Shown: positions 1-64,000, counted from the first letter of the stretch. The stretch: 64,000 nucleotides of DNA from Candidatus Electryonea clarkiae (GCA_030765455.1 JAVCCM010000101.1:28794-92793), one strand, 5' to 3'. Program-made: numbers and translations. Notes: generated from the letters alone by a model not told the origin.

Positions 1-1407
1 CACTCATATCCAGTACTACCTTATCCGCCTTAATATCCTGGAGACGGGATAAAAGTCTCTTTTGAGTATTAAGTACTTCAAATTTTAATTTGTTCTCGAG
101 AAGCATTAAGCCGATTCGATACCGTACTCTTGAATTTGTTGTTACCATGACAGTTAACGGTGAAGCTTCTACATATTCAATATCCCCGGCATCTTTTACG
201 ATACCCAGCGCCCAATCCAGCCTGATTTGTGTTTTGTTATCCCAATCATTACGACAAATAATGTCAAAAGCACCAAAATCAAGCAAGTCCCGCTGGTTAT
301 TTTCCTCAGATGATTGGTCGTCACTATCGGTTTGTTTGACCTCTTCCATAAAGGTTTTATATGGATCATCGGCAATCCAGATACGTGGGATATTACGAAT
401 TTTCGATTGAGAACGCAGAGTGCGTTCCACCTCAAGCGCTCCCTTTTCCCAATAATCAGCATCCCCGACTACCAGGTCGCACCTTTTTCCGGCAATCTTC
501 TCCAAAACCTCGCTTGACTGGTCTGTGGAAATAATCTCAACTATTCCTTTTTCTTTCAGGTGTTCAGTCCACTCCTCATCTTCGCCTAAGAAAAAGATAT
601 GCGGTTCAAAGGCTTCGGCATGGATGTCATGAGATTCGCTCCGGTACCCGACTGGCGCTTCTCTCTTTTTTTTACTGCGAGATGAAAGTCCACAATCTAT
701 CTTCCAGATTTCTTCAATGATCTTTACAATCATTGTCCTGGCTACACTATCTATCTTTTCAATCTTTACAACGTATTCAGGCGAAGTGAAACGATACATT
801 TGGAGCTGGACGGGAATCTTCGTATCGTCATCCTCTAGTGTTATCGAAGCCTTTGGAATTGCTATGCCATCTGCCCCGATTTTCAGATCAAGCTTTTCCC
901 GAAAAAATATCTGGTTTATACTTGCATGTTCCGGAGTGATTTTTATCCACTCTCCCATAATAAAAAGAGAAAGTTTGATTCCGGAATTATCAGAAAGTTC
1001 AGCGATATACTCCGCAGAATCAACTTCCAGGTCAACAATATCCGATAGCAAGACAGCTTCATATTTACCATGTCTGGCAGTTCCAGCAAGAATCGCACGA
1101 AACGTAGTCGTCACCTGCATTCCGGCATCCATGTATATCAGGTTAGCATGGAACTGTACGACTTCCGAATTCGGATCAAAGTCAGGCAATGGCAGCAGGC
1201 GGTCAACAATCAGGTTAATACCTTCACCTTCACTTCTTACATCCAGTACCTGGGTAATAAAAGTATCTTCGCCACCTCTTACCAGAGTGAGACGCCCCTG
1301 TTGTAATAAGGGATTTTTGAACCACCTTATCCAATCGGCTGGAGAAGATTTGGTTGAAATATTATAGGGGGAGGGAATACTATCCTCTGAACCAGGGGAT
1401 TTGTTTC
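1..1407 (-). CDS. Hypothetical multidomain protein. C-terminal part runs off the left window edge. Start is uncertain: GTG at 1407 is the most upstream candidate, the first ATG is near 1120. Contains a degenerate receiver-like segment (IFFLGEDEEW...CDLVVGDADYWEKG...IPRIWIADD).
   Basis: Manual minus-strand translation gives an uninterrupted frame from the TAG at 1420-1422 to position 1. The ORF track omits ORFs that run off the edge. The plus-strand ORF 717..1367 is Ser-rich antisense noise. Confidence 0.5.
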
Positions 1408-1476
1408 GATCTGCCACTGGTGAATCGCTCTAATAGTAATGATTAAATGTAAACAGTTCAGGAAACAGAAAGAAGA

Positions 1477-1659
1477 TTATACGCGAACGTCGATAAGTGC
1501 AGAGTCATCAGTAGGCGGTCCTTTGCGCTCTTCCCCGTTCTCTTCTTCCTCTTCCTTTTTCTTCCGCTTGTATTCCTCGCCTTGATGCGGATTCTTGTAA
1601 GGATTATCCCGTCGTGTCACAGGCGGGACTCCAGATGTGTCGTCCATAATTAGCTCCAA
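1477..1659 (-). CDS. Small highly charged hypothetical protein (60 aa, K/E-rich)
   Basis: ATG preceded by GGAG 7 nt upstream. Lies 58 nt upstream of the previous gene on the same strand. No recognisable family. Confidence 0.35.
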   Translation of the reverse strand: MELIMDDTSGVPPVTRRDNPYKNPHQGEEYKRKKKEEEEENGEERKGPPTDDSALIDVRV

Positions 1660-1928
1660 TGTTAGATATTTTGGAAAACGAATTCATCCGACATTGTCAA
1701 AACAACTTACAACAATTAATATTCCATTTCCAATAGCTTGGCATTCAATATTTTGTTTTTTTATATTTTTTCTGTCTTCTAAGGATGGACTACAATAGAA
1801 TCATATCAACTGAAAACATTTTATATTCAAATATATATATGTATCTTTGACCTCGGATTCTTTTCACACGCATAGCATCATGGGAAAAAGTGAATCAGGA
1901 AACAAATATGTATTAAGGAGAATTTATA

Positions 1929-3365
1929 ATGTTGAAAGAAACATATCCCTACTACCTGGCAAATGAACCACGTCAACCGAATAGCGACCTTGAAGTTAAA
2001 AACAAGTATTCGGGAGAAGTGGCAACTCGTGTAGCGGTAGCAGACTCTGAAGCGATAGATGAAGCAATAGGATGGGCTGTAGAAGCGGCGGAGCCGATGA
2101 GGAAAATGCCATCGTTTAAACGCGCTGAAGTGCTTCATCATTGTGTCAAACGTTTTGAAGAACGATTCGAGGAACTCGCTTATTCACTCTGCATTGAAGC
2201 AGGAAAACCGATACGTGATTCACGTGGAGAAGTCTCCCGGTTAATTGATACTTTCCGGATCGCTGCTGAGGAAACGGTTCGTTTTGGTGGCGAGTATCTA
2301 CCTCTTGACATATCGCCCCGTGCTGAAGGTTATGAATCAATATACAAGAGAGTGCCGGTCGGTCCATGCTCTTTCATCAGTCCTTTCAATTTCCCCTTGA
2401 ATCTTACAGCTCATAAAATGGCACCTGCATTAGCTGTGGGTTGTCCATTTGTTCTGAAACCCGCTTCTTACACCCCGGTTGGAGCGTTAATAATTGCCGA
2501 AATCTTAGCTGAAACCGATTTGCCGAAGGGAGCTTTCAGTGTTCTGCCCGTTCGGAGGGAAGGCGCTGATCTGTTCACAGTCGATGAACGTTTGAAACTG
2601 CTCTCATTTACCGGATCAAGAGAGGTCGGCTGGTCTTTGAAAGCGAAAGCGGGCAAGAAAAAAGTTGTGCTCGAACTTGGCGGAAACGCAGGGTGTATTG
2701 TCGATCAGGGCACAGACCTTGAATATGCCGCCGACAGGATCACCTTCGGAGCGTTCTATCAATCGGGGCAATCATGTATCAGTGTTCAGCGGGTATTCAT
2801 CCATGAATCATTATATGAACGGTTGATTCCGATGCTGATTGAACGCGCCGGTTCATGGAAAACAGGCGATCCGACAGATGAATCCACCACCCTGGGACCT
2901 ATTATCAGTGAAGGTGATGCGATTAGAATAGAAGAATGGATCAGCGAAGCGGTTGATCATGGCGCTAATATCCTCTGCGGCGCAAAACGAAATGGTATTT
3001 TTGTTGATGCCACATTACTTGAAAATGTCGATCCCAGGGATAAAGTATCCTGCCGGGAAGTATTCGGGCCGGTTGCAATAGTAAAACCCTTCAGTGATTT
3101 CAAACAGGCAGTAGCAGAAGTTAACGACAGCAGGTACGGGTTACAGGCTGGAGTCTTTACAAAAAATATTGATCACGCTTTTTATGCCTGGAATGAACTG
3201 GAGGTAGGAGGAGTGGTAATCAACGACATCCCCTCTATGCGGGTGGACAGCATGCCTTACGGTGGAGTCAAAGATTCCGGGCTGGGACGGGAAGGGATTA
3301 TTTTCTCCATGGAGGATATGACTGAAATCCGGTTGCTGGTATTGAATCGGATCGGCAAAATTTAA
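1929..3365 (+). CDS. NAD(P)-dependent aldehyde dehydrogenase family protein (478 aa)
   Basis: AAGGAG RBS 8 nt upstream of the ATG. ALDH motifs ELGGNAG and FYQSGQSCISVQRVF with the catalytic Cys. Length typical of the ALDH superfamily, including GapN-like enzymes. Confidence 0.9.
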   Translation: MLKETYPYYLANEPRQPNSDLEVKNKYSGEVATRVAVADSEAIDEAIGWAVEAAEPMRKMPSFKRAEVLHHCVKRFEERFEELAYSLCIEAGKPIRDSRGEVSRLIDTFRIAAEETVRFGGEYLPLDISPRAEGYESIYKRVPVGPCSFISPFNFPLNLTAHKMAPALAVGCPFVLKPASYTPVGALIIAEILAETDLPKGAFSVLPVRREGADLFTVDERLKLLSFTGSREVGWSLKAKAGKKKVVLELGGNAGCIVDQGTDLEYAADRITFGAFYQSGQSCISVQRVFIHESLYERLIPMLIERAGSWKTGDPTDESTTLGPIISEGDAIRIEEWISEAVDHGANILCGAKRNGIFVDATLLENVDPRDKVSCREVFGPVAIVKPFSDFKQAVAEVNDSRYGLQAGVFTKNIDHAFYAWNELEVGGVVINDIPSMRVDSMPYGGVKDSGLGREGIIFSMEDMTEIRLLVLNRIGKI

Positions 3366-3413
3366 TTTCAGACATCATGAAAGCAAGATTTCGGGAAAGG
3401 AGTCAAATAGGTA

Positions 3414-3671
3414 TCATTTTTTAATCATGGATATCACCAGTAAAACCATTGAAGAAACAATGATTACAATAACAATTGTTGACCTGATCATCATAGTCTG
3501 TAGATCTAAAAAGAACATCAGTATTCCGGAAACGATAAATCCAAGACCTGCGATACGGCCTATCGTAGGATGAAGCGTCAACGTATATCTTCCATTCGGG
3601 ATATAGCCATAAAAAAATATCAGAATGCCAATGCCGATCAACGTACATCTAATAAAGGTAGCGCTTAACAT
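3414..3671 (-). CDS. Small integral membrane protein (85 aa, about 3 TM helices)
   Basis: ATG with an AAAGGAAA RBS. Hydrophobic helices. The alternative frame 3421..3648 is not protein-like. Confidence 0.5.
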   Translation of the reverse strand: MLSATFIRCTLIGIGILIFFYGYIPNGRYTLTLHPTIGRIAGLGFIVSGILMFFLDLQTMMIRSTIVIVIIVSSMVLLVISMIKK

Positions 3672-3726
3672 GTTGATTTCCTTTCAATTCTTTTTAATCA
3701 ACATATATTATCATAAACCCGTTAAT

Positions 3727-4428
3727 TCAAAGCATTAAAACATCAGTCATCGAATAACTTCCCGACTTTTTCCCAGCAAGGAACCTGACCGCAGGGGCAA
3801 CTCCCCTTGCGAATGCCATGCGTGATCTTGCACGGTGTATCAACTCGATTTCCTCACCATCGGAAGCGAAAATCACATGATGTTCACCGACAACTTCACC
3901 GAGACGTAAACTTGAGGTCTGAACAGGACCTTTGACTTCTTCGATAAGTTCTGATAATCGTTTTGCCGTACCTGAGGGAGCGTCGATTTTATGACGATGG
4001 TGAGTCTCTGAAACTGCTACGTCATAACCATCTGACAGGATTTTACGGATTTTAGGAGCAAGATCGAAAAGAAGGTTAACCCCGATAGAAAGGTTGGGGG
4101 CGATAATATGTGCAACTTTCAGGTTTTCAAGATATGTGGTCTGTTCTTCATTAAAACCGGTAGCGCCGATGAGAATAGGTATTCCGGCTCTTTCGGCTCT
4201 TTCAGCATGTTCGATTGCGGCGTCAGCCAGGGAAACATCCACCCAGACGTTAGCGCTGAAATCCTTGTCTGGAATATCACCTGTAAGTTCTACAGATCCA
4301 ATTTTTTCGCCATCATGTTCAAATATGTCAACTGCCCATGCGACATTGATATCATCTTCAGTTTCGAGCGCTGCCAGGATCTCCTGACCCATCCGTCCGC
4401 CTGCGCCGAATATAGTTGTAGTAACCAT
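3727..4428 (-). CDS. dapB: 4-hydroxy-tetrahydrodipicolinate reductase
   Basis: N-terminus MVTTTIFGAGGRMGQEI with the NAD(P)-binding GxxGxxG motif, and overall DapB-like sequence. Internal ATG at 4428 chosen over the longer upstream TTG/ATG extension. Confidence 0.9.
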   Translation of the reverse strand: MVTTTIFGAGGRMGQEILAALETEDDINVAWAVDIFEHDGEKIGSVELTGDIPDKDFSANVWVDVSLADAAIEHAERAERAGIPILIGATGFNEEQTTYLENLKVAHIIAPNLSIGVNLLFDLAPKIRKILSDGYDVAVSETHHRHKIDAPSGTAKRLSELIEEVKGPVQTSSLRLGEVVGEHHVIFASDGEEIELIHRARSRMAFARGVAPAVRFLAGKKSGSYSMTDVLML

Positions 4429-4491
4429 TTTGGTACTCTCGTTGATTTGGAGAATTTTCAATCTATGCAATTGCTGAATATATGTTTGCAT

Positions 4492-4546
4492 GTAGGGGCA
4501 TGATTTATCAGCCCGCAAATTCCGGGCGCATGAATGCTGCCCCTAC
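4492..4546. terminator. Inverted repeat GTAGGGGCA...TGCCCCTAC (9 bp stem, 37 nt loop with an inner GCCCG/CGGGC stem) between dapA and dapB
   Basis: Read directly from the sequence. Possible dapA terminator or dapB regulatory element. Confidence 0.3.
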
Positions 4547-4564
4547 AATGAATAAGCTATACAG

Positions 4565-5455
4565 CTAATTTTTGATTAGTTTCAAACGTAGTAGTTCTTG
4601 TTTTACTGCATCCTGGGATTCAAATCTCATTGGTGCCAAAGGAGGTCTGACATTTCCTCCGGGCAAACCCATCAATTTTAGTGCATACTTAACAGGAGCA
4701 GGACTGGTTTCGATAAAGATGGCTTTTACAAGGCGATCCAATCTTCGGTGAAGATCGTAAGCGTCCGCACTGTACCCTTCCATCTTTGCCTTCCATTGTT
4801 CCACTACAAGCTCTGGAACAAGATTGGATAGCACACTGACCGTTCCCACTCCCCCGACATCCCAGATCGGCAGGTTCAATCCATCCTCGCCGGAAAAGAG
4901 AACCGCATTTCCTACGATCAGCTTGACAATTTCCCAGACCTGGGCAAGACTTCCCGATGCTTCCTTGACAGCAGCTATCGTCGGCAAGTCCATCAGGCGT
5001 TCAAGTGTTGCGGGTGTAAGGTTAAGAGCGGTTCGTCCCGGAACGTTATAGACCATTATCGGTACGTCCGGAGCAGCCTCGACTATTGCAACAAAATGAC
5101 GCACAATACCGTCTTCCGTAGGTTTGTTATAGTAAGGAGTGATCACCAGGGCGCCGTCAGCCCCAAGCTCGCCCACACGTTTTGTTCTTTCAGCGCTTAC
5201 AGTGGTATTATTAGTCCCGCTTCCAGCGATGATCGTTGCTTTACCCTTTGCCTCAGCGACTGTTATCTCTATTACACGTTCCCATTCCGCCTGGTTCAAT
5301 GCAGGAGATTCACCTGTCGTGCCGCATGGTACGAGACCATGAATGCCGGCATCAAGCTGCCGTTGAATTAATGATCGCAGTCCATCCTCATCCAGCGAAT
5401 CGTCTTCGTTGAATGGAGTAACGAGTGCTGTAAAAACACCTTTCCAGTCTGTCAT
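4565..5455 (-). CDS. dapA: 4-hydroxy-tetrahydrodipicolinate synthase
   Basis: TALVTPF...GLVPCGTTGE...AIVEAAPDVPIMVYNVPGRT is classic DapA/NAL-family. Confidence 0.93.
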   Translation of the reverse strand: MTDWKGVFTALVTPFNEDDSLDEDGLRSLIQRQLDAGIHGLVPCGTTGESPALNQAEWERVIEITVAEAKGKATIIAGSGTNNTTVSAERTKRVGELGADGALVITPYYNKPTEDGIVRHFVAIVEAAPDVPIMVYNVPGRTALNLTPATLERLMDLPTIAAVKEASGSLAQVWEIVKLIVGNAVLFSGEDGLNLPIWDVGGVGTVSVLSNLVPELVVEQWKAKMEGYSADAYDLHRRLDRLVKAIFIETSPAPVKYALKLMGLPGGNVRPPLAPMRFESQDAVKQELLRLKLIKN

Positions 5456-5480
5456 CAGTCAATCCTGTTTATTGATTGTT

Positions 5481-5560
5481 GATAGTTCCGTCAGTTCTTT
5501 AGCGAAGCGGTGAACTGACGGAACTATCTGTCAGGTCACCACTGCGTTCAAGACCTGACA
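5481..5560. terminator. Two consecutive perfect hairpins between the glnA stop and the dapA start (GATAGTTCCGTCAGTTC/GAACTGACGGAACTATC, and CTGTCAGGTC/GACCTGACAG)
   Basis: 16 bp and 10 bp stems read from the sequence. No clear U-tract on either strand, so REP-like or attenuator rather than a canonical terminator. Confidence 0.4.
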
Positions 5561-5579
5561 GAACTTCAGAGTTTATATT

Positions 5580-6995
5580 TTAAATATCGTAATAAAGTTC
5601 AAACTCCCAGGGGTGAGGTCTTTGCCTGAGCGCATTAACTTCTTTCTCGCGTTTGTACCATATCCAGGTATCCACAACATCCTCAGTGAAAACATTTCCC
5701 TTGTAAAGGAAATCCTGGTCAGCTTCAAGAGCATCAAGGGAGTTGGCAAGTGTCGGGGGAGTTTCCGGTACTTCAGCTAATTCTTCCGGTTCCAGGTCAT
5801 ACATATTCTTATCTAATGGATCACCGGGATGAATTTTGTTCTGGATTCCGTCGAGCCCTGCCATCAGCAATGCGCTGAAAGCGATATAGGGATTACACGA
5901 CGAATCAGGTACCCGGAACTCGATACGTTTCGCCTTTGGATTCGGATCATACATTGGTATCCGGATTGCTGCAGAACGGTTACGTTGACTGTATGCAAGC
6001 CGGGTGGGAGCCTCATAGCCGGGGATAAGACGCTTGTAACTATTAGTCGTAGGATTAGCAAAAGCGCAGAGCGCCGGAGCGTGTTTTAATATGCCGCCTG
6101 CAAAATAAAGCGCCATTTCCGATAGTCCGGCATAACGGTCACCCGCGAATAGTGGTACGCCGGCTTTCCAAAGGCTCATATGTGTATGCATCCCGCTACC
6201 GTTATCCATAAATATTGGTTTTGGCATAAAAGTAGCAGTTTTATTATGCTGGAACGACACGTTCTTAACTACATACTTGAATAGCTGCAATTGATCGGCA
6301 ATTTTCAGCATTGAGTTGAAGCGCATGTCGATTTCGCCCTGCCCGCCGGTTCCTACTTCATGATGGTGCGCTTCTATAGTAATTCCCATGGACTCAAGGA
6401 TTACTGACATTTCACTGCGGATATCCTGCTGAGAATCCTGGGGTGGGACTGGAAAGTAGCCTTCTTTGTAGCGTGGTTTGTAACCAAGATTCGGATTTTC
6501 TTCCCGTCCACTGTTCCAGTGCCCTTCTTTCGAATCTATATGAAAATATCCTTCATGTTCATTTTGCGAGTAACGAATGTCATCAAAAATGTAAAACTCT
6601 GCCTCAGCTCCGAAATATGCTGTATCGGCAAAACCGAGAGATTTCAAATAATCTTCGGCTTTGCGAGCAAGCGTTCGTGGACATTTGCTATATGGCATCA
6701 TAGTTGTAGGTTCGATTATATCACAGAAAAGAATCAGGGTGGTATGTTTTGCGAAAGGATCTATTACAGCCGTAGAGGCATCAGGGCGGACAAGCATATC
6801 TGATTCGTTAATTTGACGCCAGCCTCGAATTGATGAGCCGTCAAAACCGTAACCTTTTTCAAATGCTTCAGGATTCAACCTGCTAACCGGCACAGAAAAA
6901 TGCTGCCATAAACCCGGAAAATCCATAAAGCGGAGGTCGATCATCTTGACTTCCTTGCTCTTTGTTAATTCGAAAAGGTCGTGTATCATATCCAT
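5580..6995 (-). CDS. glnA: Glutamine synthetase type I
   Basis: 471 aa with GSI signatures (FDGSSIRGW, the [18 protein letters not shown] region, a C-terminal adenylylation-site-like region). Immediately downstream of glnB. Confidence 0.95.
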
Positions 6996-7159
6996 TGTGT
7001 TTCTCCTAATTTGAAATTTTCTTGCCTTGATGGTATTATGAGTATTATCTAAATAATATACATTTATTTACTTCTGTGGTTTCCAGCAATTCAGGAAAGC
7101 GAAAAGTTATTAACAGGATCTCGTGCAGTCAAATCTAAGTTGCGGTTTTTGCATAATAA

Positions 7160-7525
<366 letters not shown>

Positions 7526-7544
7526 TTAAAAATATAGACTGCCA

Positions 7545-8606
7545 TCAAACTGCGAAACGGACATGCATTATTTCTCCATCCTGAACGATATAATCTTTTC
7601 CTTCGAGACGCAACAGACCTTTGTCACGACATGCAGAAAAAGAACCAAGCTCTATGTAGTCATTTGAGTGCACAATCTCACCCCTGATAAATCCTCTTTC
7701 AAGGTCAGAGTGGATCTCACCCGCCGCATTTACTGCCTTTATCCCGGAGGGCACTGGCCAGGCTCGGACCTCATCGTCTCCAATAGTGAAGAAACTGATC
7801 AGGTTCAATAGTTCGAAACCAGTTTGAATAACTCGTTCTGAGGCTGGACTGTCGATTTTCATTTCTTTCAGGAAATCGTCTCGATCCTCCTCGTCAAGGA
7901 TTGCAATTTCAGATTCCAATTTAGCATTCACAATATCAAAACGCTTTTTTGTTCCGATTAATTTTCCTTCAAGTGCGTCTCTTAGAATTTCGATATCCTG
8001 ATCATCTGCGACATTTATAACGATAAGGTGAGGTTTCAAGGTCAGGAATGCAAAGGTGCGGATTATTTTGTCCTGTTCAGCTTCAAATGCAAGATTACGA
8101 AGGGGGATTTCCGAATTAAGAGAGTCAAGTATCTTTTTCAGGATATCAAGTTCAATTGCATTAGTTTTAAGTCCACGGTTCTGATTAGCATCTATGCGTT
8201 CGATACGATTTTCTGCTATCCCCATATCCGACAGCAGCAATTCATCCTCGATTTCTTTTACCTCCTCGAGGATTGTTTCAACAATACCTTCAATATCATC
8301 CCAGCCAAGATGAAATACACCAATCACGGTCACAAGTAATTGTGACCCTTGTAGATGGTTTATCATTGATCTTTTGAATCCGGTAATTTCCTCCGAATGT
8401 GCAAGACCGGCAATATCAAGGTAATCAACACGTGCTGCAATTTTTTTGGACGAGGGATAAAAAGTGTGAAGAGCATCGAGACGTTTATCCGGCACAAATG
8501 CAATACCCGAATGTGCCTGCTCACCAATGCTTGATTCCATACCTGTTAGGGCTGTATATAGAGTCGATTTCCCACTGCCCTGCCAACCGATTAATGCTAT
8601 TTGCAT
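7545..8606 (-). CDS. ychF: Ribosome-associated ATPase/GTPase YchF (Ola1 family)
   Basis: P-loop GWQGSGKST. C-terminal TGS-like RLEGKDYIVQDGEIMHVRFAV closely matches the YchF C-terminus. 353 aa. Confidence 0.85.
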   Translation of the reverse strand: MQIALIGWQGSGKSTLYTALTGMESSIGEQAHSGIAFVPDKRLDALHTFYPSSKKIAARVDYLDIAGLAHSEEITGFKRSMINHLQGSQLLVTVIGVFHLGWDDIEGIVETILEEVKEIEDELLLSDMGIAENRIERIDANQNRGLKTNAIELDILKKILDSLNSEIPLRNLAFEAEQDKIIRTFAFLTLKPHLIVINVADDQDIEILRDALEGKLIGTKKRFDIVNAKLESEIAILDEEDRDDFLKEMKIDSPASERVIQTGFELLNLISFFTIGDDEVRAWPVPSGIKAVNAAGEIHSDLERGFIRGEIVHSNDYIELGSFSACRDKGLLRLEGKDYIVQDGEIMHVRFAV

Positions 8607-8633
8607 AATATCATTTCTGTTAATTAGCGAACT

Positions 8634-9629
8634 TTACTCATCAAAAATTGATGATTGTACCGGTCGAATTTCTCTTTCGGAATATGCCTTATCCAATATG
8701 GTATTCAACGGTTCTTCCCAGGGAGGTTTCGGGAAGGGAAGAGTACCGAGTTTCAATAATTCGTAATTTCCTTTCGGGGCGTTCTCTTCATCGCGCACGA
8801 ACAGGGGGACAGGATTTTCTCGTTTCAATTCTTCTGTAGCTCCTGCCCAGGTGCCGCCACTTTTGTATTCTGCGCTGATAATCAGTCCATACCGGGATAA
8901 CGCATAGATATATTTATTTCTACTCATCGCGTTGCCAACCGTAAAACGAGCTTCAGGATTGAAAGAAGATACCAGCAACAACCGTTGATCGAGTATTGCT
9001 TCACGATATTTACCTGATACTGAAGTTCTTAACAAGCTGTCAGCCATTACTCCAATGGCAACTCCTTCAGCATCTAATGTGCTTTTCATTGAAATCTGAT
9101 CAACTCCCCGCGCTCCGCCTGATATAATTGCAATTCCACGATTTGCGCAATGCTCTCCTACTGCCCTGGTAAAGTCTTCGCCTCGTTTGTCAACGTTACG
9201 GGAACCTACCACAGCCAACCCGTCACAATCAAAAAGTGAACGATCACCAACACCATAAAGAATCGGAGGACTAAGTCTATTCAGATGTTTTCGCAATTTC
9301 CCAGGATAGTTCTTTTCGCTGCGCGTGATGATCCAAATCCCTTTATTCATCCATTTCTCGACAGCGAAAGCCAGCATTGCGCCTCGTATGAGTAAATTCT
9401 CCACTCGTTGAGGATCAATACTCCCCATAATATTTTGTTTTAACAGCTTGCGAACTTCCGTTTCGAGGAGATCGCCTGGACGCATATCATTATCCGCTAA
9501 CCATTTGGCAAGTTTATTATATTCAGCGATACTTAACGGTTTTACCGATTCACGATCTTCACGGCTGCCGAAAATACCGCATAATAATAATGTAGCTTTA
9601 CTGTCATCTGTCAGTTCATAAGTTTGCAT
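8634..9629 (-). CDS. DprA/Smf-family (SLOG Rossmann) DNA-processing protein
   Basis: LAVVGSRNVDKRGEDFTRAVGEHCANRGIAIISGGARGVDQISMKSTLDAEG...EYKSGGTWAGATEEL matches the DprA Rossmann domain. Starts 13 nt downstream of the helicase stop. Confidence 0.8.
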   Translation of the reverse strand: MQTYELTDDSKATLLLCGIFGSREDRESVKPLSIAEYNKLAKWLADNDMRPGDLLETEVRKLLKQNIMGSIDPQRVENLLIRGAMLAFAVEKWMNKGIWIITRSEKNYPGKLRKHLNRLSPPILYGVGDRSLFDCDGLAVVGSRNVDKRGEDFTRAVGEHCANRGIAIISGGARGVDQISMKSTLDAEGVAIGVMADSLLRTSVSGKYREAILDQRLLLVSSFNPEARFTVGNAMSRNKYIYALSRYGLIISAEYKSGGTWAGATEELKRENPVPLFVRDEENAPKGNYELLKLGTLPFPKPPWEEPLNTILDKAYSEREIRPVQSSIFDE

Positions 9630-9642
9630 GAATTCTGCCGTT

Positions 9643-11718
9643 TTAGCCTAATGAGTTTAATGCCAATGCCAGGGGAAATACTTCTTCACAACCATGCTGT
9701 TTTAATAAAGCGGAAAGTACGGTCATAGTCCACTGCGAATCTACCATATCATCAACCAGGAAAGCCGGAGCCTGCGGGATATTGTCTGCGATTTCGAAGA
9801 CGCCGTCAAGATTTCGAGCTTGCTGGACACTATTCTGCTTTGTTTTCTGTTCGGCATTCTGTTTTACTTTTTTAATACAATCAATAAATGGTATTCCAAG
9901 TCTCTCAGCCAACCGCCGGGCAAAACCGGGGACGAGTTCCGGGTGATTCAATGATGGTACACAAGTCAGCCAGTCAGGGTAAGGTTCCGGGTTCCATGAT
10001 TGAATCATCTCAACACAACCGTCAATCAGTTCATCCCCAAATCTGCGGTCGCGGTATTTACCATGTTGAACCATCTCGCCCCAGCCCGCATCACCCCATA
10101 ATGCCAACGCTCTACCCTCTTCAGCCCTGAGGTCTTCAGAAATGAGTCCCTTCCAACCATATATTTCAAATTGATAACTGGGGGGCCATCGTTTCCTCGG
10201 CTCAATCGCCTGATGACTCCGTCTCAGGAAAATTGCAGCCTTGTTTACCAGTTTCTCCGAGGGATATTCTGAAAGTAACGGTTCTCCACGACAACCTGCA
10301 CATTTTCCACATTCCCGGGCATTCGAATCGTCAAGGGCTTCAGCAAGGTATTTCATCAGGCAAGTGTTGGATTGCATATATTCGAGCATCTCAGCTTGTT
10401 CTTTATGCCTTAATTGACCAAGCTGCCTGATCTGTCCAACATCTAATTGATAATTAATCGGCGTACGAAACCATTTGCTTCCTTCTTTGAGAACGGGTGA
10501 GGGATCTTCAACCGATAACAGTTTCAGTACTTTACTAATATCGCCAAAAGTAAGGTTGATAGATTGCTGCATCATCCAGATTGACAATCCTTCTTCAGCG
10601 CCCTCCAATGCAGTCAGCACTTGTTCCACATGTATTTGAGGAGGGAAAGCAGTGCGGATAAAATAATCGGTTATCTCCTTGTCCTCTTCACCACTTAGCA
10701 AAATGCCATATGCTTCTTCTACAGCTCTTCCGGCACGACCTACCTGCTGATAGTAATGAACTACCGATCCCGGACGTTGGAAATGAATTACAAAACCAAG
10801 GTCGGGTTTGTCGAATCCCATCCCCAGGGCAACGGTGGCAACCAAAGCCTTTACATCATTGTTCAGGAGCATTCCTTCAAGAGCCGGTCGGTCTTCGACA
10901 TCCGAATGGTATGGCAGGACATTAATGCCATTCAACCTAAGCCATTCCGCAAGTCGTTCAGAATCTCTTTTAGTCAGGGTGTAAATAATACCGCTTCCCG
11001 GAATTTCAGGCAGGTTTTCTGTCAGCCATGCCATTCTGGAGGCAGGACTCCGAAGCCAGATATTCTGGAGTTTCAAACTTTCACGGATTAGAGGTCCGCG
11101 TACAATCTCCAGGTCGCCAAGTTGTCTTGCTACATCGTTTACGACACGATTATTTGCAGTTGCTGTAGTTGCAAGTACTGGAATATTAGATGGCAAGGCT
11201 TGGAGGATTCTGACAATCCGTTTGTAGTCCGGGCGGAAATCATGCCCCCAATCACTGATACAATGGGCTTCATCAACCACAAATAACCCGACCCGGTTTG
11301 CTATATGCTGGAGGACATTTTTACGGAATTTTTCATTTGCAAGCCGCTCGGGTGAAATCAGCAGTATATCGATTTCGCCCCTTGTCAGTCTTTGTTCGAT
11401 TTCATTCCATTCTTCGACATTACTGGAATTAATGGATTCAGCTACTATGCCTATTCTATTTGCAGCCTGTATCTGGTTACGCATGAGCGCTAAGAGAGGA
11501 GAAATGAGCAGGGTCAAGCCGTAACCTTGGTTGCGGAGTAATCGCGTCGCCAGAAAATATATCATGCTTTTACCCCAACCGGTACGCTGGACAACCAGCA
11601 TCCTTCTCCTATTCAAAAGAGCGCTAATACAATCCCATTGATTATTTCGAAATTCAGCGGTGGGTTGTCCCAATGCCTGACGTAACAATTGAAGGGCTTC
11701 TTGTCTCATATATAGCAT
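9643..11718 (-). CDS. RecQ-family SF2 DNA helicase fused to a C-terminal ComFC/PRTase-like domain (691 aa)
   Basis: RecQ motifs TGWGKS, LISPLLALMRNQ, DEAHCISDWGHDFRPDY and HYYQQVGRAGR. A Cys-rich segment CGKCAGC. C-terminal ~190 aa with ComF-like VPSLNHPELVPGFARRLAERLG...KQNSVQQARNLDGVFEI and the PRPP-loop-like AFLVDDMVDSQWT. Confidence 0.85.
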   Translation of the reverse strand: MLYMRQEALQLLRQALGQPTAEFRNNQWDCISALLNRRRMLVVQRTGWGKSMIYFLATRLLRNQGYGLTLLISPLLALMRNQIQAANRIGIVAESINSSNVEEWNEIEQRLTRGEIDILLISPERLANEKFRKNVLQHIANRVGLFVVDEAHCISDWGHDFRPDYKRIVRILQALPSNIPVLATTATANNRVVNDVARQLGDLEIVRGPLIRESLKLQNIWLRSPASRMAWLTENLPEIPGSGIIYTLTKRDSERLAEWLRLNGINVLPYHSDVEDRPALEGMLLNNDVKALVATVALGMGFDKPDLGFVIHFQRPGSVVHYYQQVGRAGRAVEEAYGILLSGEEDKEITDYFIRTAFPPQIHVEQVLTALEGAEEGLSIWMMQQSINLTFGDISKVLKLLSVEDPSPVLKEGSKWFRTPINYQLDVGQIRQLGQLRHKEQAEMLEYMQSNTCLMKYLAEALDDSNARECGKCAGCRGEPLLSEYPSEKLVNKAAIFLRRSHQAIEPRKRWPPSYQFEIYGWKGLISEDLRAEEGRALALWGDAGWGEMVQHGKYRDRRFGDELIDGCVEMIQSWNPEPYPDWLTCVPSLNHPELVPGFARRLAERLGIPFIDCIKKVKQNAEQKTKQNSVQQARNLDGVFEIADNIPQAPAFLVDDMVDSQWTMTVLSALLKQHGCEEVFPLALALNSLG

Positions 11719-11793
11719 CTCCTATATACTTCGGACATTGAATTTTGTTTTGTCTAAGGAAATCAGGTCTGAACATTTTGTGCAGAAATATAT

Positions 11794-12396
11794 TCAACTA
11801 TTTTGTTTATATTTTTCAGGTATAACATCGACAATTTTCAGGCGAGTTAATATTGCCGGTAGAAGCAGAGCGAAAATAAAACCATTTGAAATTAAATGAA
11901 TAGCGGCAAATGGCAGCCCTGCAATGATAAAAGGAACCCAACCTTTTCCCGGACCAATTCCAGTTGATATGGGGAAGGCAATAGTCGTAATTATATCAAA
12001 TAAGGCTGTGACAAAAATCCCGGCAACGAGACAAATTATAACTCTTTGGAGTATGTTGCCGCTTCCAATGGGTCGTCTCAAAAGCCCGAACAAAAACCCG
12101 TTTAAACCCTGACCGACCATTTGTGCGATCCAGACGGGTGGGAAAGGGATGCCCCATGCATTCAAACCGTTATAAATTATGACGGATAATATTCCGACCG
12201 TCAAACCGCCAATCGATCCAAGATATAATCCGGCAAGAGATATGACTACAGTGATCAACTCGACATTAGGTACAGCTATCAGTATGTATCCGCATACAAC
12301 AGCCATCGCGGTAAACAGGCTGATCTGTGCCAGTCTTTTGGATTTCAGCACATTTTCTAATGATGAATGTTTCGAGTTTATTGATCCTGGAGTCAT
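11794..12396 (-). CDS. Polytopic membrane protein, ECF-transporter S-component-like (about 6 TM helices)
   Basis: Hydrophobic profile only. The start overlaps the rplS stop and the true start may be internal. Confidence 0.45.
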
Positions 12397-12767
12397 GCCT
12401 TCGCTGAACGGCGCGGCGCGGTCTTTCGCTCTTTAATGCGCGCGGCTTTTCCGATGCGGTCTCTAAGATAATAAATCTTTGCACGGCGTACGGCGCCCAG
12501 GCGATCCACCTCGATTTTTGCAATGTTTGGAGAGTGAAGCGGAAAAACACGCTCTACGCCAATACCGCCTGAGATCTTGCGGACAGTAAAAGTTGCTTTA
12601 GCAGCTTTCCCTTTTCTCCCGATAACAACACCTTTAAAAAGCTGAATACGCTCTTTGCCCGCTTCTACAATGCGTACATGCACTTTGATTGTATCACCAG
12701 GACCAAAGTCAGGAATATCTTCACGTAAATCACGACGTTCCAATTCTTGAATAATTAAATCCGACAT
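12393..12767 (-). CDS. rplS: 50S ribosomal protein L19
   Basis: [30 protein letters not shown]...conserved L19 sequence. Confidence 0.95.
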
Positions 12768-12853
12768 CTTATCACCAAAATTAAGTTTGAAGTACGAAAA
12801 TGAAAGTAATGAATATAAATATTTCAGAGTTAAAATTTCTTGTTTTTAAATTA

Positions 12854-13555
12854 CTAATTTCTAATTCCTAATTGCTTTTCATATATGTCCGGTCTCAATT
12901 TTTTTGTTCTGTCAACAGCCTGTTTTTCTCGCCACTCATCAATTTTGGCATGATGTCCACTAAGCAGAACATCAGGCGCTTTGATTCCTTCCCATTCCGC
13001 AGGCTGGGTATAGTGAGGATGATCAAGCAATCCTCGAGTAAAACTGTCACCCATTGCAGAAGCCGCATCTCCCAACACTCCCGGCTGGAGGCGGATGATT
13101 GAGTCGGCTATGGCAACAGCGGGGATTTCGCCGCCGCTAAGGATATAGTCCCCAATGCTTATTTCAGTATCAATAAATTCGTCTATTGCTCTCTGATCAA
13201 GACCTTTATAATGACCACAAATTATTGTCAATCTTTGTTTTTTTGCTAATTCTTCTACCAAGTCCTGGTCAAGTTGTCTCCCCTGGGGACTGGTATAAAT
13301 AATATACGGCTCCGGCTCTGGACGTGTTTTTCTTAAATGACGAATGCAATTTGCAATGGGCTCTACTTTTAGAACCATTCCCGGTCCGCCACCCAATGGT
13401 TTGTCATCGACCGTATGATGTTTATCTGTCGCGAAATCCCTTAATTGAATCAATTCAATCTCAACTGCTTCAAATCGTTGAGCACGCGCCGGAATTGACT
13501 CGTTTAACATCGCCCTGATTCCATCAGGGAATAGTGTGATAATTTCAATCAGCAT
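12854..13555 (-). CDS. trmD: tRNA (guanine37-N1)-methyltransferase
   Basis: MLIEIITLFPDGI...YTSPQGR...SIGDYILSGGEIPA TrmD signature. Confidence 0.95.
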   Translation of the reverse strand: MLIEIITLFPDGIRAMLNESIPARAQRFEAVEIELIQLRDFATDKHHTVDDKPLGGGPGMVLKVEPIANCIRHLRKTRPEPEPYIIYTSPQGRQLDQDLVEELAKKQRLTIICGHYKGLDQRAIDEFIDTEISIGDYILSGGEIPAVAIADSIIRLQPGVLGDAASAMGDSFTRGLLDHPHYTQPAEWEGIKAPDVLLSGHHAKIDEWREKQAVDRTKKLRPDIYEKQLGIRN

Positions 13556-13561
13556 TTCTTT

Positions 13562-14116
13562 TCAATCAGGAACTTTATTCATATCAACAAGACCGTCAGG
13601 CAATATTACCTTAATCAATTTTGTTTTAATATCAACAGATTTTACAAATTCTTTGACAGCCGGTATCATCACTACGCCATGTTTTCCTTTGACAAGCCAG
13701 ATATCCTGGGCTGACTGGTCTAAGATTTCCTCGATTATTCCTATATTGCCATGAATTTCGCATTCTACCTTACACCCGACAAGATCATCTATGAAATACA
13801 TAGATTCAGGCAATTCATCCCGCTCAGTTACATCGACGAAAAGTTCGCCACCGATCAGGGGTTCAGCAAGCTCGCGTGTCGGACATTCATGCAACCGGAG
13901 ATAAGCCATGCCCCCTTCTGTCCGGCTTCTTTTGATTGCAAAGTATTTTAAATCTCCGCCTTCAAGCTGAATCCAAATTCCCTCCAGGAATTGAAATCTA
14001 TCCAGACTCCATGTCCAGGGAAGAATCTTCAGATCACCTCTTAATCCTCTGGTCTTGACAATCTTGCCCAGATATACCCGCCGGTCTGACGGGGGGGGTG
14101 TTCTATCAGCGTTCAA
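13562..14116 (-). CDS. rimM: 16S rRNA processing protein RimM
   Basis: LGKIVKTRGLRGDLKI...PRC-barrel C-terminus. Position between rpsP and trmD is canonical. Confidence 0.9.
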   Translation of the reverse strand: MNADRTPPPSDRRVYLGKIVKTRGLRGDLKILPWTWSLDRFQFLEGIWIQLEGGDLKYFAIKRSRTEGGMAYLRLHECPTRELAEPLIGGELFVDVTERDELPESMYFIDDLVGCKVECEIHGNIGIIEEILDQSAQDIWLVKGKHGVVMIPAVKEFVKSVDIKTKLIKVILPDGLVDMNKVPD

Positions 14117-14967
14117 GCCTTATCCGTTGAAGCGTCCTTCTTCTCCTTGTCTTCGGTCTTTTTCTTCTCTGCCGGTTTAGCAGTATCAGATTTTTCAGCT
14201 TTTTTCTTTGGAGAAGCTTTCTTTTCTGTTTTTTCCTTTGGCTTTTCCTCTGGTTCCGGAGCGGCTTCTTTTTTCTCGTCAACCTTTTTTGCGCTTTTCG
14301 CCTTTGGTTCAGCTTTTGGCTTTTCTTCAGTTTTTTTGGCTTCCGGTTCTTTTTCGACTGTCTTTTCAGCTTTTACTTCAGGCTTGTCCTTGTCGCTGGT
14401 TTCCTGCTTCTTCGCGGCTTTTTTCTTTTCCTTCTCAACCGGTACCTCTGCGACTTTTTCTTCTACCTTTGCTTCGACAGCTTTTTCCGCTTTTTTATCT
14501 TCTTTCTTTTCTATTTTTTCAGCGGGTTTTTCAGCCTTGGCGGGTTTCGCTTTTGCCTTTGGTTTCTTTTCTTTTTCCGGCTCCTCTTCAGGTGCTTTGA
14601 ATTCCGGAACCTCAGGTTTAGCCGGTTTTTCTTTGTTCAGAACGCCATAATGTTTCTCCTGGAGTTCCTTTACCGCTGCTTCGATTTTTTCAGCGTCATA
14701 TCCGCGTTTTGTCATATCCCAGCGAAGCATAACGCCTTCCCGCCTGAACAAACTTTTGACTGAATCAGAAGGCAAAGCGCCTCGATTGAGCCATTTCAAG
14801 GCGATTTCATGATCGACACTTACTTCACTCGGACGTGGTATCGGATCATAAAGACCAATTTTCTCTATATATGCTCCATCTCTTTTCTTGCGGCTGTCAA
14901 CCGCTACGATGCGATAATACGGACGTTTTTTCCGTCCCATACGTGAAAGCCTGATTTTTACTGCCAC
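14113..14967 (-). CDS. rpsP: 30S ribosomal protein S16 with a ~190 aa low-complexity K/E/A/P-rich C-terminal extension
   Basis: VAVKIRLSRMGRKKRPYYRIVAVDSRKKRDG matches the S16 N-terminus. GTG at 14967 with GGAG about 10 nt upstream is preferred over the upstream extension that would overlap ffh. The tail is KPAKAEKPAEKIEKKEDKK... Confidence 0.88.
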   Translation of the reverse strand: MAVKIRLSRMGRKKRPYYRIVAVDSRKKRDGAYIEKIGLYDPIPRPSEVSVDHEIALKWLNRGALPSDSVKSLFRREGVMLRWDMTKRGYDAEKIEAAVKELQEKHYGVLNKEKPAKPEVPEFKAPEEEPEKEKKPKAKAKPAKAEKPAEKIEKKEDKKAEKAVEAKVEEKVAEVPVEKEKKKAAKKQETSDKDKPEVKAEKTVEKEPEAKKTEEKPKAEPKAKSAKKVDEKKEAAPEPEEKPKEKTEKKASPKKKAEKSDTAKPAEKKKTEDKEKKDASTDKA

Positions 14968-14986
14968 TTGGTTTTTCTCCTTTAAT

Positions 14987-16312
14987 CTATCCGGGCATAG
15001 GACCAAAGCCAAAGGGTAAGCCTTTGCCTCCTTTGCCCATCCTTTTCATCATTTTTTTCATCTGTAAAAACTGGTTGAGCAGGCGGTTTACGTCCTGAAC
15101 TGATAATCCGCATCCTCTCGCAATACGTTTGCGCCTGCTGCCGTTAATAATTTGTGGTCGCCGGCGTTCATCGGGAGTCATTGAGAGAATAATCGCTTCA
15201 ACGTGTTTCATTTCGCTGGGATCTACCTCAACGCCCTTAAGTGCTTTGCTTGCTCCCGGTATCATTTGTAAGAGACCTTCCAAAGGTCCCATCTTATTGA
15301 TCTGGCGAAGTTGATCCAGAAAATCCTCAAGGTCGAACTGCGCCTTTTTGAATTTTATGGCGAGTTTTTCCGCCTCTTCAATATCTATTACTTCCTGAGC
15401 CTTCTCAACTAAAGATACTACATCACCCAGACCAAGGATACGGTTAGCCTGTCGGGCGGGATGAAATTCATCCAGATCTTCAAGTTTTTCACCGACTCCG
15501 ATAAAACGTATCGGTTGACCGGTAACCTCACGGATGCTAAGTGCTGCGCCTCCACGCGCGTCACCGTCCATTTTGGTCAGAATTATACCCGAAATGCCAA
15601 GTTGTTCGTTAAATGCTCTGGCTGAATTGACAGCATCCTGTCCGGTCATTCCGTCAGCAACGAATATAGTCTCAGCGGGTCGTAATTCCTCCTTTAGTTC
15701 AATTAACTCTGCCATCAGGGCATCGTCAACATGTAAACGCCCTGCAGTATCAACAATCAGGGTGTCAAGCCCGGTTAACTTTGCTTCCAGTTTTGCTTCC
15801 CTTGCAACAGTTAGCGGGGTTGAGCCCTGTTTTGCAATTACTTTAATTCCAGCTTGCTGGCCTAAAATTTCCAGTTGATCAACGGCAGCAGGACGTTGCA
15901 AGTCACACGCTGCCAACAAAGGTCGCATTCCATGTTTCTTCAGATAAACGCCGAGCTTGCCAACCGAAGTTGTCTTTCCGGCTCCTTGAAGACCTACCAT
16001 CAAATATACTGAAGGCGCCTCCTTGCTGCGCCGTAATTGAGACCAATTCCCACCGAGCAGCTCTACGAGTTCATCATGAATTATTTTTATCACCTGCTGC
16101 GACGGAGTGATGGATTTTAATACCTCTTCTCCGATGGCGCGAGTTTCAACTCTTTTGAGAAAGTCGCGGGCAACTTTAAAGTTAACGTCTGCTTCAAGCA
16201 AAATGCGACGTACTTCACGAAGCGCTGCCTTTACATCACTTTCTGTAAGCTTGCCTCGTCCGCGAAGTTTCTTAAAAAAGCCGTCGAGCTTATCTGTCAG
16301 TTCATTAAACAT
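14987..16312 (-). CDS. ffh: Signal recognition particle protein Ffh
   Basis: GLQGAGKTT, DTAGR, TKMDGDARGGAA and an M-domain with a Met-rich C-terminus. Confidence 0.95.
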   Translation of the reverse strand: MFNELTDKLDGFFKKLRGRGKLTESDVKAALREVRRILLEADVNFKVARDFLKRVETRAIGEEVLKSITPSQQVIKIIHDELVELLGGNWSQLRRSKEAPSVYLMVGLQGAGKTTSVGKLGVYLKKHGMRPLLAACDLQRPAAVDQLEILGQQAGIKVIAKQGSTPLTVAREAKLEAKLTGLDTLIVDTAGRLHVDDALMAELIELKEELRPAETIFVADGMTGQDAVNSARAFNEQLGISGIILTKMDGDARGGAALSIREVTGQPIRFIGVGEKLEDLDEFHPARQANRILGLGDVVSLVEKAQEVIDIEEAEKLAIKFKKAQFDLEDFLDQLRQINKMGPLEGLLQMIPGASKALKGVEVDPSEMKHVEAIILSMTPDERRRPQIINGSRRKRIARGCGLSVQDVNRLLNQFLQMKKMMKRMGKGGKGLPFGFGPMPG

Positions 16313-16413
16313 TTTGATTTATGTCAAGATAATACAGATATTAATATAAAATACTCTTAAAATTTACTATTGAAAACAATTTTCCCTTAGGGGGATCACT
16401 CGTATCAATTTTG

Positions 16414-16914
16414 TTAAAAACTCTTTCTTTTTTCGCAATAACGTTCCAGAACTGTCTCGACTACGTTTGTGGTAGATAAGCCTTCAACAAGAGGAATAAT
16501 CTCAACTCGACCACCACCGGCCTCTACAATTTCCTTACCGACAACCGAATCAGGTGTATAATCACCACCTTTTACCAGTATATCCGGCTTAAGGTTCTCT
16601 AACAATCGGAGAGGAGTATCCTCATCAAACAAAACCACCAAGTCAACAGCATCGAGCCCACATAAGAGAGCAGCTCGATTTTGTTCATCCACAATTGGTC
16701 TAAGAGGTCCCTTTATATTTTGAACACTTTTATCTGAATTCAAACCGAGAATCAACGCATCTCCAAGCGCCCTGGCTTTTTCAAGTGTATCCAAATGTCC
16801 AGCATGAAGAATATCAAATACTCCATTGGTAAAAACTATTCTTTTACCATGCTGACCGGCATCTTCACGCCATTTTTTTGCAGCTTCCCAGTCTAATATG
16901 CATGACTTATTCAT
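16414..16914 (-). CDS. D-glycero-beta-D-manno-heptose 1-phosphate adenylyltransferase (stand-alone HldE/RfaE domain II)
   Basis: FTNGVFDILHAGHLDTLEKARALGDALILGLNSDKSVQNIKGPLRPI...PDILVKGGDY cytidylyltransferase-like motif. Confidence 0.8.
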   Translation of the reverse strand: MNKSCILDWEAAKKWREDAGQHGKRIVFTNGVFDILHAGHLDTLEKARALGDALILGLNSDKSVQNIKGPLRPIVDEQNRAALLCGLDAVDLVVLFDEDTPLRLLENLKPDILVKGGDYTPDSVVGKEIVEAGGGRVEIIPLVEGLSTTNVVETVLERYCEKRKSF

Positions 16915-16949
16915 TTTTCTTGTCCGGAATCATCAATGAGGAGATACAA

Positions 16950-17105
16950 ATGTCAAAGAGAACTAAAATAAAATACCCCGGTGTCTATTACCGGGATGTA
17001 ACAAGAATCGGAAGTTCAGGAATTGAGCGTGTATATTTCATCCGATTCAAGCGTGAAGGGAAAGTAATCGAAGAGAAAGTAGAAGGCAATACGTTGACAA
17101 TATGA
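16950..17105 (+). pseudogene. 51-aa ORF resembling the N-terminal arm-type DNA-binding domain of tyrosine integrases (probable integrase remnant)
   Basis: GAGGAG RBS 6 nt upstream. KIKYPGVYYRDVTRIGSSGIERVYFIRFKREGKVIEEKVEG resembles Int N-terminal domains. Stops after 51 aa and is followed by 330 bp of AT-rich non-coding DNA. No tRNA nearby. Confidence 0.35.
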
Positions 17106-17440
17106 CTCCTGCGAGAGCCTCGCAATTCCAGGCGTACCAAATATATGGTAAAAATGAATATAGGAGAGGAAAGAGAGTGGGTGTAGATAGCAAATATGTT
17201 CTCAATTAATTGCTTTTTTTTGGTAGAAAATATTAATATTCTTTGTAAATTCAAATATATACATCTATATTCTTTTACTGTTTTATTTAGCTAAGGTGCA
17301 AACAATAAATTCTGTGTAACCAGTAATTTAATTGGTTCGGATTGTAAAAATTTCTTATGTTCAAGTCTAAATCGCAAATTTCATTAAGATCTGAGATAGA
17401 AATCAAAATCATTTTAAAATTAAACAGTTATAATTAATTT

Positions 17441-18664
17441 ATGAATTTTGATATAATTATTATCCTCCTATCGCTTGTATTAAGTGGTTTCTTTTCAGGT
17501 ACTGAAACAGCATATACTGTCGCGGGACGTCTGGCAATGGAGGTTTTTCATCGCCACAAACGCCGCGGCGCCGCTGCCGCAGAGAAATTCTACTCAAATC
17601 CGAATCTATTTTTTACCATTACCCTTGTCGGGACTAACCTTGTTGGCGTTATCTACAGCTCTGTAGCAGCGCTTTTCCTTCATCGTCTCGGTATGCCTAT
17701 TGAGGGAATCCTGATAATCAGTCCGTTAATTCTGCTTGTATTCGGTGAAATCTTACCCAAATCGCTTGCGCGTGAAAATCCTGAAAGATTTGCATTACTG
17801 GCTTCCGCTCCTCTATGGGTTTCTTACTATTTAATGATTCCAATTATTTTTGTTGCGATGGGTGCAAGCAGATTGATACTGAAGCTTTTCAAGCAGGAAG
17901 CAGGCAATGAAGCTGCTTCTATTACTCTTTCCGAATTACGGCAAACCTGGCAGGAGCTGGAAAAATCAGGGATTGTCAACGGCGAGGAAGCGGATATGCT
18001 CGAAAGGATGATTGCCCTTAGAGATATTAAATTAAATGAAGTGATGACGCCTCGCACTCATGCGGAAGCATTGCCGATTTCTGCAAAAGTAGAAGAAGCC
18101 GAGGAAATTGTCCGCTCAAGTGGATTTTCGAAAATTCCTGTATATGAGGACGACCTTGATCATATTGTCGGTATAATATTCGCCAAAGATCTACTTAAAA
18201 ACCCTGGCAATTTGTATGAAATAAAAAGACCAATAATATTTATCCCTGAATTAGTCGGTGTCCGCCAGTTATTTGAGATGCTTCGCCAGCAGAGAGTGTC
18301 ACTCGCTGTCGTGGTAGATGAACATGGCGGTACTGCCGGGATAATTACTCTTGAAGATCTTATCGAATTGCTTGTGGGTGAGATCGAGGATGAACATGAT
18401 AAAAAGTCAGAAACAATCAAAAAAGTAGCTCATCGAGCCTGGCTCGTAACCGGTGACACAAAACTTCAACGTATTACCTCCCTACTTGGAGCTGGTATTC
18501 CTGATGGAGATTTTGAGACTGTAAGCGGCCTGATCCTGGATAAGCTTGGAAATATTCCTAAACCGGGAGAGCTGGTAGAAATCAATAGTATAATTTTCCG
18601 CATAATATCCGCAAGCAGCAACCGTATAAACAAGGTGTTGATCCGATTACCTTCGTCTGATTAA
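17441..18664 (+). CDS. CNNM/CorC/HlyC-family transporter (DUF21 + tandem CBS + CorC_HlyC domain)
   Basis: N-terminal TM region, CBS pairs and a C-terminal transporter-associated domain (GELVEINSIIFRII). Confidence 0.85.
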   Translation: MNFDIIIILLSLVLSGFFSGTETAYTVAGRLAMEVFHRHKRRGAAAAEKFYSNPNLFFTITLVGTNLVGVIYSSVAALFLHRLGMPIEGILIISPLILLVFGEILPKSLARENPERFALLASAPLWVSYYLMIPIIFVAMGASRLILKLFKQEAGNEAASITLSELRQTWQELEKSGIVNGEEADMLERMIALRDIKLNEVMTPRTHAEALPISAKVEEAEEIVRSSGFSKIPVYEDDLDHIVGIIFAKDLLKNPGNLYEIKRPIIFIPELVGVRQLFEMLRQQRVSLAVVVDEHGGTAGIITLEDLIELLVGEIEDEHDKKSETIKKVAHRAWLVTGDTKLQRITSLLGAGIPDGDFETVSGLILDKLGNIPKPGELVEINSIIFRIISASSNRINKVLIRLPSSD

Positions 18665-18908
18665 ATAGAAATCACAATTTTAGTACATTGAAATGTACCT
18701 CGTAGTAGATCCATTTTGGCGAAAGACACCTACAACTCGATACAAGAGCCGTTCTCCTGGAGACAAATTCTGATTTGAGGTGATTTTTCCCGCTCCAAGA
18801 CTTGCTTAATGGATATTATATATTTATCCTCTTTGTTAGACAATGCCTGTTTTTGATAAAATATTTTACTTATTCAGGTGGTAACAATTTATTTTAAGGG
18901 AGGATATT

Positions 18909-19346
18909 ATGAGTACAACGAAGTATTATTATATTGCAGTTAATCCTGATGGACGATCTGCAGCTGGCGGCGAAACCCACACCAAGGAATGGTTATCCTT
19001 TGAAGATAACGGCAAGATCGAAGGCAAGGGAGATGGGAATAGTATTGATATTCAATTCGGTCATGGACTTGAGGCAGACCAGACAATAGAATGGAGCGCT
19101 GCACAAGCTTTAGCCTCCGGTGGAACAGAATTTCTAAAGGATGATTTAGAAACCTCACAAGACGATGGTAAATTTGAATTTGAAAAGAACGGTGCAAAAT
19201 CCGCAGTCGTACCGGTTAAATGCACCTGCGCAGCAGGTAAGGCGAATTTTTTATCAATACAGAGCGACGACGACTGGAACACTTGGTGGGAACGAGGGGA
19301 CACATCCAACCTGACATGCGACAATGCTCCAGTAGCAGACTGGTAA
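18909..19346 (+). CDS. Hypothetical protein (145 aa, 4 Cys, acidic)
   Basis: Strong RBS AAGGGAGG. No signal peptide. Followed by a long hairpin. Confidence 0.55.
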   Translation: MSTTKYYYIAVNPDGRSAAGGETHTKEWLSFEDNGKIEGKGDGNSIDIQFGHGLEADQTIEWSAAQALASGGTEFLKDDLETSQDDGKFEFEKNGAKSAVVPVKCTCAAGKANFLSIQSDDDWNTWWERGDTSNLTCDNAPVADW

Positions 19347-19381
19347 ACAGCGTTCGGTGGTAAATTACAATGTTGTAGGGA

Positions 19382-19433
19382 CAGGATTTATCCGCCGGTT
19401 TTTGAGTCAATGGAATGGGGCGGATAAATCCTG
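19382..19433 (+). terminator. 15 bp perfect inverted repeat CAGGATTTATCCGCC/GGCGGATAAATCCTG with a 22 nt loop
   Basis: Immediately downstream of the 18909..19346 gene. No strong U-tract. Confidence 0.4.
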
Positions 19434-19622
19434 CCTCTAAATTCTCATGTATCAAATAATATCCCTAATCTATATACGCATTGATTTGTTAGCGCTGATA
19501 TAAGATATTAAAAATCTATACATTTCGGTCATTATAACTATGCAAATGGCAAATGCTCAGTATAAACATATCTTATACTTTAATTCTGTTTGTTTTGATC
19601 TTTTCTCTTTTTACCTTGCGGC

Positions 19623-22600
19623 ATGCGGCATCTATATCTTTTTCTAAGCTTTATCTTTTTCTGCCGGTTGGTACTTGCGGATGTTTCAGGTGAACCGGGG
19701 AAACCATTCCTGAAGACGTTCATTCCAGAGGAGTATGCATCTCACCCGCAGAACTGGGATGTTGCCCAGGATAGCCGTGGAATAATCTACATTGCCAATA
19801 CGCTTGGCATTTTGGAATATGACGGTATCAACTGGCGGACGATAAAACACCCAACAAAAGCATACTTTTATTCTGTCGCCATTAGTTCTGATGATATTAT
19901 TTACACTGGTTGCAGCGGAGATCTTGGTTACCTGAGACCCGATTCCTCATGTTCTTGGAGATTTACCTCGTTGCTTTCCGAGGTACCGGAAAAATTTAAA
20001 GATTTAGACCGGATCACTCATACTGTCGCCACTCAGCAAGGGATTTTTTTTCTTGGCAGACACTGTTTATTTCAATGGCAGCAGGAAGTTAAGAAGATTG
20101 GACATAGTGATGAAACTGATTATTCCGGCACTATGCGGGTTATTGAATTCAGCAAAGAAAATCCAATCACCTATATTGCTTACATAAATAATACCCTGAT
20201 CCTACGGCAATCCGGCTATGGATTGATGCAACTCCAGGACAATGAACTCATACCGTTGAATAAAGATTACGGGATATTTGCAGAGAAAAATGTTTCCTCC
20301 ATTATACCCTTTAATGAAGATGCCATAATGGTAACTACCTATAAACAAGGCATTTATCTCGTAACTGAAAAATCAGCACATCTGTACAGATCAGAAATCA
20401 CGGACTATGCAATAGATCATTTTACAAGAGGGTGTACACGCTTACCCGAAGATCGATATGTCCTTTCAACTAATAATATGGGGATAGTCCTTTTTGATCG
20501 TGAAGGGAATATCCTAAGTGTTATAAACAAATCATTGGGATTACCTGACAACAGCGTCCGTTCATCCTGCTTTCTTGATTTACAGGGCGGGCTTTGGGTG
20601 CCTTTGGATTACGGTTTAGCCAGGATTGAGCTGGAATCACCCCTGGTTTATTACGATGGCAAAGAGGGATTAGAAGGGTTTATCCTGGCGATTGCTCGGC
20701 ACAACGGGATCCTTCATGTTGGAACCGGTCAAGGTCTATATTACATGTCAATGCCGCGTCAATCAGGTGGTCTGGTAGATTTCAGAAAAATCAGGCAGAT
20801 AAATGATTTCTGCCGCGATCTTCTTTCATTCAGAGGACATCTGCTGGTTGCGACAGATGACGGCATTTATGAGGTTAAACCAGACAGATCACTTGATAGA
20901 TTGTATAAAGAGTGTACATGCAGGCTGATCGCATCTCAATCCGGCAATATGATATATGCAGGTACTATGGAACATGGTGTTCAAGTTTTTCTGTACCGTA
21001 ATAGCCGCTTTATCCCGCTGGGAAGAATAGAGCAAACTTCTGACCGCATCCGGCGCATTGTTGAAGATCGGTCAGGTGATCTATGGATTACCGCACAGAG
21101 CGCTCATCAATTTCACATAGAGAAGATCTCTGTTCAACAACGTAATCCGCTTTCATCAAAAGTCACAATATATGACAGTACCCGGGGTGTACCGGAAAAC
21201 TTTCAACAGGAACCATTTATCTGGCATGATCAACTTTTTGTAGGTGTGCTTTCAAGGGGCCTCTTGCGCTATAATGAAAAATCAGATCTTTTTGAACCGG
21301 ATTATTCCCTTGGCGAAGAAGTATTTTCAGAGCAGAGTGGAGTAGTTTACCCTGCAGTTGACGCCAGGGACCATCTCTGGTTTCTGATGGCAGATAATCT
21401 TGTGGCTCGAGCGGAAATAACAGATAAAGGAGAATGTCAATTAACTTATCCATTGCTTCGTGCTCTGACCAGAGATTACTACAAATTTTACCCGGACGGA
21501 GACGGATCGCTTGTATGGGCAGGCTCGTCTGATGGAAGATTAATTCGCTATGATGAAAAAGCTGATCATCCTGATACTACGGATTTCGCCGCGCTAATCA
21601 GAAAGGTTACTGTATCAGGCGATTCGGTTATTTACGGTGGTACTTTCATTCCGAATTGGGAAAATCCTGTCATTCCGTTCAGTTCCAATGCACTCCGATT
21701 TGATTATGCCATGCCGCGCTATAATGCAAGCGATGCCAATGAATATCAATACAGGATGGTCGGTCTGGATGATGACTGGTCCGGATGGACAAAGGAAAGC
21801 TATCGAGATTATACGAGTTTGCGGGAAGGCAATTACCGCTTTGAAGTCCACGGAAAAGATGTATTTGGTAGTATCAGTGATTCAGGCACATTCGATTTCC
21901 GAATATTGCCGCCCTGGTACAAAACAAACTGGATGTTTGCAGCTTATATCATCTCATTCATATTATTGGTATATGGGATAGTTGCTATACGTATTTACCG
22001 GATAGAGGCACAGAAGAGGCATCTTGAGAATATTGTCAAGCTAAGAACAACAGAACTTGCAGAGGCCAATTACAAAATCCAGCAATACAATGAACAACTG
22101 GAACAGGTGCTTGAGGAACGTACCCGTAACCTAATTCTTAGTGAAAGACAGGCGGTATTTGGTCAAATGGTGCAAGGCATTGTTCACAATTTGAGAAATC
22201 CCCTGACAGTAAGCAGTGGTGGTGTGCAGCTTCTTTCAATAATGACAGATAATGTGAGTAAAAGAAATTTAGATAACCGGAAAGAAACTGTAAGAGCACT
22301 TGATGATCTTGTAAAACAAGTAGTTGAGTCTGCAACATTGATTGAGGGTTCCAATAACAAATTGAACTCTATGATTACTTCAATGATGACTAAAAGCAGG
22401 ACTGATAAATCAGGAGATTCCGAGGTAGTTGACCTGAACTCAATAATTCGTACTGAGCTTGATTTCATGAAAGCAGATAATTTCTACAGGAATAAAGTAA
22501 AAAAAAGCATAAAATTATCCAAAAGATCTCTTTTAATCCAGGTTGTTCCAGGAGAACTGGCGCAGGTATTTGGAAATATTGTTCGCAATGCATTGGATGC

Positions 22601-22919
22601 AATGTATAATCTTGAAAAGCCTTCTCTTAGTATTAGCACTCGGTTCGAGAATAAAAAAACACAATTTGTAATTTCAGATAACGGGCCCGGTATTCCCAAC
22701 GATATTATTGACAGAATATTCGATCCTTTCTTCACGACAAAAATGGCGGCGGAAGATAAAGAAGATTCACCCGAACAACCATCCGGAACGGGATTGGGAT
22801 TATGGATGTGCCGCGAAGCGATTGAAAGCTTCGATGGAAGTATAAAAGTCAGCAGCGAAACAGGCAAGGGAGCTACTTTTTCAATTACCTTGCCTCTTCA
22901 CACCGAAAAATCTTCATAA
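19623..22919 (+). CDS. Sensor histidine kinase with a periplasmic two-component-regulator beta-propeller (Reg_prop-like repeats) and Y_Y_Y domain, one TM helix, HisKA and HATPase_c
   Basis: Signal peptide. TM helix WMFAAYIISFILLVYGIVAI. H-box IVHNLRNPL. N, G1 and G2 boxes (RNALDAM, DNGPGIP, GTGLGLW). No fused receiver or AraC domain. Confidence 0.85.
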   Translation: MRHLYLFLSFIFFCRLVLADVSGEPGKPFLKTFIPEEYASHPQNWDVAQDSRGIIYIANTLGILEYDGINWRTIKHPTKAYFYSVAISSDDIIYTGCSGDLGYLRPDSSCSWRFTSLLSEVPEKFKDLDRITHTVATQQGIFFLGRHCLFQWQQEVKKIGHSDETDYSGTMRVIEFSKENPITYIAYINNTLILRQSGYGLMQLQDNELIPLNKDYGIFAEKNVSSIIPFNEDAIMVTTYKQGIYLVTEKSAHLYRSEITDYAIDHFTRGCTRLPEDRYVLSTNNMGIVLFDREGNILSVINKSLGLPDNSVRSSCFLDLQGGLWVPLDYGLARIELESPLVYYDGKEGLEGFILAIARHNGILHVGTGQGLYYMSMPRQSGGLVDFRKIRQINDFCRDLLSFRGHLLVATDDGIYEVKPDRSLDRLYKECTCRLIASQSGNMIYAGTMEHGVQVFLYRNSRFIPLGRIEQTSDRIRRIVEDRSGDLWITAQSAHQFHIEKISVQQRNPLSSKVTIYDSTRGVPENFQQEPFIWHDQLFVGVLSRGLLRYNEKSDLFEPDYSLGEEVFSEQSGVVYPAVDARDHLWFLMADNLVARAEITDKGECQLTYPLLRALTRDYYKFYPDGDGSLVWAGSSDGRLIRYDEKADHPDTTDFAALIRKVTVSGDSVIYGGTFIPNWENPVIPFSSNALRFDYAMPRYNASDANEYQYRMVGLDDDWSGWTKESYRDYTSLREGNYRFEVHGKDVFGSISDSGTFDFRILPPWYKTNWMFAAYIISFILLVYGIVAIRIYRIEAQKRHLENIVKLRTTELAEANYKIQQYNEQLEQVLEERTRNLILSERQAVFGQMVQGIVHNLRNPLTVSSGGVQLLSIMTDNVSKRNLDNRKETVRALDDLVKQVVESATLIEGSNNKLNSMITSMMTKSRTDKSGDSEVVDLNSIIRTELDFMKADNFYRNKVKKSIKLSKRSLLIQVVPGELAQVFGNIVRNALDAMYNLEKPSLSISTRFENKKTQFVISDNGPGIPNDIIDRIFDPFFTTKMAAEDKEDSPEQPSGTGLGLWMCREAIESFDGSIKVSSETGKGATFSITLPLHTEKSS

Positions 22920-22963
22920 TAATATTCAGTAATTTCATTCACTGGTTGAACAGGGAATCCAGC

Positions 22964-23485
22964 CTAAAATCCTCCTCTTTTACCTCCTCTTTCTCCTCTT
23001 GGAGGACGAGGTCCGTAACCGCCCTTCATCTCATTTATGATTTCCCGCATACGTTTGGGAAACCTGTGCTGAAATATTACCAATTTTGCCTGTTGATTTT
23101 TTGAAAGAATATCGGTTGAGTTATTGATCAATTCCTTGTTTTTGTCGTGCATGGATTGTGTCAATTTTTCATGCCGGGCAATCAATTCATCAATTTTATC
23201 GTCATTTCCAGCCTTGACTACTTCTCGTAAAGCTTCGATATTTTCATGAATTTTGTCTTCAATGCCTTTGATTTCTTTCTCAAATTCGCGAAAACGCGGG
23301 AAAAAACGAGCTGATTGCTCTTCGGTCAACTCAAGAGTTTCAGTTAATTTCCATATCTTCATCGACTGGATACGTTCTCGAACCCGCCGGTCATTTTTTG
23401 GGCCGGGCTCCATGCCAGGTTGGCTGAACGCTGAAAAAGCAAACAACAAAACCAGCAAAGTGATAATAAAAGTCCTCGTTCTCAT
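22964..23485 (-). CDS. Periplasmic Spy/CpxP-like LTXXQ-motif protein
   Basis: Signal peptide. LELTEEQSARF LTXXQ motif. Gly/Arg-rich C-terminus. Downstream of the ECF sigma/anti-sigma pair. Confidence 0.75.
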   Translation of the reverse strand: MRTRTFIITLLVLLFAFSAFSQPGMEPGPKNDRRVRERIQSMKIWKLTETLELTEEQSARFFPRFREFEKEIKGIEDKIHENIEALREVVKAGNDDKIDELIARHEKLTQSMHDKNKELINNSTDILSKNQQAKLVIFQHRFPKRMREIINEMKGGYGPRPPRGERGGKRGGF

Positions 23486-23509
23486 TATATATTCCTCCTT
23501 TTGCCTAAG

Positions 23510-23971
23510 CTATAGAAGCTCGACATTTCTAATCCTGTCCAATGTTTCTTCCAGCAAATCATCTTCAAATCCCATCAAAATGTCCTCGGGATCATCAACA
23601 TAATCTTCCTGCATCGCAAAGTATAGCTCCGAAGTATTATCATCCAGAAGCGTCACGGCAATATCATCTAACTCAATTCCATCTTCCTCGATTTGTTCTT
23701 CAATCAAAGTCATATCGTATGATTCTGCAAGCAGGTCAGGCTGGGCTGTCGTCCCGGAATATCGATCAAGGAAATCAGCTCCTTTCCAAACCGCGAACGT
23801 AAGCAGGAACGCACCGACTACAGAAGAAATCATGCTGATCTGAGCCTGCCTTTTTCTTCGAAAGTGAGAAATGATTTTGATCTGTTCAACAAATCCATCG
23901 TCAGCAGAAGGTGTGAATTCAACATTCCTGTATGCTTCGATGTAACGATTAATCTTCTCATGATTTTCCAT
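23510..23971 (-). CDS. Putative anti-sigma factor (single TM helix, acidic periplasmic domain)
   Basis: Position between the ECF sigma and the LTXXQ gene, 4 nt after the sigma stop. TM helix MISSVVGAFLLTFAVW. Confidence 0.5.
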   Translation of the reverse strand: MENHEKINRYIEAYRNVEFTPSADDGFVEQIKIISHFRRKRQAQISMISSVVGAFLLTFAVWKGADFLDRYSGTTAQPDLLAESYDMTLIEEQIEEDGIELDDIAVTLLDDNTSELYFAMQEDYVDDPEDILMGFEDDLLEETLDRIRNVELL

Positions 23972-23974
23972 AAT

Positions 23975-24670
23975 TTACTCCTCGAGAAGAATCCTTAATT
24001 TTTTTAAACCCTGGTGTACGTTAGCCTTTGCGCCACCAATACTTATGCCCATAACCTCAGCAATGTCTTTGTAGGGCATTTCACGAATTGTTCTCAGAAT
24101 TACAGCAGTTCTCTGGCGAGTGGGTAGTTTTGAAAGCCCACGATGGGCATGTTTTGCCAGGTCTTTCCACTCTATGTTTTGTTCAGGCGATGCCTGGGTG
24201 AGAGCTTCTGCAGGTGGAAGTTCTCCCTGATCATTACTTCTTTGCATTCTCCACCGTTTTATACGACGTGTATAACTTATGGAGATGTTAATAGCGATTC
24301 TGTATAACCAGGTTCGAGGATGGGCGTCGCCTCGAAAAGAACTCAAATTGTTATACGCCTTGATAAAGGTTTCCTGTGTCAGATCTTCAGCCTCAGACAC
24401 ATTCCCGCTGATACGGGTACATAAATCGTGAATTTCTGATTTATAAAGATTTACAAGTTCGATAAACGCCTTTTCCCTGTCTGCTCTGAGGAGTTCCATC
24501 CAATCAGATGTATTGGCGGAAACAGATTTGGGATTTGCAGGCATAATTCTTTTCACTAATGGATTGCCATTAACAGGCAAATTGACGGCATTAATTCTAT
24601 ATTTCAATGAGTCCGTGGGACCAAATTGGTCACGCAAAAGACTATTATCATTGATTATAGTTGAATTCAT
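23975..24670 (-). CDS. RNA polymerase ECF-type sigma-70 factor
   Basis: Region 2 (LTQETFIKAYNNLSSFRG...TWLYRIAIN) and region 4 (LPTRQRTAVILRTIREMPYKDIAEVMG). The listed start is probably too far upstream; likely internal ATG near 24544 or 24499. Confidence 0.85.
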   Translation of the reverse strand: MNSTIINDNSLLRDQFGPTDSLKYRINAVNLPVNGNPLVKRIMPANPKSVSANTSDWMELLRADREKAFIELVNLYKSEIHDLCTRISGNVSEAEDLTQETFIKAYNNLSSFRGDAHPRTWLYRIAINISISYTRRIKRWRMQRSNDQGELPPAEALTQASPEQNIEWKDLAKHAHRGLSKLPTRQRTAVILRTIREMPYKDIAEVMGISIGGAKANVHQGLKKLRILLEE

Positions 24671-24888
24671 TGAAATTCCATTAAAACTCGTTTGCCAGGC
24701 AGCTTGTCCTGCACTGTTTATCTGACGCTTAATATTAAGCCGGGTTTAATGGATATTTCTCTTGATGGATATTTACGTGTATTATTTTTTTTTCATGCAG
24801 AAGATTTTTATTGCTGAATCCCCGCTGCTACCTATCGAAGGGGAGACACAGGGGGAGAGATACTTTCTTATCACCCATAAAATATATG

Positions 24889-26661
24889 TTATTCAGCAGA
24901 ATAAACAATCTCTCCATCAACAATTGTATATAGTACTTTTATGTCTAACAGCCATTTATACGATTTGGATTGCTGCTCATTGTGCCCTGATGATTTTGAT
25001 AGTCCCGGATCCCCTGCGTTTTTTACGTCATCCAGGATCTCCATAAAGTCATCACCTTTAACAATTGTTAAATCCGCAAGTTTTCCAACCTCGATGGTAC
25101 CGGTTTCCTTCTCTGAAAAACCGGCATATGCAGCATGGATCGTATAACCCTTTACCGCTTCCAACAGTGTCATTTTTTGTTCCGGATACCAGCCATTATC
25201 AGGAAAACCGTTATGATCCATACGGGTAACAGCGGCAAAAATTCCCCAGAATGGATTAACTGATTCCACCGGTGCATCGGAGCCACAGGGAATAAACGAG
25301 CCTTGTTCCATCAGGCTCCTCCAGGCATAAGCGCCTTTTATTCGATCTATGCCAACACGGTCTTCAGCCCAATACATGTCCGAAGTAGCATGAATCGGCT
25401 GCATTGAAGGTATGATACCAAGGTTGGCAAATCGGGAAATATCCTCAGGAGCAACAACCTGGGCATGCTCAATTCTGAACCGATGATCTGCTACCGGGAC
25501 CTTTTTCAAAGCCTTCTCATACGCATCCAGAGTATTTCGATTTCCCCTGTCACCAATGGCGTGTGTGCAGATCTGAAATCCATTTTCAAGGGCTTTTACT
25601 GCTTGATTATACATAAAATCAGGTTGGTTGACTATTAATCCCGTATTCCCTATATCGTCCGAATATGGCTCAAGCAATGCAGCTCCTCTTGATCCAAGAG
25701 CGCCGTCAACGTAAAGTTTGATAGCCTCTATCCTCAATCTCTTTCGTGGATCTCGATTTACACCTTTGCTGATATATTTTTCAACCAGGACTTCGTCATC
25801 ACCATCCAGCATTCCATAAATTTTTAGATTTAACTCATTACTTTCTTCAAGCGCCTGGAGAGCTTCTATTGCACTTGTATCCAGACCGGCGTCATGCATT
25901 CCCACTAATCCAAACCGGTTGCATTCCTTTATTCCTTTTCGAGCCCATTCCTGGTATTCTGATTTTGTTGCTTTCGGAACATGTGTCCTGATCAGTTCAA
26001 TTGCTTTATCTAATAGAATTCCCGTAGGAAAACCGTTTTCGTCCCTGATTATTTTCCCGCCATCAGGATCAATTGTATTTTGATCTATTCCACAAATCTC
26101 GAGTGTTTTTTTGTTTACCCAGGCAGCATGACCATCAACTCGCCGTAGATAAACCGGATGAGATTCCGTTCCTGCCAAATCTTTGAATGATGGGAATTCT
26201 CTTATCTTCCAGTCATTTTGATCCCATCCGCGACCCTTTATCCACACGTTTTCAGCATCAGTTTCGATCTCTTTCAGTACCATTTCCCTGACATTTTCAT
26301 GAGATGTAGTCCCAATAAGATTCAGTTGCGATAATGAACGACCAAGGCCTGTTAAATGAGCATGGGTATCAACTAACCCCGGCAGGACAGTGCTTCCCTG
26401 GAGATCGAAAATTTTTGTATTGCAGCCTTTTAGTGCTTTCGCATCTTCTGCCTTTCCAACAAAAACGATACGGTTTCCTTTGACAGCGATTGCTTCAGCC
26501 AGAGGTTGTGAAGGATTTAAAGTTAGTACTTTGCAGTTTGTAAAGATCATATTGGCACACCGGGGATTTGCACAGGAATTTAAAGAAAAAACTGAATAAG
26601 TAAAAAAAGCAAACAGTATTAATATATTACATAACGATCTGTTAACCTGGATTCGATACAT
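24889..26661 (-). CDS. Amidohydrolase-3 family metal-dependent hydrolase, probable lipoprotein or secreted
   Basis: VDTHAHL metal-binding motif. Amidohydro_3-like length. Signal peptide with an LNSC lipobox-like motif when started at ATG 26661. Confidence 0.8.
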   Translation of the reverse strand: MYRIQVNRSLCNILILFAFFTYSVFSLNSCANPRCANMIFTNCKVLTLNPSQPLAEAIAVKGNRIVFVGKAEDAKALKGCNTKIFDLQGSTVLPGLVDTHAHLTGLGRSLSQLNLIGTTSHENVREMVLKEIETDAENVWIKGRGWDQNDWKIREFPSFKDLAGTESHPVYLRRVDGHAAWVNKKTLEICGIDQNTIDPDGGKIIRDENGFPTGILLDKAIELIRTHVPKATKSEYQEWARKGIKECNRFGLVGMHDAGLDTSAIEALQALEESNELNLKIYGMLDGDDEVLVEKYISKGVNRDPRKRLRIEAIKLYVDGALGSRGAALLEPYSDDIGNTGLIVNQPDFMYNQAVKALENGFQICTHAIGDRGNRNTLDAYEKALKKVPVADHRFRIEHAQVVAPEDISRFANLGIIPSMQPIHATSDMYWAEDRVGIDRIKGAYAWRSLMEQGSFIPCGSDAPVESVNPFWGIFAAVTRMDHNGFPDNGWYPEQKMTLLEAVKGYTIHAAYAGFSEKETGTIEVGKLADLTIVKGDDFMEILDDVKNAGDPGLSKSSGHNEQQSKSYKWLLDIKVLYTIVDGEIVYSAE

Positions 26662-26807
26662 GGGAATTTTAGCTGACATAATGCGACTCATGAAAATAAA
26701 TTTTAATTGAAATTGTGTTTCAGACAAAGACGAAAGGAGTTAAAGATAGTCAGTTGTTCGATATCTTGCATATCCCTTAAAACTTGTACTGGTATGTCCT
26801 GGTCATG

Positions 26808-27887
26808 TCAATCCAACAATTTTCTTCCGCAGAAAATTCCTAATGCTTCTGCAGTATGAATTAGTTCGCCTTCGGGATTGACAAGTTTCTGCTTTCCGGC
26901 AGCTTCAGTGATCAGCACATCATTAATGCTTCTTCCCTGGAGAGTAACCATTCGTCCGAATTTCTCCTCTTTTACCAGCTCAGCGGCATGAACCCCGAAT
27001 CTTGTTCCCAGCATCCTGTCAAAGCATGTCGGACCACCCCCTCGCTGCAAATGCCCCAGAATAGTTGTACGGACATCGACATTAAGGTGTTTACGTACCA
27101 TTCCTGCGAACCATGGGGCTGGACTATCAGTATCTCGTCGTTTTTCATAAGTTTCTGTGGGATGGGGAGCAGGAACGGCTGCTTCAGCTAAGACCGCAAT
27201 ACAAAACGTACTGCCTCGTGCGTAGCGCGTCCTGATATATTTTAGTGCTGCATCCAGATCGTATGGGATCTCCGGAATTAAGATCAAATCTGCTCCACCT
27301 GAAACTCCAGCTTCCAGAGCAATCCAGCCTGCATCACGTCCCATGACTTCGAGTACCATTGTCCTGTGATGCGCTTCAGCCGTAGTATGCAGCTTGTCTA
27401 TCGCGTCGGTAGCTGTGGTAACTGCTGTATTAAAACCAAAAGTCACATCTGTGACCATCAGATCATTATCGATAGTTTTCGGGACTCCTACAACAGGCAT
27501 CCCTTTTTCAAAGAATTTCTGTGTAATTGCCATAGTTCCATCACCACCGATAGCGATCAGGGCATCAAGTCCCAGGGACTCAAAGTTTTCCATACACTTA
27601 TCGGACACATCCAATGTAGTGGTGGTGCCATCGAGATTCTTGTAATCGTATTCGAAAGGGTTGCCGCGATTAGTGGTCCCTAAAATAGTACCACCCTTGG
27701 GAAGTATGCCGCGTACAAAAGCCTCATCAAGTTTTACTATATGGCGGGTATCAATAAGTCCATGGAAACCGTCCTCAATTCCGATAACATCCCAATGGTA
27801 CTTTCTCCTTGCCGTTTTCACGACAGCCCGGATGACGGCGTTTAGTCCGGGAGCATCGCCCCCTCCAGTGGTGATTCCGATTCTCAT
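26808..27887 (-). CDS. pfkA: 6-phosphofructokinase (PfkA family)
   Basis: MRIGITTGGGDAPGLNAVIRAV, GGDGT and PKTIDND. Start at ATG 27887 with GGGAGA upstream; the listed upstream extension is not PFK-like. Confidence 0.9.
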   Translation of the reverse strand: MRIGITTGGGDAPGLNAVIRAVVKTARRKYHWDVIGIEDGFHGLIDTRHIVKLDEAFVRGILPKGGTILGTTNRGNPFEYDYKNLDGTTTTLDVSDKCMENFESLGLDALIAIGGDGTMAITQKFFEKGMPVVGVPKTIDNDLMVTDVTFGFNTAVTTATDAIDKLHTTAEAHHRTMVLEVMGRDAGWIALEAGVSGGADLILIPEIPYDLDAALKYIRTRYARGSTFCIAVLAEAAVPAPHPTETYEKRRDTDSPAPWFAGMVRKHLNVDVRTTILGHLQRGGGPTCFDRMLGTRFGVHAAELVKEEKFGRMVTLQGRSINDVLITEAAGKQKLVNPEGELIHTAEALGIFCGRKLLD

Positions 27888-28145
27888 GCCAAATCTCCCA
27901 TTTATACGGCATTTACTAACTTTAAGAAAACAAGTACCTAAAAAAATATCGGGAACAGACAGACTCATTGTGTGAAAAAGTTCAATTTGAACGAAAAGAC
28001 GAAAGAAACACAACTCTTTTAGAAGAAAGATATTTATATTGAGAGAAATACAAAGCTCCATCACAAAGAAGATCATGATGCAACCTTTTCATTTTATCAT
28101 GGTAATATTTTAAACATGAGAAGCGAATAAAGGATGATTCATTAA

Positions 28146-29903
28146 TTGAATACAATCGTCAATAAATTGATTTTTAAAATACTGATCGCAATAATCAGCT
28201 TCTTTTATACCTCCTCAATCCAAAGCTCCGAAATATCCAGCCCGCCTGAAAATCGAAAAGTAAGAATACATAAAATTCACTTTTCAGGTTTGGAAACCCT
28301 GGGCAGCAATGACATTTTGTCGGTAGTAGAACTCGAAGAAGGGGAATCATATCCTATTGGTTTTCTCGAATTCTTCGGAGATACACTGATAAAAAAGCTT
28401 CGTGGGGAATTGAACAAACCTTTTGCGCAAATCCTGGAATACGACCGGAAATATGGAAAAGATTCAAGTTATGTGGAATTGAATTTTATTATTGATGAAG
28501 GGCATTCAGCAATTGTTGACACCGTTATGATATACGGTCCTCTCGGGGGCCGGCAGTCGGAAGTATTTGATAAACTAAGGACTCATCAAGGAGAATTATT
28601 CGACCCGAGGCGCTGGGACGGCGACATGGAAACGTCACTCGAATATTTTGAATCCCAGGGTCATCCATTTGTGCAGATATTGACTTACCCTCTCGAGCCC
28701 GATTTTCGCTCCGGGAAAGTTGGTCTCAATCTTGGAATGAAGATTAATCCCGGTCGGGTGGTTACCCTCGAAAGAGTAGAAATCGCAGGTCTTACCAAAA
28801 CACGACCCAAAACTGCCGGAAGGGCGCTGGGGCTGGAGCCGGGGATTCGTTTTGATCCTGTGGTAAATTCCCGCGCAGGGAGACGATTGGAACGGACCGG
28901 ATGGTTTTCTGAAGTCAGTCAGCCTCGCCTTTTCCATGACAATTACGGCGCTTACGGAATTGTTTACGAAGTTCAGGAACAATCCACCAGTACTGTCACA
29001 GGAGCTTTGGGTTATGTCCCAAGGCAGGAGAGTGGGGGTGAGTTGGCTGGAAACCTGGATGCAAGATTTTCAAATCTCCTCGGAACGGGACGGGAATTCT
29101 CGCTTAACTGGCGCAGGGACAGTGATTCACAGAGTTCATTCGCATTGGGTTATATGGAGCCCTGGTTGTTTGGCAAGCCCCTGGATTTGAACCTTGGGTT
29201 TTCGCAGGAAGTGATAGAGTCGTTGTATGTTGCGCTTGAGTATGAAGCCGGGTTGACCTTGCGTATGGGTGATTTCTGGTCATTGGGAGGAGCCGGGCAG
29301 CAACGATTTGTATCAGCCGACAGCGCTGCTTCCGGTATTGACAGTTTATCATATAATCTCACTGGTGTTCGGGCTTTCTTGAGCATGGATTCCCGTGACT
29401 ATCCCGATAATCCGAGCACGGGGAGTCGTTGGATAATTAGATCGAGCCGGTATTCAGCGTCAAAAAAGGCTGAATTTGATGTTTTGTACAAAAACAGCTT
29501 CGAATTTGAAAAGGCGATTGAATTGCGTCCTTCCCTGGTTGGTTTTTCAGGACTGCATTATGAAGAAACCAAGGTAGAGAGTGAAACTGTTCCCCCGGCA
29601 GAATGGGTACGTATTGGCGGAGCTTCAACGGTTCGGGGATTTGCGGAGCGCAGTCTCTCTGCTCCTCGAGCAGGATGGATAAATCTTGAATTGAGACAAT
29701 TGACCGGTAGAGATAGCAGGGTTTTTCTTCTTTCAGACATTGCAGTTCTGGAAATTCCTGTCGAGACAGTATGGGAATTCTCATACGGCGGTGGAGTCCT
29801 GGTTAATACCGCCGCAGGTTTAATTACCACAGCAGTGGCATTGCCGGCGGGAGAGGGCTGGACTGCTGCGGTCGTTCATGCCTCCGTAGCGGCAAGATTT
29901 TGA
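28146..29903 (+). CDS. Omp85-superfamily outer membrane protein (BamA/TamA-like; POTRA region plus surface-antigen barrel)
   Basis: Signal peptide. C-terminal barrel with a VRGF motif. 585 aa. Confidence 0.8.
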   Translation: MNTIVNKLIFKILIAIISFFYTSSIQSSEISSPPENRKVRIHKIHFSGLETLGSNDILSVVELEEGESYPIGFLEFFGDTLIKKLRGELNKPFAQILEYDRKYGKDSSYVELNFIIDEGHSAIVDTVMIYGPLGGRQSEVFDKLRTHQGELFDPRRWDGDMETSLEYFESQGHPFVQILTYPLEPDFRSGKVGLNLGMKINPGRVVTLERVEIAGLTKTRPKTAGRALGLEPGIRFDPVVNSRAGRRLERTGWFSEVSQPRLFHDNYGAYGIVYEVQEQSTSTVTGALGYVPRQESGGELAGNLDARFSNLLGTGREFSLNWRRDSDSQSSFALGYMEPWLFGKPLDLNLGFSQEVIESLYVALEYEAGLTLRMGDFWSLGGAGQQRFVSADSAASGIDSLSYNLTGVRAFLSMDSRDYPDNPSTGSRWIIRSSRYSASKKAEFDVLYKNSFEFEKAIELRPSLVGFSGLHYEETKVESETVPPAEWVRIGGASTVRGFAERSLSAPRAGWINLELRQLTGRDSRVFLLSDIAVLEIPVETVWEFSYGGGVLVNTAAGLITTAVALPAGEGWTAAVVHASVAARF

Positions 29904-30004
29904 AGAACTATTTTACTATATTCAATATTGATTATGTTCACTGTGTTCAGTGATTAAATATATTAGTAATTCTTGTTTAGAAAAGTGACCAAAAGGAGCG
30001 TCAA

Positions 30005-31078
30005 ATGGCTTCAAGAAAAGTCGGAGTACTAACTGGAGATAGTGTCCAGGAAGTGTTTGCGATTGCCAAGGAAAATGATTTTGCATTACCCGCAGTGAAC
30101 GTGGTAGGAACAAATACTATCAACGGCGCTATGGAAACCGCCCGTGAAGCAAACTCACCGATCATAATTCAACTTTCAAGCAGCGGAGCACATTTTTATG
30201 CGGGCAAGGGATTGTCCAATGATGGTCACCAGGCGATGATAGCCGGGGCTGTCTCAGCGGCAAAACATGTTCACCTGCTGGCGGAAATGTACGGGATACC
30301 GGTTATTATGCATACCGATCATGCTGCCCGGAAACTGCTGCCCTGGGTTGACGGAATGATTACAGCGAGCGAAGAGCATTATGAACAATTCGGTTATCCC
30401 CTTTTCAGCTCTCATATGATAGACCTCTCAGCAGAACCGATTGAAGACAACATTAATGAATGCCTGATTCGCCATGAGCGTATGAGCAAAATTGGCATGA
30501 CACTCGAAATCGAACTCGGTGTCACCGGCGGGGAAGAGGACGGCGTGGATAACACAGGTATTGATTCTTCAAAACTCTATACTCAACCTGAAGATGTTTG
30601 TTACGCATACGAGGAACTCGGAAAAATCAGCGACAGGTTCACTATTGCAGCTTCATTCGGAAACGTTCATGGTGTATATAAACCGGGAAATGTCCAACTT
30701 CAACCTGTCATCCTGAAAAACTGCCAGGAGTATATTGAGAAGAAACATGGCACCGGTCATAATCCTGCAAGTTTCGTTTTCCACGGTGGCTCCGGATCTT
30801 CTCAAGAGCAAATTCGTGAAGCAATCAGCTACGGCGCTATCAAGATGAACATAGACACCGACCAGCAATGGGCTTTCTCAATTGGTGCCAGGGATTATTT
30901 CAACGAGTACAGTGAGTACCTTAAAACCCAGATCGGCAACCCGGATGGTGATGACAAGCCGAATAAGAAGTATTATGATCCCAGGAAATGGCTGAGAAAA
31001 GCTGAAGAAACTTTCATAACAAGACTACGAGAAGCATTCGAAGATCTGAACGATATCAACAGAACTCCGCTTCTGTAA
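30005..31078 (+). CDS. fbaA: Class II fructose-bisphosphate aldolase
   Basis: AAAGGAG RBS. Class II FBA motifs: PAVNVVGTNTINGAMETAREANSPIIIQLSSSGAHF, HTDHAARKLLPWVDGMI and ELGVTGGEEDGVDN. Confidence 0.95.
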   Translation: MASRKVGVLTGDSVQEVFAIAKENDFALPAVNVVGTNTINGAMETAREANSPIIIQLSSSGAHFYAGKGLSNDGHQAMIAGAVSAAKHVHLLAEMYGIPVIMHTDHAARKLLPWVDGMITASEEHYEQFGYPLFSSHMIDLSAEPIEDNINECLIRHERMSKIGMTLEIELGVTGGEEDGVDNTGIDSSKLYTQPEDVCYAYEELGKISDRFTIAASFGNVHGVYKPGNVQLQPVILKNCQEYIEKKHGTGHNPASFVFHGGSGSSQEQIREAISYGAIKMNIDTDQQWAFSIGARDYFNEYSEYLKTQIGNPDGDDKPNKKYYDPRKWLRKAEETFITRLREAFEDLNDINRTPLL

Positions 31079-31166
31079 TTGTTAAAATCTTATATAATAT
31101 GTTTACAGTATTTATAATCCCGGGATACTTCTCGGATAACAACACACCAACGAAGGAGAAACAGGA

Positions 31167-31370
31167 ATGAGGATCACGATACAATTTGAGGTGAGCAAGG
31201 GATCTCATAGTTATGACCTTTCGGAAGATGACTTAAATCAGATATGTTCTGAAGGAAGGGTTTATATTGAACAGCAGGACCCAGAAAAAAGTTTGAGTAT
31301 TGGGGGAACTCCAGATGAACTTGAACTCCTTGCGGAAGCCTTAATGAATTGTGCAAATTCGAATCGTTAA
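31167..31370 (+). CDS. Small hypothetical protein (67 aa)
   Basis: RBS AAGGAGAAAC. No family recognised. Confidence 0.4.
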   Translation: MRITIQFEVSKGSHSYDLSEDDLNQICSEGRVYIEQQDPEKSLSIGGTPDELELLAEALMNCANSNR

Positions 31371-31797
31371 TCTGACTGATTGAAATTCAGCAGAAAGAAA
31401 AATACATTGGACCAACTCACATTTAATGCTGTGTTATTACTCGACTTGATCGAGTATTCCTTTGCTCTAACTTGTTGATAATGGTATATGCACGGGTCAT
31501 ACCTGAGAATGGCAAAACAGCTAGAGGCATGTGATCTGATCCACAATTTTTACAGTAATTTCGAGTAGATCGTTGTAAAATACGGATAGCTATGCCCACA
31601 TTTGAATAAATTGCTTATTTTCAAGGAGATTGTCAATAATTACTTGAAAATGCTATATCAGAAGATAGAAATATTATAGTCGAATTTTAAGCTTCATATA
31701 TTCTAAAGACAGTATAACCATTAAAATTCTTATAATAGTTTGTTTGTATTGTAAGATTTTGAACCTGAGTCAAAGATTGTTATTTTGGGATAATTTT

Positions 31798-33093
31798 ATG
31801 TCCATTTCAACAAAACATCAAATTGTTAACGGTGATAGCAGAAACATGTCAGAATTGGCTGACAATTCTGTAAATTTAATTATTACATCTCCTCCATATT
31901 GGCAACTGAAAGATTATGGGAATGATGAACAGATAGGCTATAATGATAGTTATGAAAATTATATAAACAATCTGAATTTAGTTTGGCAGGAAAGTTATCG
32001 AGTTTTAGATAACGGTTGCAGATTATGCATAAACATAGGTGATCAATTTGCACGAGCTGTTTATTATGGCAGATATAAAGTAATACCAATAAGAACAGAA
32101 ATCATAAAGTTCTGTGAAACTATTGGTTTAGATTATATGGGAGCAATAATATGGCAAAAAAGAACCACGACTAACACAACCGGTGGCGCAAGTGTGATGG
32201 GTAGTTTTCCATTTCCACGGAATGGGATTTTGTCAATTGATTATGAATTTATATTACTGTTTAAGAAACTCGGAAACCCCAAAAAACCAGATAAAGAATT
32301 AAAAGAGCAATCGAGACTCACGAAAGAGGAATGGAGGGAATATTTTTCGGGACATTGGTATTTTGGTGGTGTTAAGCAAGATGGTCATATGGCAATGTTT
32401 CCGGAAGAATTACCGCGACGATTAATTAAAATGTTCTCTTTTGTTGGTGATACTATTCTTGATCCATTTTTAGGTAGTGGCACAACATCCTTAGCTGCTA
32501 AAAACCTGGACAGAAATTCTGCTGGATATGAAATAAATTCTGAATTTATACCTTACATCAAGAAGAAATTGAATTTTGAACAACAGGATTTATTGCAGAC
32601 AGAGTATCAGTTTTTCACTCAAGAGAATGAAGATCATAGATTTGATGCAAGAATCAGTAATTTGCCATACATTTTTAAAGATACACATAAATTAGACAAA
32701 AAAATTGATCCTAAAAATCTACAATTTGGATCTAAAATTGACAAGAACTCTAATCAAAGAGAAGAATATTATAGTGTTAAAGATATTATTTCTACCGAGA
32801 ATTTTATGCTCAACAATGGACTTAGAATTCGATTATTAGGCATTAAAAGCAATGAAACACAAGATGGAAATGCAAGGGATTTTTTATTAAAGAAACTGAA
32901 AAATCAAAAAGTGTTTTTGAAATTTGATAAACTCAAACATGATTCCGAGAATAATCTATTCTGTTATTTATACCTGAAAAATAAGACTTTTATAAATGCT
33001 CACTTGATAAAAAATGGTTATGCAAAAGCAGACAGGGATATTGAATTCAAGTATAAAAATAAATTTATTGGATTGGAACAACATCATGGATAA
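31798..33093 (+). CDS. Beta-class DNA methyltransferase (SPPY motif: N4-cytosine or N6-adenine) with a C-terminal degenerate staphylococcal-nuclease-like domain
   Basis: Motif IV NLIITSPPY precedes motif I DTILDPFLGSGTT. Residues 300-432 align to the SNase fold (LRIRLLGIKSNE, ARDFLLKKLKNQKVFLKFDK, NLFCYLYLKNKTFINAHLIKNGYAKA) but lack the catalytic Asp and Arg residues. Start set at ATG 31798. Confidence 0.85.
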   Translation: MSISTKHQIVNGDSRNMSELADNSVNLIITSPPYWQLKDYGNDEQIGYNDSYENYINNLNLVWQESYRVLDNGCRLCINIGDQFARAVYYGRYKVIPIRTEIIKFCETIGLDYMGAIIWQKRTTTNTTGGASVMGSFPFPRNGILSIDYEFILLFKKLGNPKKPDKELKEQSRLTKEEWREYFSGHWYFGGVKQDGHMAMFPEELPRRLIKMFSFVGDTILDPFLGSGTTSLAAKNLDRNSAGYEINSEFIPYIKKKLNFEQQDLLQTEYQFFTQENEDHRFDARISNLPYIFKDTHKLDKKIDPKNLQFGSKIDKNSNQREEYYSVKDIISTENFMLNNGLRIRLLGIKSNETQDGNARDFLLKKLKNQKVFLKFDKLKHDSENNLFCYLYLKNKTFINAHLIKNGYAKADRDIEFKYKNKFIGLEQHHG

Positions 33094-33790
33094 GGAATGG
33101 ATCAAGGGAAACGAAGGTCGCAATCTCAAATTTAAGAGAGAAACCCTGTTAAATTATGGAATGAACAGATGGGGTTTGAATAAAGCTCACAGCGTAGGTT
33201 CTACATCTGAATTAATAAGAGCATGCACTCCTAGTTCTTTTGAAGATTGGGAAGGATTCTATTTTAAAAATGCCAGGCAAAAGAAAAAAGATGGCATTAA
33301 TATAACAAAGGAATACATAACAGGTTTAGGACAAACTCTATATATAAAATTGTCAGAAGTTATTCAGAATGAATTAGAATCAATACAAGAGGAAGAATGT
33401 ATTGACTATGCATACAACCTAATTCTAAACCGGACTTATGAAGGTTATAGAGCTGAAATTGATACTATCTACGGCCAATTAGAAGGCATTCTGAAAATAA
33501 AAATTGATCCAGCACCTGATAAATGGGATAGAACTTATAATGTTGATTTTTGCATTGAAGTAAAAGATCGGTTTATTGGAATACAAATTAAACCGATATC
33601 GACAGGAATTCCTTTAGACCATTATCAATGGGAAGAAATGCATCGTAAAAATCATGAAAGATTCTTTCATGATCAAGGTGGAAAAGTATTTTTCGTATTC
33701 TCTGTCAAATCAACTGGTAAAAAGAAAATAATTCATAATGTTGAAGTAATTGATGAGATTCAAAAAGAAATAGATAGATTGAGTAAATAA
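33086..33790 (+). CDS. Probable type II restriction endonuclease (PD-(D/E)xK)
   Basis: Start overlaps the MTase stop (ATGGATAA). Putative catalytic YNVDFCIEVKDRF (D...E-x-K). AT-rich, low-GC context. Confidence 0.55.
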   Translation: MDKEWIKGNEGRNLKFKRETLLNYGMNRWGLNKAHSVGSTSELIRACTPSSFEDWEGFYFKNARQKKKDGINITKEYITGLGQTLYIKLSEVIQNELESIQEEECIDYAYNLILNRTYEGYRAEIDTIYGQLEGILKIKIDPAPDKWDRTYNVDFCIEVKDRFIGIQIKPISTGIPLDHYQWEEMHRKNHERFFHDQGGKVFFVFSVKSTGKKKIIHNVEVIDEIQKEIDRLSK

Positions 33791-33794
33791 TTTG

Positions 33795-34058
33795 ATGAGT
33801 TCAGAAGCGCCTGGAATGAATATTTCAGAAGTTGAGGTAACAAATATTTCTGCTCATGGCATATGGGTGCTTGTGAGTGGTAAAGAATATTTCATGTCCT
33901 ACAAAGATTTTCCCTGGTTTGAAGAAGCGCCGGTGGGGAAAATAATTAATGTTGTTGAATTGTCTTCGGGTCATCTCTATTGGCGAGAGCTTGATATCGA
34001 TCTGAGTCTTGAGTCGATTAAACATCCGGAACGTTTTCCATTAATAACAAAGCTATAG
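33795..34058 (+). CDS. DUF2442-family small protein
   Basis: HGIWVLVSGKEYFMSYKDFPWFEEAPVGKIINVVELSSGHLYWRELDIDLSLESIKHPERFPL matches the DUF2442 consensus. No DUF4160 partner present. Confidence 0.6.
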   Translation: MSSEAPGMNISEVEVTNISAHGIWVLVSGKEYFMSYKDFPWFEEAPVGKIINVVELSSGHLYWRELDIDLSLESIKHPERFPLITKL

Positions 34059-34156
34059 AATAAGAATACGATAAGTACAGTTTGTACATTATTCAGAATG
34101 TGCAGGATTTATCGAAATCCTTATTTTACAACAGTCTCAGTTTAATACATAGATTC

Positions 34157-36634
34157 TTAATATCTCGCTGTAAGTGTTACAAAATAATTCCGCTCCGCTC
34201 CGACGAAATAGAAATTCTCCCCTTCCCAGGAATCGTACCAGCCTGCTGTTTCGTATTCTTCATCGAGCAGGTTGTTTGCCCTGAATTTGATTTCCCATCC
34301 ACTCAAAGGAATATTTTCAGGAACTTTATATGACATACTCAAACCAAGAAGCGAGAAAGGATCAATTGTACGATCTTCATCCTCAGTATTATCGAGGTAT
34401 TGTTTGCCGACGTAACGCAAATTGATTCCAGGGACAAAACCCATCCAATAATAACTTACCCCGCCATGGAGCATGATACTTGGGAATAATGCGATATGAT
34501 TATCGGACAGATCGATTGTTTCAGTACCTATTGGATTCCAGTCATCATCATATAGTTGGTTATAGGTTAAATACTCAGTCAACCTGTCGTCTGAAATGGA
34601 AGCATTCAACCAAGCCTTGGTTTCACGTATAGGCTTCACAACCGCTTCGAATTCCAAGCCGCGATGAACCGATCTGTCAGCATTATCTTTAACCGGGGCA
34701 CCATCATTTACACCACCGTATGGAATAATCGCATTCTTATATTCCATCCAGTATGCGCCAAGCTTGAATTTGTACCAGTCAGCTTTGAACGATGTACCCA
34801 GCTCGAAATCAATTAATTGTTCAGGTTCTACAATCGGGCCAGACCATTCAATTCTTTCAACCTGACCCCCAGATCTGATCGTGTCCGGTGTATTAAATAG
34901 TGGATCTTTTCCCAGATCATCCGGACCTTGCCAAACATCCCAGTATTCATCGTTATACGGCGCACGATGCGTTAATCCAACACCTCCGAAAAGATTCAAT
35001 TCATTTGTCATATCGTAAGATAATCCGAATTTTGGATTTAGAAATGTGTAATTGATATTAAAAGCATTCAATTCCTCGTTCTGGAAATTTGCCATTGGAG
35101 TTTGCTTAAAAGAATATGTTTTGTGCCTGAACTCAAGGTCACCTATCAACCTCGTTTTGTCATTGAGACGATATAGATCATGAACGAACAATCCTGCCTG
35201 ACTAACCTGTCCGTTATAAGCATAATACTGATGCTGAGGCTCAGCTCCAGGTGGTAGTTGATCACCCCAGATCACATACCCGAAATGATCTCCCTGGTAC
35301 CACTGTAGATCACCGCCGACTTGAAGAGTATTCTTCTCCTGTTCCCAGATCAGTCTCGGAACCCAGCCCACATGATTTTTCTTCACCCATTTCTGGTTGA
35401 CCAAGTCTGTTTCTGTGATAGTGTCGGTAGGTGTATAAAACTCCTGGTAACCAAAATCCTCCAGGTCTTCACCTGATTTATACTGTTCGTAATATCCCTC
35501 GCCCCTGATATAAAACAGGCTGTTTTCGATCTGGATATTCGGATTCAGGGTGTAGCTGTGATGGAGTTCGTAATGAGGTTGATAGAAATTGTCAATTGTG
35601 TTTTCATAAGTATAAGGATTGTGTTTTCTGTTTTTGTTTATATCACTTTCTGCTGAAGCGTTCCAGGCAGCATGCGTTAATTCTGGTCCACCATAAACAT
35701 TTATCGTAAGTTTACTTCTCTGCCAGTATCTCGTTGCAGTCAGGAAATAACTCCATAACTCCACACCGCTCCTGTCACGATATCCGTCTGTCTGGATTCG
35801 GGAAAATCTGCCGTACATCCCATAGGTGTTGTTAATTAATCCTGAATTATATGCAAGTCCCCATTTCCTGGTATTAAAACTTCCTCCTCCAAAAGTTGCT
35901 TCAAGCTGAGGTTCCGCCAATTGCGGCGACAATGTAAGAAGGTTGATTGTCCCACCAAATCCTCCGGTGCCATACGGTGAGTAACCTACTCCACGCTGCA
36001 CCTGGGCATCCTCCAAATTAGCAGCGAGGTCTGGCATATCGACCCAGTAAACCTGTCCATCTTCGGGATCGTTGAGCGGAATATTATTTATTGTAACAGC
36101 AATACGGGTCTGATCGAATCCCCTGATCTTTACATTGGAATAGCCAATCCCATTACCGGCATCCGAATATGAATAAACCCCGGGAATAGATTCGAGCAAC
36201 ATCGGGATATCCTGTGCCCAATATGTTTCTCTCATTTGAATGCCAGACATATTTGAAAATGATGCAGGAGCTATTCCTTCAACTGCACGGCTTGCTGTAA
36301 TCACAACATCATCGGTGGAAATCAGGGCATGGGATAGCGAAAGTACAAAATCGGATATGTCACTCACCAGATTAACATTAATTTTATTAACATGATATCC
36401 AAGAAAACTCGCTGAAATTTTATAATTACCGGGATTGATACCATGGAAACTGAAAATACCGTTCTGATCTGTCACAGTACCTGTTCCGGTTCCTTCAATG
36501 ATAACATGAGCGCCTCTCAATGGTTTACCGGATGTTTTATCCCTGACCTCACCGGCGATGTCAAAAGCATAGGAAGAAATGACAAAGAATAAACACAAGA
36601 AGAGATAAAACAACAAAATTACGGTACGTTTCAT
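34157..36634 (-). CDS. TonB-dependent outer membrane receptor (CarboxypepD_reg + plug + barrel), probably for thiamine or a thiamine precursor
   Basis: Signal peptide MKRTVILLFYLFLCLFF. TonB box region. 825 aa barrel. TPP riboswitch in the 5' leader. Start ATG 36634 with a GAGGG RBS. Confidence 0.9.
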   Translation of the reverse strand: MKRTVILLFYLFLCLFFVISSYAFDIAGEVRDKTSGKPLRGAHVIIEGTGTGTVTDQNGIFSFHGINPGNYKISASFLGYHVNKINVNLVSDISDFVLSLSHALISTDDVVITASRAVEGIAPASFSNMSGIQMRETYWAQDIPMLLESIPGVYSYSDAGNGIGYSNVKIRGFDQTRIAVTINNIPLNDPEDGQVYWVDMPDLAANLEDAQVQRGVGYSPYGTGGFGGTINLLTLSPQLAEPQLEATFGGGSFNTRKWGLAYNSGLINNTYGMYGRFSRIQTDGYRDRSGVELWSYFLTATRYWQRSKLTINVYGGPELTHAAWNASAESDINKNRKHNPYTYENTIDNFYQPHYELHHSYTLNPNIQIENSLFYIRGEGYYEQYKSGEDLEDFGYQEFYTPTDTITETDLVNQKWVKKNHVGWVPRLIWEQEKNTLQVGGDLQWYQGDHFGYVIWGDQLPPGAEPQHQYYAYNGQVSQAGLFVHDLYRLNDKTRLIGDLEFRHKTYSFKQTPMANFQNEELNAFNINYTFLNPKFGLSYDMTNELNLFGGVGLTHRAPYNDEYWDVWQGPDDLGKDPLFNTPDTIRSGGQVERIEWSGPIVEPEQLIDFELGTSFKADWYKFKLGAYWMEYKNAIIPYGGVNDGAPVKDNADRSVHRGLEFEAVVKPIRETKAWLNASISDDRLTEYLTYNQLYDDDWNPIGTETIDLSDNHIALFPSIMLHGGVSYYWMGFVPGINLRYVGKQYLDNTEDEDRTIDPFSLLGLSMSYKVPENIPLSGWEIKFRANNLLDEEYETAGWYDSWEGENFYFVGAERNYFVTLTARY

Positions 36635-36690
36635 GTTACCCTCGAAAACCATGACCAATTTGAAAGTCGGGGGGTGAATAAACGGAAATA

Positions 36691-36709
36691 CCCGCCGGGG
36701 AGAGCGGGC
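36691..36709 (-). terminator. Putative expression-platform terminator hairpin of the TPP riboswitch (GCCCGCUCUCCCCGGCGGG followed by a U-rich tract)
   Basis: Hairpin plus UAUUUCCGUUUAUU on the minus strand, between the aptamer and the start codon. Confidence 0.35.
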
Positions 36710-36742
36710 AGAAAGGAGATAATCATGCAAAAGGAATAAATC

Positions 36743-36830
36743 GCCCTGTTTCCTACGCCAGCATTAACCGGATCAGGTTCCACGGGTGTATTCTCAGACT
36801 CGTCGTCGAGACGAACCACCCCGAAGCAGC
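36743..36830 (-). promoter_or_regulatory. TPP (THI-box) riboswitch aptamer
   Basis: Minus-strand RNA reads CUUCGGGGUGG...CUGAGAAUACACCCGUGGAACCUGAUCCGGUUAAUGCUGGCGUAGGAAACAGG. This matches the THI-box consensus (GGGGUG, CUGAGA, ACCC, GAACCUGAUC-GG-UAAUGCC/UGGCGUAGGGAA). Confidence 0.8.
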
Positions 36831-37072
36831 AATTTCAAGATAGATAAATTATACAAGAGGGTCAAGCAGGCGCAGAAATAATTGAGATGCATGATTATTT
36901 TGCATTAATGACAAGTAGGTAGATTGGTTAACGTTGTTCAAAAGTTACCTGGGATTGAATTTATGATGGCAAAAAATCTCTCAAGGATTGACATTATGTT
37001 GTTTAAAAGCTCCAGCGGAGCGAAATCATGTAGCACGGTGCGTAAGCGCCGGGAGGTGAAGTAATAATTATT

Positions 37073-37134
37073 GCAGCCCTGCAGGGGCGAAAGCAAACAG
37101 CATTCACTATCAATCTCTTTCGCCCTTGCAGGGC
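37073..37134. repeat. Long hairpin: 18 bp inverted repeat GCCCTGCAGGGGCGAAAG / CTTTCGCCCTTGCAGGGC (one G-U wobble) with a 23 nt loop
   Basis: Read directly from the sequence. Lies just 5' of the tandem-repeat block. Confidence 0.5.
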
Positions 37135-37179
37135 TTGGGATATATTGGATCAATTCACTCCCCCGGCTTACGCCGAGGG

Positions 37180-37440
37180 CTACATGCTTTCAACCCTTTG
37201 GGTTTACATGTTTTCGACCCTTCTGGGCTACCATACATTCGAACCTTTGGGATTACATGTTTTCGACCCTTCTGGGCTACCATACATTCGAACCTTTGGG
37301 TTTACATGTTTTCGATCCTTCTGGACTATCATACATTCGAACCATTGGGTCTACATGTTTTCAACCTTTATGGCTACTATACATTCGACCCTTTGGATTT
37401 ACATGCTTTTGATCCTTTGGGTCTATTATATGACTCAAAC
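37180..37440. repeat. Tandem repeat, about 5 copies of a 49 bp unit (TACATGTTTTCGACCCTTCTGGGCTACCATACATTCGAACCTTTGGGTT) with an internal 24-25 bp sub-periodicity
   Basis: Copies at 37206, 37255, 37304 and 37353 plus flanking partial units. Three overlapping spurious ORFs in all three + frames are a by-product. Confidence 0.8.
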
Positions 37441-38712
37441 ACTAATGCCATGCCTACGGCTGCGCACCCCCCCGGCGAAACCTAGTATGTCTTCTCCATA
37501 AGTATCCCTTAATGAATCAAGTGCCTTGTACATTTTCAATCTTTTACAGACGGTTTCAGCATAAAAAAGATCCTCCTGAACGCCATTACCTTCTCCCGGA
37601 CGAAAAAGACGGGATACACTTATTCCGATCAGACGAACCGGCATTTCTCCCTCTTTCCATAGATCGCTAAGTAAAACACTTGCAACTTTGTAGATCTCCT
37701 GGGCATCATCAGTTTGATGAACCAGCGCTCGCTGATGTGAGTATGTTTTAAAGTTTGAGGTACGCAGTTTCAGGGTTACGACCTTTCCAAGATAGTTTTC
37801 TCTTCGCATTCTCCTTGTAGCTTTATCACAAAGGTGAAGCAGTTTTCCATGTAGAATATCACAACGCTCAACATTGGTCATAAATGTATGCTCATGACCC
37901 ATAGATTTATCATCAGGTCTTTCCTCGAGGCCTGTAATCTTGTCCCCACCTTTGCCTTGCGCCATTTTGATCAGAGCTTCACCGTTCACTCCAATCTTTG
38001 CTTTCATTAATTTAACAGGATAGTCCGCCAGTTGAGCCACGGTGCGTATTCCCATCCCGGCAAGTGTCTTCCTTGTTGACTCCCCTACGCCGGGTATCTT
38101 TTCGACCGGCAGTGGACCCAACACATTCCTTACATCATGGGCTTCAATGACAGCCAGCCCGTCAGGTTTATTAAGGTCTGATGCCATTTTTGCTACTATC
38201 CGCGAAGGACCGATACCCACCGAAGCTGTCAGGTTGAGTGTGTTCTTGATTGCATTCTTTACAGCTCTGCCATATTCCTCCGCTCCACCCCAGAGCTGTG
38301 CGCATCCGGTCGCATCAAGAAAGGCTTCGTCAATGCTGTACGGTTCCACCTGTGGGCTGTATCGTCTCATCAGCGCCATCAACCGTAATGATACCCAGGT
38401 GTATTTGCCGCTAAATGTTTTCAGGTAAATCCCATCCGGGCAGAGCCTGCCTGCCAGCGACAGGGACATCCCAGAGTGCACGCCGTACTTCCGTGCAGGA
38501 TAATTACATGTTGTAACTACCCCTCTGCTACCTTTGGGACCGCCGATAATGACAGGTTTTCCCTTTATCGAAGGGTTGTCCTTTTCCTCGATTGCGGCAA
38601 AGAATGCATCCATATCCACATGAAGAATCAGGCTGGATTCTTTCAGTTTCCCGGTTTTTTTGCGTCTTCCCGCTTCTGCGCGCATTTTCTGACTGACAAT
38701 TGGGTTTATCAT
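37435..38712 (-). CDS. dinB: DNA polymerase IV (Y-family)
   Basis: ILHVDMDAFFAAIE, PVIIGG, RGVVTTCNYPARKYGV and little-finger region. 425 aa. Confidence 0.9.
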   Translation of the reverse strand: MINPIVSQKMRAEAGRRKKTGKLKESSLILHVDMDAFFAAIEEKDNPSIKGKPVIIGGPKGSRGVVTTCNYPARKYGVHSGMSLSLAGRLCPDGIYLKTFSGKYTWVSLRLMALMRRYSPQVEPYSIDEAFLDATGCAQLWGGAEEYGRAVKNAIKNTLNLTASVGIGPSRIVAKMASDLNKPDGLAVIEAHDVRNVLGPLPVEKIPGVGESTRKTLAGMGIRTVAQLADYPVKLMKAKIGVNGEALIKMAQGKGGDKITGLEERPDDKSMGHEHTFMTNVERCDILHGKLLHLCDKATRRMRRENYLGKVVTLKLRTSNFKTYSHQRALVHQTDDAQEIYKVASVLLSDLWKEGEMPVRLIGISVSRLFRPGEGNGVQEDLFYAETVCKRLKMYKALDSLRDTYGEDILGFAGGVRSRRHGISV

Positions 38713-38754
38713 GATAATTAAGAATTATGAATTAGGAATTTAAAAACAACCACC

Positions 38755-38849
38755 GACGTCATTGCGAACGAAGTGAAGCAATCCCAAATGATTAACATAC
38801 AATACTCTCAAGAATAAAAAAGATTGCTTCACTCGTTCGCAATGACGTC
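38755..38849. promoter_or_regulatory. 28-29 bp near-perfect inverted repeat (GACGTCATTGCGAACGAAGTGAAGCAATC ... GATTGCTTCACTCGTTCGCAATGACGTC) with a 39 nt spacer, upstream of dinB. A third partial copy (TTCGCAATGAC) sits at 38860
   Basis: Read directly from the sequence. Located 43 bp upstream of the dinB start. Confidence 0.55.
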
Positions 38850-38937
38850 CTGGCTTCTTTCGCAATGACAACCTGCCTATACTATTATGTAACAGCTATT
38901 CATCTTTTACACTTTATGCTTGTACGCTTTCTCACGG

Positions 38938-39192
38938 TTATCCAACAAGGCATACCCTCGCCAGCATCCATACCTTGTTGATGGTATTGAAGGTTACCTC
39001 ATACACATCCGGGCCGGTGGTCATGACTGAAAAATGGTGAAACCTTGTTTGCCCCTGATCGGACACCCATTCACCATTCACTCTTTCCACTCGATAGACC
39101 CTGTCTTTCCAACGGAATTTCAGAGGCTGAATGCGTCCGTCGCGAAACAATGCGATGACTTCAACTTTGTCGCCAATGTCTTCATATCTCAT
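38938..39192 (-). CDS. Small hypothetical protein (84 aa from ATG 39192; the listed TTG extension is unlikely)
   Basis: MRYEDIGDKVEVIALFRDGRIQPLKFRWKDRVYRVERVNGEWVSD... No family recognised. Weak RBS. Confidence 0.4.
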   Translation of the reverse strand: MRYEDIGDKVEVIALFRDGRIQPLKFRWKDRVYRVERVNGEWVSDQGQTRFHHFSVMTTGPDVYEVTFNTINKVWMLARVCLVG

Positions 39193-39718
39193 GATAATGC
39201 CTGAGAAGCTATGGTTTCCCCGATTATGTGAATACCCCGATATACATGTGTAACACCGAAACAATATGAACAGATGTGCAGTATATAATACTCACTTCTC
39301 AAGCGGCTGTCAAGTGAAATGACGACACTCCGTGTTATATAATGATAAAATTTGAAGGGAACTATCGGATAGTAAGAAGAGTATTTTACTATGTTCACGT
39401 TATCTTTTGGCGTGCGAGTCTCTTGAAATTCTATAATTACTTGACACTGCCGACAAGGTGAGACTATTTTGAAGTAGTTAATCCTACCAACACCCACAGG
39501 AGTTTAACCCGAAAATTTAGTTAAGGGTTTAGTCGAAATACTTTTTACCGCCAATTCGGTGCTTTAGAACCGAAAAATCCATGTTGTGTGCAAAATTCTG
39601 TTATTTTCAAAGATTAATAAGAACAATTATGACGAAATAATGCTATTGGATTGTATTTAATATCACTATATCATAACATTATCTGCAAATCCGATTATAC
39701 CGGATCAAATTATTGTAG

Positions 39719-42700
39719 ATGACGATTATGATTGAAAAAATGGCAGTTATCATGAGAAAGTTTAATATAGTTATTCCGGTTTTCCTGTTTTGCATTCCAG
39801 CAATGCTGTTTGCAACGACAGGACTCCGTGTAATTGAAGATACTCAGTCCGGTCTGGTGGTGAGAGTAACCCCTGATGACTGGCATCGATTCGAATTAGA
39901 AGATGGATTTATCCCTATTCCAGCTGGAGCAGGTGTTGATAACAGAGAAAATAGTCTGGCGGTTCCGTACTACCGCACTTTAATCGGATTGCCCTCTAAT
40001 AAATTACCGGCAATTCAGGTTGAGAAGATTCAATGGGGTGAGTGGGCTGCTGCTAATATTAAGGAAGGCAAAGAACAACCAAGAAATCAGCGTATTCCAG
40101 TACTGGATAACGGACAGCCTGTTATAGTCGGCAAGCCTTTTCTCTGGCGCGGCAAATGGGTTACGGATTTATATGTAATTCCTGTCCGGATAGATGGAAA
40201 AGGCGTTAGAAAGCTAAAAGATTTACAGGTGCGTGTAACATATAAAGGAAACAACCAGGGTGGATTATCGCAACCCGACAGGCTGTCAGACAAGATTCTC
40301 CTGAATCATGAAGCGTCAAGATTATGGTCTGCCGCTGAGTCAAAACCGTTATTTCGCCGTTCGCAATCCTGGGTTGAATATGATGAATTAATACGCATTG
40401 AAATTGAGGTTGAAGGTATTTATGAAATAAACCGTGAAACTTTGCTTCGTTCGGGTATAGATCTGGGCGGTTATGATCCGCGGAGTTTCAGGATTTATGG
40501 AAATGGCGGGTTTGTTCTTAACGAAAATATTGGCTCTTCCCGCGACAGCACATTGATTGAGAACGCAATTGTTGTTACCGGAGAGGACGACGGCTCCTGG
40601 GATGAAGGAGATAAAATACTCTTTTATGGACGCAGCGTGAACAGTTGGGATGCACATCAGCCGCCGGGAGAATACAGGCATTCAAATAATCCGTTTACGA
40701 TGCGAAATGTTTATTGGCTGGTAGTACCTCCATTAGGAAGTGCAGACGGGAAAAGGATGGAAACTATCGGTACAACCCGTCCGATCACATACGAGGCTAC
40801 GGTAGCACGTTCGAGAGTATTTTCCGAGAATGATAATTTTATTCATCATAGTATCGACAATCCGGAATCTGGAAAAAACTGGTATGCTGCTGACTTATAT
40901 GGCGGCGATAGATATACGACTAATTTTCAACTCGATCAACCTCACCCAGAACAAGAGGCGGTCTTGTTGCTTGGACAGAGAAGGATTCAACGTGATGGGA
41001 ATGCACTTATCAGGGTGCTGATAAATGGAATAGAAATAGAATCATATTCCTTGACAACAAGTGTGCATTCTATAGATATACCGGCGGGAGTGCTGAATTC
41101 AGGTTCCAATACGTTTTCTTACCAGGTTGAACGTGTAGATGCTGATAAACCCGGGCATAGCCTGTTCGACTGGTTTGAGATTAACTACCTGAGATCTTTT
41201 GAAACATCCCTGAGTTCAATTGCCTTTGATCAGCTTCCTGATGACGGTGTTGCAAGTATCAAGCTGCATGGCTTGGATGCACCCTGGGTATTCGATATAG
41301 AGGATTTTGAAGAAGTCCAACATATTCGGTCCGACAGTTTTGCAGTTGAAGCTCAAGTGACTCGGCCTCGAAGATACCTGGCAGTTTCAGATGGTGAATT
41401 TCTTACACCATCATATATATCAAGGGACGACATCGGGTATGGCGAATATCCTGACGGTCTTCGCGACCAATCATTAAATGCAGATTATTTAATGATTGTC
41501 CATCGCGATTTCTGGGAAACTGCCGCAGCGCTTGAAAGCTATATCGAGGAACGTGATAATATTGAAGTAATGAGAGTTCTTGTATCTGATATTTATGATG
41601 AATTTTCATGGGGGTTATTGGATCCCACAGCGATCAGGGATTTTCTGAAATATGCCCTATATGATTGGACGGACTCTGACCCGGTTACCTGTCTTTTCAT
41701 TGGTGATGGAGATTATGACTATCGTAATCTTATCCCCGGTGATGACAAGAACTTGATACCACCTTATGAAAACAACCAGGAATCGCGAGATGACTGGTTT
41801 GCAGAGTTCGACCCCTCCGGCGGCGAACCGGAATACATTATGGGGCGGCTTCCGTTTCAATCTAACCAGGAACTGGATAACTATGTCAATAAATTGATGT
41901 CCTATGAAAGCGATACGGAACGGGGAGCATGGCGGAACAGGGTTATTGTCGTAGCCGATGACGAATACGGTGAAGGTGGCCCAAATTCTTATGACAAAAC
42001 CCATTTGCAATATTCAGAAGCATTATCCCGTGATCACATTCCGAATTATGTAGAACTCGAGAAAATATATATTGGTACTTATCCGACTGAATTTGATCCG
42101 TCAACCGGTGAACGGCGTAAACCTCTTGCTACTCAAGAGTTGATCGAATCATTAAACCGGGGAGCATTGGTTGTAAATTACATGGGGCATGGGAATGCCC
42201 ATGTCTGGGCGCACGAATCTCTCCTTTTAGATACTCGCGACAACATTCTTATTAACAGCGGATTAAGAGAGCCGATATACGTCGCAGCCACTTGCTCCTG
42301 GGGACATTTTGACAGACCAAACAATGAAGCTTTTTTCGAAATGCTTTTAGGACGGAAGGGTGGAGCGATTGGCGCCGTTGCCGCCACAAGGAACACAAGT
42401 GGCTCTGGAAATTTAGTGTACGTCCAGGAATTTTATGCGCAGTTTTTTGACCGGATCAACAGGCGAACACTTGGTGAAAGTGTATTGCTTGCCAAGATAA
42501 ACGTTGAAGGGCCTACAAACCGTTATTATCATTGTTTCTCTGAACCAAACATGATTCCCGCTGTTCCCGGTCTTGACATGATAGTAACTGATATAAACCC
42601 GGACAGCCTTGTTGCGCTTCAAATCGGGAAAGTTCTTGGCGAGGTTCGTGAGATTAATGATGACAATCCGGTCACAGATTATAATGGCGAAGCAGTAGTA

Positions 42701-43618
42701 ACTGTTTTTGACAGTTATGATTCTTTAACCTACACATTCTTTGACGGCTCTACTATGAGTTACAGGATGCCGGGCGGGATCCTCTTCAGAGGTCGCTCGA
42801 CAGTCGGAAGCGGCGACTTTCTTTCAACCTTCATGGTTCCTCGAGATGTTAGTTATGGTTCTTCTGACAGTTGGATCCAGATGTTCGCATCTGACGGCAA
42901 TAAGGATGCTGTAGGCTCAAAACAGGGTGTAGAGATCGCTGCGATCTATGCGGATGAATTTGGCGACAATACTCCACCCGAGATCAATATTTATTTTGAT
43001 CACCGTGGTTGGCAGGATGGTGACATGACTACTCCACAACCAACACTGATAATTGATCTGGTCGATACAAGCGGTATTAATTTGACCAGTGAAATCGGGC
43101 ATGATATCAAAACGGTGGTGGATCCGGGAAAAGCGAATGAGATAACCTATAATCTCACCGAAGATTTTATTTATGAACGTGATAGTTATACTCGTGGAAC
43201 GGCTGAGCATATCATCACTGGATTGGGAGACGGCAGACACGAGCTTGAGGTCTGGGCATGGGACAATGCTAACAATATGGCTCGCAAGGAAATTCTGTTT
43301 ATTACGATAGGATCTGGCGAGGATGTCAGGCTTGAGAATGTAGTTAATGTTCCGAATCCTTTCGAAGAGAGGACTCATTTTACATTCGAAGCTATTGGTG
43401 CGGATGAAGCAGTGATAAAAATTTACACAGCGAGCGGTCGCCATATAAAAACCATAGGTCCACAAACAATTTACAATGGTTTCAATTATATAGAATGGGA
43501 TGGGTTTGACCATTATAATGATCAAATCGCAAACGGCGTTTATCTTTATAAAGTAAAAGTAACAGATTCCTCCGGTCATGAAGACGAATCTATTGGGAAA
43601 CTGCTTCGTATCCGTTAA
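39719..43618 (+). CDS. porU: Type IX secretion system C-terminal signal peptidase PorU (peptidase C25 family) with its own T9SS C-terminal domain
   Basis: C25 motifs YLMIVHRDF...VTCLFIGDGDYD, catalytic His in YMGHGNAHVW and Cys in ATCSWGHFD. C-terminal CTD (VPNPFEERTHFTFEA...NGVYLYKVKV). 1299 aa. The signal peptide probably starts at the internal ATG 39752. Confidence 0.85.
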   Translation: MTIMIEKMAVIMRKFNIVIPVFLFCIPAMLFATTGLRVIEDTQSGLVVRVTPDDWHRFELEDGFIPIPAGAGVDNRENSLAVPYYRTLIGLPSNKLPAIQVEKIQWGEWAAANIKEGKEQPRNQRIPVLDNGQPVIVGKPFLWRGKWVTDLYVIPVRIDGKGVRKLKDLQVRVTYKGNNQGGLSQPDRLSDKILLNHEASRLWSAAESKPLFRRSQSWVEYDELIRIEIEVEGIYEINRETLLRSGIDLGGYDPRSFRIYGNGGFVLNENIGSSRDSTLIENAIVVTGEDDGSWDEGDKILFYGRSVNSWDAHQPPGEYRHSNNPFTMRNVYWLVVPPLGSADGKRMETIGTTRPITYEATVARSRVFSENDNFIHHSIDNPESGKNWYAADLYGGDRYTTNFQLDQPHPEQEAVLLLGQRRIQRDGNALIRVLINGIEIESYSLTTSVHSIDIPAGVLNSGSNTFSYQVERVDADKPGHSLFDWFEINYLRSFETSLSSIAFDQLPDDGVASIKLHGLDAPWVFDIEDFEEVQHIRSDSFAVEAQVTRPRRYLAVSDGEFLTPSYISRDDIGYGEYPDGLRDQSLNADYLMIVHRDFWETAAALESYIEERDNIEVMRVLVSDIYDEFSWGLLDPTAIRDFLKYALYDWTDSDPVTCLFIGDGDYDYRNLIPGDDKNLIPPYENNQESRDDWFAEFDPSGGEPEYIMGRLPFQSNQELDNYVNKLMSYESDTERGAWRNRVIVVADDEYGEGGPNSYDKTHLQYSEALSRDHIPNYVELEKIYIGTYPTEFDPSTGERRKPLATQELIESLNRGALVVNYMGHGNAHVWAHESLLLDTRDNILINSGLREPIYVAATCSWGHFDRPNNEAFFEMLLGRKGGAIGAVAATRNTSGSGNLVYVQEFYAQFFDRINRRTLGESVLLAKINVEGPTNRYYHCFSEPNMIPAVPGLDMIVTDINPDSLVALQIGKVLGEVREINDDNPVTDYNGEAVVTVFDSYDSLTYTFFDGSTMSYRMPGGILFRGRSTVGSGDFLSTFMVPRDVSYGSSDSWIQMFASDGNKDAVGSKQGVEIAAIYADEFGDNTPPEINIYFDHRGWQDGDMTTPQPTLIIDLVDTSGINLTSEIGHDIKTVVDPGKANEITYNLTEDFIYERDSYTRGTAEHIITGLGDGRHELEVWAWDNANNMARKEILFITIGSGEDVRLENVVNVPNPFEERTHFTFEAIGADEAVIKIYTASGRHIKTIGPQTIYNGFNYIEWDGFDHYNDQIANGVYLYKVKVTDSSGHEDESIGKLLRIR

Positions 43619-43915
43619 CTTACGAAGTTAGGCACAAGTACGGTAGAAAAGAATTTTCAGTATTTGCTGTTTTAAATTGAACTTGTATTATGATAGATAT
43701 TCTTGCGGTAGTCTGTGTAATTGGCTTGTATAAGTAAAATATAAACAGGTCTGTAATTTGCTGTAACTATTGATTAAGGTATTCAGCAAATTCATTTCTG
43801 AGACTGGATTTGGATTTTCTTTGGAAATACTCTGGATATAAGGTTCAGGGGATTGGTAATATTATAGATAGGTCATTTAGTGAACATTTATTCTCAAAGA
43901 TACATGGGGCGAAAT

Positions 43916-45013
43916 ATGGGTAGGAAAGCTGTTCTTCGTGAACGCGCTCATGTGATTGTTATAGCGCTTGTAGTATTGCTGTGTACGTTTACCGCGGTAA
44001 AAGATGCCGCCGCTGTTTCTGTTTCACAGGCAGGTGTTCTATTCCTTAAAATCAGTCCGGGCGCTCGTCCCGGTGGAATGGGCGAAGCATTTGTAGCAGT
44101 TGCCGATGACGCAACAGCTACCTGGTGGAATCCAGCCGGATTGGCATATCAGGATCATAATGAGTTGACACTGATGCATGTTAATTGGCTGCCGCAATTC
44201 AAGCTCGAAGATCTTTACTACGATTTCATCAGTTATGTGCACTTAGTTCCCGAGTGGGGGACTTTTGGCGGCAATCTCGTTTTTCTGAATCTGGGCGAAA
44301 CAGAACGGCGAGGCGAGAACAATGAATATCTTGGCACATTTTCCTCTTATGAATATGCCGTAACAGGCAGCTATGGTTCATTGATGACGGAAAAGCTGGC
44401 TCTTGGTGTTAATATGCGATTCATTTATAGTCATCTTTCCGACAGAGGTGCCGGTGCGGAACAGGGTTCTGGAGTCGCAACGTCCATAGGGGTTGATATT
44501 GGTATGATTGCAAAAGGTCCGTTTGGATCCTGGTATGATCCTCTTGAACGTCTTGACTTAGGTGCAAATTTATCCAATATGGGACCAAAGGTCGCATATA
44601 TAGATCGTGCCCAGGCTGATCCACTTCCCACAAACCTTAAGTTCGGATTCGCCTATCATGTGGTTGACAGTCCTTATAATAAATTGTCTCTCATCGGCGA
44701 TGTTAATAAAGAACTTGTTCGCCGGGATGACAAGGGTGACTCTGATCCGTTTTATCTTGCACTGGTTTCCGCATGGGGTGATGGGCCATTCTTTCCAACG
44801 ATGATTTATAATGCCGGGATAGAGTACTGGTACAGTGATCTTATAGCATTGCGAGGTGGGTACTGGAATGATGATCTCGGCAAGATCTGGCCAATAACAT
44901 TCGGCGCCAGTCTGCAATATTCTCTTTACAGATTCGATTTCTCATACATTCATGCCGGTGAAGGTCATCCCCTGCAGGATACAATGCGATTCAGCCTTTC
45001 AATAGGGTTCTGA
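43916..45013 (+). CDS. porV: T9SS outer-membrane shuttle protein PorV/LptO family
   Basis: Signal peptide. PorV signature GARPGGMGEAFVAVADDATATWWNPAGLA. About 365 aa FadL-like barrel. Immediately after porU. Start at one of the ATGs 43880, 43904 or 43916. Confidence 0.85.
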   Translation: MGRKAVLRERAHVIVIALVVLLCTFTAVKDAAAVSVSQAGVLFLKISPGARPGGMGEAFVAVADDATATWWNPAGLAYQDHNELTLMHVNWLPQFKLEDLYYDFISYVHLVPEWGTFGGNLVFLNLGETERRGENNEYLGTFSSYEYAVTGSYGSLMTEKLALGVNMRFIYSHLSDRGAGAEQGSGVATSIGVDIGMIAKGPFGSWYDPLERLDLGANLSNMGPKVAYIDRAQADPLPTNLKFGFAYHVVDSPYNKLSLIGDVNKELVRRDDKGDSDPFYLALVSAWGDGPFFPTMIYNAGIEYWYSDLIALRGGYWNDDLGKIWPITFGASLQYSLYRFDFSYIHAGEGHPLQDTMRFSLSIGF

Positions 45014-45170
45014 TAAATTTTGTGTTGAGTTTTTGAGAAGATATCAAAAGGTAGAAAATTGAAACGACCCTGTTCTTTGGAAATCCTGGGGGGGTAGTTG
45101 TACCGGGGCTTCCAAACGATTCGGGGCAGAACAAGAGCAGCTTGACAACCTTAGGATTTATCACCCCGAT

Positions 45171-48100
45171 ATGAAATTTCTGTTCCAAAAAAATCTCGCT
45201 GGTATTATTTTCTTGTGTGTGTTTTTCACTACATCGCATTTATTGTATGGAAAAAACATTGATGATAAACTAAACCTCAATCTGTTCCAAACGCTTGGTT
45301 CCCAGGAGCAAAGTTTTAATTTCAATTCAGTTAATGACATTAGACGAGATTATCTGGCAGAGACCCTGACAATAATCGCAATTCGTGTGGATTTTTTGCC
45401 GGACACCCTTGCCACGACTACCGGGACCGGTTCATTCTTTTATGAGCTTCCGGATTCTATCGAACCGGAAGAATGGCAGATTGATCCACCTCCTCACGAC
45501 AAACAATATTTCAAAGATCAAATTCTTGCGCTGCATAATTATTTCAAACGGTTCAGTCGCGGAAAACTTAATATTGTTGGGAAAATATATCCTGAAGAAG
45601 ACCAGGACGCTTACACACTTGACTATCCAATCTGGCATATTAATTATGGCGATGATGACAATGACCGTCTTAATCGTACCCTTACTGAGTTGTTTGTTGA
45701 TTCATGGGAAGCAGCCCGTGAAGATCTTGAAGCTGATGGTGTTACTGTAAACGATTCGACTCTCTTCGTCATTTTTCACGCCGGAGCAGGGAACGAATTT
45801 GATACCGGTTTTGATACCACTCCACATGATATCCCTTCTGTTTACATTGGTCCGGAGGATCTGGAAACTTTTGCTGATCTCCCTGATGCCGGAATTCCCC
45901 TGGGAAATGACCTGATTACACGTGGAGTAATTTTGCCCGAAACACAACGTCAGGGTGATGTTGAAGTTGGAATGATCGGGACAATATGCACACAGGTCGG
46001 TTTTTTAATGGGTATGCGACATCTTTATCAACCTGATACCGGCGATCCGGGAATAGGGTTGTTAGGATTAATGGATCGTGGATTCGGTGGTTTTTTCGGA
46101 TTCGGTCCTATTCCACCAAGTGTCTGGGCAAGAGCTTACATGGGGTGGGACAGCGTAAAGGTTGTAGAGGAAGGACCAATCGAACTTATCGCCCAGCAAT
46201 GGCTTGATACACTTTTTACTGAACCGGATACTAATTATCATCTGGTAAAAGTACCAATCAATAATGATGAATATTATCTGCTTGAAGCCAGGCTTCGTGA
46301 TCCTGAAGAAGACAGTGTGACTGTTGCTTACGACCGTGATGGTCGCCGATTGACCATGAATTACGATTATTCCTTTGAAACCGGTGATGGTTTTCGTGTA
46401 CCGGTATGGGTAGAAGATCATGATTTCGACTTTCCATCAAGCGGCATTCTTATCTGGCATATTGACGAGAGTGTGATCAGGGAAAAAATCGATGAAGACC
46501 GTATACAGGAAGATCGTAATCGCAGGGGCGTCTCCCTTGAGGAAGCTGATGGAAGTGAAGATATCGGCGAGGATTATCCATTCCTAACACCAGGTGATGG
46601 TGCCGAATACGGAGTGCGCGAAGACGCCTGGTACGCGGGGAACAAAGTATGGCAGCTTGCAAACAATAATGCTCGCGATGTGGTTTTCGGACCCTATACC
46701 AATCCTTCAACAGCAGCAAATTCAGGTGGAGCAAGCCATATAATATTCGAAAATTTCACTGTTCTCGGCGATACTATGTCCTGTGAAGTAAGCAATGCAT
46801 GGAAGCAGGGCAATTTTCCACAGAATTTAGACTGGAATCCCGGAAGCCAGGTATCGTCCACATTCGCCGACTTGACAGGTGATGGGATTGATGAATTGGT
46901 TCTGTATGATTCAAAAGGGAAGATCCGGTTTTTCTATGGCGACGGTTCGATGCCTTTTAACATTGATCAGACCTATGATCTACCTATAAACAAGATATCT
47001 CATCTTATTGCTGCTGACCTGGATAATGATGGATCGGATGAATTGATCATCGCTGGAGATGCAACGCTTCTGATTCAAAAATATTCTGACGCCGGCGTTT
47101 TGGTAAATGAGGGTGATCCATTTCAATTTGGTCAGCAGGAAATGATATCGTTGACGATTTCAGGACCAGAGGTAGAGCCGGTTATAAATGTAGCATTGAA
47201 AAATCAAAATGAGGATATATGCCGGATTTATTCCATTTATCGTGATCCTGCCGGATATAATCATAGATATATCCAGATTCCTGCAACAGCCCATCTCAGA
47301 TTCGCATTGCTCGGTAGTGAATGGACTGATACGCTTGCAGTGGTTGACAACAAGGGAAATTTGTCGATATACAGAGTCGAAAGTTTCCAGGAGCCATCTG
47401 AATTATTCAGGACTCCAAATACCGAACCATTTGAAACAATCAATTATCTCATATCTGGTGATTTCGATGGCGATAACATGTGGGATATAATGGCATCTGC
47501 ATCCAACGGTAATTTGATTTTCTGGTGGGGAACGGAGGATTGGAGCGAGCCTCATGTTCATCAACTCGAAAAACAGTTATGGAAATACACTGCTTTTGAT
47601 ATTGATGACGACGGTGTAGTAGAACCGGTAGGTATTAGCGGAGATTTTCCGGTAGAAGTGGTTGGAATTGAACCCGGTGGAATTTTCTCCGAGGATACAC
47701 CGATAAGGCTCCCGGAAGGAACACATGCTTCAGGTGCATCTCCCTTAATAATAAATCAGGGTAACCGTCAAAATAAGCTAATGATTTGCGCTGCTCAACT
47801 TGACGATACACTTGGACATGGTGTTGTCGCTACAAATCTTCATTTGAAACGACCTCTTTCCGGCTTCCCGCTTGATTATGGGAGTAATCAGACTAATCTA
47901 AAAATTACAATCGGTCAGATTGATGATGACAGCGATATTGAATTAGTTATGACTTCAATCGCTTCCGGAGGTTTGAAAGTAATCAACATTCCATCCGACC
48001 CAGGAACGTCACATGAAATTCTATGGGGCATGGAAGGCGGCAATCCCCGGCATACATATCATATTTTTTCTTCACCTTCTTCAGTTTCAGGTCTGTCTTC

Positions 48101-48368
48101 AACGGATCTTGAAAATTCATACTGTTGGCCCAATCCGGTGATAGAAGATGTGGCGCATTTTCGGTTCCAGTCAAATTCATCTGGAAATGCGGAAATAAAA
48201 GTCTTCGATCTTGTCGGACGAGAAGTACTCGTGAAGAAGCAGGCAGCAAGGCTTGGAAACGATCAGGAGATTGCCCTCGATGTCAGCAACCTCCCGAGTG
48301 GTGTATATTTAGCCAGGCTTGAGGTAGGTAGCAATTCTACTTTAATACGGTTTGCGGTGGTGCAATAG
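45171..48368 (+). CDS. T9SS-secreted 1065 aa protein: signal peptide + inactive M6 (InhA)-like pseudopeptidase domain + FG-GAP/VCBS beta-propeller repeats + T9SS C-terminal domain
   Basis: VIFHAGAGNEFDTG and GTICTQVGFLMGMRHLYQPD sit where M6 enzymes have the HEFGHDLGLPDLYD motif, so the HExxH is lost. FG-GAP motifs ADLTGDGIDELVL, AADLDNDGSDELII, SGDFDGDNMWDI, AFDIDDDGVVEP and IGQIDDDSDIELV. CTD CWPNPVIEDVAHFRF...SGVYLARLEV. Confidence 0.8.
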   Translation: MKFLFQKNLAGIIFLCVFFTTSHLLYGKNIDDKLNLNLFQTLGSQEQSFNFNSVNDIRRDYLAETLTIIAIRVDFLPDTLATTTGTGSFFYELPDSIEPEEWQIDPPPHDKQYFKDQILALHNYFKRFSRGKLNIVGKIYPEEDQDAYTLDYPIWHINYGDDDNDRLNRTLTELFVDSWEAAREDLEADGVTVNDSTLFVIFHAGAGNEFDTGFDTTPHDIPSVYIGPEDLETFADLPDAGIPLGNDLITRGVILPETQRQGDVEVGMIGTICTQVGFLMGMRHLYQPDTGDPGIGLLGLMDRGFGGFFGFGPIPPSVWARAYMGWDSVKVVEEGPIELIAQQWLDTLFTEPDTNYHLVKVPINNDEYYLLEARLRDPEEDSVTVAYDRDGRRLTMNYDYSFETGDGFRVPVWVEDHDFDFPSSGILIWHIDESVIREKIDEDRIQEDRNRRGVSLEEADGSEDIGEDYPFLTPGDGAEYGVREDAWYAGNKVWQLANNNARDVVFGPYTNPSTAANSGGASHIIFENFTVLGDTMSCEVSNAWKQGNFPQNLDWNPGSQVSSTFADLTGDGIDELVLYDSKGKIRFFYGDGSMPFNIDQTYDLPINKISHLIAADLDNDGSDELIIAGDATLLIQKYSDAGVLVNEGDPFQFGQQEMISLTISGPEVEPVINVALKNQNEDICRIYSIYRDPAGYNHRYIQIPATAHLRFALLGSEWTDTLAVVDNKGNLSIYRVESFQEPSELFRTPNTEPFETINYLISGDFDGDNMWDIMASASNGNLIFWWGTEDWSEPHVHQLEKQLWKYTAFDIDDDGVVEPVGISGDFPVEVVGIEPGGIFSEDTPIRLPEGTHASGASPLIINQGNRQNKLMICAAQLDDTLGHGVVATNLHLKRPLSGFPLDYGSNQTNLKITIGQIDDDSDIELVMTSIASGGLKVINIPSDPGTSHEILWGMEGGNPRHTYHIFSSPSSVSGLSSTDLENSYCWPNPVIEDVAHFRFQSNSSGNAEIKVFDLVGREVLVKKQAARLGNDQEIALDVSNLPSGVYLARLEVGSNSTLIRFAVVQ

Positions 48369-48470
48369 ATTATGAAAACGATTATAGAAAAAGAGTTTTA
48401 TGCAATAAACATAATATCGCATCTAATTCATGTCATCATTAGTACTGCGATTCATCTGATTCAGTGCGTT

Positions 48471-48554
48471 GTCATTCCTGCGAAGGCGGGAATCCAGAGA
48501 GCGAGCATTATTGTGAAATTGAACTTTCTGGATTCCCGCCTTCGCGGGAATGAC
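48471..48554. repeat. REP/MITE-like palindromic element: 27 bp arms GTCATTCCTGCGAAGGCGGGAATCCAG / CTGGATTCCCGCCTTCGCGGGAATGAC, 29 bp spacer
   Basis: Perfect inverted repeat. A second full copy at 53963..54039 and partial arms at 52983 and 53913. Translates to the artefactual peptides PAKAGIQ and SRLRGND. Confidence 0.75.
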
Positions 48555-48593
48555 ATCTCGATTGAGCGGAATTGGTGTACTATCACTGTTTCA

Positions 48594-51500
48594 ATGATTT
48601 TTGGATTTGTTCTTGCCATATCAAACGTTTCCGCTCAACCTCTCGATGCGAACCATCCGGAGCTTCTCTGGAATACTTTTGAGACAGACCATTTTGTGGT
48701 TCATTATCATGATGGCGCGGAACGAACTGCCAATGTTATTGCAAAAATCGCAGAGGAAATTCATCCGAAAATCACCGGATTGTACGGATATGAACCGGAC
48801 ACGAAGTTCCATTTTATCGTAAAGGATACAGACGACTACGCCAACGGAGCAGCATATTATTACAACAATAAAATGCTTATATGGTGTACCGCACTGGATT
48901 ATGACCTGAGGGGCACGACTAACTGGCTGCGAAATGTTATTACACATGAATACACCCACATCATCCAGCTGGGTGCCGCCAGGAAAGCGCCTCGACCGAT
49001 GCCTGCTTTTTATTTCCAGTGGATCGATTATGAATTTGAGAAGCGGCCTGATGTTTTGTATGGATACCCCAACATTCTCGCCAGTTATCCCATAGCAATG
49101 ACTACAATTCCGATGTGGTTCGCAGAAGGAACAGCACAGGCGAATGTACCGGAGCTTGAATATGATTATTGGGACAGCCACCGGGATATGCAGCTTCGAA
49201 TGCGGGCTTTGAATGATTCCCTGCTCCCTCTGAATGATATGGAAGTTTTCGGTAAAACCAGCCTTGGAAATGAAGGAGTGTATAATCACGGTTTCAGTCT
49301 GGTGCTATATATCACACAGAAATATGGGGCAGATGCCCTGAGTGATATGACACAAGAAATGAAAAAGTTGCATCGCGTTGATTTTAACAAAGCTATTGAA
49401 GCAGCGATTGGAATTGACGGATGGCAGCTTCATGAAGAGTGGGCTTCTTATCTAAAAGACAACTATCTGCAAAAGTCTGAAATAATCAGTGCGAATGAAG
49501 TAACCGGGCGTGATTTCGAATCTGAAGGTTATGCAAACCTTTATCCGAAATGGAGTTCGGATAATGAATACATTTACTACTCCTCTAACAGGGGCAAAGA
49601 CTATTTAACCAGCAGAAGCATCTGGCGAAAATCTTTAGAAACAGGGAAAGCAGAAAAGATTGCCCCGGAAGTAAACAGCCCTTTTGACATTACCGCTGAT
49701 GGCAAATGGATGGTTTATAGCCAGATAGTACGACAAAAGAATGAGAGCTATTACGCAGATATCTACCTCCGTGACCTGGAGAAAGAGAAGCAGATTCGTC
49801 TCACACGGTCTGCCCGTGCGATGGAGCCATCTTTTTCGCCGGACGAAAAAAGTCTTGTGTTTGTGCTGAATAAGGATGGAACAAAAAATATCGCTGCTTT
49901 GGAATTACCTGATAGGGAGGAATGGCGCAAAATTAAACCGGTGACCTCTGACAGCATAACTCATATTACAGATTACCGGGACGGCACTCAATGCTGGAGA
50001 CCGCGTTTCAGCCCGAACGGTGAACAAATAGTGTACTCTATGGGACGTGACATAGGACGCGAAATTGTGCTGATAAATCCTGACGGCAAGAATCGACAGA
50101 TAATTATTGACGGTCCCGGCGACCAGAGAGATCCTGCCTGGTCGTCCGATGGTAATGAAATATATTATGTTTCAGATGAAACAGGTATTTATAATCTATA
50201 TAAATATTCTCTGAATGATGAATCCACCATCGCGCTGTCCAATGTCGTCGGTAGTGCATTTATGCCAAACGTAAGAGAAGATGGCGATATCGTTTATACT
50301 GAATTTACCGGGCGAGGATTCGAGCTTCGTATTCTTGATCCAACAGGGCCGGTCGATAGGTTCAAGATGATTTACGATCAGGATTTTATCGAGAATATTC
50401 CAGAGATTACTTTTGATGACACTGACATTGACACTGCTGAGACGGTAGGATACGAGAATCCATTTGAAAATATCTTTGTAGTACCTCGCCTGGCAATGGA
50501 TTATAACACATTCAAGCCAGGAGTTTATCTCTTTAGCAGCGATGTGCTTGAAAGATTGTTCATGCTTGCAGGATTTTCGATTAACCAAAAAACAGAATTT
50601 GACGCATTTGCATTATTTGATTTCAAAGCTCTGCGCCCAACCATTTTCCTTGAAGGATATTATATCAAACGTACTGACGACGCTCGTTTTGAAGACCCGT
50701 ACGTCATTGTAGATGAAAAGCCGGGACCAGAACCCGTTTTTGATACTTATGGTGTTGATTATTCTTTTCATTTAATAGAGGTTGATGGTGGAGCCCGGTG
50801 GAGGCTTTTCACCCCTGTGAGCCTCGAGGCGCGTGGGGTATGGAGTCGTTACCAGGCATACCTGAATTTTGAGGATCTTAGCTCGATTCATTATACTTAT
50901 TTCATAGGAAGATATTTACAAGCCAGGCTGGACGCTGATTTAACGGTGCCAATGGTAAAAGGAAATGTTCATCCCAGGAAAGGTTGGGCTGGCCAGCTAA
51001 CAGCGGCATATGAGAATAACAAGTTCTTTGACGGTTTCGAAGTGAACCTTGACAAGTTTACCTTGCAGGAAAAGTATATTCCTTATAAATACTGGCGATT
51101 GGAAACCGATGTTACCGGTTGGTGGAATCCGGTTGGAAAATTAGTGTTTCAGCCCCGTTTCAGGGGTGGTTACCTTGATAAACAGGTTGATCCATTTATG
51201 CATCTTTATTCCGGCGGCTTGCATGGAATGCGGGGATACAGTTACTATAGCCTTGGCGGAACAAGAAAAATAATTGGTTCATTGGCATTACGACATCCAA
51301 TATACACTCCCAAGCGTCCAAGGTTTGGCTGGGTTCATTTTGACGGATTATACCTTGGTATTTTTGGTGATGCTGGCGACACATGGCGTGAGAGGGATTT
51401 TGATTTTGATAATGTGATAAGTGATGCGGGTGTGGAACTAAGGGCAAAATTGTTCTCATGGTATGGCTTCCCGACTGCTGTAACTTTTTCGGCAGCAAAA

Positions 51501-51650
51501 GGATTTGATCAATTAACTGTTACAGAAAATAATAATACAACTGTTTATGATCCGGACTGGAGATATTATTTTACCTTACTATTTGATTTTGAAACAATAT
51601 TTCCCTCGAATGATCAAAAAGGTAGAATGACGAACGGGTTTGGAAGATAG
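48594..51650 (+). CDS. Omp85-superfamily outer membrane protein with an unusual periplasmic region: Peptidase_MA-like zinc-binding domain (HExxH...EG) + PD40/TolB-like beta-propeller repeats + C-terminal surface-antigen beta-barrel
   Basis: Signal peptide MIFGFVLAISNVSAQP. NVITHEYTHIIQ...WFAEGTAQ. PD40-like repeats (WSSDNEYIYYSS, FSPDEKSLVF, FSPNGEQIVYS, WSSDGNEIYYVS). C-terminal Bac_surface_Ag-like LYSGGLHGMRGYSYYSLGG...SLALRHP...HFDGLYLGIFGDAGDTW...ISDAGVELR. The listed start 48372 reads through the REP element and is rejected. Confidence 0.7.
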   Translation: MIFGFVLAISNVSAQPLDANHPELLWNTFETDHFVVHYHDGAERTANVIAKIAEEIHPKITGLYGYEPDTKFHFIVKDTDDYANGAAYYYNNKMLIWCTALDYDLRGTTNWLRNVITHEYTHIIQLGAARKAPRPMPAFYFQWIDYEFEKRPDVLYGYPNILASYPIAMTTIPMWFAEGTAQANVPELEYDYWDSHRDMQLRMRALNDSLLPLNDMEVFGKTSLGNEGVYNHGFSLVLYITQKYGADALSDMTQEMKKLHRVDFNKAIEAAIGIDGWQLHEEWASYLKDNYLQKSEIISANEVTGRDFESEGYANLYPKWSSDNEYIYYSSNRGKDYLTSRSIWRKSLETGKAEKIAPEVNSPFDITADGKWMVYSQIVRQKNESYYADIYLRDLEKEKQIRLTRSARAMEPSFSPDEKSLVFVLNKDGTKNIAALELPDREEWRKIKPVTSDSITHITDYRDGTQCWRPRFSPNGEQIVYSMGRDIGREIVLINPDGKNRQIIIDGPGDQRDPAWSSDGNEIYYVSDETGIYNLYKYSLNDESTIALSNVVGSAFMPNVREDGDIVYTEFTGRGFELRILDPTGPVDRFKMIYDQDFIENIPEITFDDTDIDTAETVGYENPFENIFVVPRLAMDYNTFKPGVYLFSSDVLERLFMLAGFSINQKTEFDAFALFDFKALRPTIFLEGYYIKRTDDARFEDPYVIVDEKPGPEPVFDTYGVDYSFHLIEVDGGARWRLFTPVSLEARGVWSRYQAYLNFEDLSSIHYTYFIGRYLQARLDADLTVPMVKGNVHPRKGWAGQLTAAYENNKFFDGFEVNLDKFTLQEKYIPYKYWRLETDVTGWWNPVGKLVFQPRFRGGYLDKQVDPFMHLYSGGLHGMRGYSYYSLGGTRKIIGSLALRHPIYTPKRPRFGWVHFDGLYLGIFGDAGDTWRERDFDFDNVISDAGVELRAKLFSWYGFPTAVTFSAAKGFDQLTVTENNNTTVYDPDWRYYFTLLFDFETIFPSNDQKGRMTNGFGR

Positions 51651-51747
51651 TAGCCCGGACAGCTTGTGTCCGGGAAAGAAAGGTCTTGGATTCTTGATCC
51701 AGAATAATACTTAAAAGAATAATCCCGGACACAAGCTGTCCGGGCTA
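51651..51747. terminator. Compound palindrome directly after the stop codon: TAGCCCGGACAGCTTGTGTCCGGG ... CCCGGACACAAGCTGTCCGGGCTA. Each arm is itself a hairpin CCCGGACA-loop-TGTCCGGG
   Basis: Read directly from the sequence. Belongs to the same CCGGGACA hairpin family as 53814 and 61220. Confidence 0.5.
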
Positions 51748-51809
51748 CAAAAAGATATTTTATAAGCTTCAATTTTTAGTTTGATTTCCGGTTTTACCTG
51801 GAGGTAGAG

Positions 51810-52886
51810 ATGAAAAAGTCGATTTTATTATTAGTGGCGTTCGCCGTTCTGTTCTCATTTGGGACAATTGTTGCAGGGACGGATACTGCAGCGTCTCGAG
51901 AAACGGAAAATACCGGTAATGGTTCTGATGAAAGTTCAATCGTATTTCTGAACAAGGAAACGACTCAGGAAAATATTGCGAATACTGATGCGGGCTATGA
52001 AGAGGAAGCGCATATTAAGTCACCTCTTTTCCCTTCAAAGAAATCCTTCGATCTGCGACAGAAGATGTCTTTTTATTCGCAAACGGATGAAGGATCAGGC
52101 GCTGTGGCTTCAGTTTCGACCGGTGAGAAACGTCTCAATCCGGGTAGAGCTGTGATGATGTCAGCTATAATTCCCGGCGCGGGTGAATTTTTTCTGGGCT
52201 ATAATAAAGAAAAGCCGATGTTATCATATCTGAAATCAGGATTATTCTTCTCAGCCGAAGTCGGTTTCTGGTATGGCGCTATTTCCTATGCCATGCGTGG
52301 GGAAGCAGTAGAGGACGATTACGAAATATACGCTGATGATAAATGGAATGAAGATGTTTACAGGGGATTTGAATATTGGTTGGCGAAAAATTATCCAACA
52401 CCCGACAATATTTATCCTGATGATAAAGCTAAATGGCGCTTGGAAAGATGGGAAGATAAACTGAATTATTTGCCGACCTGGTTCACCCATGAATTACCGG
52501 AAGAAGAAGACCAGCAATACTACGAGATGATAGGTAAATATCTGCAGCAGTTCGGCATTGCATGGGATGGGGCGCATGATAATTGGATTGAATCCGGTGC
52601 CAATGATCCATTTTATCGAGCCTATCTTGTTGATGAAAGACATGTAGATTATGCTAATGCCAAGGCGTTTCATTATGGCGATATGCGATATGAATCCAAT
52701 CAATTGCTGGATGCTTCCGCCGCATTTTTTATGGCTATCATGGTCAACCACGTCATGTCAGCCCTTGACGCCGGTTTTTCTGTGCGTATCCACAATCGTG
52801 AACTGGCGCGAGCAGAAATGGGATTTGATATAAAGCGCCTTAATGGCGAGGAAATAGCCCTCGGAGGTTTGAGAGTTAGATTTTAA
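51810..52886 (+). CDS. Secreted or outer-membrane protein with a DUF5683-like PGxGQ/E motif (358 aa)
   Basis: Signal peptide. AVMMSAIIPGAGEFFLGYNKEK motif. C-terminal ...GGLRVRF ending in Phe, an OMP-like terminus. Confidence 0.6.
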   Translation: MKKSILLLVAFAVLFSFGTIVAGTDTAASRETENTGNGSDESSIVFLNKETTQENIANTDAGYEEEAHIKSPLFPSKKSFDLRQKMSFYSQTDEGSGAVASVSTGEKRLNPGRAVMMSAIIPGAGEFFLGYNKEKPMLSYLKSGLFFSAEVGFWYGAISYAMRGEAVEDDYEIYADDKWNEDVYRGFEYWLAKNYPTPDNIYPDDKAKWRLERWEDKLNYLPTWFTHELPEEEDQQYYEMIGKYLQQFGIAWDGAHDNWIESGANDPFYRAYLVDERHVDYANAKAFHYGDMRYESNQLLDASAAFFMAIMVNHVMSALDAGFSVRIHNRELARAEMGFDIKRLNGEEIALGGLRVRF

Positions 52887-52995
52887 ACAAACTCTTGCTT
52901 TCAATAAATAAATGCCAATGCCTGTTAAACATTTGAATATATACTTGAACAGTACACACACTCAGAGCAATCGAAGTGTCATTCCCGCGAATCCG

Positions 52996-53700
52996 ATGAA
53001 TCATAAAATTAGATTAGCAAATATAGCAGGAAAAATATTCTCTTTCCTGCTGATCTTGATCTTTTTCGTATCGAAGGGCTACAGCCAATCCCTCGATCTG
53101 AATGCTACTTTCTCTTCGAGTGCTGTATCTCATACCGACACTTACCTTGCCAAACGTCCTCAACAGGCTTTCGTCCGCAGTTTAGTTCTACCGGGCTGGG
53201 GTCAGCGTTGGGGTGAAAGACCTTCACGAGGGACATTTTATACCGGGGTTGAAGCAGCATTATGGACAGGATTGTTCTACTCCTTTGAATCTTACAACTC
53301 TCGCACCAACCATTATGAAGCATTCGCCAGGGAACATGCCAGTGTTACAGGGGATCACCCGCATCAGTTCTTCGTAGATATGGGTAATTATGAAAATGTT
53401 GACGTATTTAATGCCAGACGTCGGCAGGTTCGTGATTATATTTCACAATATTCAGGCGATGATGACTGGTGGGAGTGGGATGACATGAGCAATCGTCAAA
53501 AGTTCAAAGATTTACGTATAAGCGCAGACTTGAATAAGAACCGGATGTATTATATCATCGGGGGAATGGCGTTGAACAGGATTGTCTCGGCTATTGATGC
53601 AGCAAGAGGATTGACGAAGGAACAGAAAGAGATGAAGAAAAAAATGGGACTTTCGCTGGGATTTGCTCCGAATTCAATAGGTATATCTTTTAACTGGTAG
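52996..53700 (+). CDS. Paralogous secreted or outer-membrane protein with a PGWGQ motif (234 aa from ATG 52996)
   Basis: Signal peptide MNHKIRLANIAGKIFSFLLILIFFVSKGYSQ. SLVLPGWGQRWGERPSRGTFYTGVEAALW. C-terminal SIGISFNW. The start is abutted by a partial REP arm. Confidence 0.6.
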   Translation: MNHKIRLANIAGKIFSFLLILIFFVSKGYSQSLDLNATFSSSAVSHTDTYLAKRPQQAFVRSLVLPGWGQRWGERPSRGTFYTGVEAALWTGLFYSFESYNSRTNHYEAFAREHASVTGDHPHQFFVDMGNYENVDVFNARRRQVRDYISQYSGDDDWWEWDDMSNRQKFKDLRISADLNKNRMYYIIGGMALNRIVSAIDAARGLTKEQKEMKKKMGLSLGFAPNSIGISFNW

Positions 53701-53739
53701 AGAAATAGACCGGGGAACCATATGCCTGACCTGAAAAAG

Positions 53740-53886
53740 CCAGAACCAATAACTAACTATAGTGATTCTCGAAAATATTGTCCCATATATTTAATTTTGA
53801 TTTCGTTGATAAACCAGGACATCGAGCTGTCCTGGGCACACACAATGAGACATTCTTTTCAAGAGACCAGAACCAATAACTAACTA
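53740..53886. repeat. Perfect 20 bp direct repeats CCAGAACCAATAACTAACTA (53740-53759 and 53867-53886) bracketing a 107 bp segment that contains the hairpin CCAGGACATCGAGCTGTCCTGG (53814-53835)
   Basis: Read directly from the sequence. Confidence 0.5.
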
Positions 53887-53962
53887 ATACACCAATTCAG
53901 ATCAATCGAGTTGTCATTCCCGGGAAGTAGGCTGTCCGAGAATGCAATAATCAGCCAAGAAT

Positions 53963-54039
53963 GTCATTCCTGCGAAGGCAGGAATCCAAGTTTAACAACA
54001 GGTTGCAATCTTGTGGATTCCCGCCTTCGCGGGAATGAC
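53963..54039. repeat. Second full copy of the GTCATTCCTGCGAAGGC(G/A)GGAATCC palindromic element, with an additional partial arm at 53913-53927
   Basis: Arms at 53963-53987 and 54014-54039. The spurious ORF 53911..54132 carries the SRLRGND translation. Confidence 0.75.
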
Positions 54040-54182
54040 AGCCCCCTGAATCAGATGAATCGTAGTACAAGGATGTACAGGATAAACAGAATTATTTCTT
54101 TGCGGCTTTGCGCGAGAAAAATATCTCCTTAACTGTCTCGGTAGATCAATCTGCTATGTCAATCCTGGTTTTCAGTCAGGGA

Positions 54183-54908
54183 TTATTTTATATAAACCGC
54201 TTTCCTCATTTCCACCTGCCCTGCCGTCTCAACTTTTACCAGGTACAATCCACTTGAAAGGTCAGGAGTCATCTTTATACTGAAGTCATGACTGCCGGCG
54301 GAAAAAATACTATTTGCAAAGGATTTTACAGTTCTTCCGTCAGGAGTAATCATCGAAATCATTACATTTCCAGTTGATGGAATGGTAAAATTAATTCTTG
54401 CAGAAGAGTTAAATGGATTTGGATATACATTCGATAATCTGAATTCAGCAGGTGCTGTTGCCTCTGCAGGAACAACATTTTCGCCTTCAGCATTCACAGT
54501 AAACATCAAACTATCAATAACTTCAGGGTCATTTAAGCTTTGAACTACCAACCACAGGATACCAGTCCCGGCAGATCGTATATGATAATCTATCTGCACG
54601 GTATCAGATTCATCAACCGTAAGCGAATCAGGGTACTCACGAACAAAACTGCCGAAACAATAACCATCAGCACACATGGATGTTTCCCATCCTTCAGGCA
54701 CATCTTCATAGCGGAGCATAAGCATAAAAATATCATCGGATGCACCGGTATTTAATAGAAAATTATTGAATCTGCTTGTTGTTTCGTCTTCATAGTCAAA
54801 TGTATTTACAAGATCATCGAGCGGCTCCAGCTCAAAACCTGCCTGGGCAAAAGTTAATGCAGGCAGCAGCAAAACAGCGGACAGTAAATAAAGAAAAAAG
54901 TGCTTCAT
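54183..54908 (-). CDS. Small T9SS cargo protein (signal peptide + about 150 aa domain + T9SS C-terminal sorting domain)
   Basis: C-terminal NVYPNPFNSSARINFTIP...SGLYLVKVETAGQVEMRKAVYIK matches the T9SS type A CTD. Confidence 0.8.
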   Translation of the reverse strand: MKHFFLYLLSAVLLLPALTFAQAGFELEPLDDLVNTFDYEDETTSRFNNFLLNTGASDDIFMLMLRYEDVPEGWETSMCADGYCFGSFVREYPDSLTVDESDTVQIDYHIRSAGTGILWLVVQSLNDPEVIDSLMFTVNAEGENVVPAEATAPAEFRLSNVYPNPFNSSARINFTIPSTGNVMISMITPDGRTVKSFANSIFSAGSHDFSIKMTPDLSSGLYLVKVETAGQVEMRKAVYIK

Positions 54909-55677
54909 CGTCTTTCCTAAGGTTAATCAATTGTTTGCGATAGCTCTAACATTTTCCGGATCTATTGTTCTCCCAGAAAATTCCATTTCATAAAATAGCT
55001 CAATTATTCACTTCAAACAACGATTCTTGGACATGTGAAGTGAGTCATCGGGCAATGAGTTCATTTGGTAGCAGCGGAGGTACAAATTCCCTGTTGTTTT
55101 CACCTGAATAAAATCTGAAACGTTCCTCGAGATTGCAAGATTCTAAAAACAAGCGAGCAACCTCTATAATTGTATTTTTTTACCTTACTTTATCAGTTAT
55201 TGGATTGCAGATATCATAAATATTGTATGGCGTCAGGGAAATTACATAGAGTCAGCGCTCTAATTATGTTTAGTTCAATATGTAAGGTAAACCTAATTTT
55301 GTCATATAGATCGGGGCTTACAGGTCATATCGGTATTTACTTCCATCCATGATTATTATATATTGATGGCGATAGAATCTGGTCTTATTCAGGAGAACTG
55401 AATTAAGATCTTTGCTTGAAAAGTGCTATGTTTCATCATAGTTCAATTTCATAATTTGACGGATGTTTTTAAGCCACATATCCCGAATTGGATCAAAGGA
55501 ATCACTATCCATTCATCCTGCGGTTAAATCAGACGAACGGATGCACTCTTCGGGTTAGCTTTGAGTGACGATCTACCTCGTTAATCCTCTGCTATACCCC
55601 TTTCATCTGTTCGCCGGTTTCGACAGGATCAATTGCACCGGTGATTCATATTCCATGGAAGATAGGAGTTAAACCCC

Positions 55678-58371
55678 ATGGCAGAAGCTACGAAAACAAA
55701 AGAAGACGTTTGGGTCCCGACATGTTGCGGACAGTGTTATTGCATGTGCGGTGTAAAGGTCCGGCGGCAGGACGGAATAGTCACACAAGTCGAGGGAAAT
55801 CCTGATGCGCCTACCGGGCGCGGCTCGATCTGTGCAAAGGGTCTCGCCTCCCCCCACCTCCTTTACGATCCATACCGTGTGAACTATCCACTCAAGCGTA
55901 CTAACCCTGAAAAAGGTCTTGGTGTTGATCCCAAGTTTGAGCGTATCTCCTGGGATGAGGCGTATGATATTATTATCAAGAAACTGAAAGAATGCCAGGA
56001 ACGCGATCCGCGGGGTCTATTCTTCCAGGCAACCACGACCCAGGCATCGGAGATCCGGTTCGGAGTAATCGGGTTCATGAAAGCCTTTGGCACACCCAAT
56101 TACTGGGTATCAGGCGGTGGGCTGCATTGCGGTAATGGCGCCCACTTTATGAACGGAATCATGCATGTATCCTGGTCTATCATTCCTGATTTCGCCAACT
56201 GCAACTACGCTCTGAATTTTGGCTGCTCCAAGGGACATGGCGCGGGTCATGCGGCAATACAAAATGCCACCCAGGTGGCTGACGCCCGTTTCAGGGGCTT
56301 CAAGAACGTAGTCTTTGATCCCTTTATGAGCGCTCAAGCCTCAAAGGGTCACGAGTGGGTTCCCATCCGTGTTGGTACCGATGGCGCCCTTGCCCTGGGG
56401 CTGGTCAATTCCCTGATAAATGAGCACGGTATCTACGATGCCGAATATCTCATGTACAAGACCAATTCTCCTTACCTGATCCGTCCCTCCGACGGGCGGT
56501 ACATGCGTGACAAGGAAACAAATAATCCCCTGGTGTGGGACCTGGTTGACAACAAACCCAGGGTACATAACGATCCATTGGTAACACGTGTCGAGTATGA
56601 GGACGAGGCTCATGAAGTAGCACTTACCGGCACATACAATGTGGACGGTATTGACTGCAAGCCCTCTTTCGAGCTGCTCAAGGAGCATGTAAAGACATAC
56701 ACCCCAGAGTATGTAGAAAAGATTACCTGGGTACCTGCCGCCACAGTAAGCAGGATTGCTAAAGAGTTCGGTGAAGCGGCAGAGATTGGTTCTACCGTAA
56801 CTATTGAGACAGAAAATGGTCCCAAGAAGATTCCCAAGCGACCCGTAGCCACTCATTTCTTCCGTGGTTCCCAGGGTCACGCCAACTCGGGATGGACCTG
56901 CCTGTCAATCGACATGGTGAACCACATCGTTGGCGCAGCCGACACTTACGGCAGCGCACTGGGGCTGGGTGGAACGGTAATGGACGGTTACAAGAAGACC
57001 GGTAAGCCATACCAGATTCCTTACCCCTGCCCGGATGGTCTGCTCACGGCAAAAGCATGGGTATATGATCACACGCCATATCCGTTGCGTGAGCCCAAAC
57101 CTCCTACGCGGCTTGATTTGCACGACATGTTCCCAACATCAATTTACAACGCATTTACTATATGCAGTCCCAAATGGTTTGATATGCTCGAACGGTTCAA
57201 GATCCCGTACCGTCCGGACGTGATGGTCAATTTCGGCTCAAACTCGGTGATGACTATGGGTAACGCTGAGACAGTAACCGAGAATTTCCTTAAGAAGTTC
57301 AAATTCATCTTCTCGTTCCAACTCTATATAACAGAGTTCGAAGAAGCTGTTGCGGACATCGTACTACCTGATGCCTGCTTCCTCGAACGCTTTACACCGG
57401 CGGTCAGTTTCCCCTCCACCTTCTCTCATCCCCAGGGCGAGGACGACTGGGGTTGGACAATCCGGCAGCCTGTGGTGGAACCATTGTACGAACGAAGGGA
57501 TTTCAACAAGGTGATGATTGAAATCAGCAAGCGTTGCGGCATCCTTGGCAAGTATTACAAGGGGCTTAACGATGCTATCCCCATTCGTTACGGTGGTGAA
57601 ATGGAAGAGAAGTACAAACTCACAGAGGACGGCAGCGTTGAGCACTCATGGGAGGATGTCTGCGACCGTCTTGTAAAGGATCGGTTCGGGGAGGAGCATG
57701 ACCTGGAGTACTTCAAGAAACGGGGCGTTTTCACATGGCCCAAGCGTAAAGAAGACGTTTACTGGAAATGGTTTAATCCATCTCGCGTACCGGTTTATTT
57801 CGAGTATTTCATTGATTCAGGGGAAAAGATAACGAAATTATGGAATGAATACGGCGGCAACGATTTCTTCAATTTTGATTGGTCGCGGTTCAAAGCGCTT
57901 GCCGACTGGTTTCCCTGCCCCACTCACGGCGATGACAAGCCCGAGTACGACATGAATACCTTCTACTGGCGTGCCGTGATGCACTGCAACTCGCTGACTC
58001 AGCAGAATCCTTACCTGGATGAATGCGCCCAGGAGGACCCCTATGTCTATGCGATTCAGATGCACAAGGACACTGCTGCGGAAAAAGGCATCGAGGATGG
58101 GGACTACGTCTGGCTTGAAAACCCGGAGGGGCATCGTGTGAAGGGTTGGGTTGCGCTGTGCGAAGGTATTGAACCTCATCACCTCGCTATCGCAGCGGTA
58201 GCGGGACATTGGGGTAAGCACATGCCTATTGCAAAAGGTAAGGGCATATTTTTCAATGATCTCGTTGAAATGGATCTGGAACATACCGATCCTTTGACAT
58301 TCAACCAGGATATCTGTTGCCGTGTCAAGATTTATAAGGCTGACAAGGCTGACGCTGAGCGGCAGGAATAG
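55678..58371 (+). CDS. Molybdopterin (bis-MGD) oxidoreductase catalytic subunit, CISM family, with no Tat signal
   Basis: N-terminal FS0 cluster motif TCCGQCYCMCG...GSICAKG. 897 aa. Partnered with 4Fe-4S and NrfD subunits and FdhD. No RRxFLK motif. Confidence 0.9.
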   Translation: MAEATKTKEDVWVPTCCGQCYCMCGVKVRRQDGIVTQVEGNPDAPTGRGSICAKGLASPHLLYDPYRVNYPLKRTNPEKGLGVDPKFERISWDEAYDIIIKKLKECQERDPRGLFFQATTTQASEIRFGVIGFMKAFGTPNYWVSGGGLHCGNGAHFMNGIMHVSWSIIPDFANCNYALNFGCSKGHGAGHAAIQNATQVADARFRGFKNVVFDPFMSAQASKGHEWVPIRVGTDGALALGLVNSLINEHGIYDAEYLMYKTNSPYLIRPSDGRYMRDKETNNPLVWDLVDNKPRVHNDPLVTRVEYEDEAHEVALTGTYNVDGIDCKPSFELLKEHVKTYTPEYVEKITWVPAATVSRIAKEFGEAAEIGSTVTIETENGPKKIPKRPVATHFFRGSQGHANSGWTCLSIDMVNHIVGAADTYGSALGLGGTVMDGYKKTGKPYQIPYPCPDGLLTAKAWVYDHTPYPLREPKPPTRLDLHDMFPTSIYNAFTICSPKWFDMLERFKIPYRPDVMVNFGSNSVMTMGNAETVTENFLKKFKFIFSFQLYITEFEEAVADIVLPDACFLERFTPAVSFPSTFSHPQGEDDWGWTIRQPVVEPLYERRDFNKVMIEISKRCGILGKYYKGLNDAIPIRYGGEMEEKYKLTEDGSVEHSWEDVCDRLVKDRFGEEHDLEYFKKRGVFTWPKRKEDVYWKWFNPSRVPVYFEYFIDSGEKITKLWNEYGGNDFFNFDWSRFKALADWFPCPTHGDDKPEYDMNTFYWRAVMHCNSLTQQNPYLDECAQEDPYVYAIQMHKDTAAEKGIEDGDYVWLENPEGHRVKGWVALCEGIEPHHLAIAAVAGHWGKHMPIAKGKGIFFNDLVEMDLEHTDPLTFNQDICCRVKIYKADKADAERQE

Positions 58372-58396
58372 TCTAAGAGGAACTGGAGTTATTTAA

Positions 58397-59023
58397 ATGC
58401 CACAATACGGAATGGTTATCGACCTCAAAAGGTGTTACGGTTGTTACGCCTGTGTCATGGCTTGCAAGGTGAAAAACCACACACCACCCAGCGTTTTCTG
58501 GGCACGCCTTCTGAAAGGCGAACGGGGCAAGTTCCCCAACACAATGCGGCAGGCTCTTCCTGTCTTGTGCATGCACTGTGACGAACCCTCCTGTCTGGAG
58601 GTATGTCCCACGGGTGCAACACAGCAGTTGGACAATGGCATCGTGATCGTGGATAAGGACAAATGCATGGGATGTAAAGCCTGTATTATGGCTTGTCCCT
58701 ATGGCGCCAGGTATTCAGTGGAAAAATGGGAGAGCTATTTTCCTGATGGACTTCCACTCTCTGAATATGAGGAGTTTGCGAAGAAACACTGGGATGATAA
58801 TTCCGGCTGTGGCGTTGCTACAAAGTGCGATTTTTGTCTCGACCTGCTCAATGAAGGCAAACTACCGGCATGCGTGGAAGCCTGCGCTGCCAATGCCCGG
58901 ACATTTGGCGACCTCGATGACCCGGACAGCGAGATATCCGTGTTGATCAGGAAATACAGGGGAGAGGTGCTGAATCCTGAATTAGGTAATAAACCAAAGG
59001 TCTATTACCTCGCCCCGAGGTAA
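58397..59023 (+). CDS. 4Fe-4S ferredoxin-type electron-transfer subunit (PsrB/NrfC/DmsB-like)
   Basis: Four Cys clusters (CYGCYACVMACK, CMHCDEPSCLEVCP, CMGCKACIMACP, CDFCLDLLNEGKLPACVEAC). Confidence 0.9.
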   Translation: MPQYGMVIDLKRCYGCYACVMACKVKNHTPPSVFWARLLKGERGKFPNTMRQALPVLCMHCDEPSCLEVCPTGATQQLDNGIVIVDKDKCMGCKACIMACPYGARYSVEKWESYFPDGLPLSEYEEFAKKHWDDNSGCGVATKCDFCLDLLNEGKLPACVEACAANARTFGDLDDPDSEISVLIRKYRGEVLNPELGNKPKVYYLAPR

Positions 59024-59024
59024 A

Positions 59025-59115
59025 GTAGATCCCTTTCGTTGAAAGGGATTTATGTTGGACAGGTTAGGTTCTTTCGTTTATAAATTCAAATCCTTTTCAA
59101 CGGAAGGGATCTACT
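59025..59115. repeat. Nested palindrome between the FeS and membrane-subunit genes: outer arms AGTAGATCCC/GGGATCTACT enclosing two hairpins ATCCCTTTCgttgGAAAGGGAT and ATCCTTTTCaacgGAAGGGAT
   Basis: Read directly from the sequence. Confidence 0.5.
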
Positions 59116-59178
59116 GAACAACTAATAAATAGTCTTGAAGAAGTAGTAGATATTTAGCAAGAAAGTGAGAGAGGTATC

Positions 59179-60147
59179 ATGGATCCGAAAGTCAATGGTC
59201 AGTTGCAGAAGGATTGGGGTTTGTTGCTTGCGATCTACCTGTTCCTCGGCGGTGTCGGCGGAGGAGCTTATACTATTGCTGCCATCAACAGCTTCCTTGG
59301 CAAGAGCATGGAGTTATCCACTACAATAGGTTTGTGGATCGGATTTCCGGCGCTGCTTATAGGAAGTGTCATTCTGATTGCCGACCTGGGAAATCCAGGC
59401 AAATTCATCCTCGCCGGTTTAAAACCAGGGACTTCCTGGATAGCCCGGGGAGTATGGATAATTTCTCTCTTTATGGTTTTTTCCTTTTTGCATCTCGTCC
59501 TCCATCAGTTCACGGAGATAAGCAAAACCGCAACCGGTATGAACGTCATTGCGATTCTCGGAATCATATTTGCGATCCTGACCATGGCTTACACCGGGAT
59601 TCTGCTCGGGACATCCAAAGGTATCCCTTTCTGGCGTTCCGGGATGGTGCCCGTACTATTTGTCGTCTCAGCCCTGGTAACCGGGCATTTCTCAATCATG
59701 CTTGGTATGGTGATCTTTAACGAGGGAGCAGCGACTGTGTCTCAGCTTAGTTTCATGGCTGTCGAAGCTGTAGTGGTTGTCGTTGTTGAAGTGCTGGCTA
59801 TCCTGTTTTTTCTCCAGGCAGCGTACAGGCAGCCGGATGCCAGGGAATCGGTAGAACGGATTATGCGCAAGACAATTTTCATAGTTGGCTACTTTATCAT
59901 GGGACTCGGTGTTCCGTTGGTACTTATGCTGATCCTGCGCTATGCCATGACTGAATCGGGACTGAGCGCAGTCCTTGGAGTTGCATTCATTGGCGCCCTG
60001 CTCGGGTTGATCGGCGGTCTCTTGTTAAGGCTGGCAATATTGATCACCGGCGCATTACCAACATTGAACATGGCAGGATTCCAGTTCCGCCGTATTGCAA
60101 GACCCAAAGATCTGAAACCGGGCATAGGCTTGACACCTCCACAATAA
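59179..60147 (+). CDS. NrfD/PsrC-family polytopic membrane anchor subunit
   Basis: LFLGGVGGGAY motif and about 8 TM helices. 322 aa. Confidence 0.85.
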   Translation: MDPKVNGQLQKDWGLLLAIYLFLGGVGGGAYTIAAINSFLGKSMELSTTIGLWIGFPALLIGSVILIADLGNPGKFILAGLKPGTSWIARGVWIISLFMVFSFLHLVLHQFTEISKTATGMNVIAILGIIFAILTMAYTGILLGTSKGIPFWRSGMVPVLFVVSALVTGHFSIMLGMVIFNEGAATVSQLSFMAVEAVVVVVVEVLAILFFLQAAYRQPDARESVERIMRKTIFIVGYFIMGLGVPLVLMLILRYAMTESGLSAVLGVAFIGALLGLIGGLLLRLAILITGALPTLNMAGFQFRRIARPKDLKPGIGLTPPQ

Positions 60148-60171
60148 AGAGTTTTAAAAACTGAGGATGGA

Positions 60172-60224
60172 GCTCCGTACCCATAGTATAGGACAATTCA
60201 ACAAAGTCTGGATGGGTACGGAGC
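60172..60224. repeat. 13 bp inverted repeat GCTCCGTACCCAT/ATGGGTACGGAGC with a 28 nt loop between the NrfD-like gene and fdhD
   Basis: Read directly from the sequence. Confidence 0.45.
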
Positions 60225-60258
60225 CCCGTCCTCCTAACCTGATATTCTTAAGCCTGTA

Positions 60259-61083
60259 ATGGACAATTCAAACAAACATCTTGATGTTATCCACACGGTA
60301 AAAGCTCACCGCATTTCAACAACGGATCCTGTAGAACCTCCAGTTGATGAAGAGGTGAGTGTCATTGTCGAAACACCGCTGCATATTGATGTTGAGGGTA
60401 TCGAGACGTACACAATTTTGTGTACTCCAATGGATAAACTCGCTATGGCGGCAGGATTTCTTTTCTCTGAGGGTGTGATTACAAGCCTGGATGATTTGTC
60501 CTTGATCGAGGAATGCGAGGATGATCCTGATGTAGTACGTATTAAGCTAACCGCTGACATACCCCAAATCATGGATCCGGGGCGCAACTTGCTGATCACC
60601 TCTTCCTGCGGAGTCTGTGGAACCGAAGAGTTTTACAAAAAGCTGGATGCCCTGCCAAAAGTTGATGACTCGCTGCGCATTGAGAAAAAGATGCTGCGTT
60701 CAGCTATGCAGGATATTTCCGGGATACAACCTCTTTTTGATACCTGCGGCGGCACACATTTAGTTGCGATTCTTGACAGCGATGGGAAAATCATAGCCCA
60801 TGCTGAGGATACGGGAAGGCATAACGCACTTGACAAGGTAGTTGGTATGTGCCTGTTCGAGGGTGTGTCTTTTGTTGGCAATTGGGTTGTACTGTCCAGT
60901 CGAGTCAGCCTGGAGATGGTCAGTAAATGTGCAAGGGCGGGAATCGAGCTAATCTCCGCTATATCCGCACCTACTTCACTTGCTATTGAAATGGCGGAGC
61001 GTTGCGGAATCACGCTTTGTGCTTTCGTACGAAAAAACCGGGCGACCGTATTTACACATCCCGAACGCATTATTAAGAGTTGA
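60259..61083 (+). CDS. fdhD: FdhD/NarQ-family sulfurtransferase (formate dehydrogenase accessory protein)
   Basis: SSCGVCG catalytic Cys motif, GGTHLVA and GRHNALDKVVG. 274 aa. Confidence 0.85.
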   Translation: MDNSNKHLDVIHTVKAHRISTTDPVEPPVDEEVSVIVETPLHIDVEGIETYTILCTPMDKLAMAAGFLFSEGVITSLDDLSLIEECEDDPDVVRIKLTADIPQIMDPGRNLLITSSCGVCGTEEFYKKLDALPKVDDSLRIEKKMLRSAMQDISGIQPLFDTCGGTHLVAILDSDGKIIAHAEDTGRHNALDKVVGMCLFEGVSFVGNWVVLSSRVSLEMVSKCARAGIELISAISAPTSLAIEMAERCGITLCAFVRKNRATVFTHPERIIKS

Positions 61084-61298
61084 CATATTAAGAAAGTACT
61101 GTATCCTATTCTGGATAAAGCTTAATAGAAACCTACCGATAAGTCAAAAACCTAAAGATTACAGGATACAAGGATATTTAGGATACACAGAATTTTTCTC
61201 TGTGCGCTTGAGGGGGTGCCCGGGACAGCTCGATGTCCCGGTTTATCAATATTTTCCGTATTGAATAGCCGGACAATATTTTCGAGAACCACTATAAC

Positions 61299-61327
61299 CA
61301 AAAAAAAGACCGGTTGCCCGGTCTTTA
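61299..61327 (-). terminator. Rho-independent terminator for the minus-strand gene 61445..61810: AAAGACCGGGCAACCGGUCUUUUUUUU
   Basis: GC-rich 7 bp stem, 4 nt loop, U8 tract on the minus strand. Confidence 0.7.
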
Positions 61328-61444
61328 AGGTGGTGATTATATCCGCAGATAATAAAGGGAATTAGCGCCCTGATGTGGTGGTGTGGTGTGGTGTGGTACT
61401 ATCTGCAATATGTCACCGATTTATGATAAATGGTAGAAATAGAA

Positions 61445-61810
61445 TCAATCCACTCGTTTCGATTTCTGCCTCTTTGAGATGCAACATCTCGCCCCGAACT
61501 TGGGATCGTAAAATATATGCGATGGCTGATCGATGATGAGTTTTACATCATTACCATTATTGTCAGCCTTAAAGTTCGGATCTGTTGCATCCGGTAATTC
61601 ATAAGGAATAAATCCAGTCTGGGACAGGAAATATCCTTGCAGAATTTCCGCTTTCTTTACGGGATTGAAATTATCTACCGGAATAGGCGGTTCGGAACTG
61701 ATTGTCGACAGGACCTTCCAGTCGATTTCACCTTTTCCAAACGAGGTGGAAACGAGCAGGAATGCTAAAGCAACAACCAGTAATACGTGTGTCTTTCTCT
61801 TGAACAACAT
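61445..61810 (-). CDS. Small secreted hypothetical protein (121 aa, signal peptide)
   Basis: Strong RBS AAAGGAGGA. N-terminal hydrophobic signal sequence. Confidence 0.6.
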   Translation of the reverse strand: MLFKRKTHVLLVVALAFLLVSTSFGKGEIDWKVLSTISSEPPIPVDNFNPVKKAEILQGYFLSQTGFIPYELPDATDPNFKADNNGNDVKLIIDQPSHIFYDPKFGARCCISKRQKSKRVD

Positions 61811-62130
61811 GATATCCTCCTTTTACCTGGGTCAAAATCTGTCCTGAACTTCTACGAAGGAAATATGCAATGGGTGTGCCAGAAAGACAACTGATTAACA
61901 TGAGCTGACCATAAAGGGCTGTATTATAAAAGGATAGGCTTGGTTTGTGTGGCTGATAAGATATCAAAATTGCCGGTTTCGGTCTTATGAATCTGATATT
62001 ATTGCGACAATGCTACATGAATCGATAATACCGGTATTGATTCGCTACTCAGATAATATTTTATAATCCTGAATTGATATGAAGAACTGAGCCCGGCATT
62101 AACAAATCAGAAAAGCCATAGTTTCAATTA

Positions 62131-63630
62131 TCAAATCAATGCGCTTCCGCCAAAAAATTCACGAAGAATACTTGTACGGGGAACGTAATCGTCGGTCCAA
62201 TCCCTCGGAAGCTCCACGACAGCATCAAGCAAACTTTTCAAGCGGTTTGCTTCCGTTTTCAATTCAGGGTTATTAACTTCATCAAGCACTTCGCCGGCGA
62301 GTGGTTTCAACGCATTCAATTCATAGGGCAGCGCTGAATTGAACATCACATCTGCCTCTTCCTGGTGAGGGAAAATATGTGCTTTCTCGCCTCTGCGAAC
62401 TGAATCCCATCTTGAAAGAGTATCTTCCGCAGAATAACCTCGCGAAAAACGGTCACGAACGATCCGCCTGATAAGCCGGAGATCAGTTGTTGAGACGCGG
62501 CTTAGTTTATCGAGATTAAGATGATTCAAGGCTGAAACAAAAACTTTGAAAACACTTGGTGCTGTCAGATGAGGAGTAAGGGCTGGATTAAGTCCGTGCA
62601 TACCCTCAACTATCAGAATACCGTCCATGTCCAGTTTAAGCGGTGGTCCCTGTTCCCGCTTGTGAGTTTCGAAATTCAGGATCGGAGGATGAATTTCTTC
62701 CCCGGCAACCAGCCTTATCAGGTTTTCATTAAACAGTTCAACATCAATAGCGTCAAGTGTTTCATAATCCGGATCACCGGATTCATCGACGGGAATTATG
62801 TTGCGTGGCAGATAATAGTTATCAAGGCTCATTGTTTTAGGATGTAATCCAAGTACTCTTAGCTGCACTAATAACAGCTTTGAAAAGCTTGTCTTTCCCG
62901 AACTCGAAGGTCCGCTGATCAAGACTACTTTAGGACGGGGCTGCATAAGGGTGATTTGATCAGCAATCAGGGCGATTTTTCTTGCATGTAAAGCCTCAGC
63001 GACCTGGACAAACTCAAACATCTCACCGGATCTTATCACTCTATTAACATCGCTGATGTAGGAAGCGCCGTGTATCATCCCCCATCGTGATGCTTCGAAA
63101 AATGATCTGAATAATGTTGGTCTTTCACAAAACGGCGGCAATTGATCATGACTGAAAGGCGCCACCAACATCAGTATCCCTGGTGGATAAGGAATCAGAT
63201 CCCAGACTCCTGCATCCGAGGTGGTATCCGACAATTGACCTTTGAAGGCAAGGAGTCCATAGGTGCTTTCGTAGAAATATGGAAGACTGCCATCCATGTC
63301 ATGCACCCAGTTCCATGTGTCTTCTTTACCGGGTTGATCAAGCTTTTCAAGTGCTTCTTCTCGAGATAAATGAGCTTGCTTCAATGCGCGGTTTTCATCA
63401 ACTTTTCGGAGCATTACCTGTTTAATTTTCTCAACTTCGGCTGGGAGGATAGCATGATGATTTTTAAACTGGTAGAAAAAGGCATCCCCTATTCGGTACA
63501 AAACGGACGCAAATCCTGAACCGAATGTTTCTCGATACGCCTCGTAGAGAAGAAAAGTTCTCGTTCGCTGCCGACGTCGTTCTTCCTTTAATAATATAAA
63601 ATCAGAATCTGGTTGTATATTTTCGCTCAT
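62131..63630 (-). CDS. PRK/uridine-kinase family P-loop nucleoside kinase-like protein with an N-terminal extension domain (499 aa)
   Basis: Walker A ISGPSSSGKTSFSK. Uridine kinase-like DNYYLPRN...ILIVEGMHGLNP. Confidence 0.75.
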   Translation of the reverse strand: MSENIQPDSDFILLKEERRRQRTRTFLLYEAYRETFGSGFASVLYRIGDAFFYQFKNHHAILPAEVEKIKQVMLRKVDENRALKQAHLSREEALEKLDQPGKEDTWNWVHDMDGSLPYFYESTYGLLAFKGQLSDTTSDAGVWDLIPYPPGILMLVAPFSHDQLPPFCERPTLFRSFFEASRWGMIHGASYISDVNRVIRSGEMFEFVQVAEALHARKIALIADQITLMQPRPKVVLISGPSSSGKTSFSKLLLVQLRVLGLHPKTMSLDNYYLPRNIIPVDESGDPDYETLDAIDVELFNENLIRLVAGEEIHPPILNFETHKREQGPPLKLDMDGILIVEGMHGLNPALTPHLTAPSVFKVFVSALNHLNLDKLSRVSTTDLRLIRRIVRDRFSRGYSAEDTLSRWDSVRRGEKAHIFPHQEEADVMFNSALPYELNALKPLAGEVLDEVNNPELKTEANRLKSLLDAVVELPRDWTDDYVPRTSILREFFGGSALI

Positions 63631-63850
63631 TTAACAATGCTTTCAGGATAAGAAAAGTAAGCCTCTCTCATCTGTATTTGGTTAAGGATTATTAGTCACA
63701 CTATAAAACTGTTCTTATTATGATAGATTGGAGTATCTATTTGTAGTCTTTAGTCTCGCCGTCTGGTTTCCTCGATATTCACGACCCGTTGGAATTAGTC
63801 TGCTGATAATTCTTTGAGTCAATCAATAGCAAATCCGGAATATTAGCTGT

Positions 63851-64000
63851 TACCGGTCTTTCCACTTTGGACTTCTACCTTCAAGAATTGCTTTGATTCC
63901 TTCACGAGCATCATGGCTGGTCAGCAATTCACTCATATAGATATTTTCCGTGGTACGGATAGCGACAAGCACTTTTTCGTAAAGCGCCGATTCGATTGCT
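63851..64000 (-). CDS. C-terminal fragment of an enoyl-CoA hydratase/isomerase (crotonase) family protein; the gene starts beyond the right window edge
   Basis: Minus-strand translation ...AIESALYEKVLVAIRTTENIYMSELLTSHDAREGIKAILEGRSPKWKDR* resembles the crotonase C-terminus. Confidence 0.5.

What the first reader, a model, noticed from the sequence alone, without database searches (positions are those of the whole stretch)
48594..51650. Omp85-type beta-barrel with an N-terminal HExxH (Peptidase_MA-like) domain and PD40 propeller repeats instead of POTRA domains
Seen: HEYTH...WFAEGTAQ zinc-binding-like motif, at least four PD40/TolB-like repeats, and a C-terminal segment matching the Bac_surface_Ag barrel motif (GG..MRGY...SLALRHP...FDG..F.DAGD.W...SDAGVELR). 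Established: Omp85 proteins normally carry POTRA domains. Peptidase_MA_2 domains are metalloprotease-like. Inference: an outer-membrane-anchored, periplasm-facing protease or pseudo-protease. The architecture appears atypical.
Basis: partly seen in the sequence, partly recalled or inferred. Interest (0 to 1): 0.65.

Follow-up and report, generated by a model that had tools for sequence, protein, structure and literature searches.

The report
T9SS-linked Omp85-barrel metallopeptidase with TolB propeller
This gene encodes an outer-membrane barrel protein of the Omp85 (BamA-like) family that carries a zinc protease and a TolB-like propeller in place of the usual POTRA domains. The architecture was catalogued in 2014, but the gene turns out to sit beside type IX secretion genes in every relative examined, which points to an unstudied role in that secretion system.

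Summary
The ORF at 48594-51650 (+) encodes four parts:
- a signal peptide;
- a gluzincin-type metallopeptidase domain, with HEYTH at residues 118-122 and the third zinc ligand in WFAEG at 175-179, both invariant across the family;
- a six-bladed TolB/PD40 propeller;
- a POTRA-less 16-strand Omp85 barrel carrying the loop-6 xRGY motif and the strand-13 FxDxG motif.

The AlphaFold2 model has pLDDT 90.4. Foldseek matches TolB, BamA/TamA and M61/M9/M1 peptidases.

The architecture is not new. It is the "WD40-like" (WD40 plus peptidase) Omp85 subfamily of Heinz & Lithgow 2014, which has never been characterised experimentally.

What I could not find in the searchable literature is the gene context. 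In 83 related loci from several FCB phyla, the gene always follows porV (67/67) and a T9SS-signal-bearing M6-like pseudo-protease (71/71). porU lies further upstream in 44/63, and a DUF5683-like gene follows in 72/74. Four very distant relatives keep the porV linkage.

Best reading: an outer-membrane-anchored, periplasm-facing, propeller-gated active peptidase that serves as an accessory to the T9SS sorting and attachment module. Orientation, substrate and activity are all inferred. I rate it a new member of a known kind, of moderate-to-good interest.

The parts
48594..51650 (+). Whole gene: peptidase, propeller and Omp85 barrel (1018 aa from ATG 48594). GenBank's alternative start is GTG 48513, giving 1045 aa.
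48594..48635 (+). Predicted Sec signal peptide (MIFGFVLAISNVSA, cleavage before Q15). Gln at +1 is nearly invariant in the family.
   Evidence: Read from the sequence; (Q15 conserved in at least 90%); pLDDT below 50 for residues 1-18
48636..49499 (+). Gluzincin-type (clan MA) zinc metallopeptidase domain, residues 15-302
   Evidence: Pfam Peptidase_MA_2 E=4.6e-5, below the gathering score. Domain model pLDDT 85.7. Foldseek hits: M61 aminopeptidase 2.5e-5, M9 collagenase peptidase domains 1e-4, M1 IRAP/LTA4H/F3 5e-4 to 1e-2
48945..48959 (+). HEYTH zinc-binding and catalytic motif (H118, E119, H122)
   Evidence: Invariant; 82/82; 50/50
49116..49130 (+). WFAEG 'glutamate helix'. E178 is the predicted third zinc ligand (compare M1 WLNEGFA, recalled from memory).
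   Evidence: W175, A177, E178 and G179 invariant; 82/82; lies in helix 174-183 of the model
49269..49292 (+). NEGVYNHG. Invariant E227 and Y230 are candidate transition-state-stabilising residues (inference only).
   Evidence: invariant list; positions
49500..50348 (+). Six-bladed TolB/PD40-type beta-propeller, residues 303-585
50349..50474 (+). Linker between propeller and barrel (residues 586-627). It has no POTRA fold, is mostly extended, and has pLDDT 84-90.
   Evidence: no POTRA hit
50475..51590 (+). 16-stranded Omp85-type beta-barrel, residues 628-999
   Evidence: DSSP strand count; Foldseek BamA/TamA about 1e-7; profile hit to TamA E=0.0015; Pfam Omp85 E=0.008
51213..51239 (+). Loop-6 motif GGLHGMRGY, between strands 11 and 12. 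It is the equivalent of the Omp85 (V/I)RG(Y/F) motif.
51363..51380 (+). Strand-13 motif FGDAGD, the equivalent of Omp85 (F/G)xDxG
39719..43618 (+). porU: T9SS sortase (C25 peptidase), upstream in the same orientation
   Evidence: NCBIfam NF033707, 694 bits against a cutoff of 420; Pfam Peptidase_C25; syntenic in 44/63 loci
43880..45013 (+). porV-family outer-membrane protein
   Evidence: PorV_fam, 274 bits against a cutoff of 90; Pfam PorV; syntenic in 67/67
45171..48368 (+). M6-like pseudo-metalloprotease with FG-GAP repeats and a T9SS C-terminal sorting domain. It has no HExxH.
   Evidence: NF052323 'T9SS-dependent M6-like inactivated metalloprotease', 433 bits (below the cutoff of 600), plus Por_Secre_tail; syntenic in 71/71; HExxH in only 2/67 orthologues
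51810..52886 (+). dsA: DUF5683-like secreted or membrane protein with a C-terminal aromatic residue
   Evidence: syntenic in 72/74
52912..53700 (+). dsB: paralogue of dsA (weak DUF5683 match), with a C-terminal aromatic residue
   Evidence: detected in 45/70 loci

Best explanation
**What it is.** The gene encodes a roughly 1000-residue outer-membrane protein of the 'WD40-like/peptidase' branch of the Omp85 superfamily.

**Shown by prediction and homology:**
- It has a Sec signal peptide, a gluzincin zinc-peptidase domain with an intact and universally conserved active site, a six-bladed TolB-type propeller, a short non-POTRA linker, and a 16-strand Omp85 barrel with the loop-6 and strand-13 signature motifs.
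- It is one gene of a conserved module: (porU)-porV-[M6-like pseudo-protease with T9SS sorting signal]-THIS GENE-[DUF5683-like]-[DUF5683-like].
- The module is found in Electryoneota, Calditrichota, KSB1, LCP-89, Ignavibacteria, Bacteroidota-labelled MAGs and others. Even the most distant detectable relatives keep porV within a few genes; most keep the same gene order.

**Inferred mechanism.** The barrel anchors the protein in the outer membrane. Barrel strand 1 starts on the periplasmic face, so the peptidase-propeller unit hangs in the periplasm next to the T9SS sorting and attachment machinery (PorV, PorU). The propeller restricts access to the catalytic cleft, as in tricorn, DPP-IV and prolyl-oligopeptidase enzymes, so that only extended or unfolded chains are cut. 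The enzyme then processes or clears T9SS-related polypeptides, meaning cargo that fails to be exported, or components and fragments of the sorting step. This is analogous to the way the BepA metalloprotease polices substrates at the BAM complex.

**Open points.** Orientation, substrate and activity are inferences. The barrel may also retain Omp85-type activity towards the neighbouring outer-membrane proteins.
For: **Architecture.**
- AF2 full-length model: pLDDT 90.4, pTM 0.88.
- Foldseek: TolB 6e-11 and BamA/TamA about 1e-7.
- N-domain model against M61, M9 and M1 gluzincins: 2.5e-5 to 1e-3.
- The barrel profile hits TamA across loop 6 to strand 13.

**Active site.** It is conserved in 75/75, 82/82 and 50/50 sequences.

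**Fixed architecture.** A phmmer search with the barrel alone over 1.84 billion representatives finds 220 proteins. All complete hits are about 970-1185 aa with the barrel at the C-terminus.

**Gene context.**
- M6-like gene upstream in 71/71, porV in 67/67, porU in 44/63, dsA downstream in 72/74. The same order was seen.
- Relatives with only 24-30% barrel identity still neighbour porV, a CTD protein or a DUF5683 gene.
- Neighbour identities were confirmed with NCBIfam and Pfam.

**Topology.** The loop-6 motif sits between strands 11 and 12 as in BamA, which puts the N-terminus of strand 1 on the periplasmic side.
Against: - There is no experimental datum for any family member. The T9SS link rests on gene order alone.
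I could not check whether the propeller actually covers the active site, or on which side of the barrel the N-terminal domains are placed.
- Pfam Omp85 and Peptidase_MA_2 matches for this protein are below the gathering scores.
- The N-domain profile finds no PDB relative by sequence.
- hhalign of the barrel profile against the window's own POTRA-Omp85 protein is not significant.
- PorU-mediated cleavage of cargo sorting domains happens on the cell surface, so a periplasmic peptidase has no obvious known T9SS substrate.
- Heinz & Lithgow's WD40-like cluster also lists accessions that, from memory, belong to Proteobacteria and Myxobacteria, which lack T9SS. The wider architecture may therefore not be T9SS-specific.
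Confidence: 0.5

Rival explanations
1. It is a dedicated Omp85 insertase or assembly factor, the 'BamA-BamB fusion' idea of Heinz & Lithgow. It would fold or insert the outer-membrane components encoded around it (PorV, the two DUF5683-like proteins, possibly the T9SS translocon). The peptidase domain would act as a built-in BepA-like quality-control protease.
For: - Loop 6 xRGY and strand 13 FxDxG, the functional core of Omp85 proteins, are conserved.
- The two downstream proteins end in an aromatic residue, like OMP beta-signals: W or F in 64/75 and F or W in 36/48.
- porV is always adjacent.
- One distant locus has a YfiO/BamD-like gene two genes downstream.
- The hypothesis is stated in PMC4104836.
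Against: - There is no POTRA domain, and in BamA and TamA the POTRA domains handle substrates and partners.
- The window already encodes a separate POTRA-Omp85 protein, and the genome presumably has BamA.
- The most strictly conserved residues are the peptidase active site, which argues that proteolysis is the selected activity.
- The loop 6 to strand 13 interaction is also structural, so its conservation does not prove insertase activity.
Confidence: 0.2
2. It is a type V-like (PlpD-like) self-exporting protein. The barrel would translocate the N-terminal peptidase-propeller to the cell surface. There it would work alongside surface-located PorU and the M6-like pseudo-protease, for example degrading cleaved C-terminal sorting domains to recycle PorV, or maturing cargo.
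For: - There is a precedent: the Omp85 protein PlpD exports its N-terminal enzyme domain (discussed in PMC4104836).
- All characterised partners encoded in the module (PorU, PorV, CTD proteins) act at the cell surface (established T9SS knowledge).
- Cleaved sorting domains are a natural substrate for an oligopeptidase.
Against: - Strand 1 begins on the periplasmic side.
- The linker is short, lacks a POTRA domain and lacks a pore-spanning helix.
- About 570 residues in two compact folded domains would have to pass through a barrel whose lumen is occupied by loop 6.
- TolB-type propellers are periplasmic in all characterised cases (my own knowledge).
Confidence: 0.15
3. It is a general envelope housekeeping or peptide-scavenging protease tethered to the outer membrane, with no mechanistic link to T9SS. 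The shared gene order would reflect common regulation or ancestry of envelope genes.
For: - Intergenic gaps of 157-261 nt separate most genes of the module in the window, and a strong hairpin element sits just upstream of the gene. Co-transcription is therefore unproven.
- Similar architectures are reported (Heinz & Lithgow Table S3) in organisms that, from memory, lack T9SS.
Against: - porV and the CTD pseudo-protease are adjacent in every locus with enough flank (67/67 and 71/71).
- The linkage persists in relatives at 24-30% barrel identity.
- Gene order this stable across phyla is rarely maintained without a functional coupling.
Confidence: 0.1
4. It is a pseudo-protease. The HExxH domain would be a binding module without catalysis.
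For: The neighbouring M6-like protein is a clear pseudo-protease, so inactive protease folds are used in this module. Peptidase_MA_2 scores below the Pfam threshold.
Against: Both His residues, the catalytic Glu and the third-ligand Glu are invariant in all 75, 82 and 50 sequences examined. Inactivated homologues normally lose these residues, as the M6-like neighbour has.
Confidence: 0.04

Closest known systems
'WD40-like' (WD40 plus peptidase) Omp85 subfamily of Heinz & Lithgow 2014 (PMC4104836; about 62 proteins at that time)
   Same: The domain order is the same. Phyre2 in their Table S3 gives a BamA or TamA barrel (99.7-100), a TolB propeller (99.9-100) and an 'aminopeptidase' hit (M1 F3, APN, or collagenase 4ar1; about 99) for each listed member. 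One of these is H1XQ58, which from memory is Caldithrix abyssi. Caldithrix loci L010 and L048 carry 37-41% identical orthologues here. The function of the subfamily is unknown.
   Different: - The paper describes the class in the main text only as a WD40-Omp85 'BamA-BamB-like fusion'. It does not analyse the active site or the gene context.
- I could not retrieve their sequences to prove identity of the families.
- Their cluster may include non-FCB members that my barrel search did not reach.
BamA / TamA (canonical Omp85 insertases)
   Same: A 16-strand barrel, loop 6 (V/I)RG(Y/F) between strands 11 and 12, and strand 13 FxDxG. Foldseek E is about 1e-7 and the profile hits TamA.
   Different: There are no POTRA domains. 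The sequence is very divergent: Pfam is below threshold, and phmmer with the barrel reaches no BamA or TamA. The protein carries an enzyme and a propeller instead.
PlpD (patatin-like Omp85, type Vd secretion)
   Same: An Omp85 barrel fused to an N-terminal hydrolytic enzyme domain.
   Different: PlpD keeps a POTRA domain and exports a lipase. Here the enzyme is a zinc peptidase followed by a propeller, there is no POTRA, and export is not indicated.
BepA (M48 zinc metalloprotease with TPR domain that associates with BAM; my own knowledge)
   Same: A periplasmic HExxH protease positioned at an Omp85 machine through a protein-interaction domain, acting in quality control of outer-membrane biogenesis. 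This is a functional analogy for 'how it may work'.
   Different: BepA is a separate soluble protein of a different peptidase family (M48). It has a TPR domain rather than a propeller and no T9SS link.
TolB, and propeller-gated peptidases (tricorn, DPP-IV/S9 family)
   Same: A six-bladed PD40 propeller that most resembles TolB. Precomputed Tricorn_N and Tricorn_2nd hits occur in homologues. In those peptidases a propeller next to the peptidase domain gates substrate access.
   Different: It lacks the TolB N-terminal domain. The TolB equivalog scores 103 bits against a cutoff of 343. The catalytic type is metallo, not serine. The gating geometry was not verified.
T9SS attachment complex PorU-PorV-PorZ-PorQ of Porphyromonas gingivalis
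   Same: The gene is encoded with porU and porV. The neighbouring propeller-containing, CTD-bearing pseudo-protease loosely recalls PorZ (two propellers plus a retained CTD), which needs an outer-membrane barrel partner.
   Different: There is no sequence relationship to PorZ or PorQ. PorQ is a FadL-like barrel, not Omp85. This is an analogy only and was not tested.

Membership tests
Omp85 superfamily (PF01103 barrel) | 16-stranded C-terminal beta-barrel | tested here: met
   The AF2 model has 16 long strands between residues 628 and 997, with pLDDT mostly above 90. Foldseek hits BamA and TamA barrels at E about 1e-7, TM up to 0.62. This rests on a prediction, not an experimental structure.
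Omp85 superfamily (PF01103 barrel) | Loop 6 between strands 11 and 12 carrying the (V/I)RG(Y/F) motif | tested here: met
   GGLHGMRGY lies at residues 874-882, in the 862-890 loop between strand 11 (850-861) and strand 12 (891-904). It aligns with TamA GGDQSVRGY. G874, G875, G878 and Y882 are invariant.
Omp85 superfamily (PF01103 barrel) | Strand 13 (F/G)xDxG motif that docks loop 6 | tested here: met
   FGDAGD lies at residues 924-929, within strand 914-931. It aligns with TamA FVDQGNAF.
Omp85 superfamily (PF01103 barrel) | Sequence match to the Pfam Omp85 model above its gathering score | tested here: not met
   The score is 16.1 bits, E=0.008, against a gathering score of 24. By my count 17 of the 120 closest homologues carry a precomputed PF01103 hit. 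P0103 has an unmarked hit, meaning E at most 1e-5.
Omp85 superfamily (canonical BamA/TamA/TpsB type) | One or more N-terminal POTRA domains | tested here: not met
   There is no POTRA hit. The model shows only a 42-residue, mostly extended linker between propeller and barrel. POTRA is not universal in the superfamily: the noNterm, Metallo and WD40-like classes lack it (PMC4104836).
Clan MA(E) gluzincin metallopeptidases | HExxH motif on the active-site helix | tested here: met
   HEYTH at 118-122 lies in helix 111-128 and is invariant.
Clan MA(E) gluzincin metallopeptidases | Third zinc ligand Glu on a following helix | tested here: met
   E178 in WFAEG lies in helix 174-183 and is invariant. 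The spacing from HExxH is 55 residues because of a beta-hairpin insertion, which is longer than in M1 or M4 (my knowledge).
Clan MA(E) gluzincin metallopeptidases | Thermolysin-like catalytic-domain fold | tested here: met
   Foldseek of the domain model returns almost only zinc-peptidase catalytic domains (M61, M9, M1, AM0627). E ranges from 2.5e-5 to 1e-2, but TM is only about 0.45-0.56.
Clan MA(E) gluzincin metallopeptidases | Pfam Peptidase_MA_2 above the gathering score, or a sequence match to a solved peptidase | tested here: not met
   Peptidase_MA_2 scores 23.7 bits against a gathering score of 32.4. phmmer and profile searches of the PDB give no peptidase hits.
Clan MA(E) gluzincin metallopeptidases | Zinc-dependent peptidase activity | not testable with these tools
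   Requires biochemistry.
TolB / PD40 beta-propeller | Six-bladed propeller built of PD40 repeats | tested here: met
   PD40 scores E=4e-19, above the gathering score. There are 23 strands in six groups between residues 303 and 585. TolB structures are the top Foldseek hits.
TolB (Tol-Pal system protein, TIGR02800 equivalog) | Full-length match including the N-terminal TolA-binding domain | tested here: not met
   The score is 102.6 bits against a cutoff of 343, and only profile positions 238-356 are matched in the best stretch. The protein is not a TolB orthologue.
'WD40-like' Omp85 subfamily (Heinz & Lithgow 2014) | Omp85 barrel preceded by a TolB-like PD40 propeller and an aminopeptidase-like domain | tested here: met
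   The same three components are found here and listed for the subfamily in Table S2 and Table S3. Direct sequence comparison with their accessions was not possible.
Type IX secretion system component | Homology to a named T9SS protein, or experimental requirement for secretion | tested here: not met
   There is no NCBIfam or Pfam T9SS family hit. Only conserved gene neighbourhood links it to T9SS. A requirement for secretion cannot be tested here.
T9SS cargo | C-terminal sorting domain (Por_Secre_tail) | tested here: not met
   There is no Por_Secre_tail hit. The C-terminus is the barrel followed by a 19-residue, low-confidence tail.

The most novel reading that the evidence does not exclude
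The protein is a genuine, so far unrecognised component of the type IX secretion and attachment machinery in the FCB superphylum. It would be an Omp85-family barrel carrying an active, propeller-gated zinc peptidase. It would work as one outer-membrane unit with PorV, the CTD-bearing M6-like pseudo-protease and two DUF5683-like proteins. Possible roles are to process or clear cargo or sorting signals, or to assemble the module. That would be the first Omp85 protein assigned to T9SS and the first function for the WD40/peptidase Omp85 class.
Probability: 0.45. Interest if true: 0.75.

Novelty: new member of a known kind. Interest (0 to 1): 0.55.

Why it matters
The Omp85 superfamily is central to outer-membrane biogenesis and protein export. 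Its non-POTRA branches, including the WD40/peptidase class, have had no assigned function since they were catalogued in 2014. T9SS has been studied almost only in Bacteroidota, and its make-up in sister phyla is poorly known.

A gene module kept across phyla, porV / CTD pseudo-protease / Omp85-peptidase / DUF5683 proteins, gives a concrete and testable hypothesis for both problems. It nominates a specific protease and barrel as T9SS accessory factors. It also suggests which mutants, pull-downs and structures to attempt.

If the link is only historical, the gene remains an ordinary member of a known but uncharacterised family.

Tried and rejected
- **Single-sequence phmmer against PDB.** The N-domain and the barrel each found nothing. 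The N-domain profile also found nothing relevant. Only the barrel profile reached TamA.
- **hhalign against the window's own Omp85.** Comparing the barrel profile with the POTRA-Omp85 protein at 28146-29903 was not significant. It aligned only the loop-6 motif.
- **Structure prediction input.** I worked around this by aligning the window's N-domain to full-length homologues.
- **Pfam scan of the full 75-sequence alignment.** It exceeded the size limit and I did not repeat it.
- **Exact-sequence cluster look-ups.** The window protein from ATG 48594 and the Caldithrix orthologue were not in the collection, probably because of different start-codon calls. I therefore could not tie H1XQ58 to the family by accession.
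- **Promoter and terminator scan.** It gave nothing above background, so the operon structure is undetermined.
- **Literature searches.** Searches for this family together with T9SS, PorV2/PorU2, the M6-like pseudo-protease and DUF5683 found no paper describing the linkage.
- **Rejected identities.** A TolB orthologue is rejected because the equivalog score is far below its cutoff. T9SS cargo is rejected because there is no CTD. A pseudo-protease is rejected because the active site is invariant.
- **Intermediate-length barrel hits.** I suspected hits of 600-830 aa were propeller-only variants. Of the ten I inspected, seven are plainly contig-end fragments; two more (P0189, P0200) begin with M but lack a signal peptide and are probably truncated. 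One (P0133) has a different N-terminus of uncertain authenticity.

Full report
**1. What is at the coordinates**

A single + strand ORF ends at 51650. The longest reading frame starts at 48372. The N-terminal 74 codons of that frame run through a REP-like hairpin and have no counterpart in homologues. GenBank's version of the same protein (P0001, 100% identical, 1045 aa, 'hypothetical protein', Candidatus Electryonea clarkiae) starts at GTG 48513, inside the hairpin loop. The mature protein is the same either way. The organism belongs to the candidate phylum Electryoneota in the FCB group.

**2. Checking the observation**

Pfam gives these matches:

| Model | E-value | Relation to gathering score |
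|---|---|---|
| PD40 | 4e-19 | above |
| DPPIV_N | 7e-7 | above |
| Peptidase_MA_2 | 4.6e-5 | below (23.7 vs 32.4 bits) |
| Omp85 | 0.008 | below (16.1 vs 24 bits) |

NCBIfam gives only partial TolB-type matches and weak HExxH-family matches (flagellinolysin, MXAN_6640). By sequence models alone, only the propeller is secure.

I therefore collected homologues. There are 2266 hits, and the best 120 are full-length at 38-70% identity. I aligned 75 of them and predicted the structure. The model has mean pLDDT 90.4 and pTM 0.88. Its parts are:
- an alpha/beta-plus-helical domain, residues about 20-300;
- 23 strands in six groups at 303-585, which is a six-bladed propeller;
- a 42-residue, mostly extended linker;
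- 16 long strands at 628-997.

Foldseek against the PDB gives TolB structures first (6e-11). BamA and TamA barrels follow at 1.2e-7 to 3e-7: F. johnsoniae BamA, D. radiodurans BamA (TM 0.62), P. aeruginosa TamA and the E. coli BamA barrel (TM 0.53).

A profile of the barrel region (alignment A3) hits TamA chains in the PDB at E=0.0015 to 0.04. The alignment places the family's YAGGLxGMRGY on TamA FAGGDQSVRGY, and FxDxGNAW on FVDQGNAF. In the model the first motif lies in the loop between strands 11 and 12. The second lies in strand 13. Those are the positions of the Omp85 loop-6 and strand-13 signatures (established knowledge of BamA, TamA and FhaC).

The N-terminal domain was modelled separately (pLDDT 85.7). 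It matches almost only zinc-peptidase catalytic domains: an M61 aminopeptidase (2.5e-5), M9 collagenase peptidase domains (1e-4), and M1 enzymes IRAP, LTA4H and F3 (5e-4 to 1e-2). TM is about 0.5.

H118, E119, H122 and E178 (in WFAEG, on the next helix) are invariant in 75 homologues. They are present in 82/82 orthologues from genome loci. HExxH is in 50/50 full-length representatives of 50%-identity clusters, and W.AEG in 47/50. No POTRA domain is detected by sequence or in the model.

**3. It is a fixed, widespread architecture that has already been catalogued**

A phmmer search with the barrel alone against 1.84 billion cluster representatives finds only 220 proteins (139 at E<=1e-10). Every complete hit is about 970-1185 aa with the barrel at the C-terminus. 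Shorter hits are contig-end fragments. They come from Calditrichota, KSB1, LCP-89, Ignavibacteria, Delongbacteria, Kryptonia, Bacteroidota-labelled MAGs and others.

The literature already contains this class. Heinz & Lithgow 2014 (PMC4104836) define a 'WD40-like' Omp85 subfamily. Their Table S2 lists PF01103 plus PF07676 architectures, about 62 proteins by my sum of its counts. Their Table S3 gives three Phyre2 hits for each listed member: a BamA or TamA barrel hit (99.7-100), a TolB hit (99.9-100), and a 'best aminopeptidase hit' (M1 F3 1z5h, APN 4kxd or 4fgm, collagenase 4ar1; about 99). A 2024 paper summarises the class as Omp85s with 'divergent WD40 and peptidase domains' (PMC11358297).

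The only functional idea offered was a BamA-BamB-like fusion. No experiment on any member turned up in my searches.

**4. Surroundings: a conserved T9SS-linked module**

In the window the gene lies in a co-oriented run:

| Gene | Coordinates | Evidence |
|---|---|---|
| porU sortase | 39719-43618 | NF033707, 694 bits, above cutoff |
| porV-family protein | 43880-45013 | PorV_fam, 274 bits, above cutoff |
| M6-like protein (1065 aa) with FG-GAP repeats and a T9SS C-terminal sorting domain | 45171-48368 | NF052323 'T9SS-dependent M6-like inactivated metalloprotease', 433 bits, below its 600 cutoff |
| target | 48594-51650 | this finding |
| dsA and dsB, two paralogous DUF5683-like proteins | 51810-52886 and 52912-53700 | weak DUF5683 match |

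The same order appeared at once in LCP-89, KSB1 and sediment contigs. I quantified it by tblastn of the window's neighbours on 83 non-redundant loci. Only loci with enough flank were counted:

| Neighbour | Position relative to the target | Loci |
|---|---|---|
| M6-like gene | directly upstream | 71/71 |
| porV | upstream | 67/67 |
| porU | upstream | 44/63 |
| dsA | downstream | 72/74 |
| dsB | downstream | 45/70 |

dsB may be too diverged for tblastn in Ignavibacteria.

Those 83 loci are the closest relatives, so I also looked up four of the most distant barrel hits, at 24-30% identity. All four keep the linkage:
- P0222: porV, an 868-aa protein, the target, then two small genes.
- P0217: porV, a CTD protein, the target.
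- P0263: porU, porV, a CTD protein, the target, DUF5683.
- P0230: the target, DUF5683, one unrelated gene, then porV.

The M6-like neighbour lacks HExxH in the window and in 65/67 orthologues. It is a true pseudo-protease, in contrast to the target.

dsA and dsB have signal peptides and shared motifs (S..PG.G..Y, NH..SA..A). They end in W or F in 64/75 and 36/48 sequences, as outer-membrane beta-signals do. They have no annotated function.

I found no paper linking this Omp85 class, or this module, to T9SS.

**5. How it most likely works**

Shown, at the level of prediction and homology:
- The domain composition.
- Integrity and universal conservation of the zinc site.
- Omp85 signature motifs in their canonical positions.
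- The fixed architecture.
- Invariant linkage to porV and a T9SS-cargo pseudo-protease.

Inferred:
- **(a) Orientation.** Loop 6 is an extracellular loop joining strands 11 and 12, so odd strands run from periplasm to outside. Strand 1 then begins in the periplasm. The linker, propeller and peptidase are periplasmic unless the chain threads the lumen. TolB-type propellers and Omp85 N-terminal domains are periplasmic in characterised cases.
- **(b) Gating.** A propeller next to a peptidase domain is the arrangement used by tricorn, DPP-IV and prolyl oligopeptidases to admit only extended peptides. I could not check the geometry because model coordinates are not exposed.
- **(c) Role.** I propose a processing or quality-control peptidase stationed at the outer membrane beside the PorV/PorU sorting machinery, in the way BepA polices BAM substrates.

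I put about 0.95 on the architecture, about 0.8 on catalytic competence, about 0.7 on a real functional tie to T9SS, and about 0.4 on the specific periplasmic quality-control role. That gives 0.5 overall for the combined statement.

**6. Rivals**

- **A dedicated insertase for the neighbouring outer-membrane proteins (0.2).** It is supported by the conserved Omp85 core motifs and by the beta-signal-like C-termini of dsA and dsB. It is weakened by the absence of POTRA and by the fact that the peptidase site is the most conserved feature.
- **A PlpD-like self-exporter that displays the peptidase on the surface (0.15).** There it could degrade cleaved sorting domains. The idea is attractive because PorU acts at the surface. 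Topology and the lack of a POTRA or helical linker argue against it.
- **A generic envelope protease with no T9SS role (0.1).** The depth of the synteny argues against it.
- **A pseudo-protease (0.04).** The invariant active site argues against it.

**7. Limits**

- No experiment exists for this family.
- Pfam Omp85 and Peptidase_MA_2 scores are sub-threshold for this protein.
- Sequence searches of the PDB with the N-domain are empty.
- hhalign to the window's own POTRA-Omp85 protein is not significant.
- Co-transcription is unproven. Gaps of 157-261 nt separate most genes of the module, and a strong hairpin element (dG -68 kcal/mol, z -11) sits just upstream of the gene.
- Heinz & Lithgow's cluster lists accessions that, from memory, are from Proteobacteria and Myxobacteria. 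I could not retrieve them, so the wider architecture may not be restricted to T9SS-bearing organisms.

**8. Verdict**

The finding is real and correctly described. The protein is a member of a known but uncharacterised Omp85 subfamily, so the architecture itself is not novel. The added value is twofold:
- The peptidase site is universally intact.
- The gene belongs to a phylum-spanning porV/porU-centred module.

Together these yield a specific and testable hypothesis for both the orphan Omp85 class and the composition of T9SS outside the model Bacteroidota. I score interest at 0.55 and classify it as a new member of a known kind.

Noticed in passing
window 48470-48560 and 53960-54040: Two copies of a near-perfect palindromic element (arm GCGAAGGCGGGAATCCAG, 6 matches against 0.05 expected) bracket the block target-dsA-dsB. 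The upstream copy folds at -68 kcal/mol (z = -11). It contains the GTG start codon that GenBank uses for the target. It translates to the 'VIPAKAGIQ'-type peptide seen in the long ORF. It is probably a REP or MITE-like intergenic repeat, and its role is unknown.
   Followed up: partly
window 45171-48368: The gene directly upstream is an M6-like metalloprotease homologue that has lost HExxH (only 2/67 orthologues have any HExxH). It carries FG-GAP repeats and a T9SS sorting domain. NCBIfam has a model for this type (NF052323) and for 'PorU2' and 'PorV2', which suggests curators have noticed related T9SS-like clusters.
   Followed up: partly
window 51810-52886 and 52912-53700: Two paralogous, uncharacterised DUF5683-like proteins always follow the target. 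Both have signal peptides, shared motifs (S..PG.G..Y, QQYYE.IGKY in dsA, NH..SA..A) and a C-terminal W or F resembling an outer-membrane beta-signal. One distant homologue (P0363) is fused to a CsgG domain.
   Followed up: partly
window 28146-29903: A second Omp85-family gene, this one with a POTRA domain and weak ShlB similarity (585 aa). It is a TamA, BamA-like or TpsB-like paralogue in the same window.
   Followed up: no
window 31744-33790: A low-GC island (GC 0.32 against about 0.43) carries a DNA methylase fused to a staphylococcal-nuclease domain, plus an MjaI-type restriction endonuclease. It is probably a horizontally acquired restriction-modification cassette.
   Followed up: no
window 55678-61083: A cluster of a molybdopterin oxidoreductase catalytic subunit, a 4Fe-4S subunit and an NrfD-type membrane subunit (polysulfide, thiosulfate or tetrathionate reductase-like), followed by FdhD.
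   Followed up: no
window 54183-54908 (- strand): A small protein (241 aa) with a T9SS C-terminal sorting domain, convergent with the module. It is another T9SS cargo gene in the neighbourhood.
   Followed up: no
window 48636 (residue Q15) and homologues: Gln at the first position after the predicted signal-peptide cleavage site is at least 90% conserved across the family. This is reminiscent of the Bacteroidetes 'Q-rule' (N-terminal pyroglutamate in signal peptidase I substrates; my own knowledge).
   Followed up: no
L086 13863-14657: In one distant relative's locus, a YfiO/BamD-like TPR lipoprotein gene lies two genes downstream of the Omp85-peptidase. It may be coincidental, but it is relevant to the insertase hypothesis.
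   Followed up: no
window 14001-16000: There is a strong negative AT skew (-0.30) over the region. The region encodes an extended ribosomal protein S16 homologue (298 aa, far longer than the 62-position Pfam S16 model it matches) and Ffh on the minus strand. The long S16 extension was not examined.
   Followed up: no
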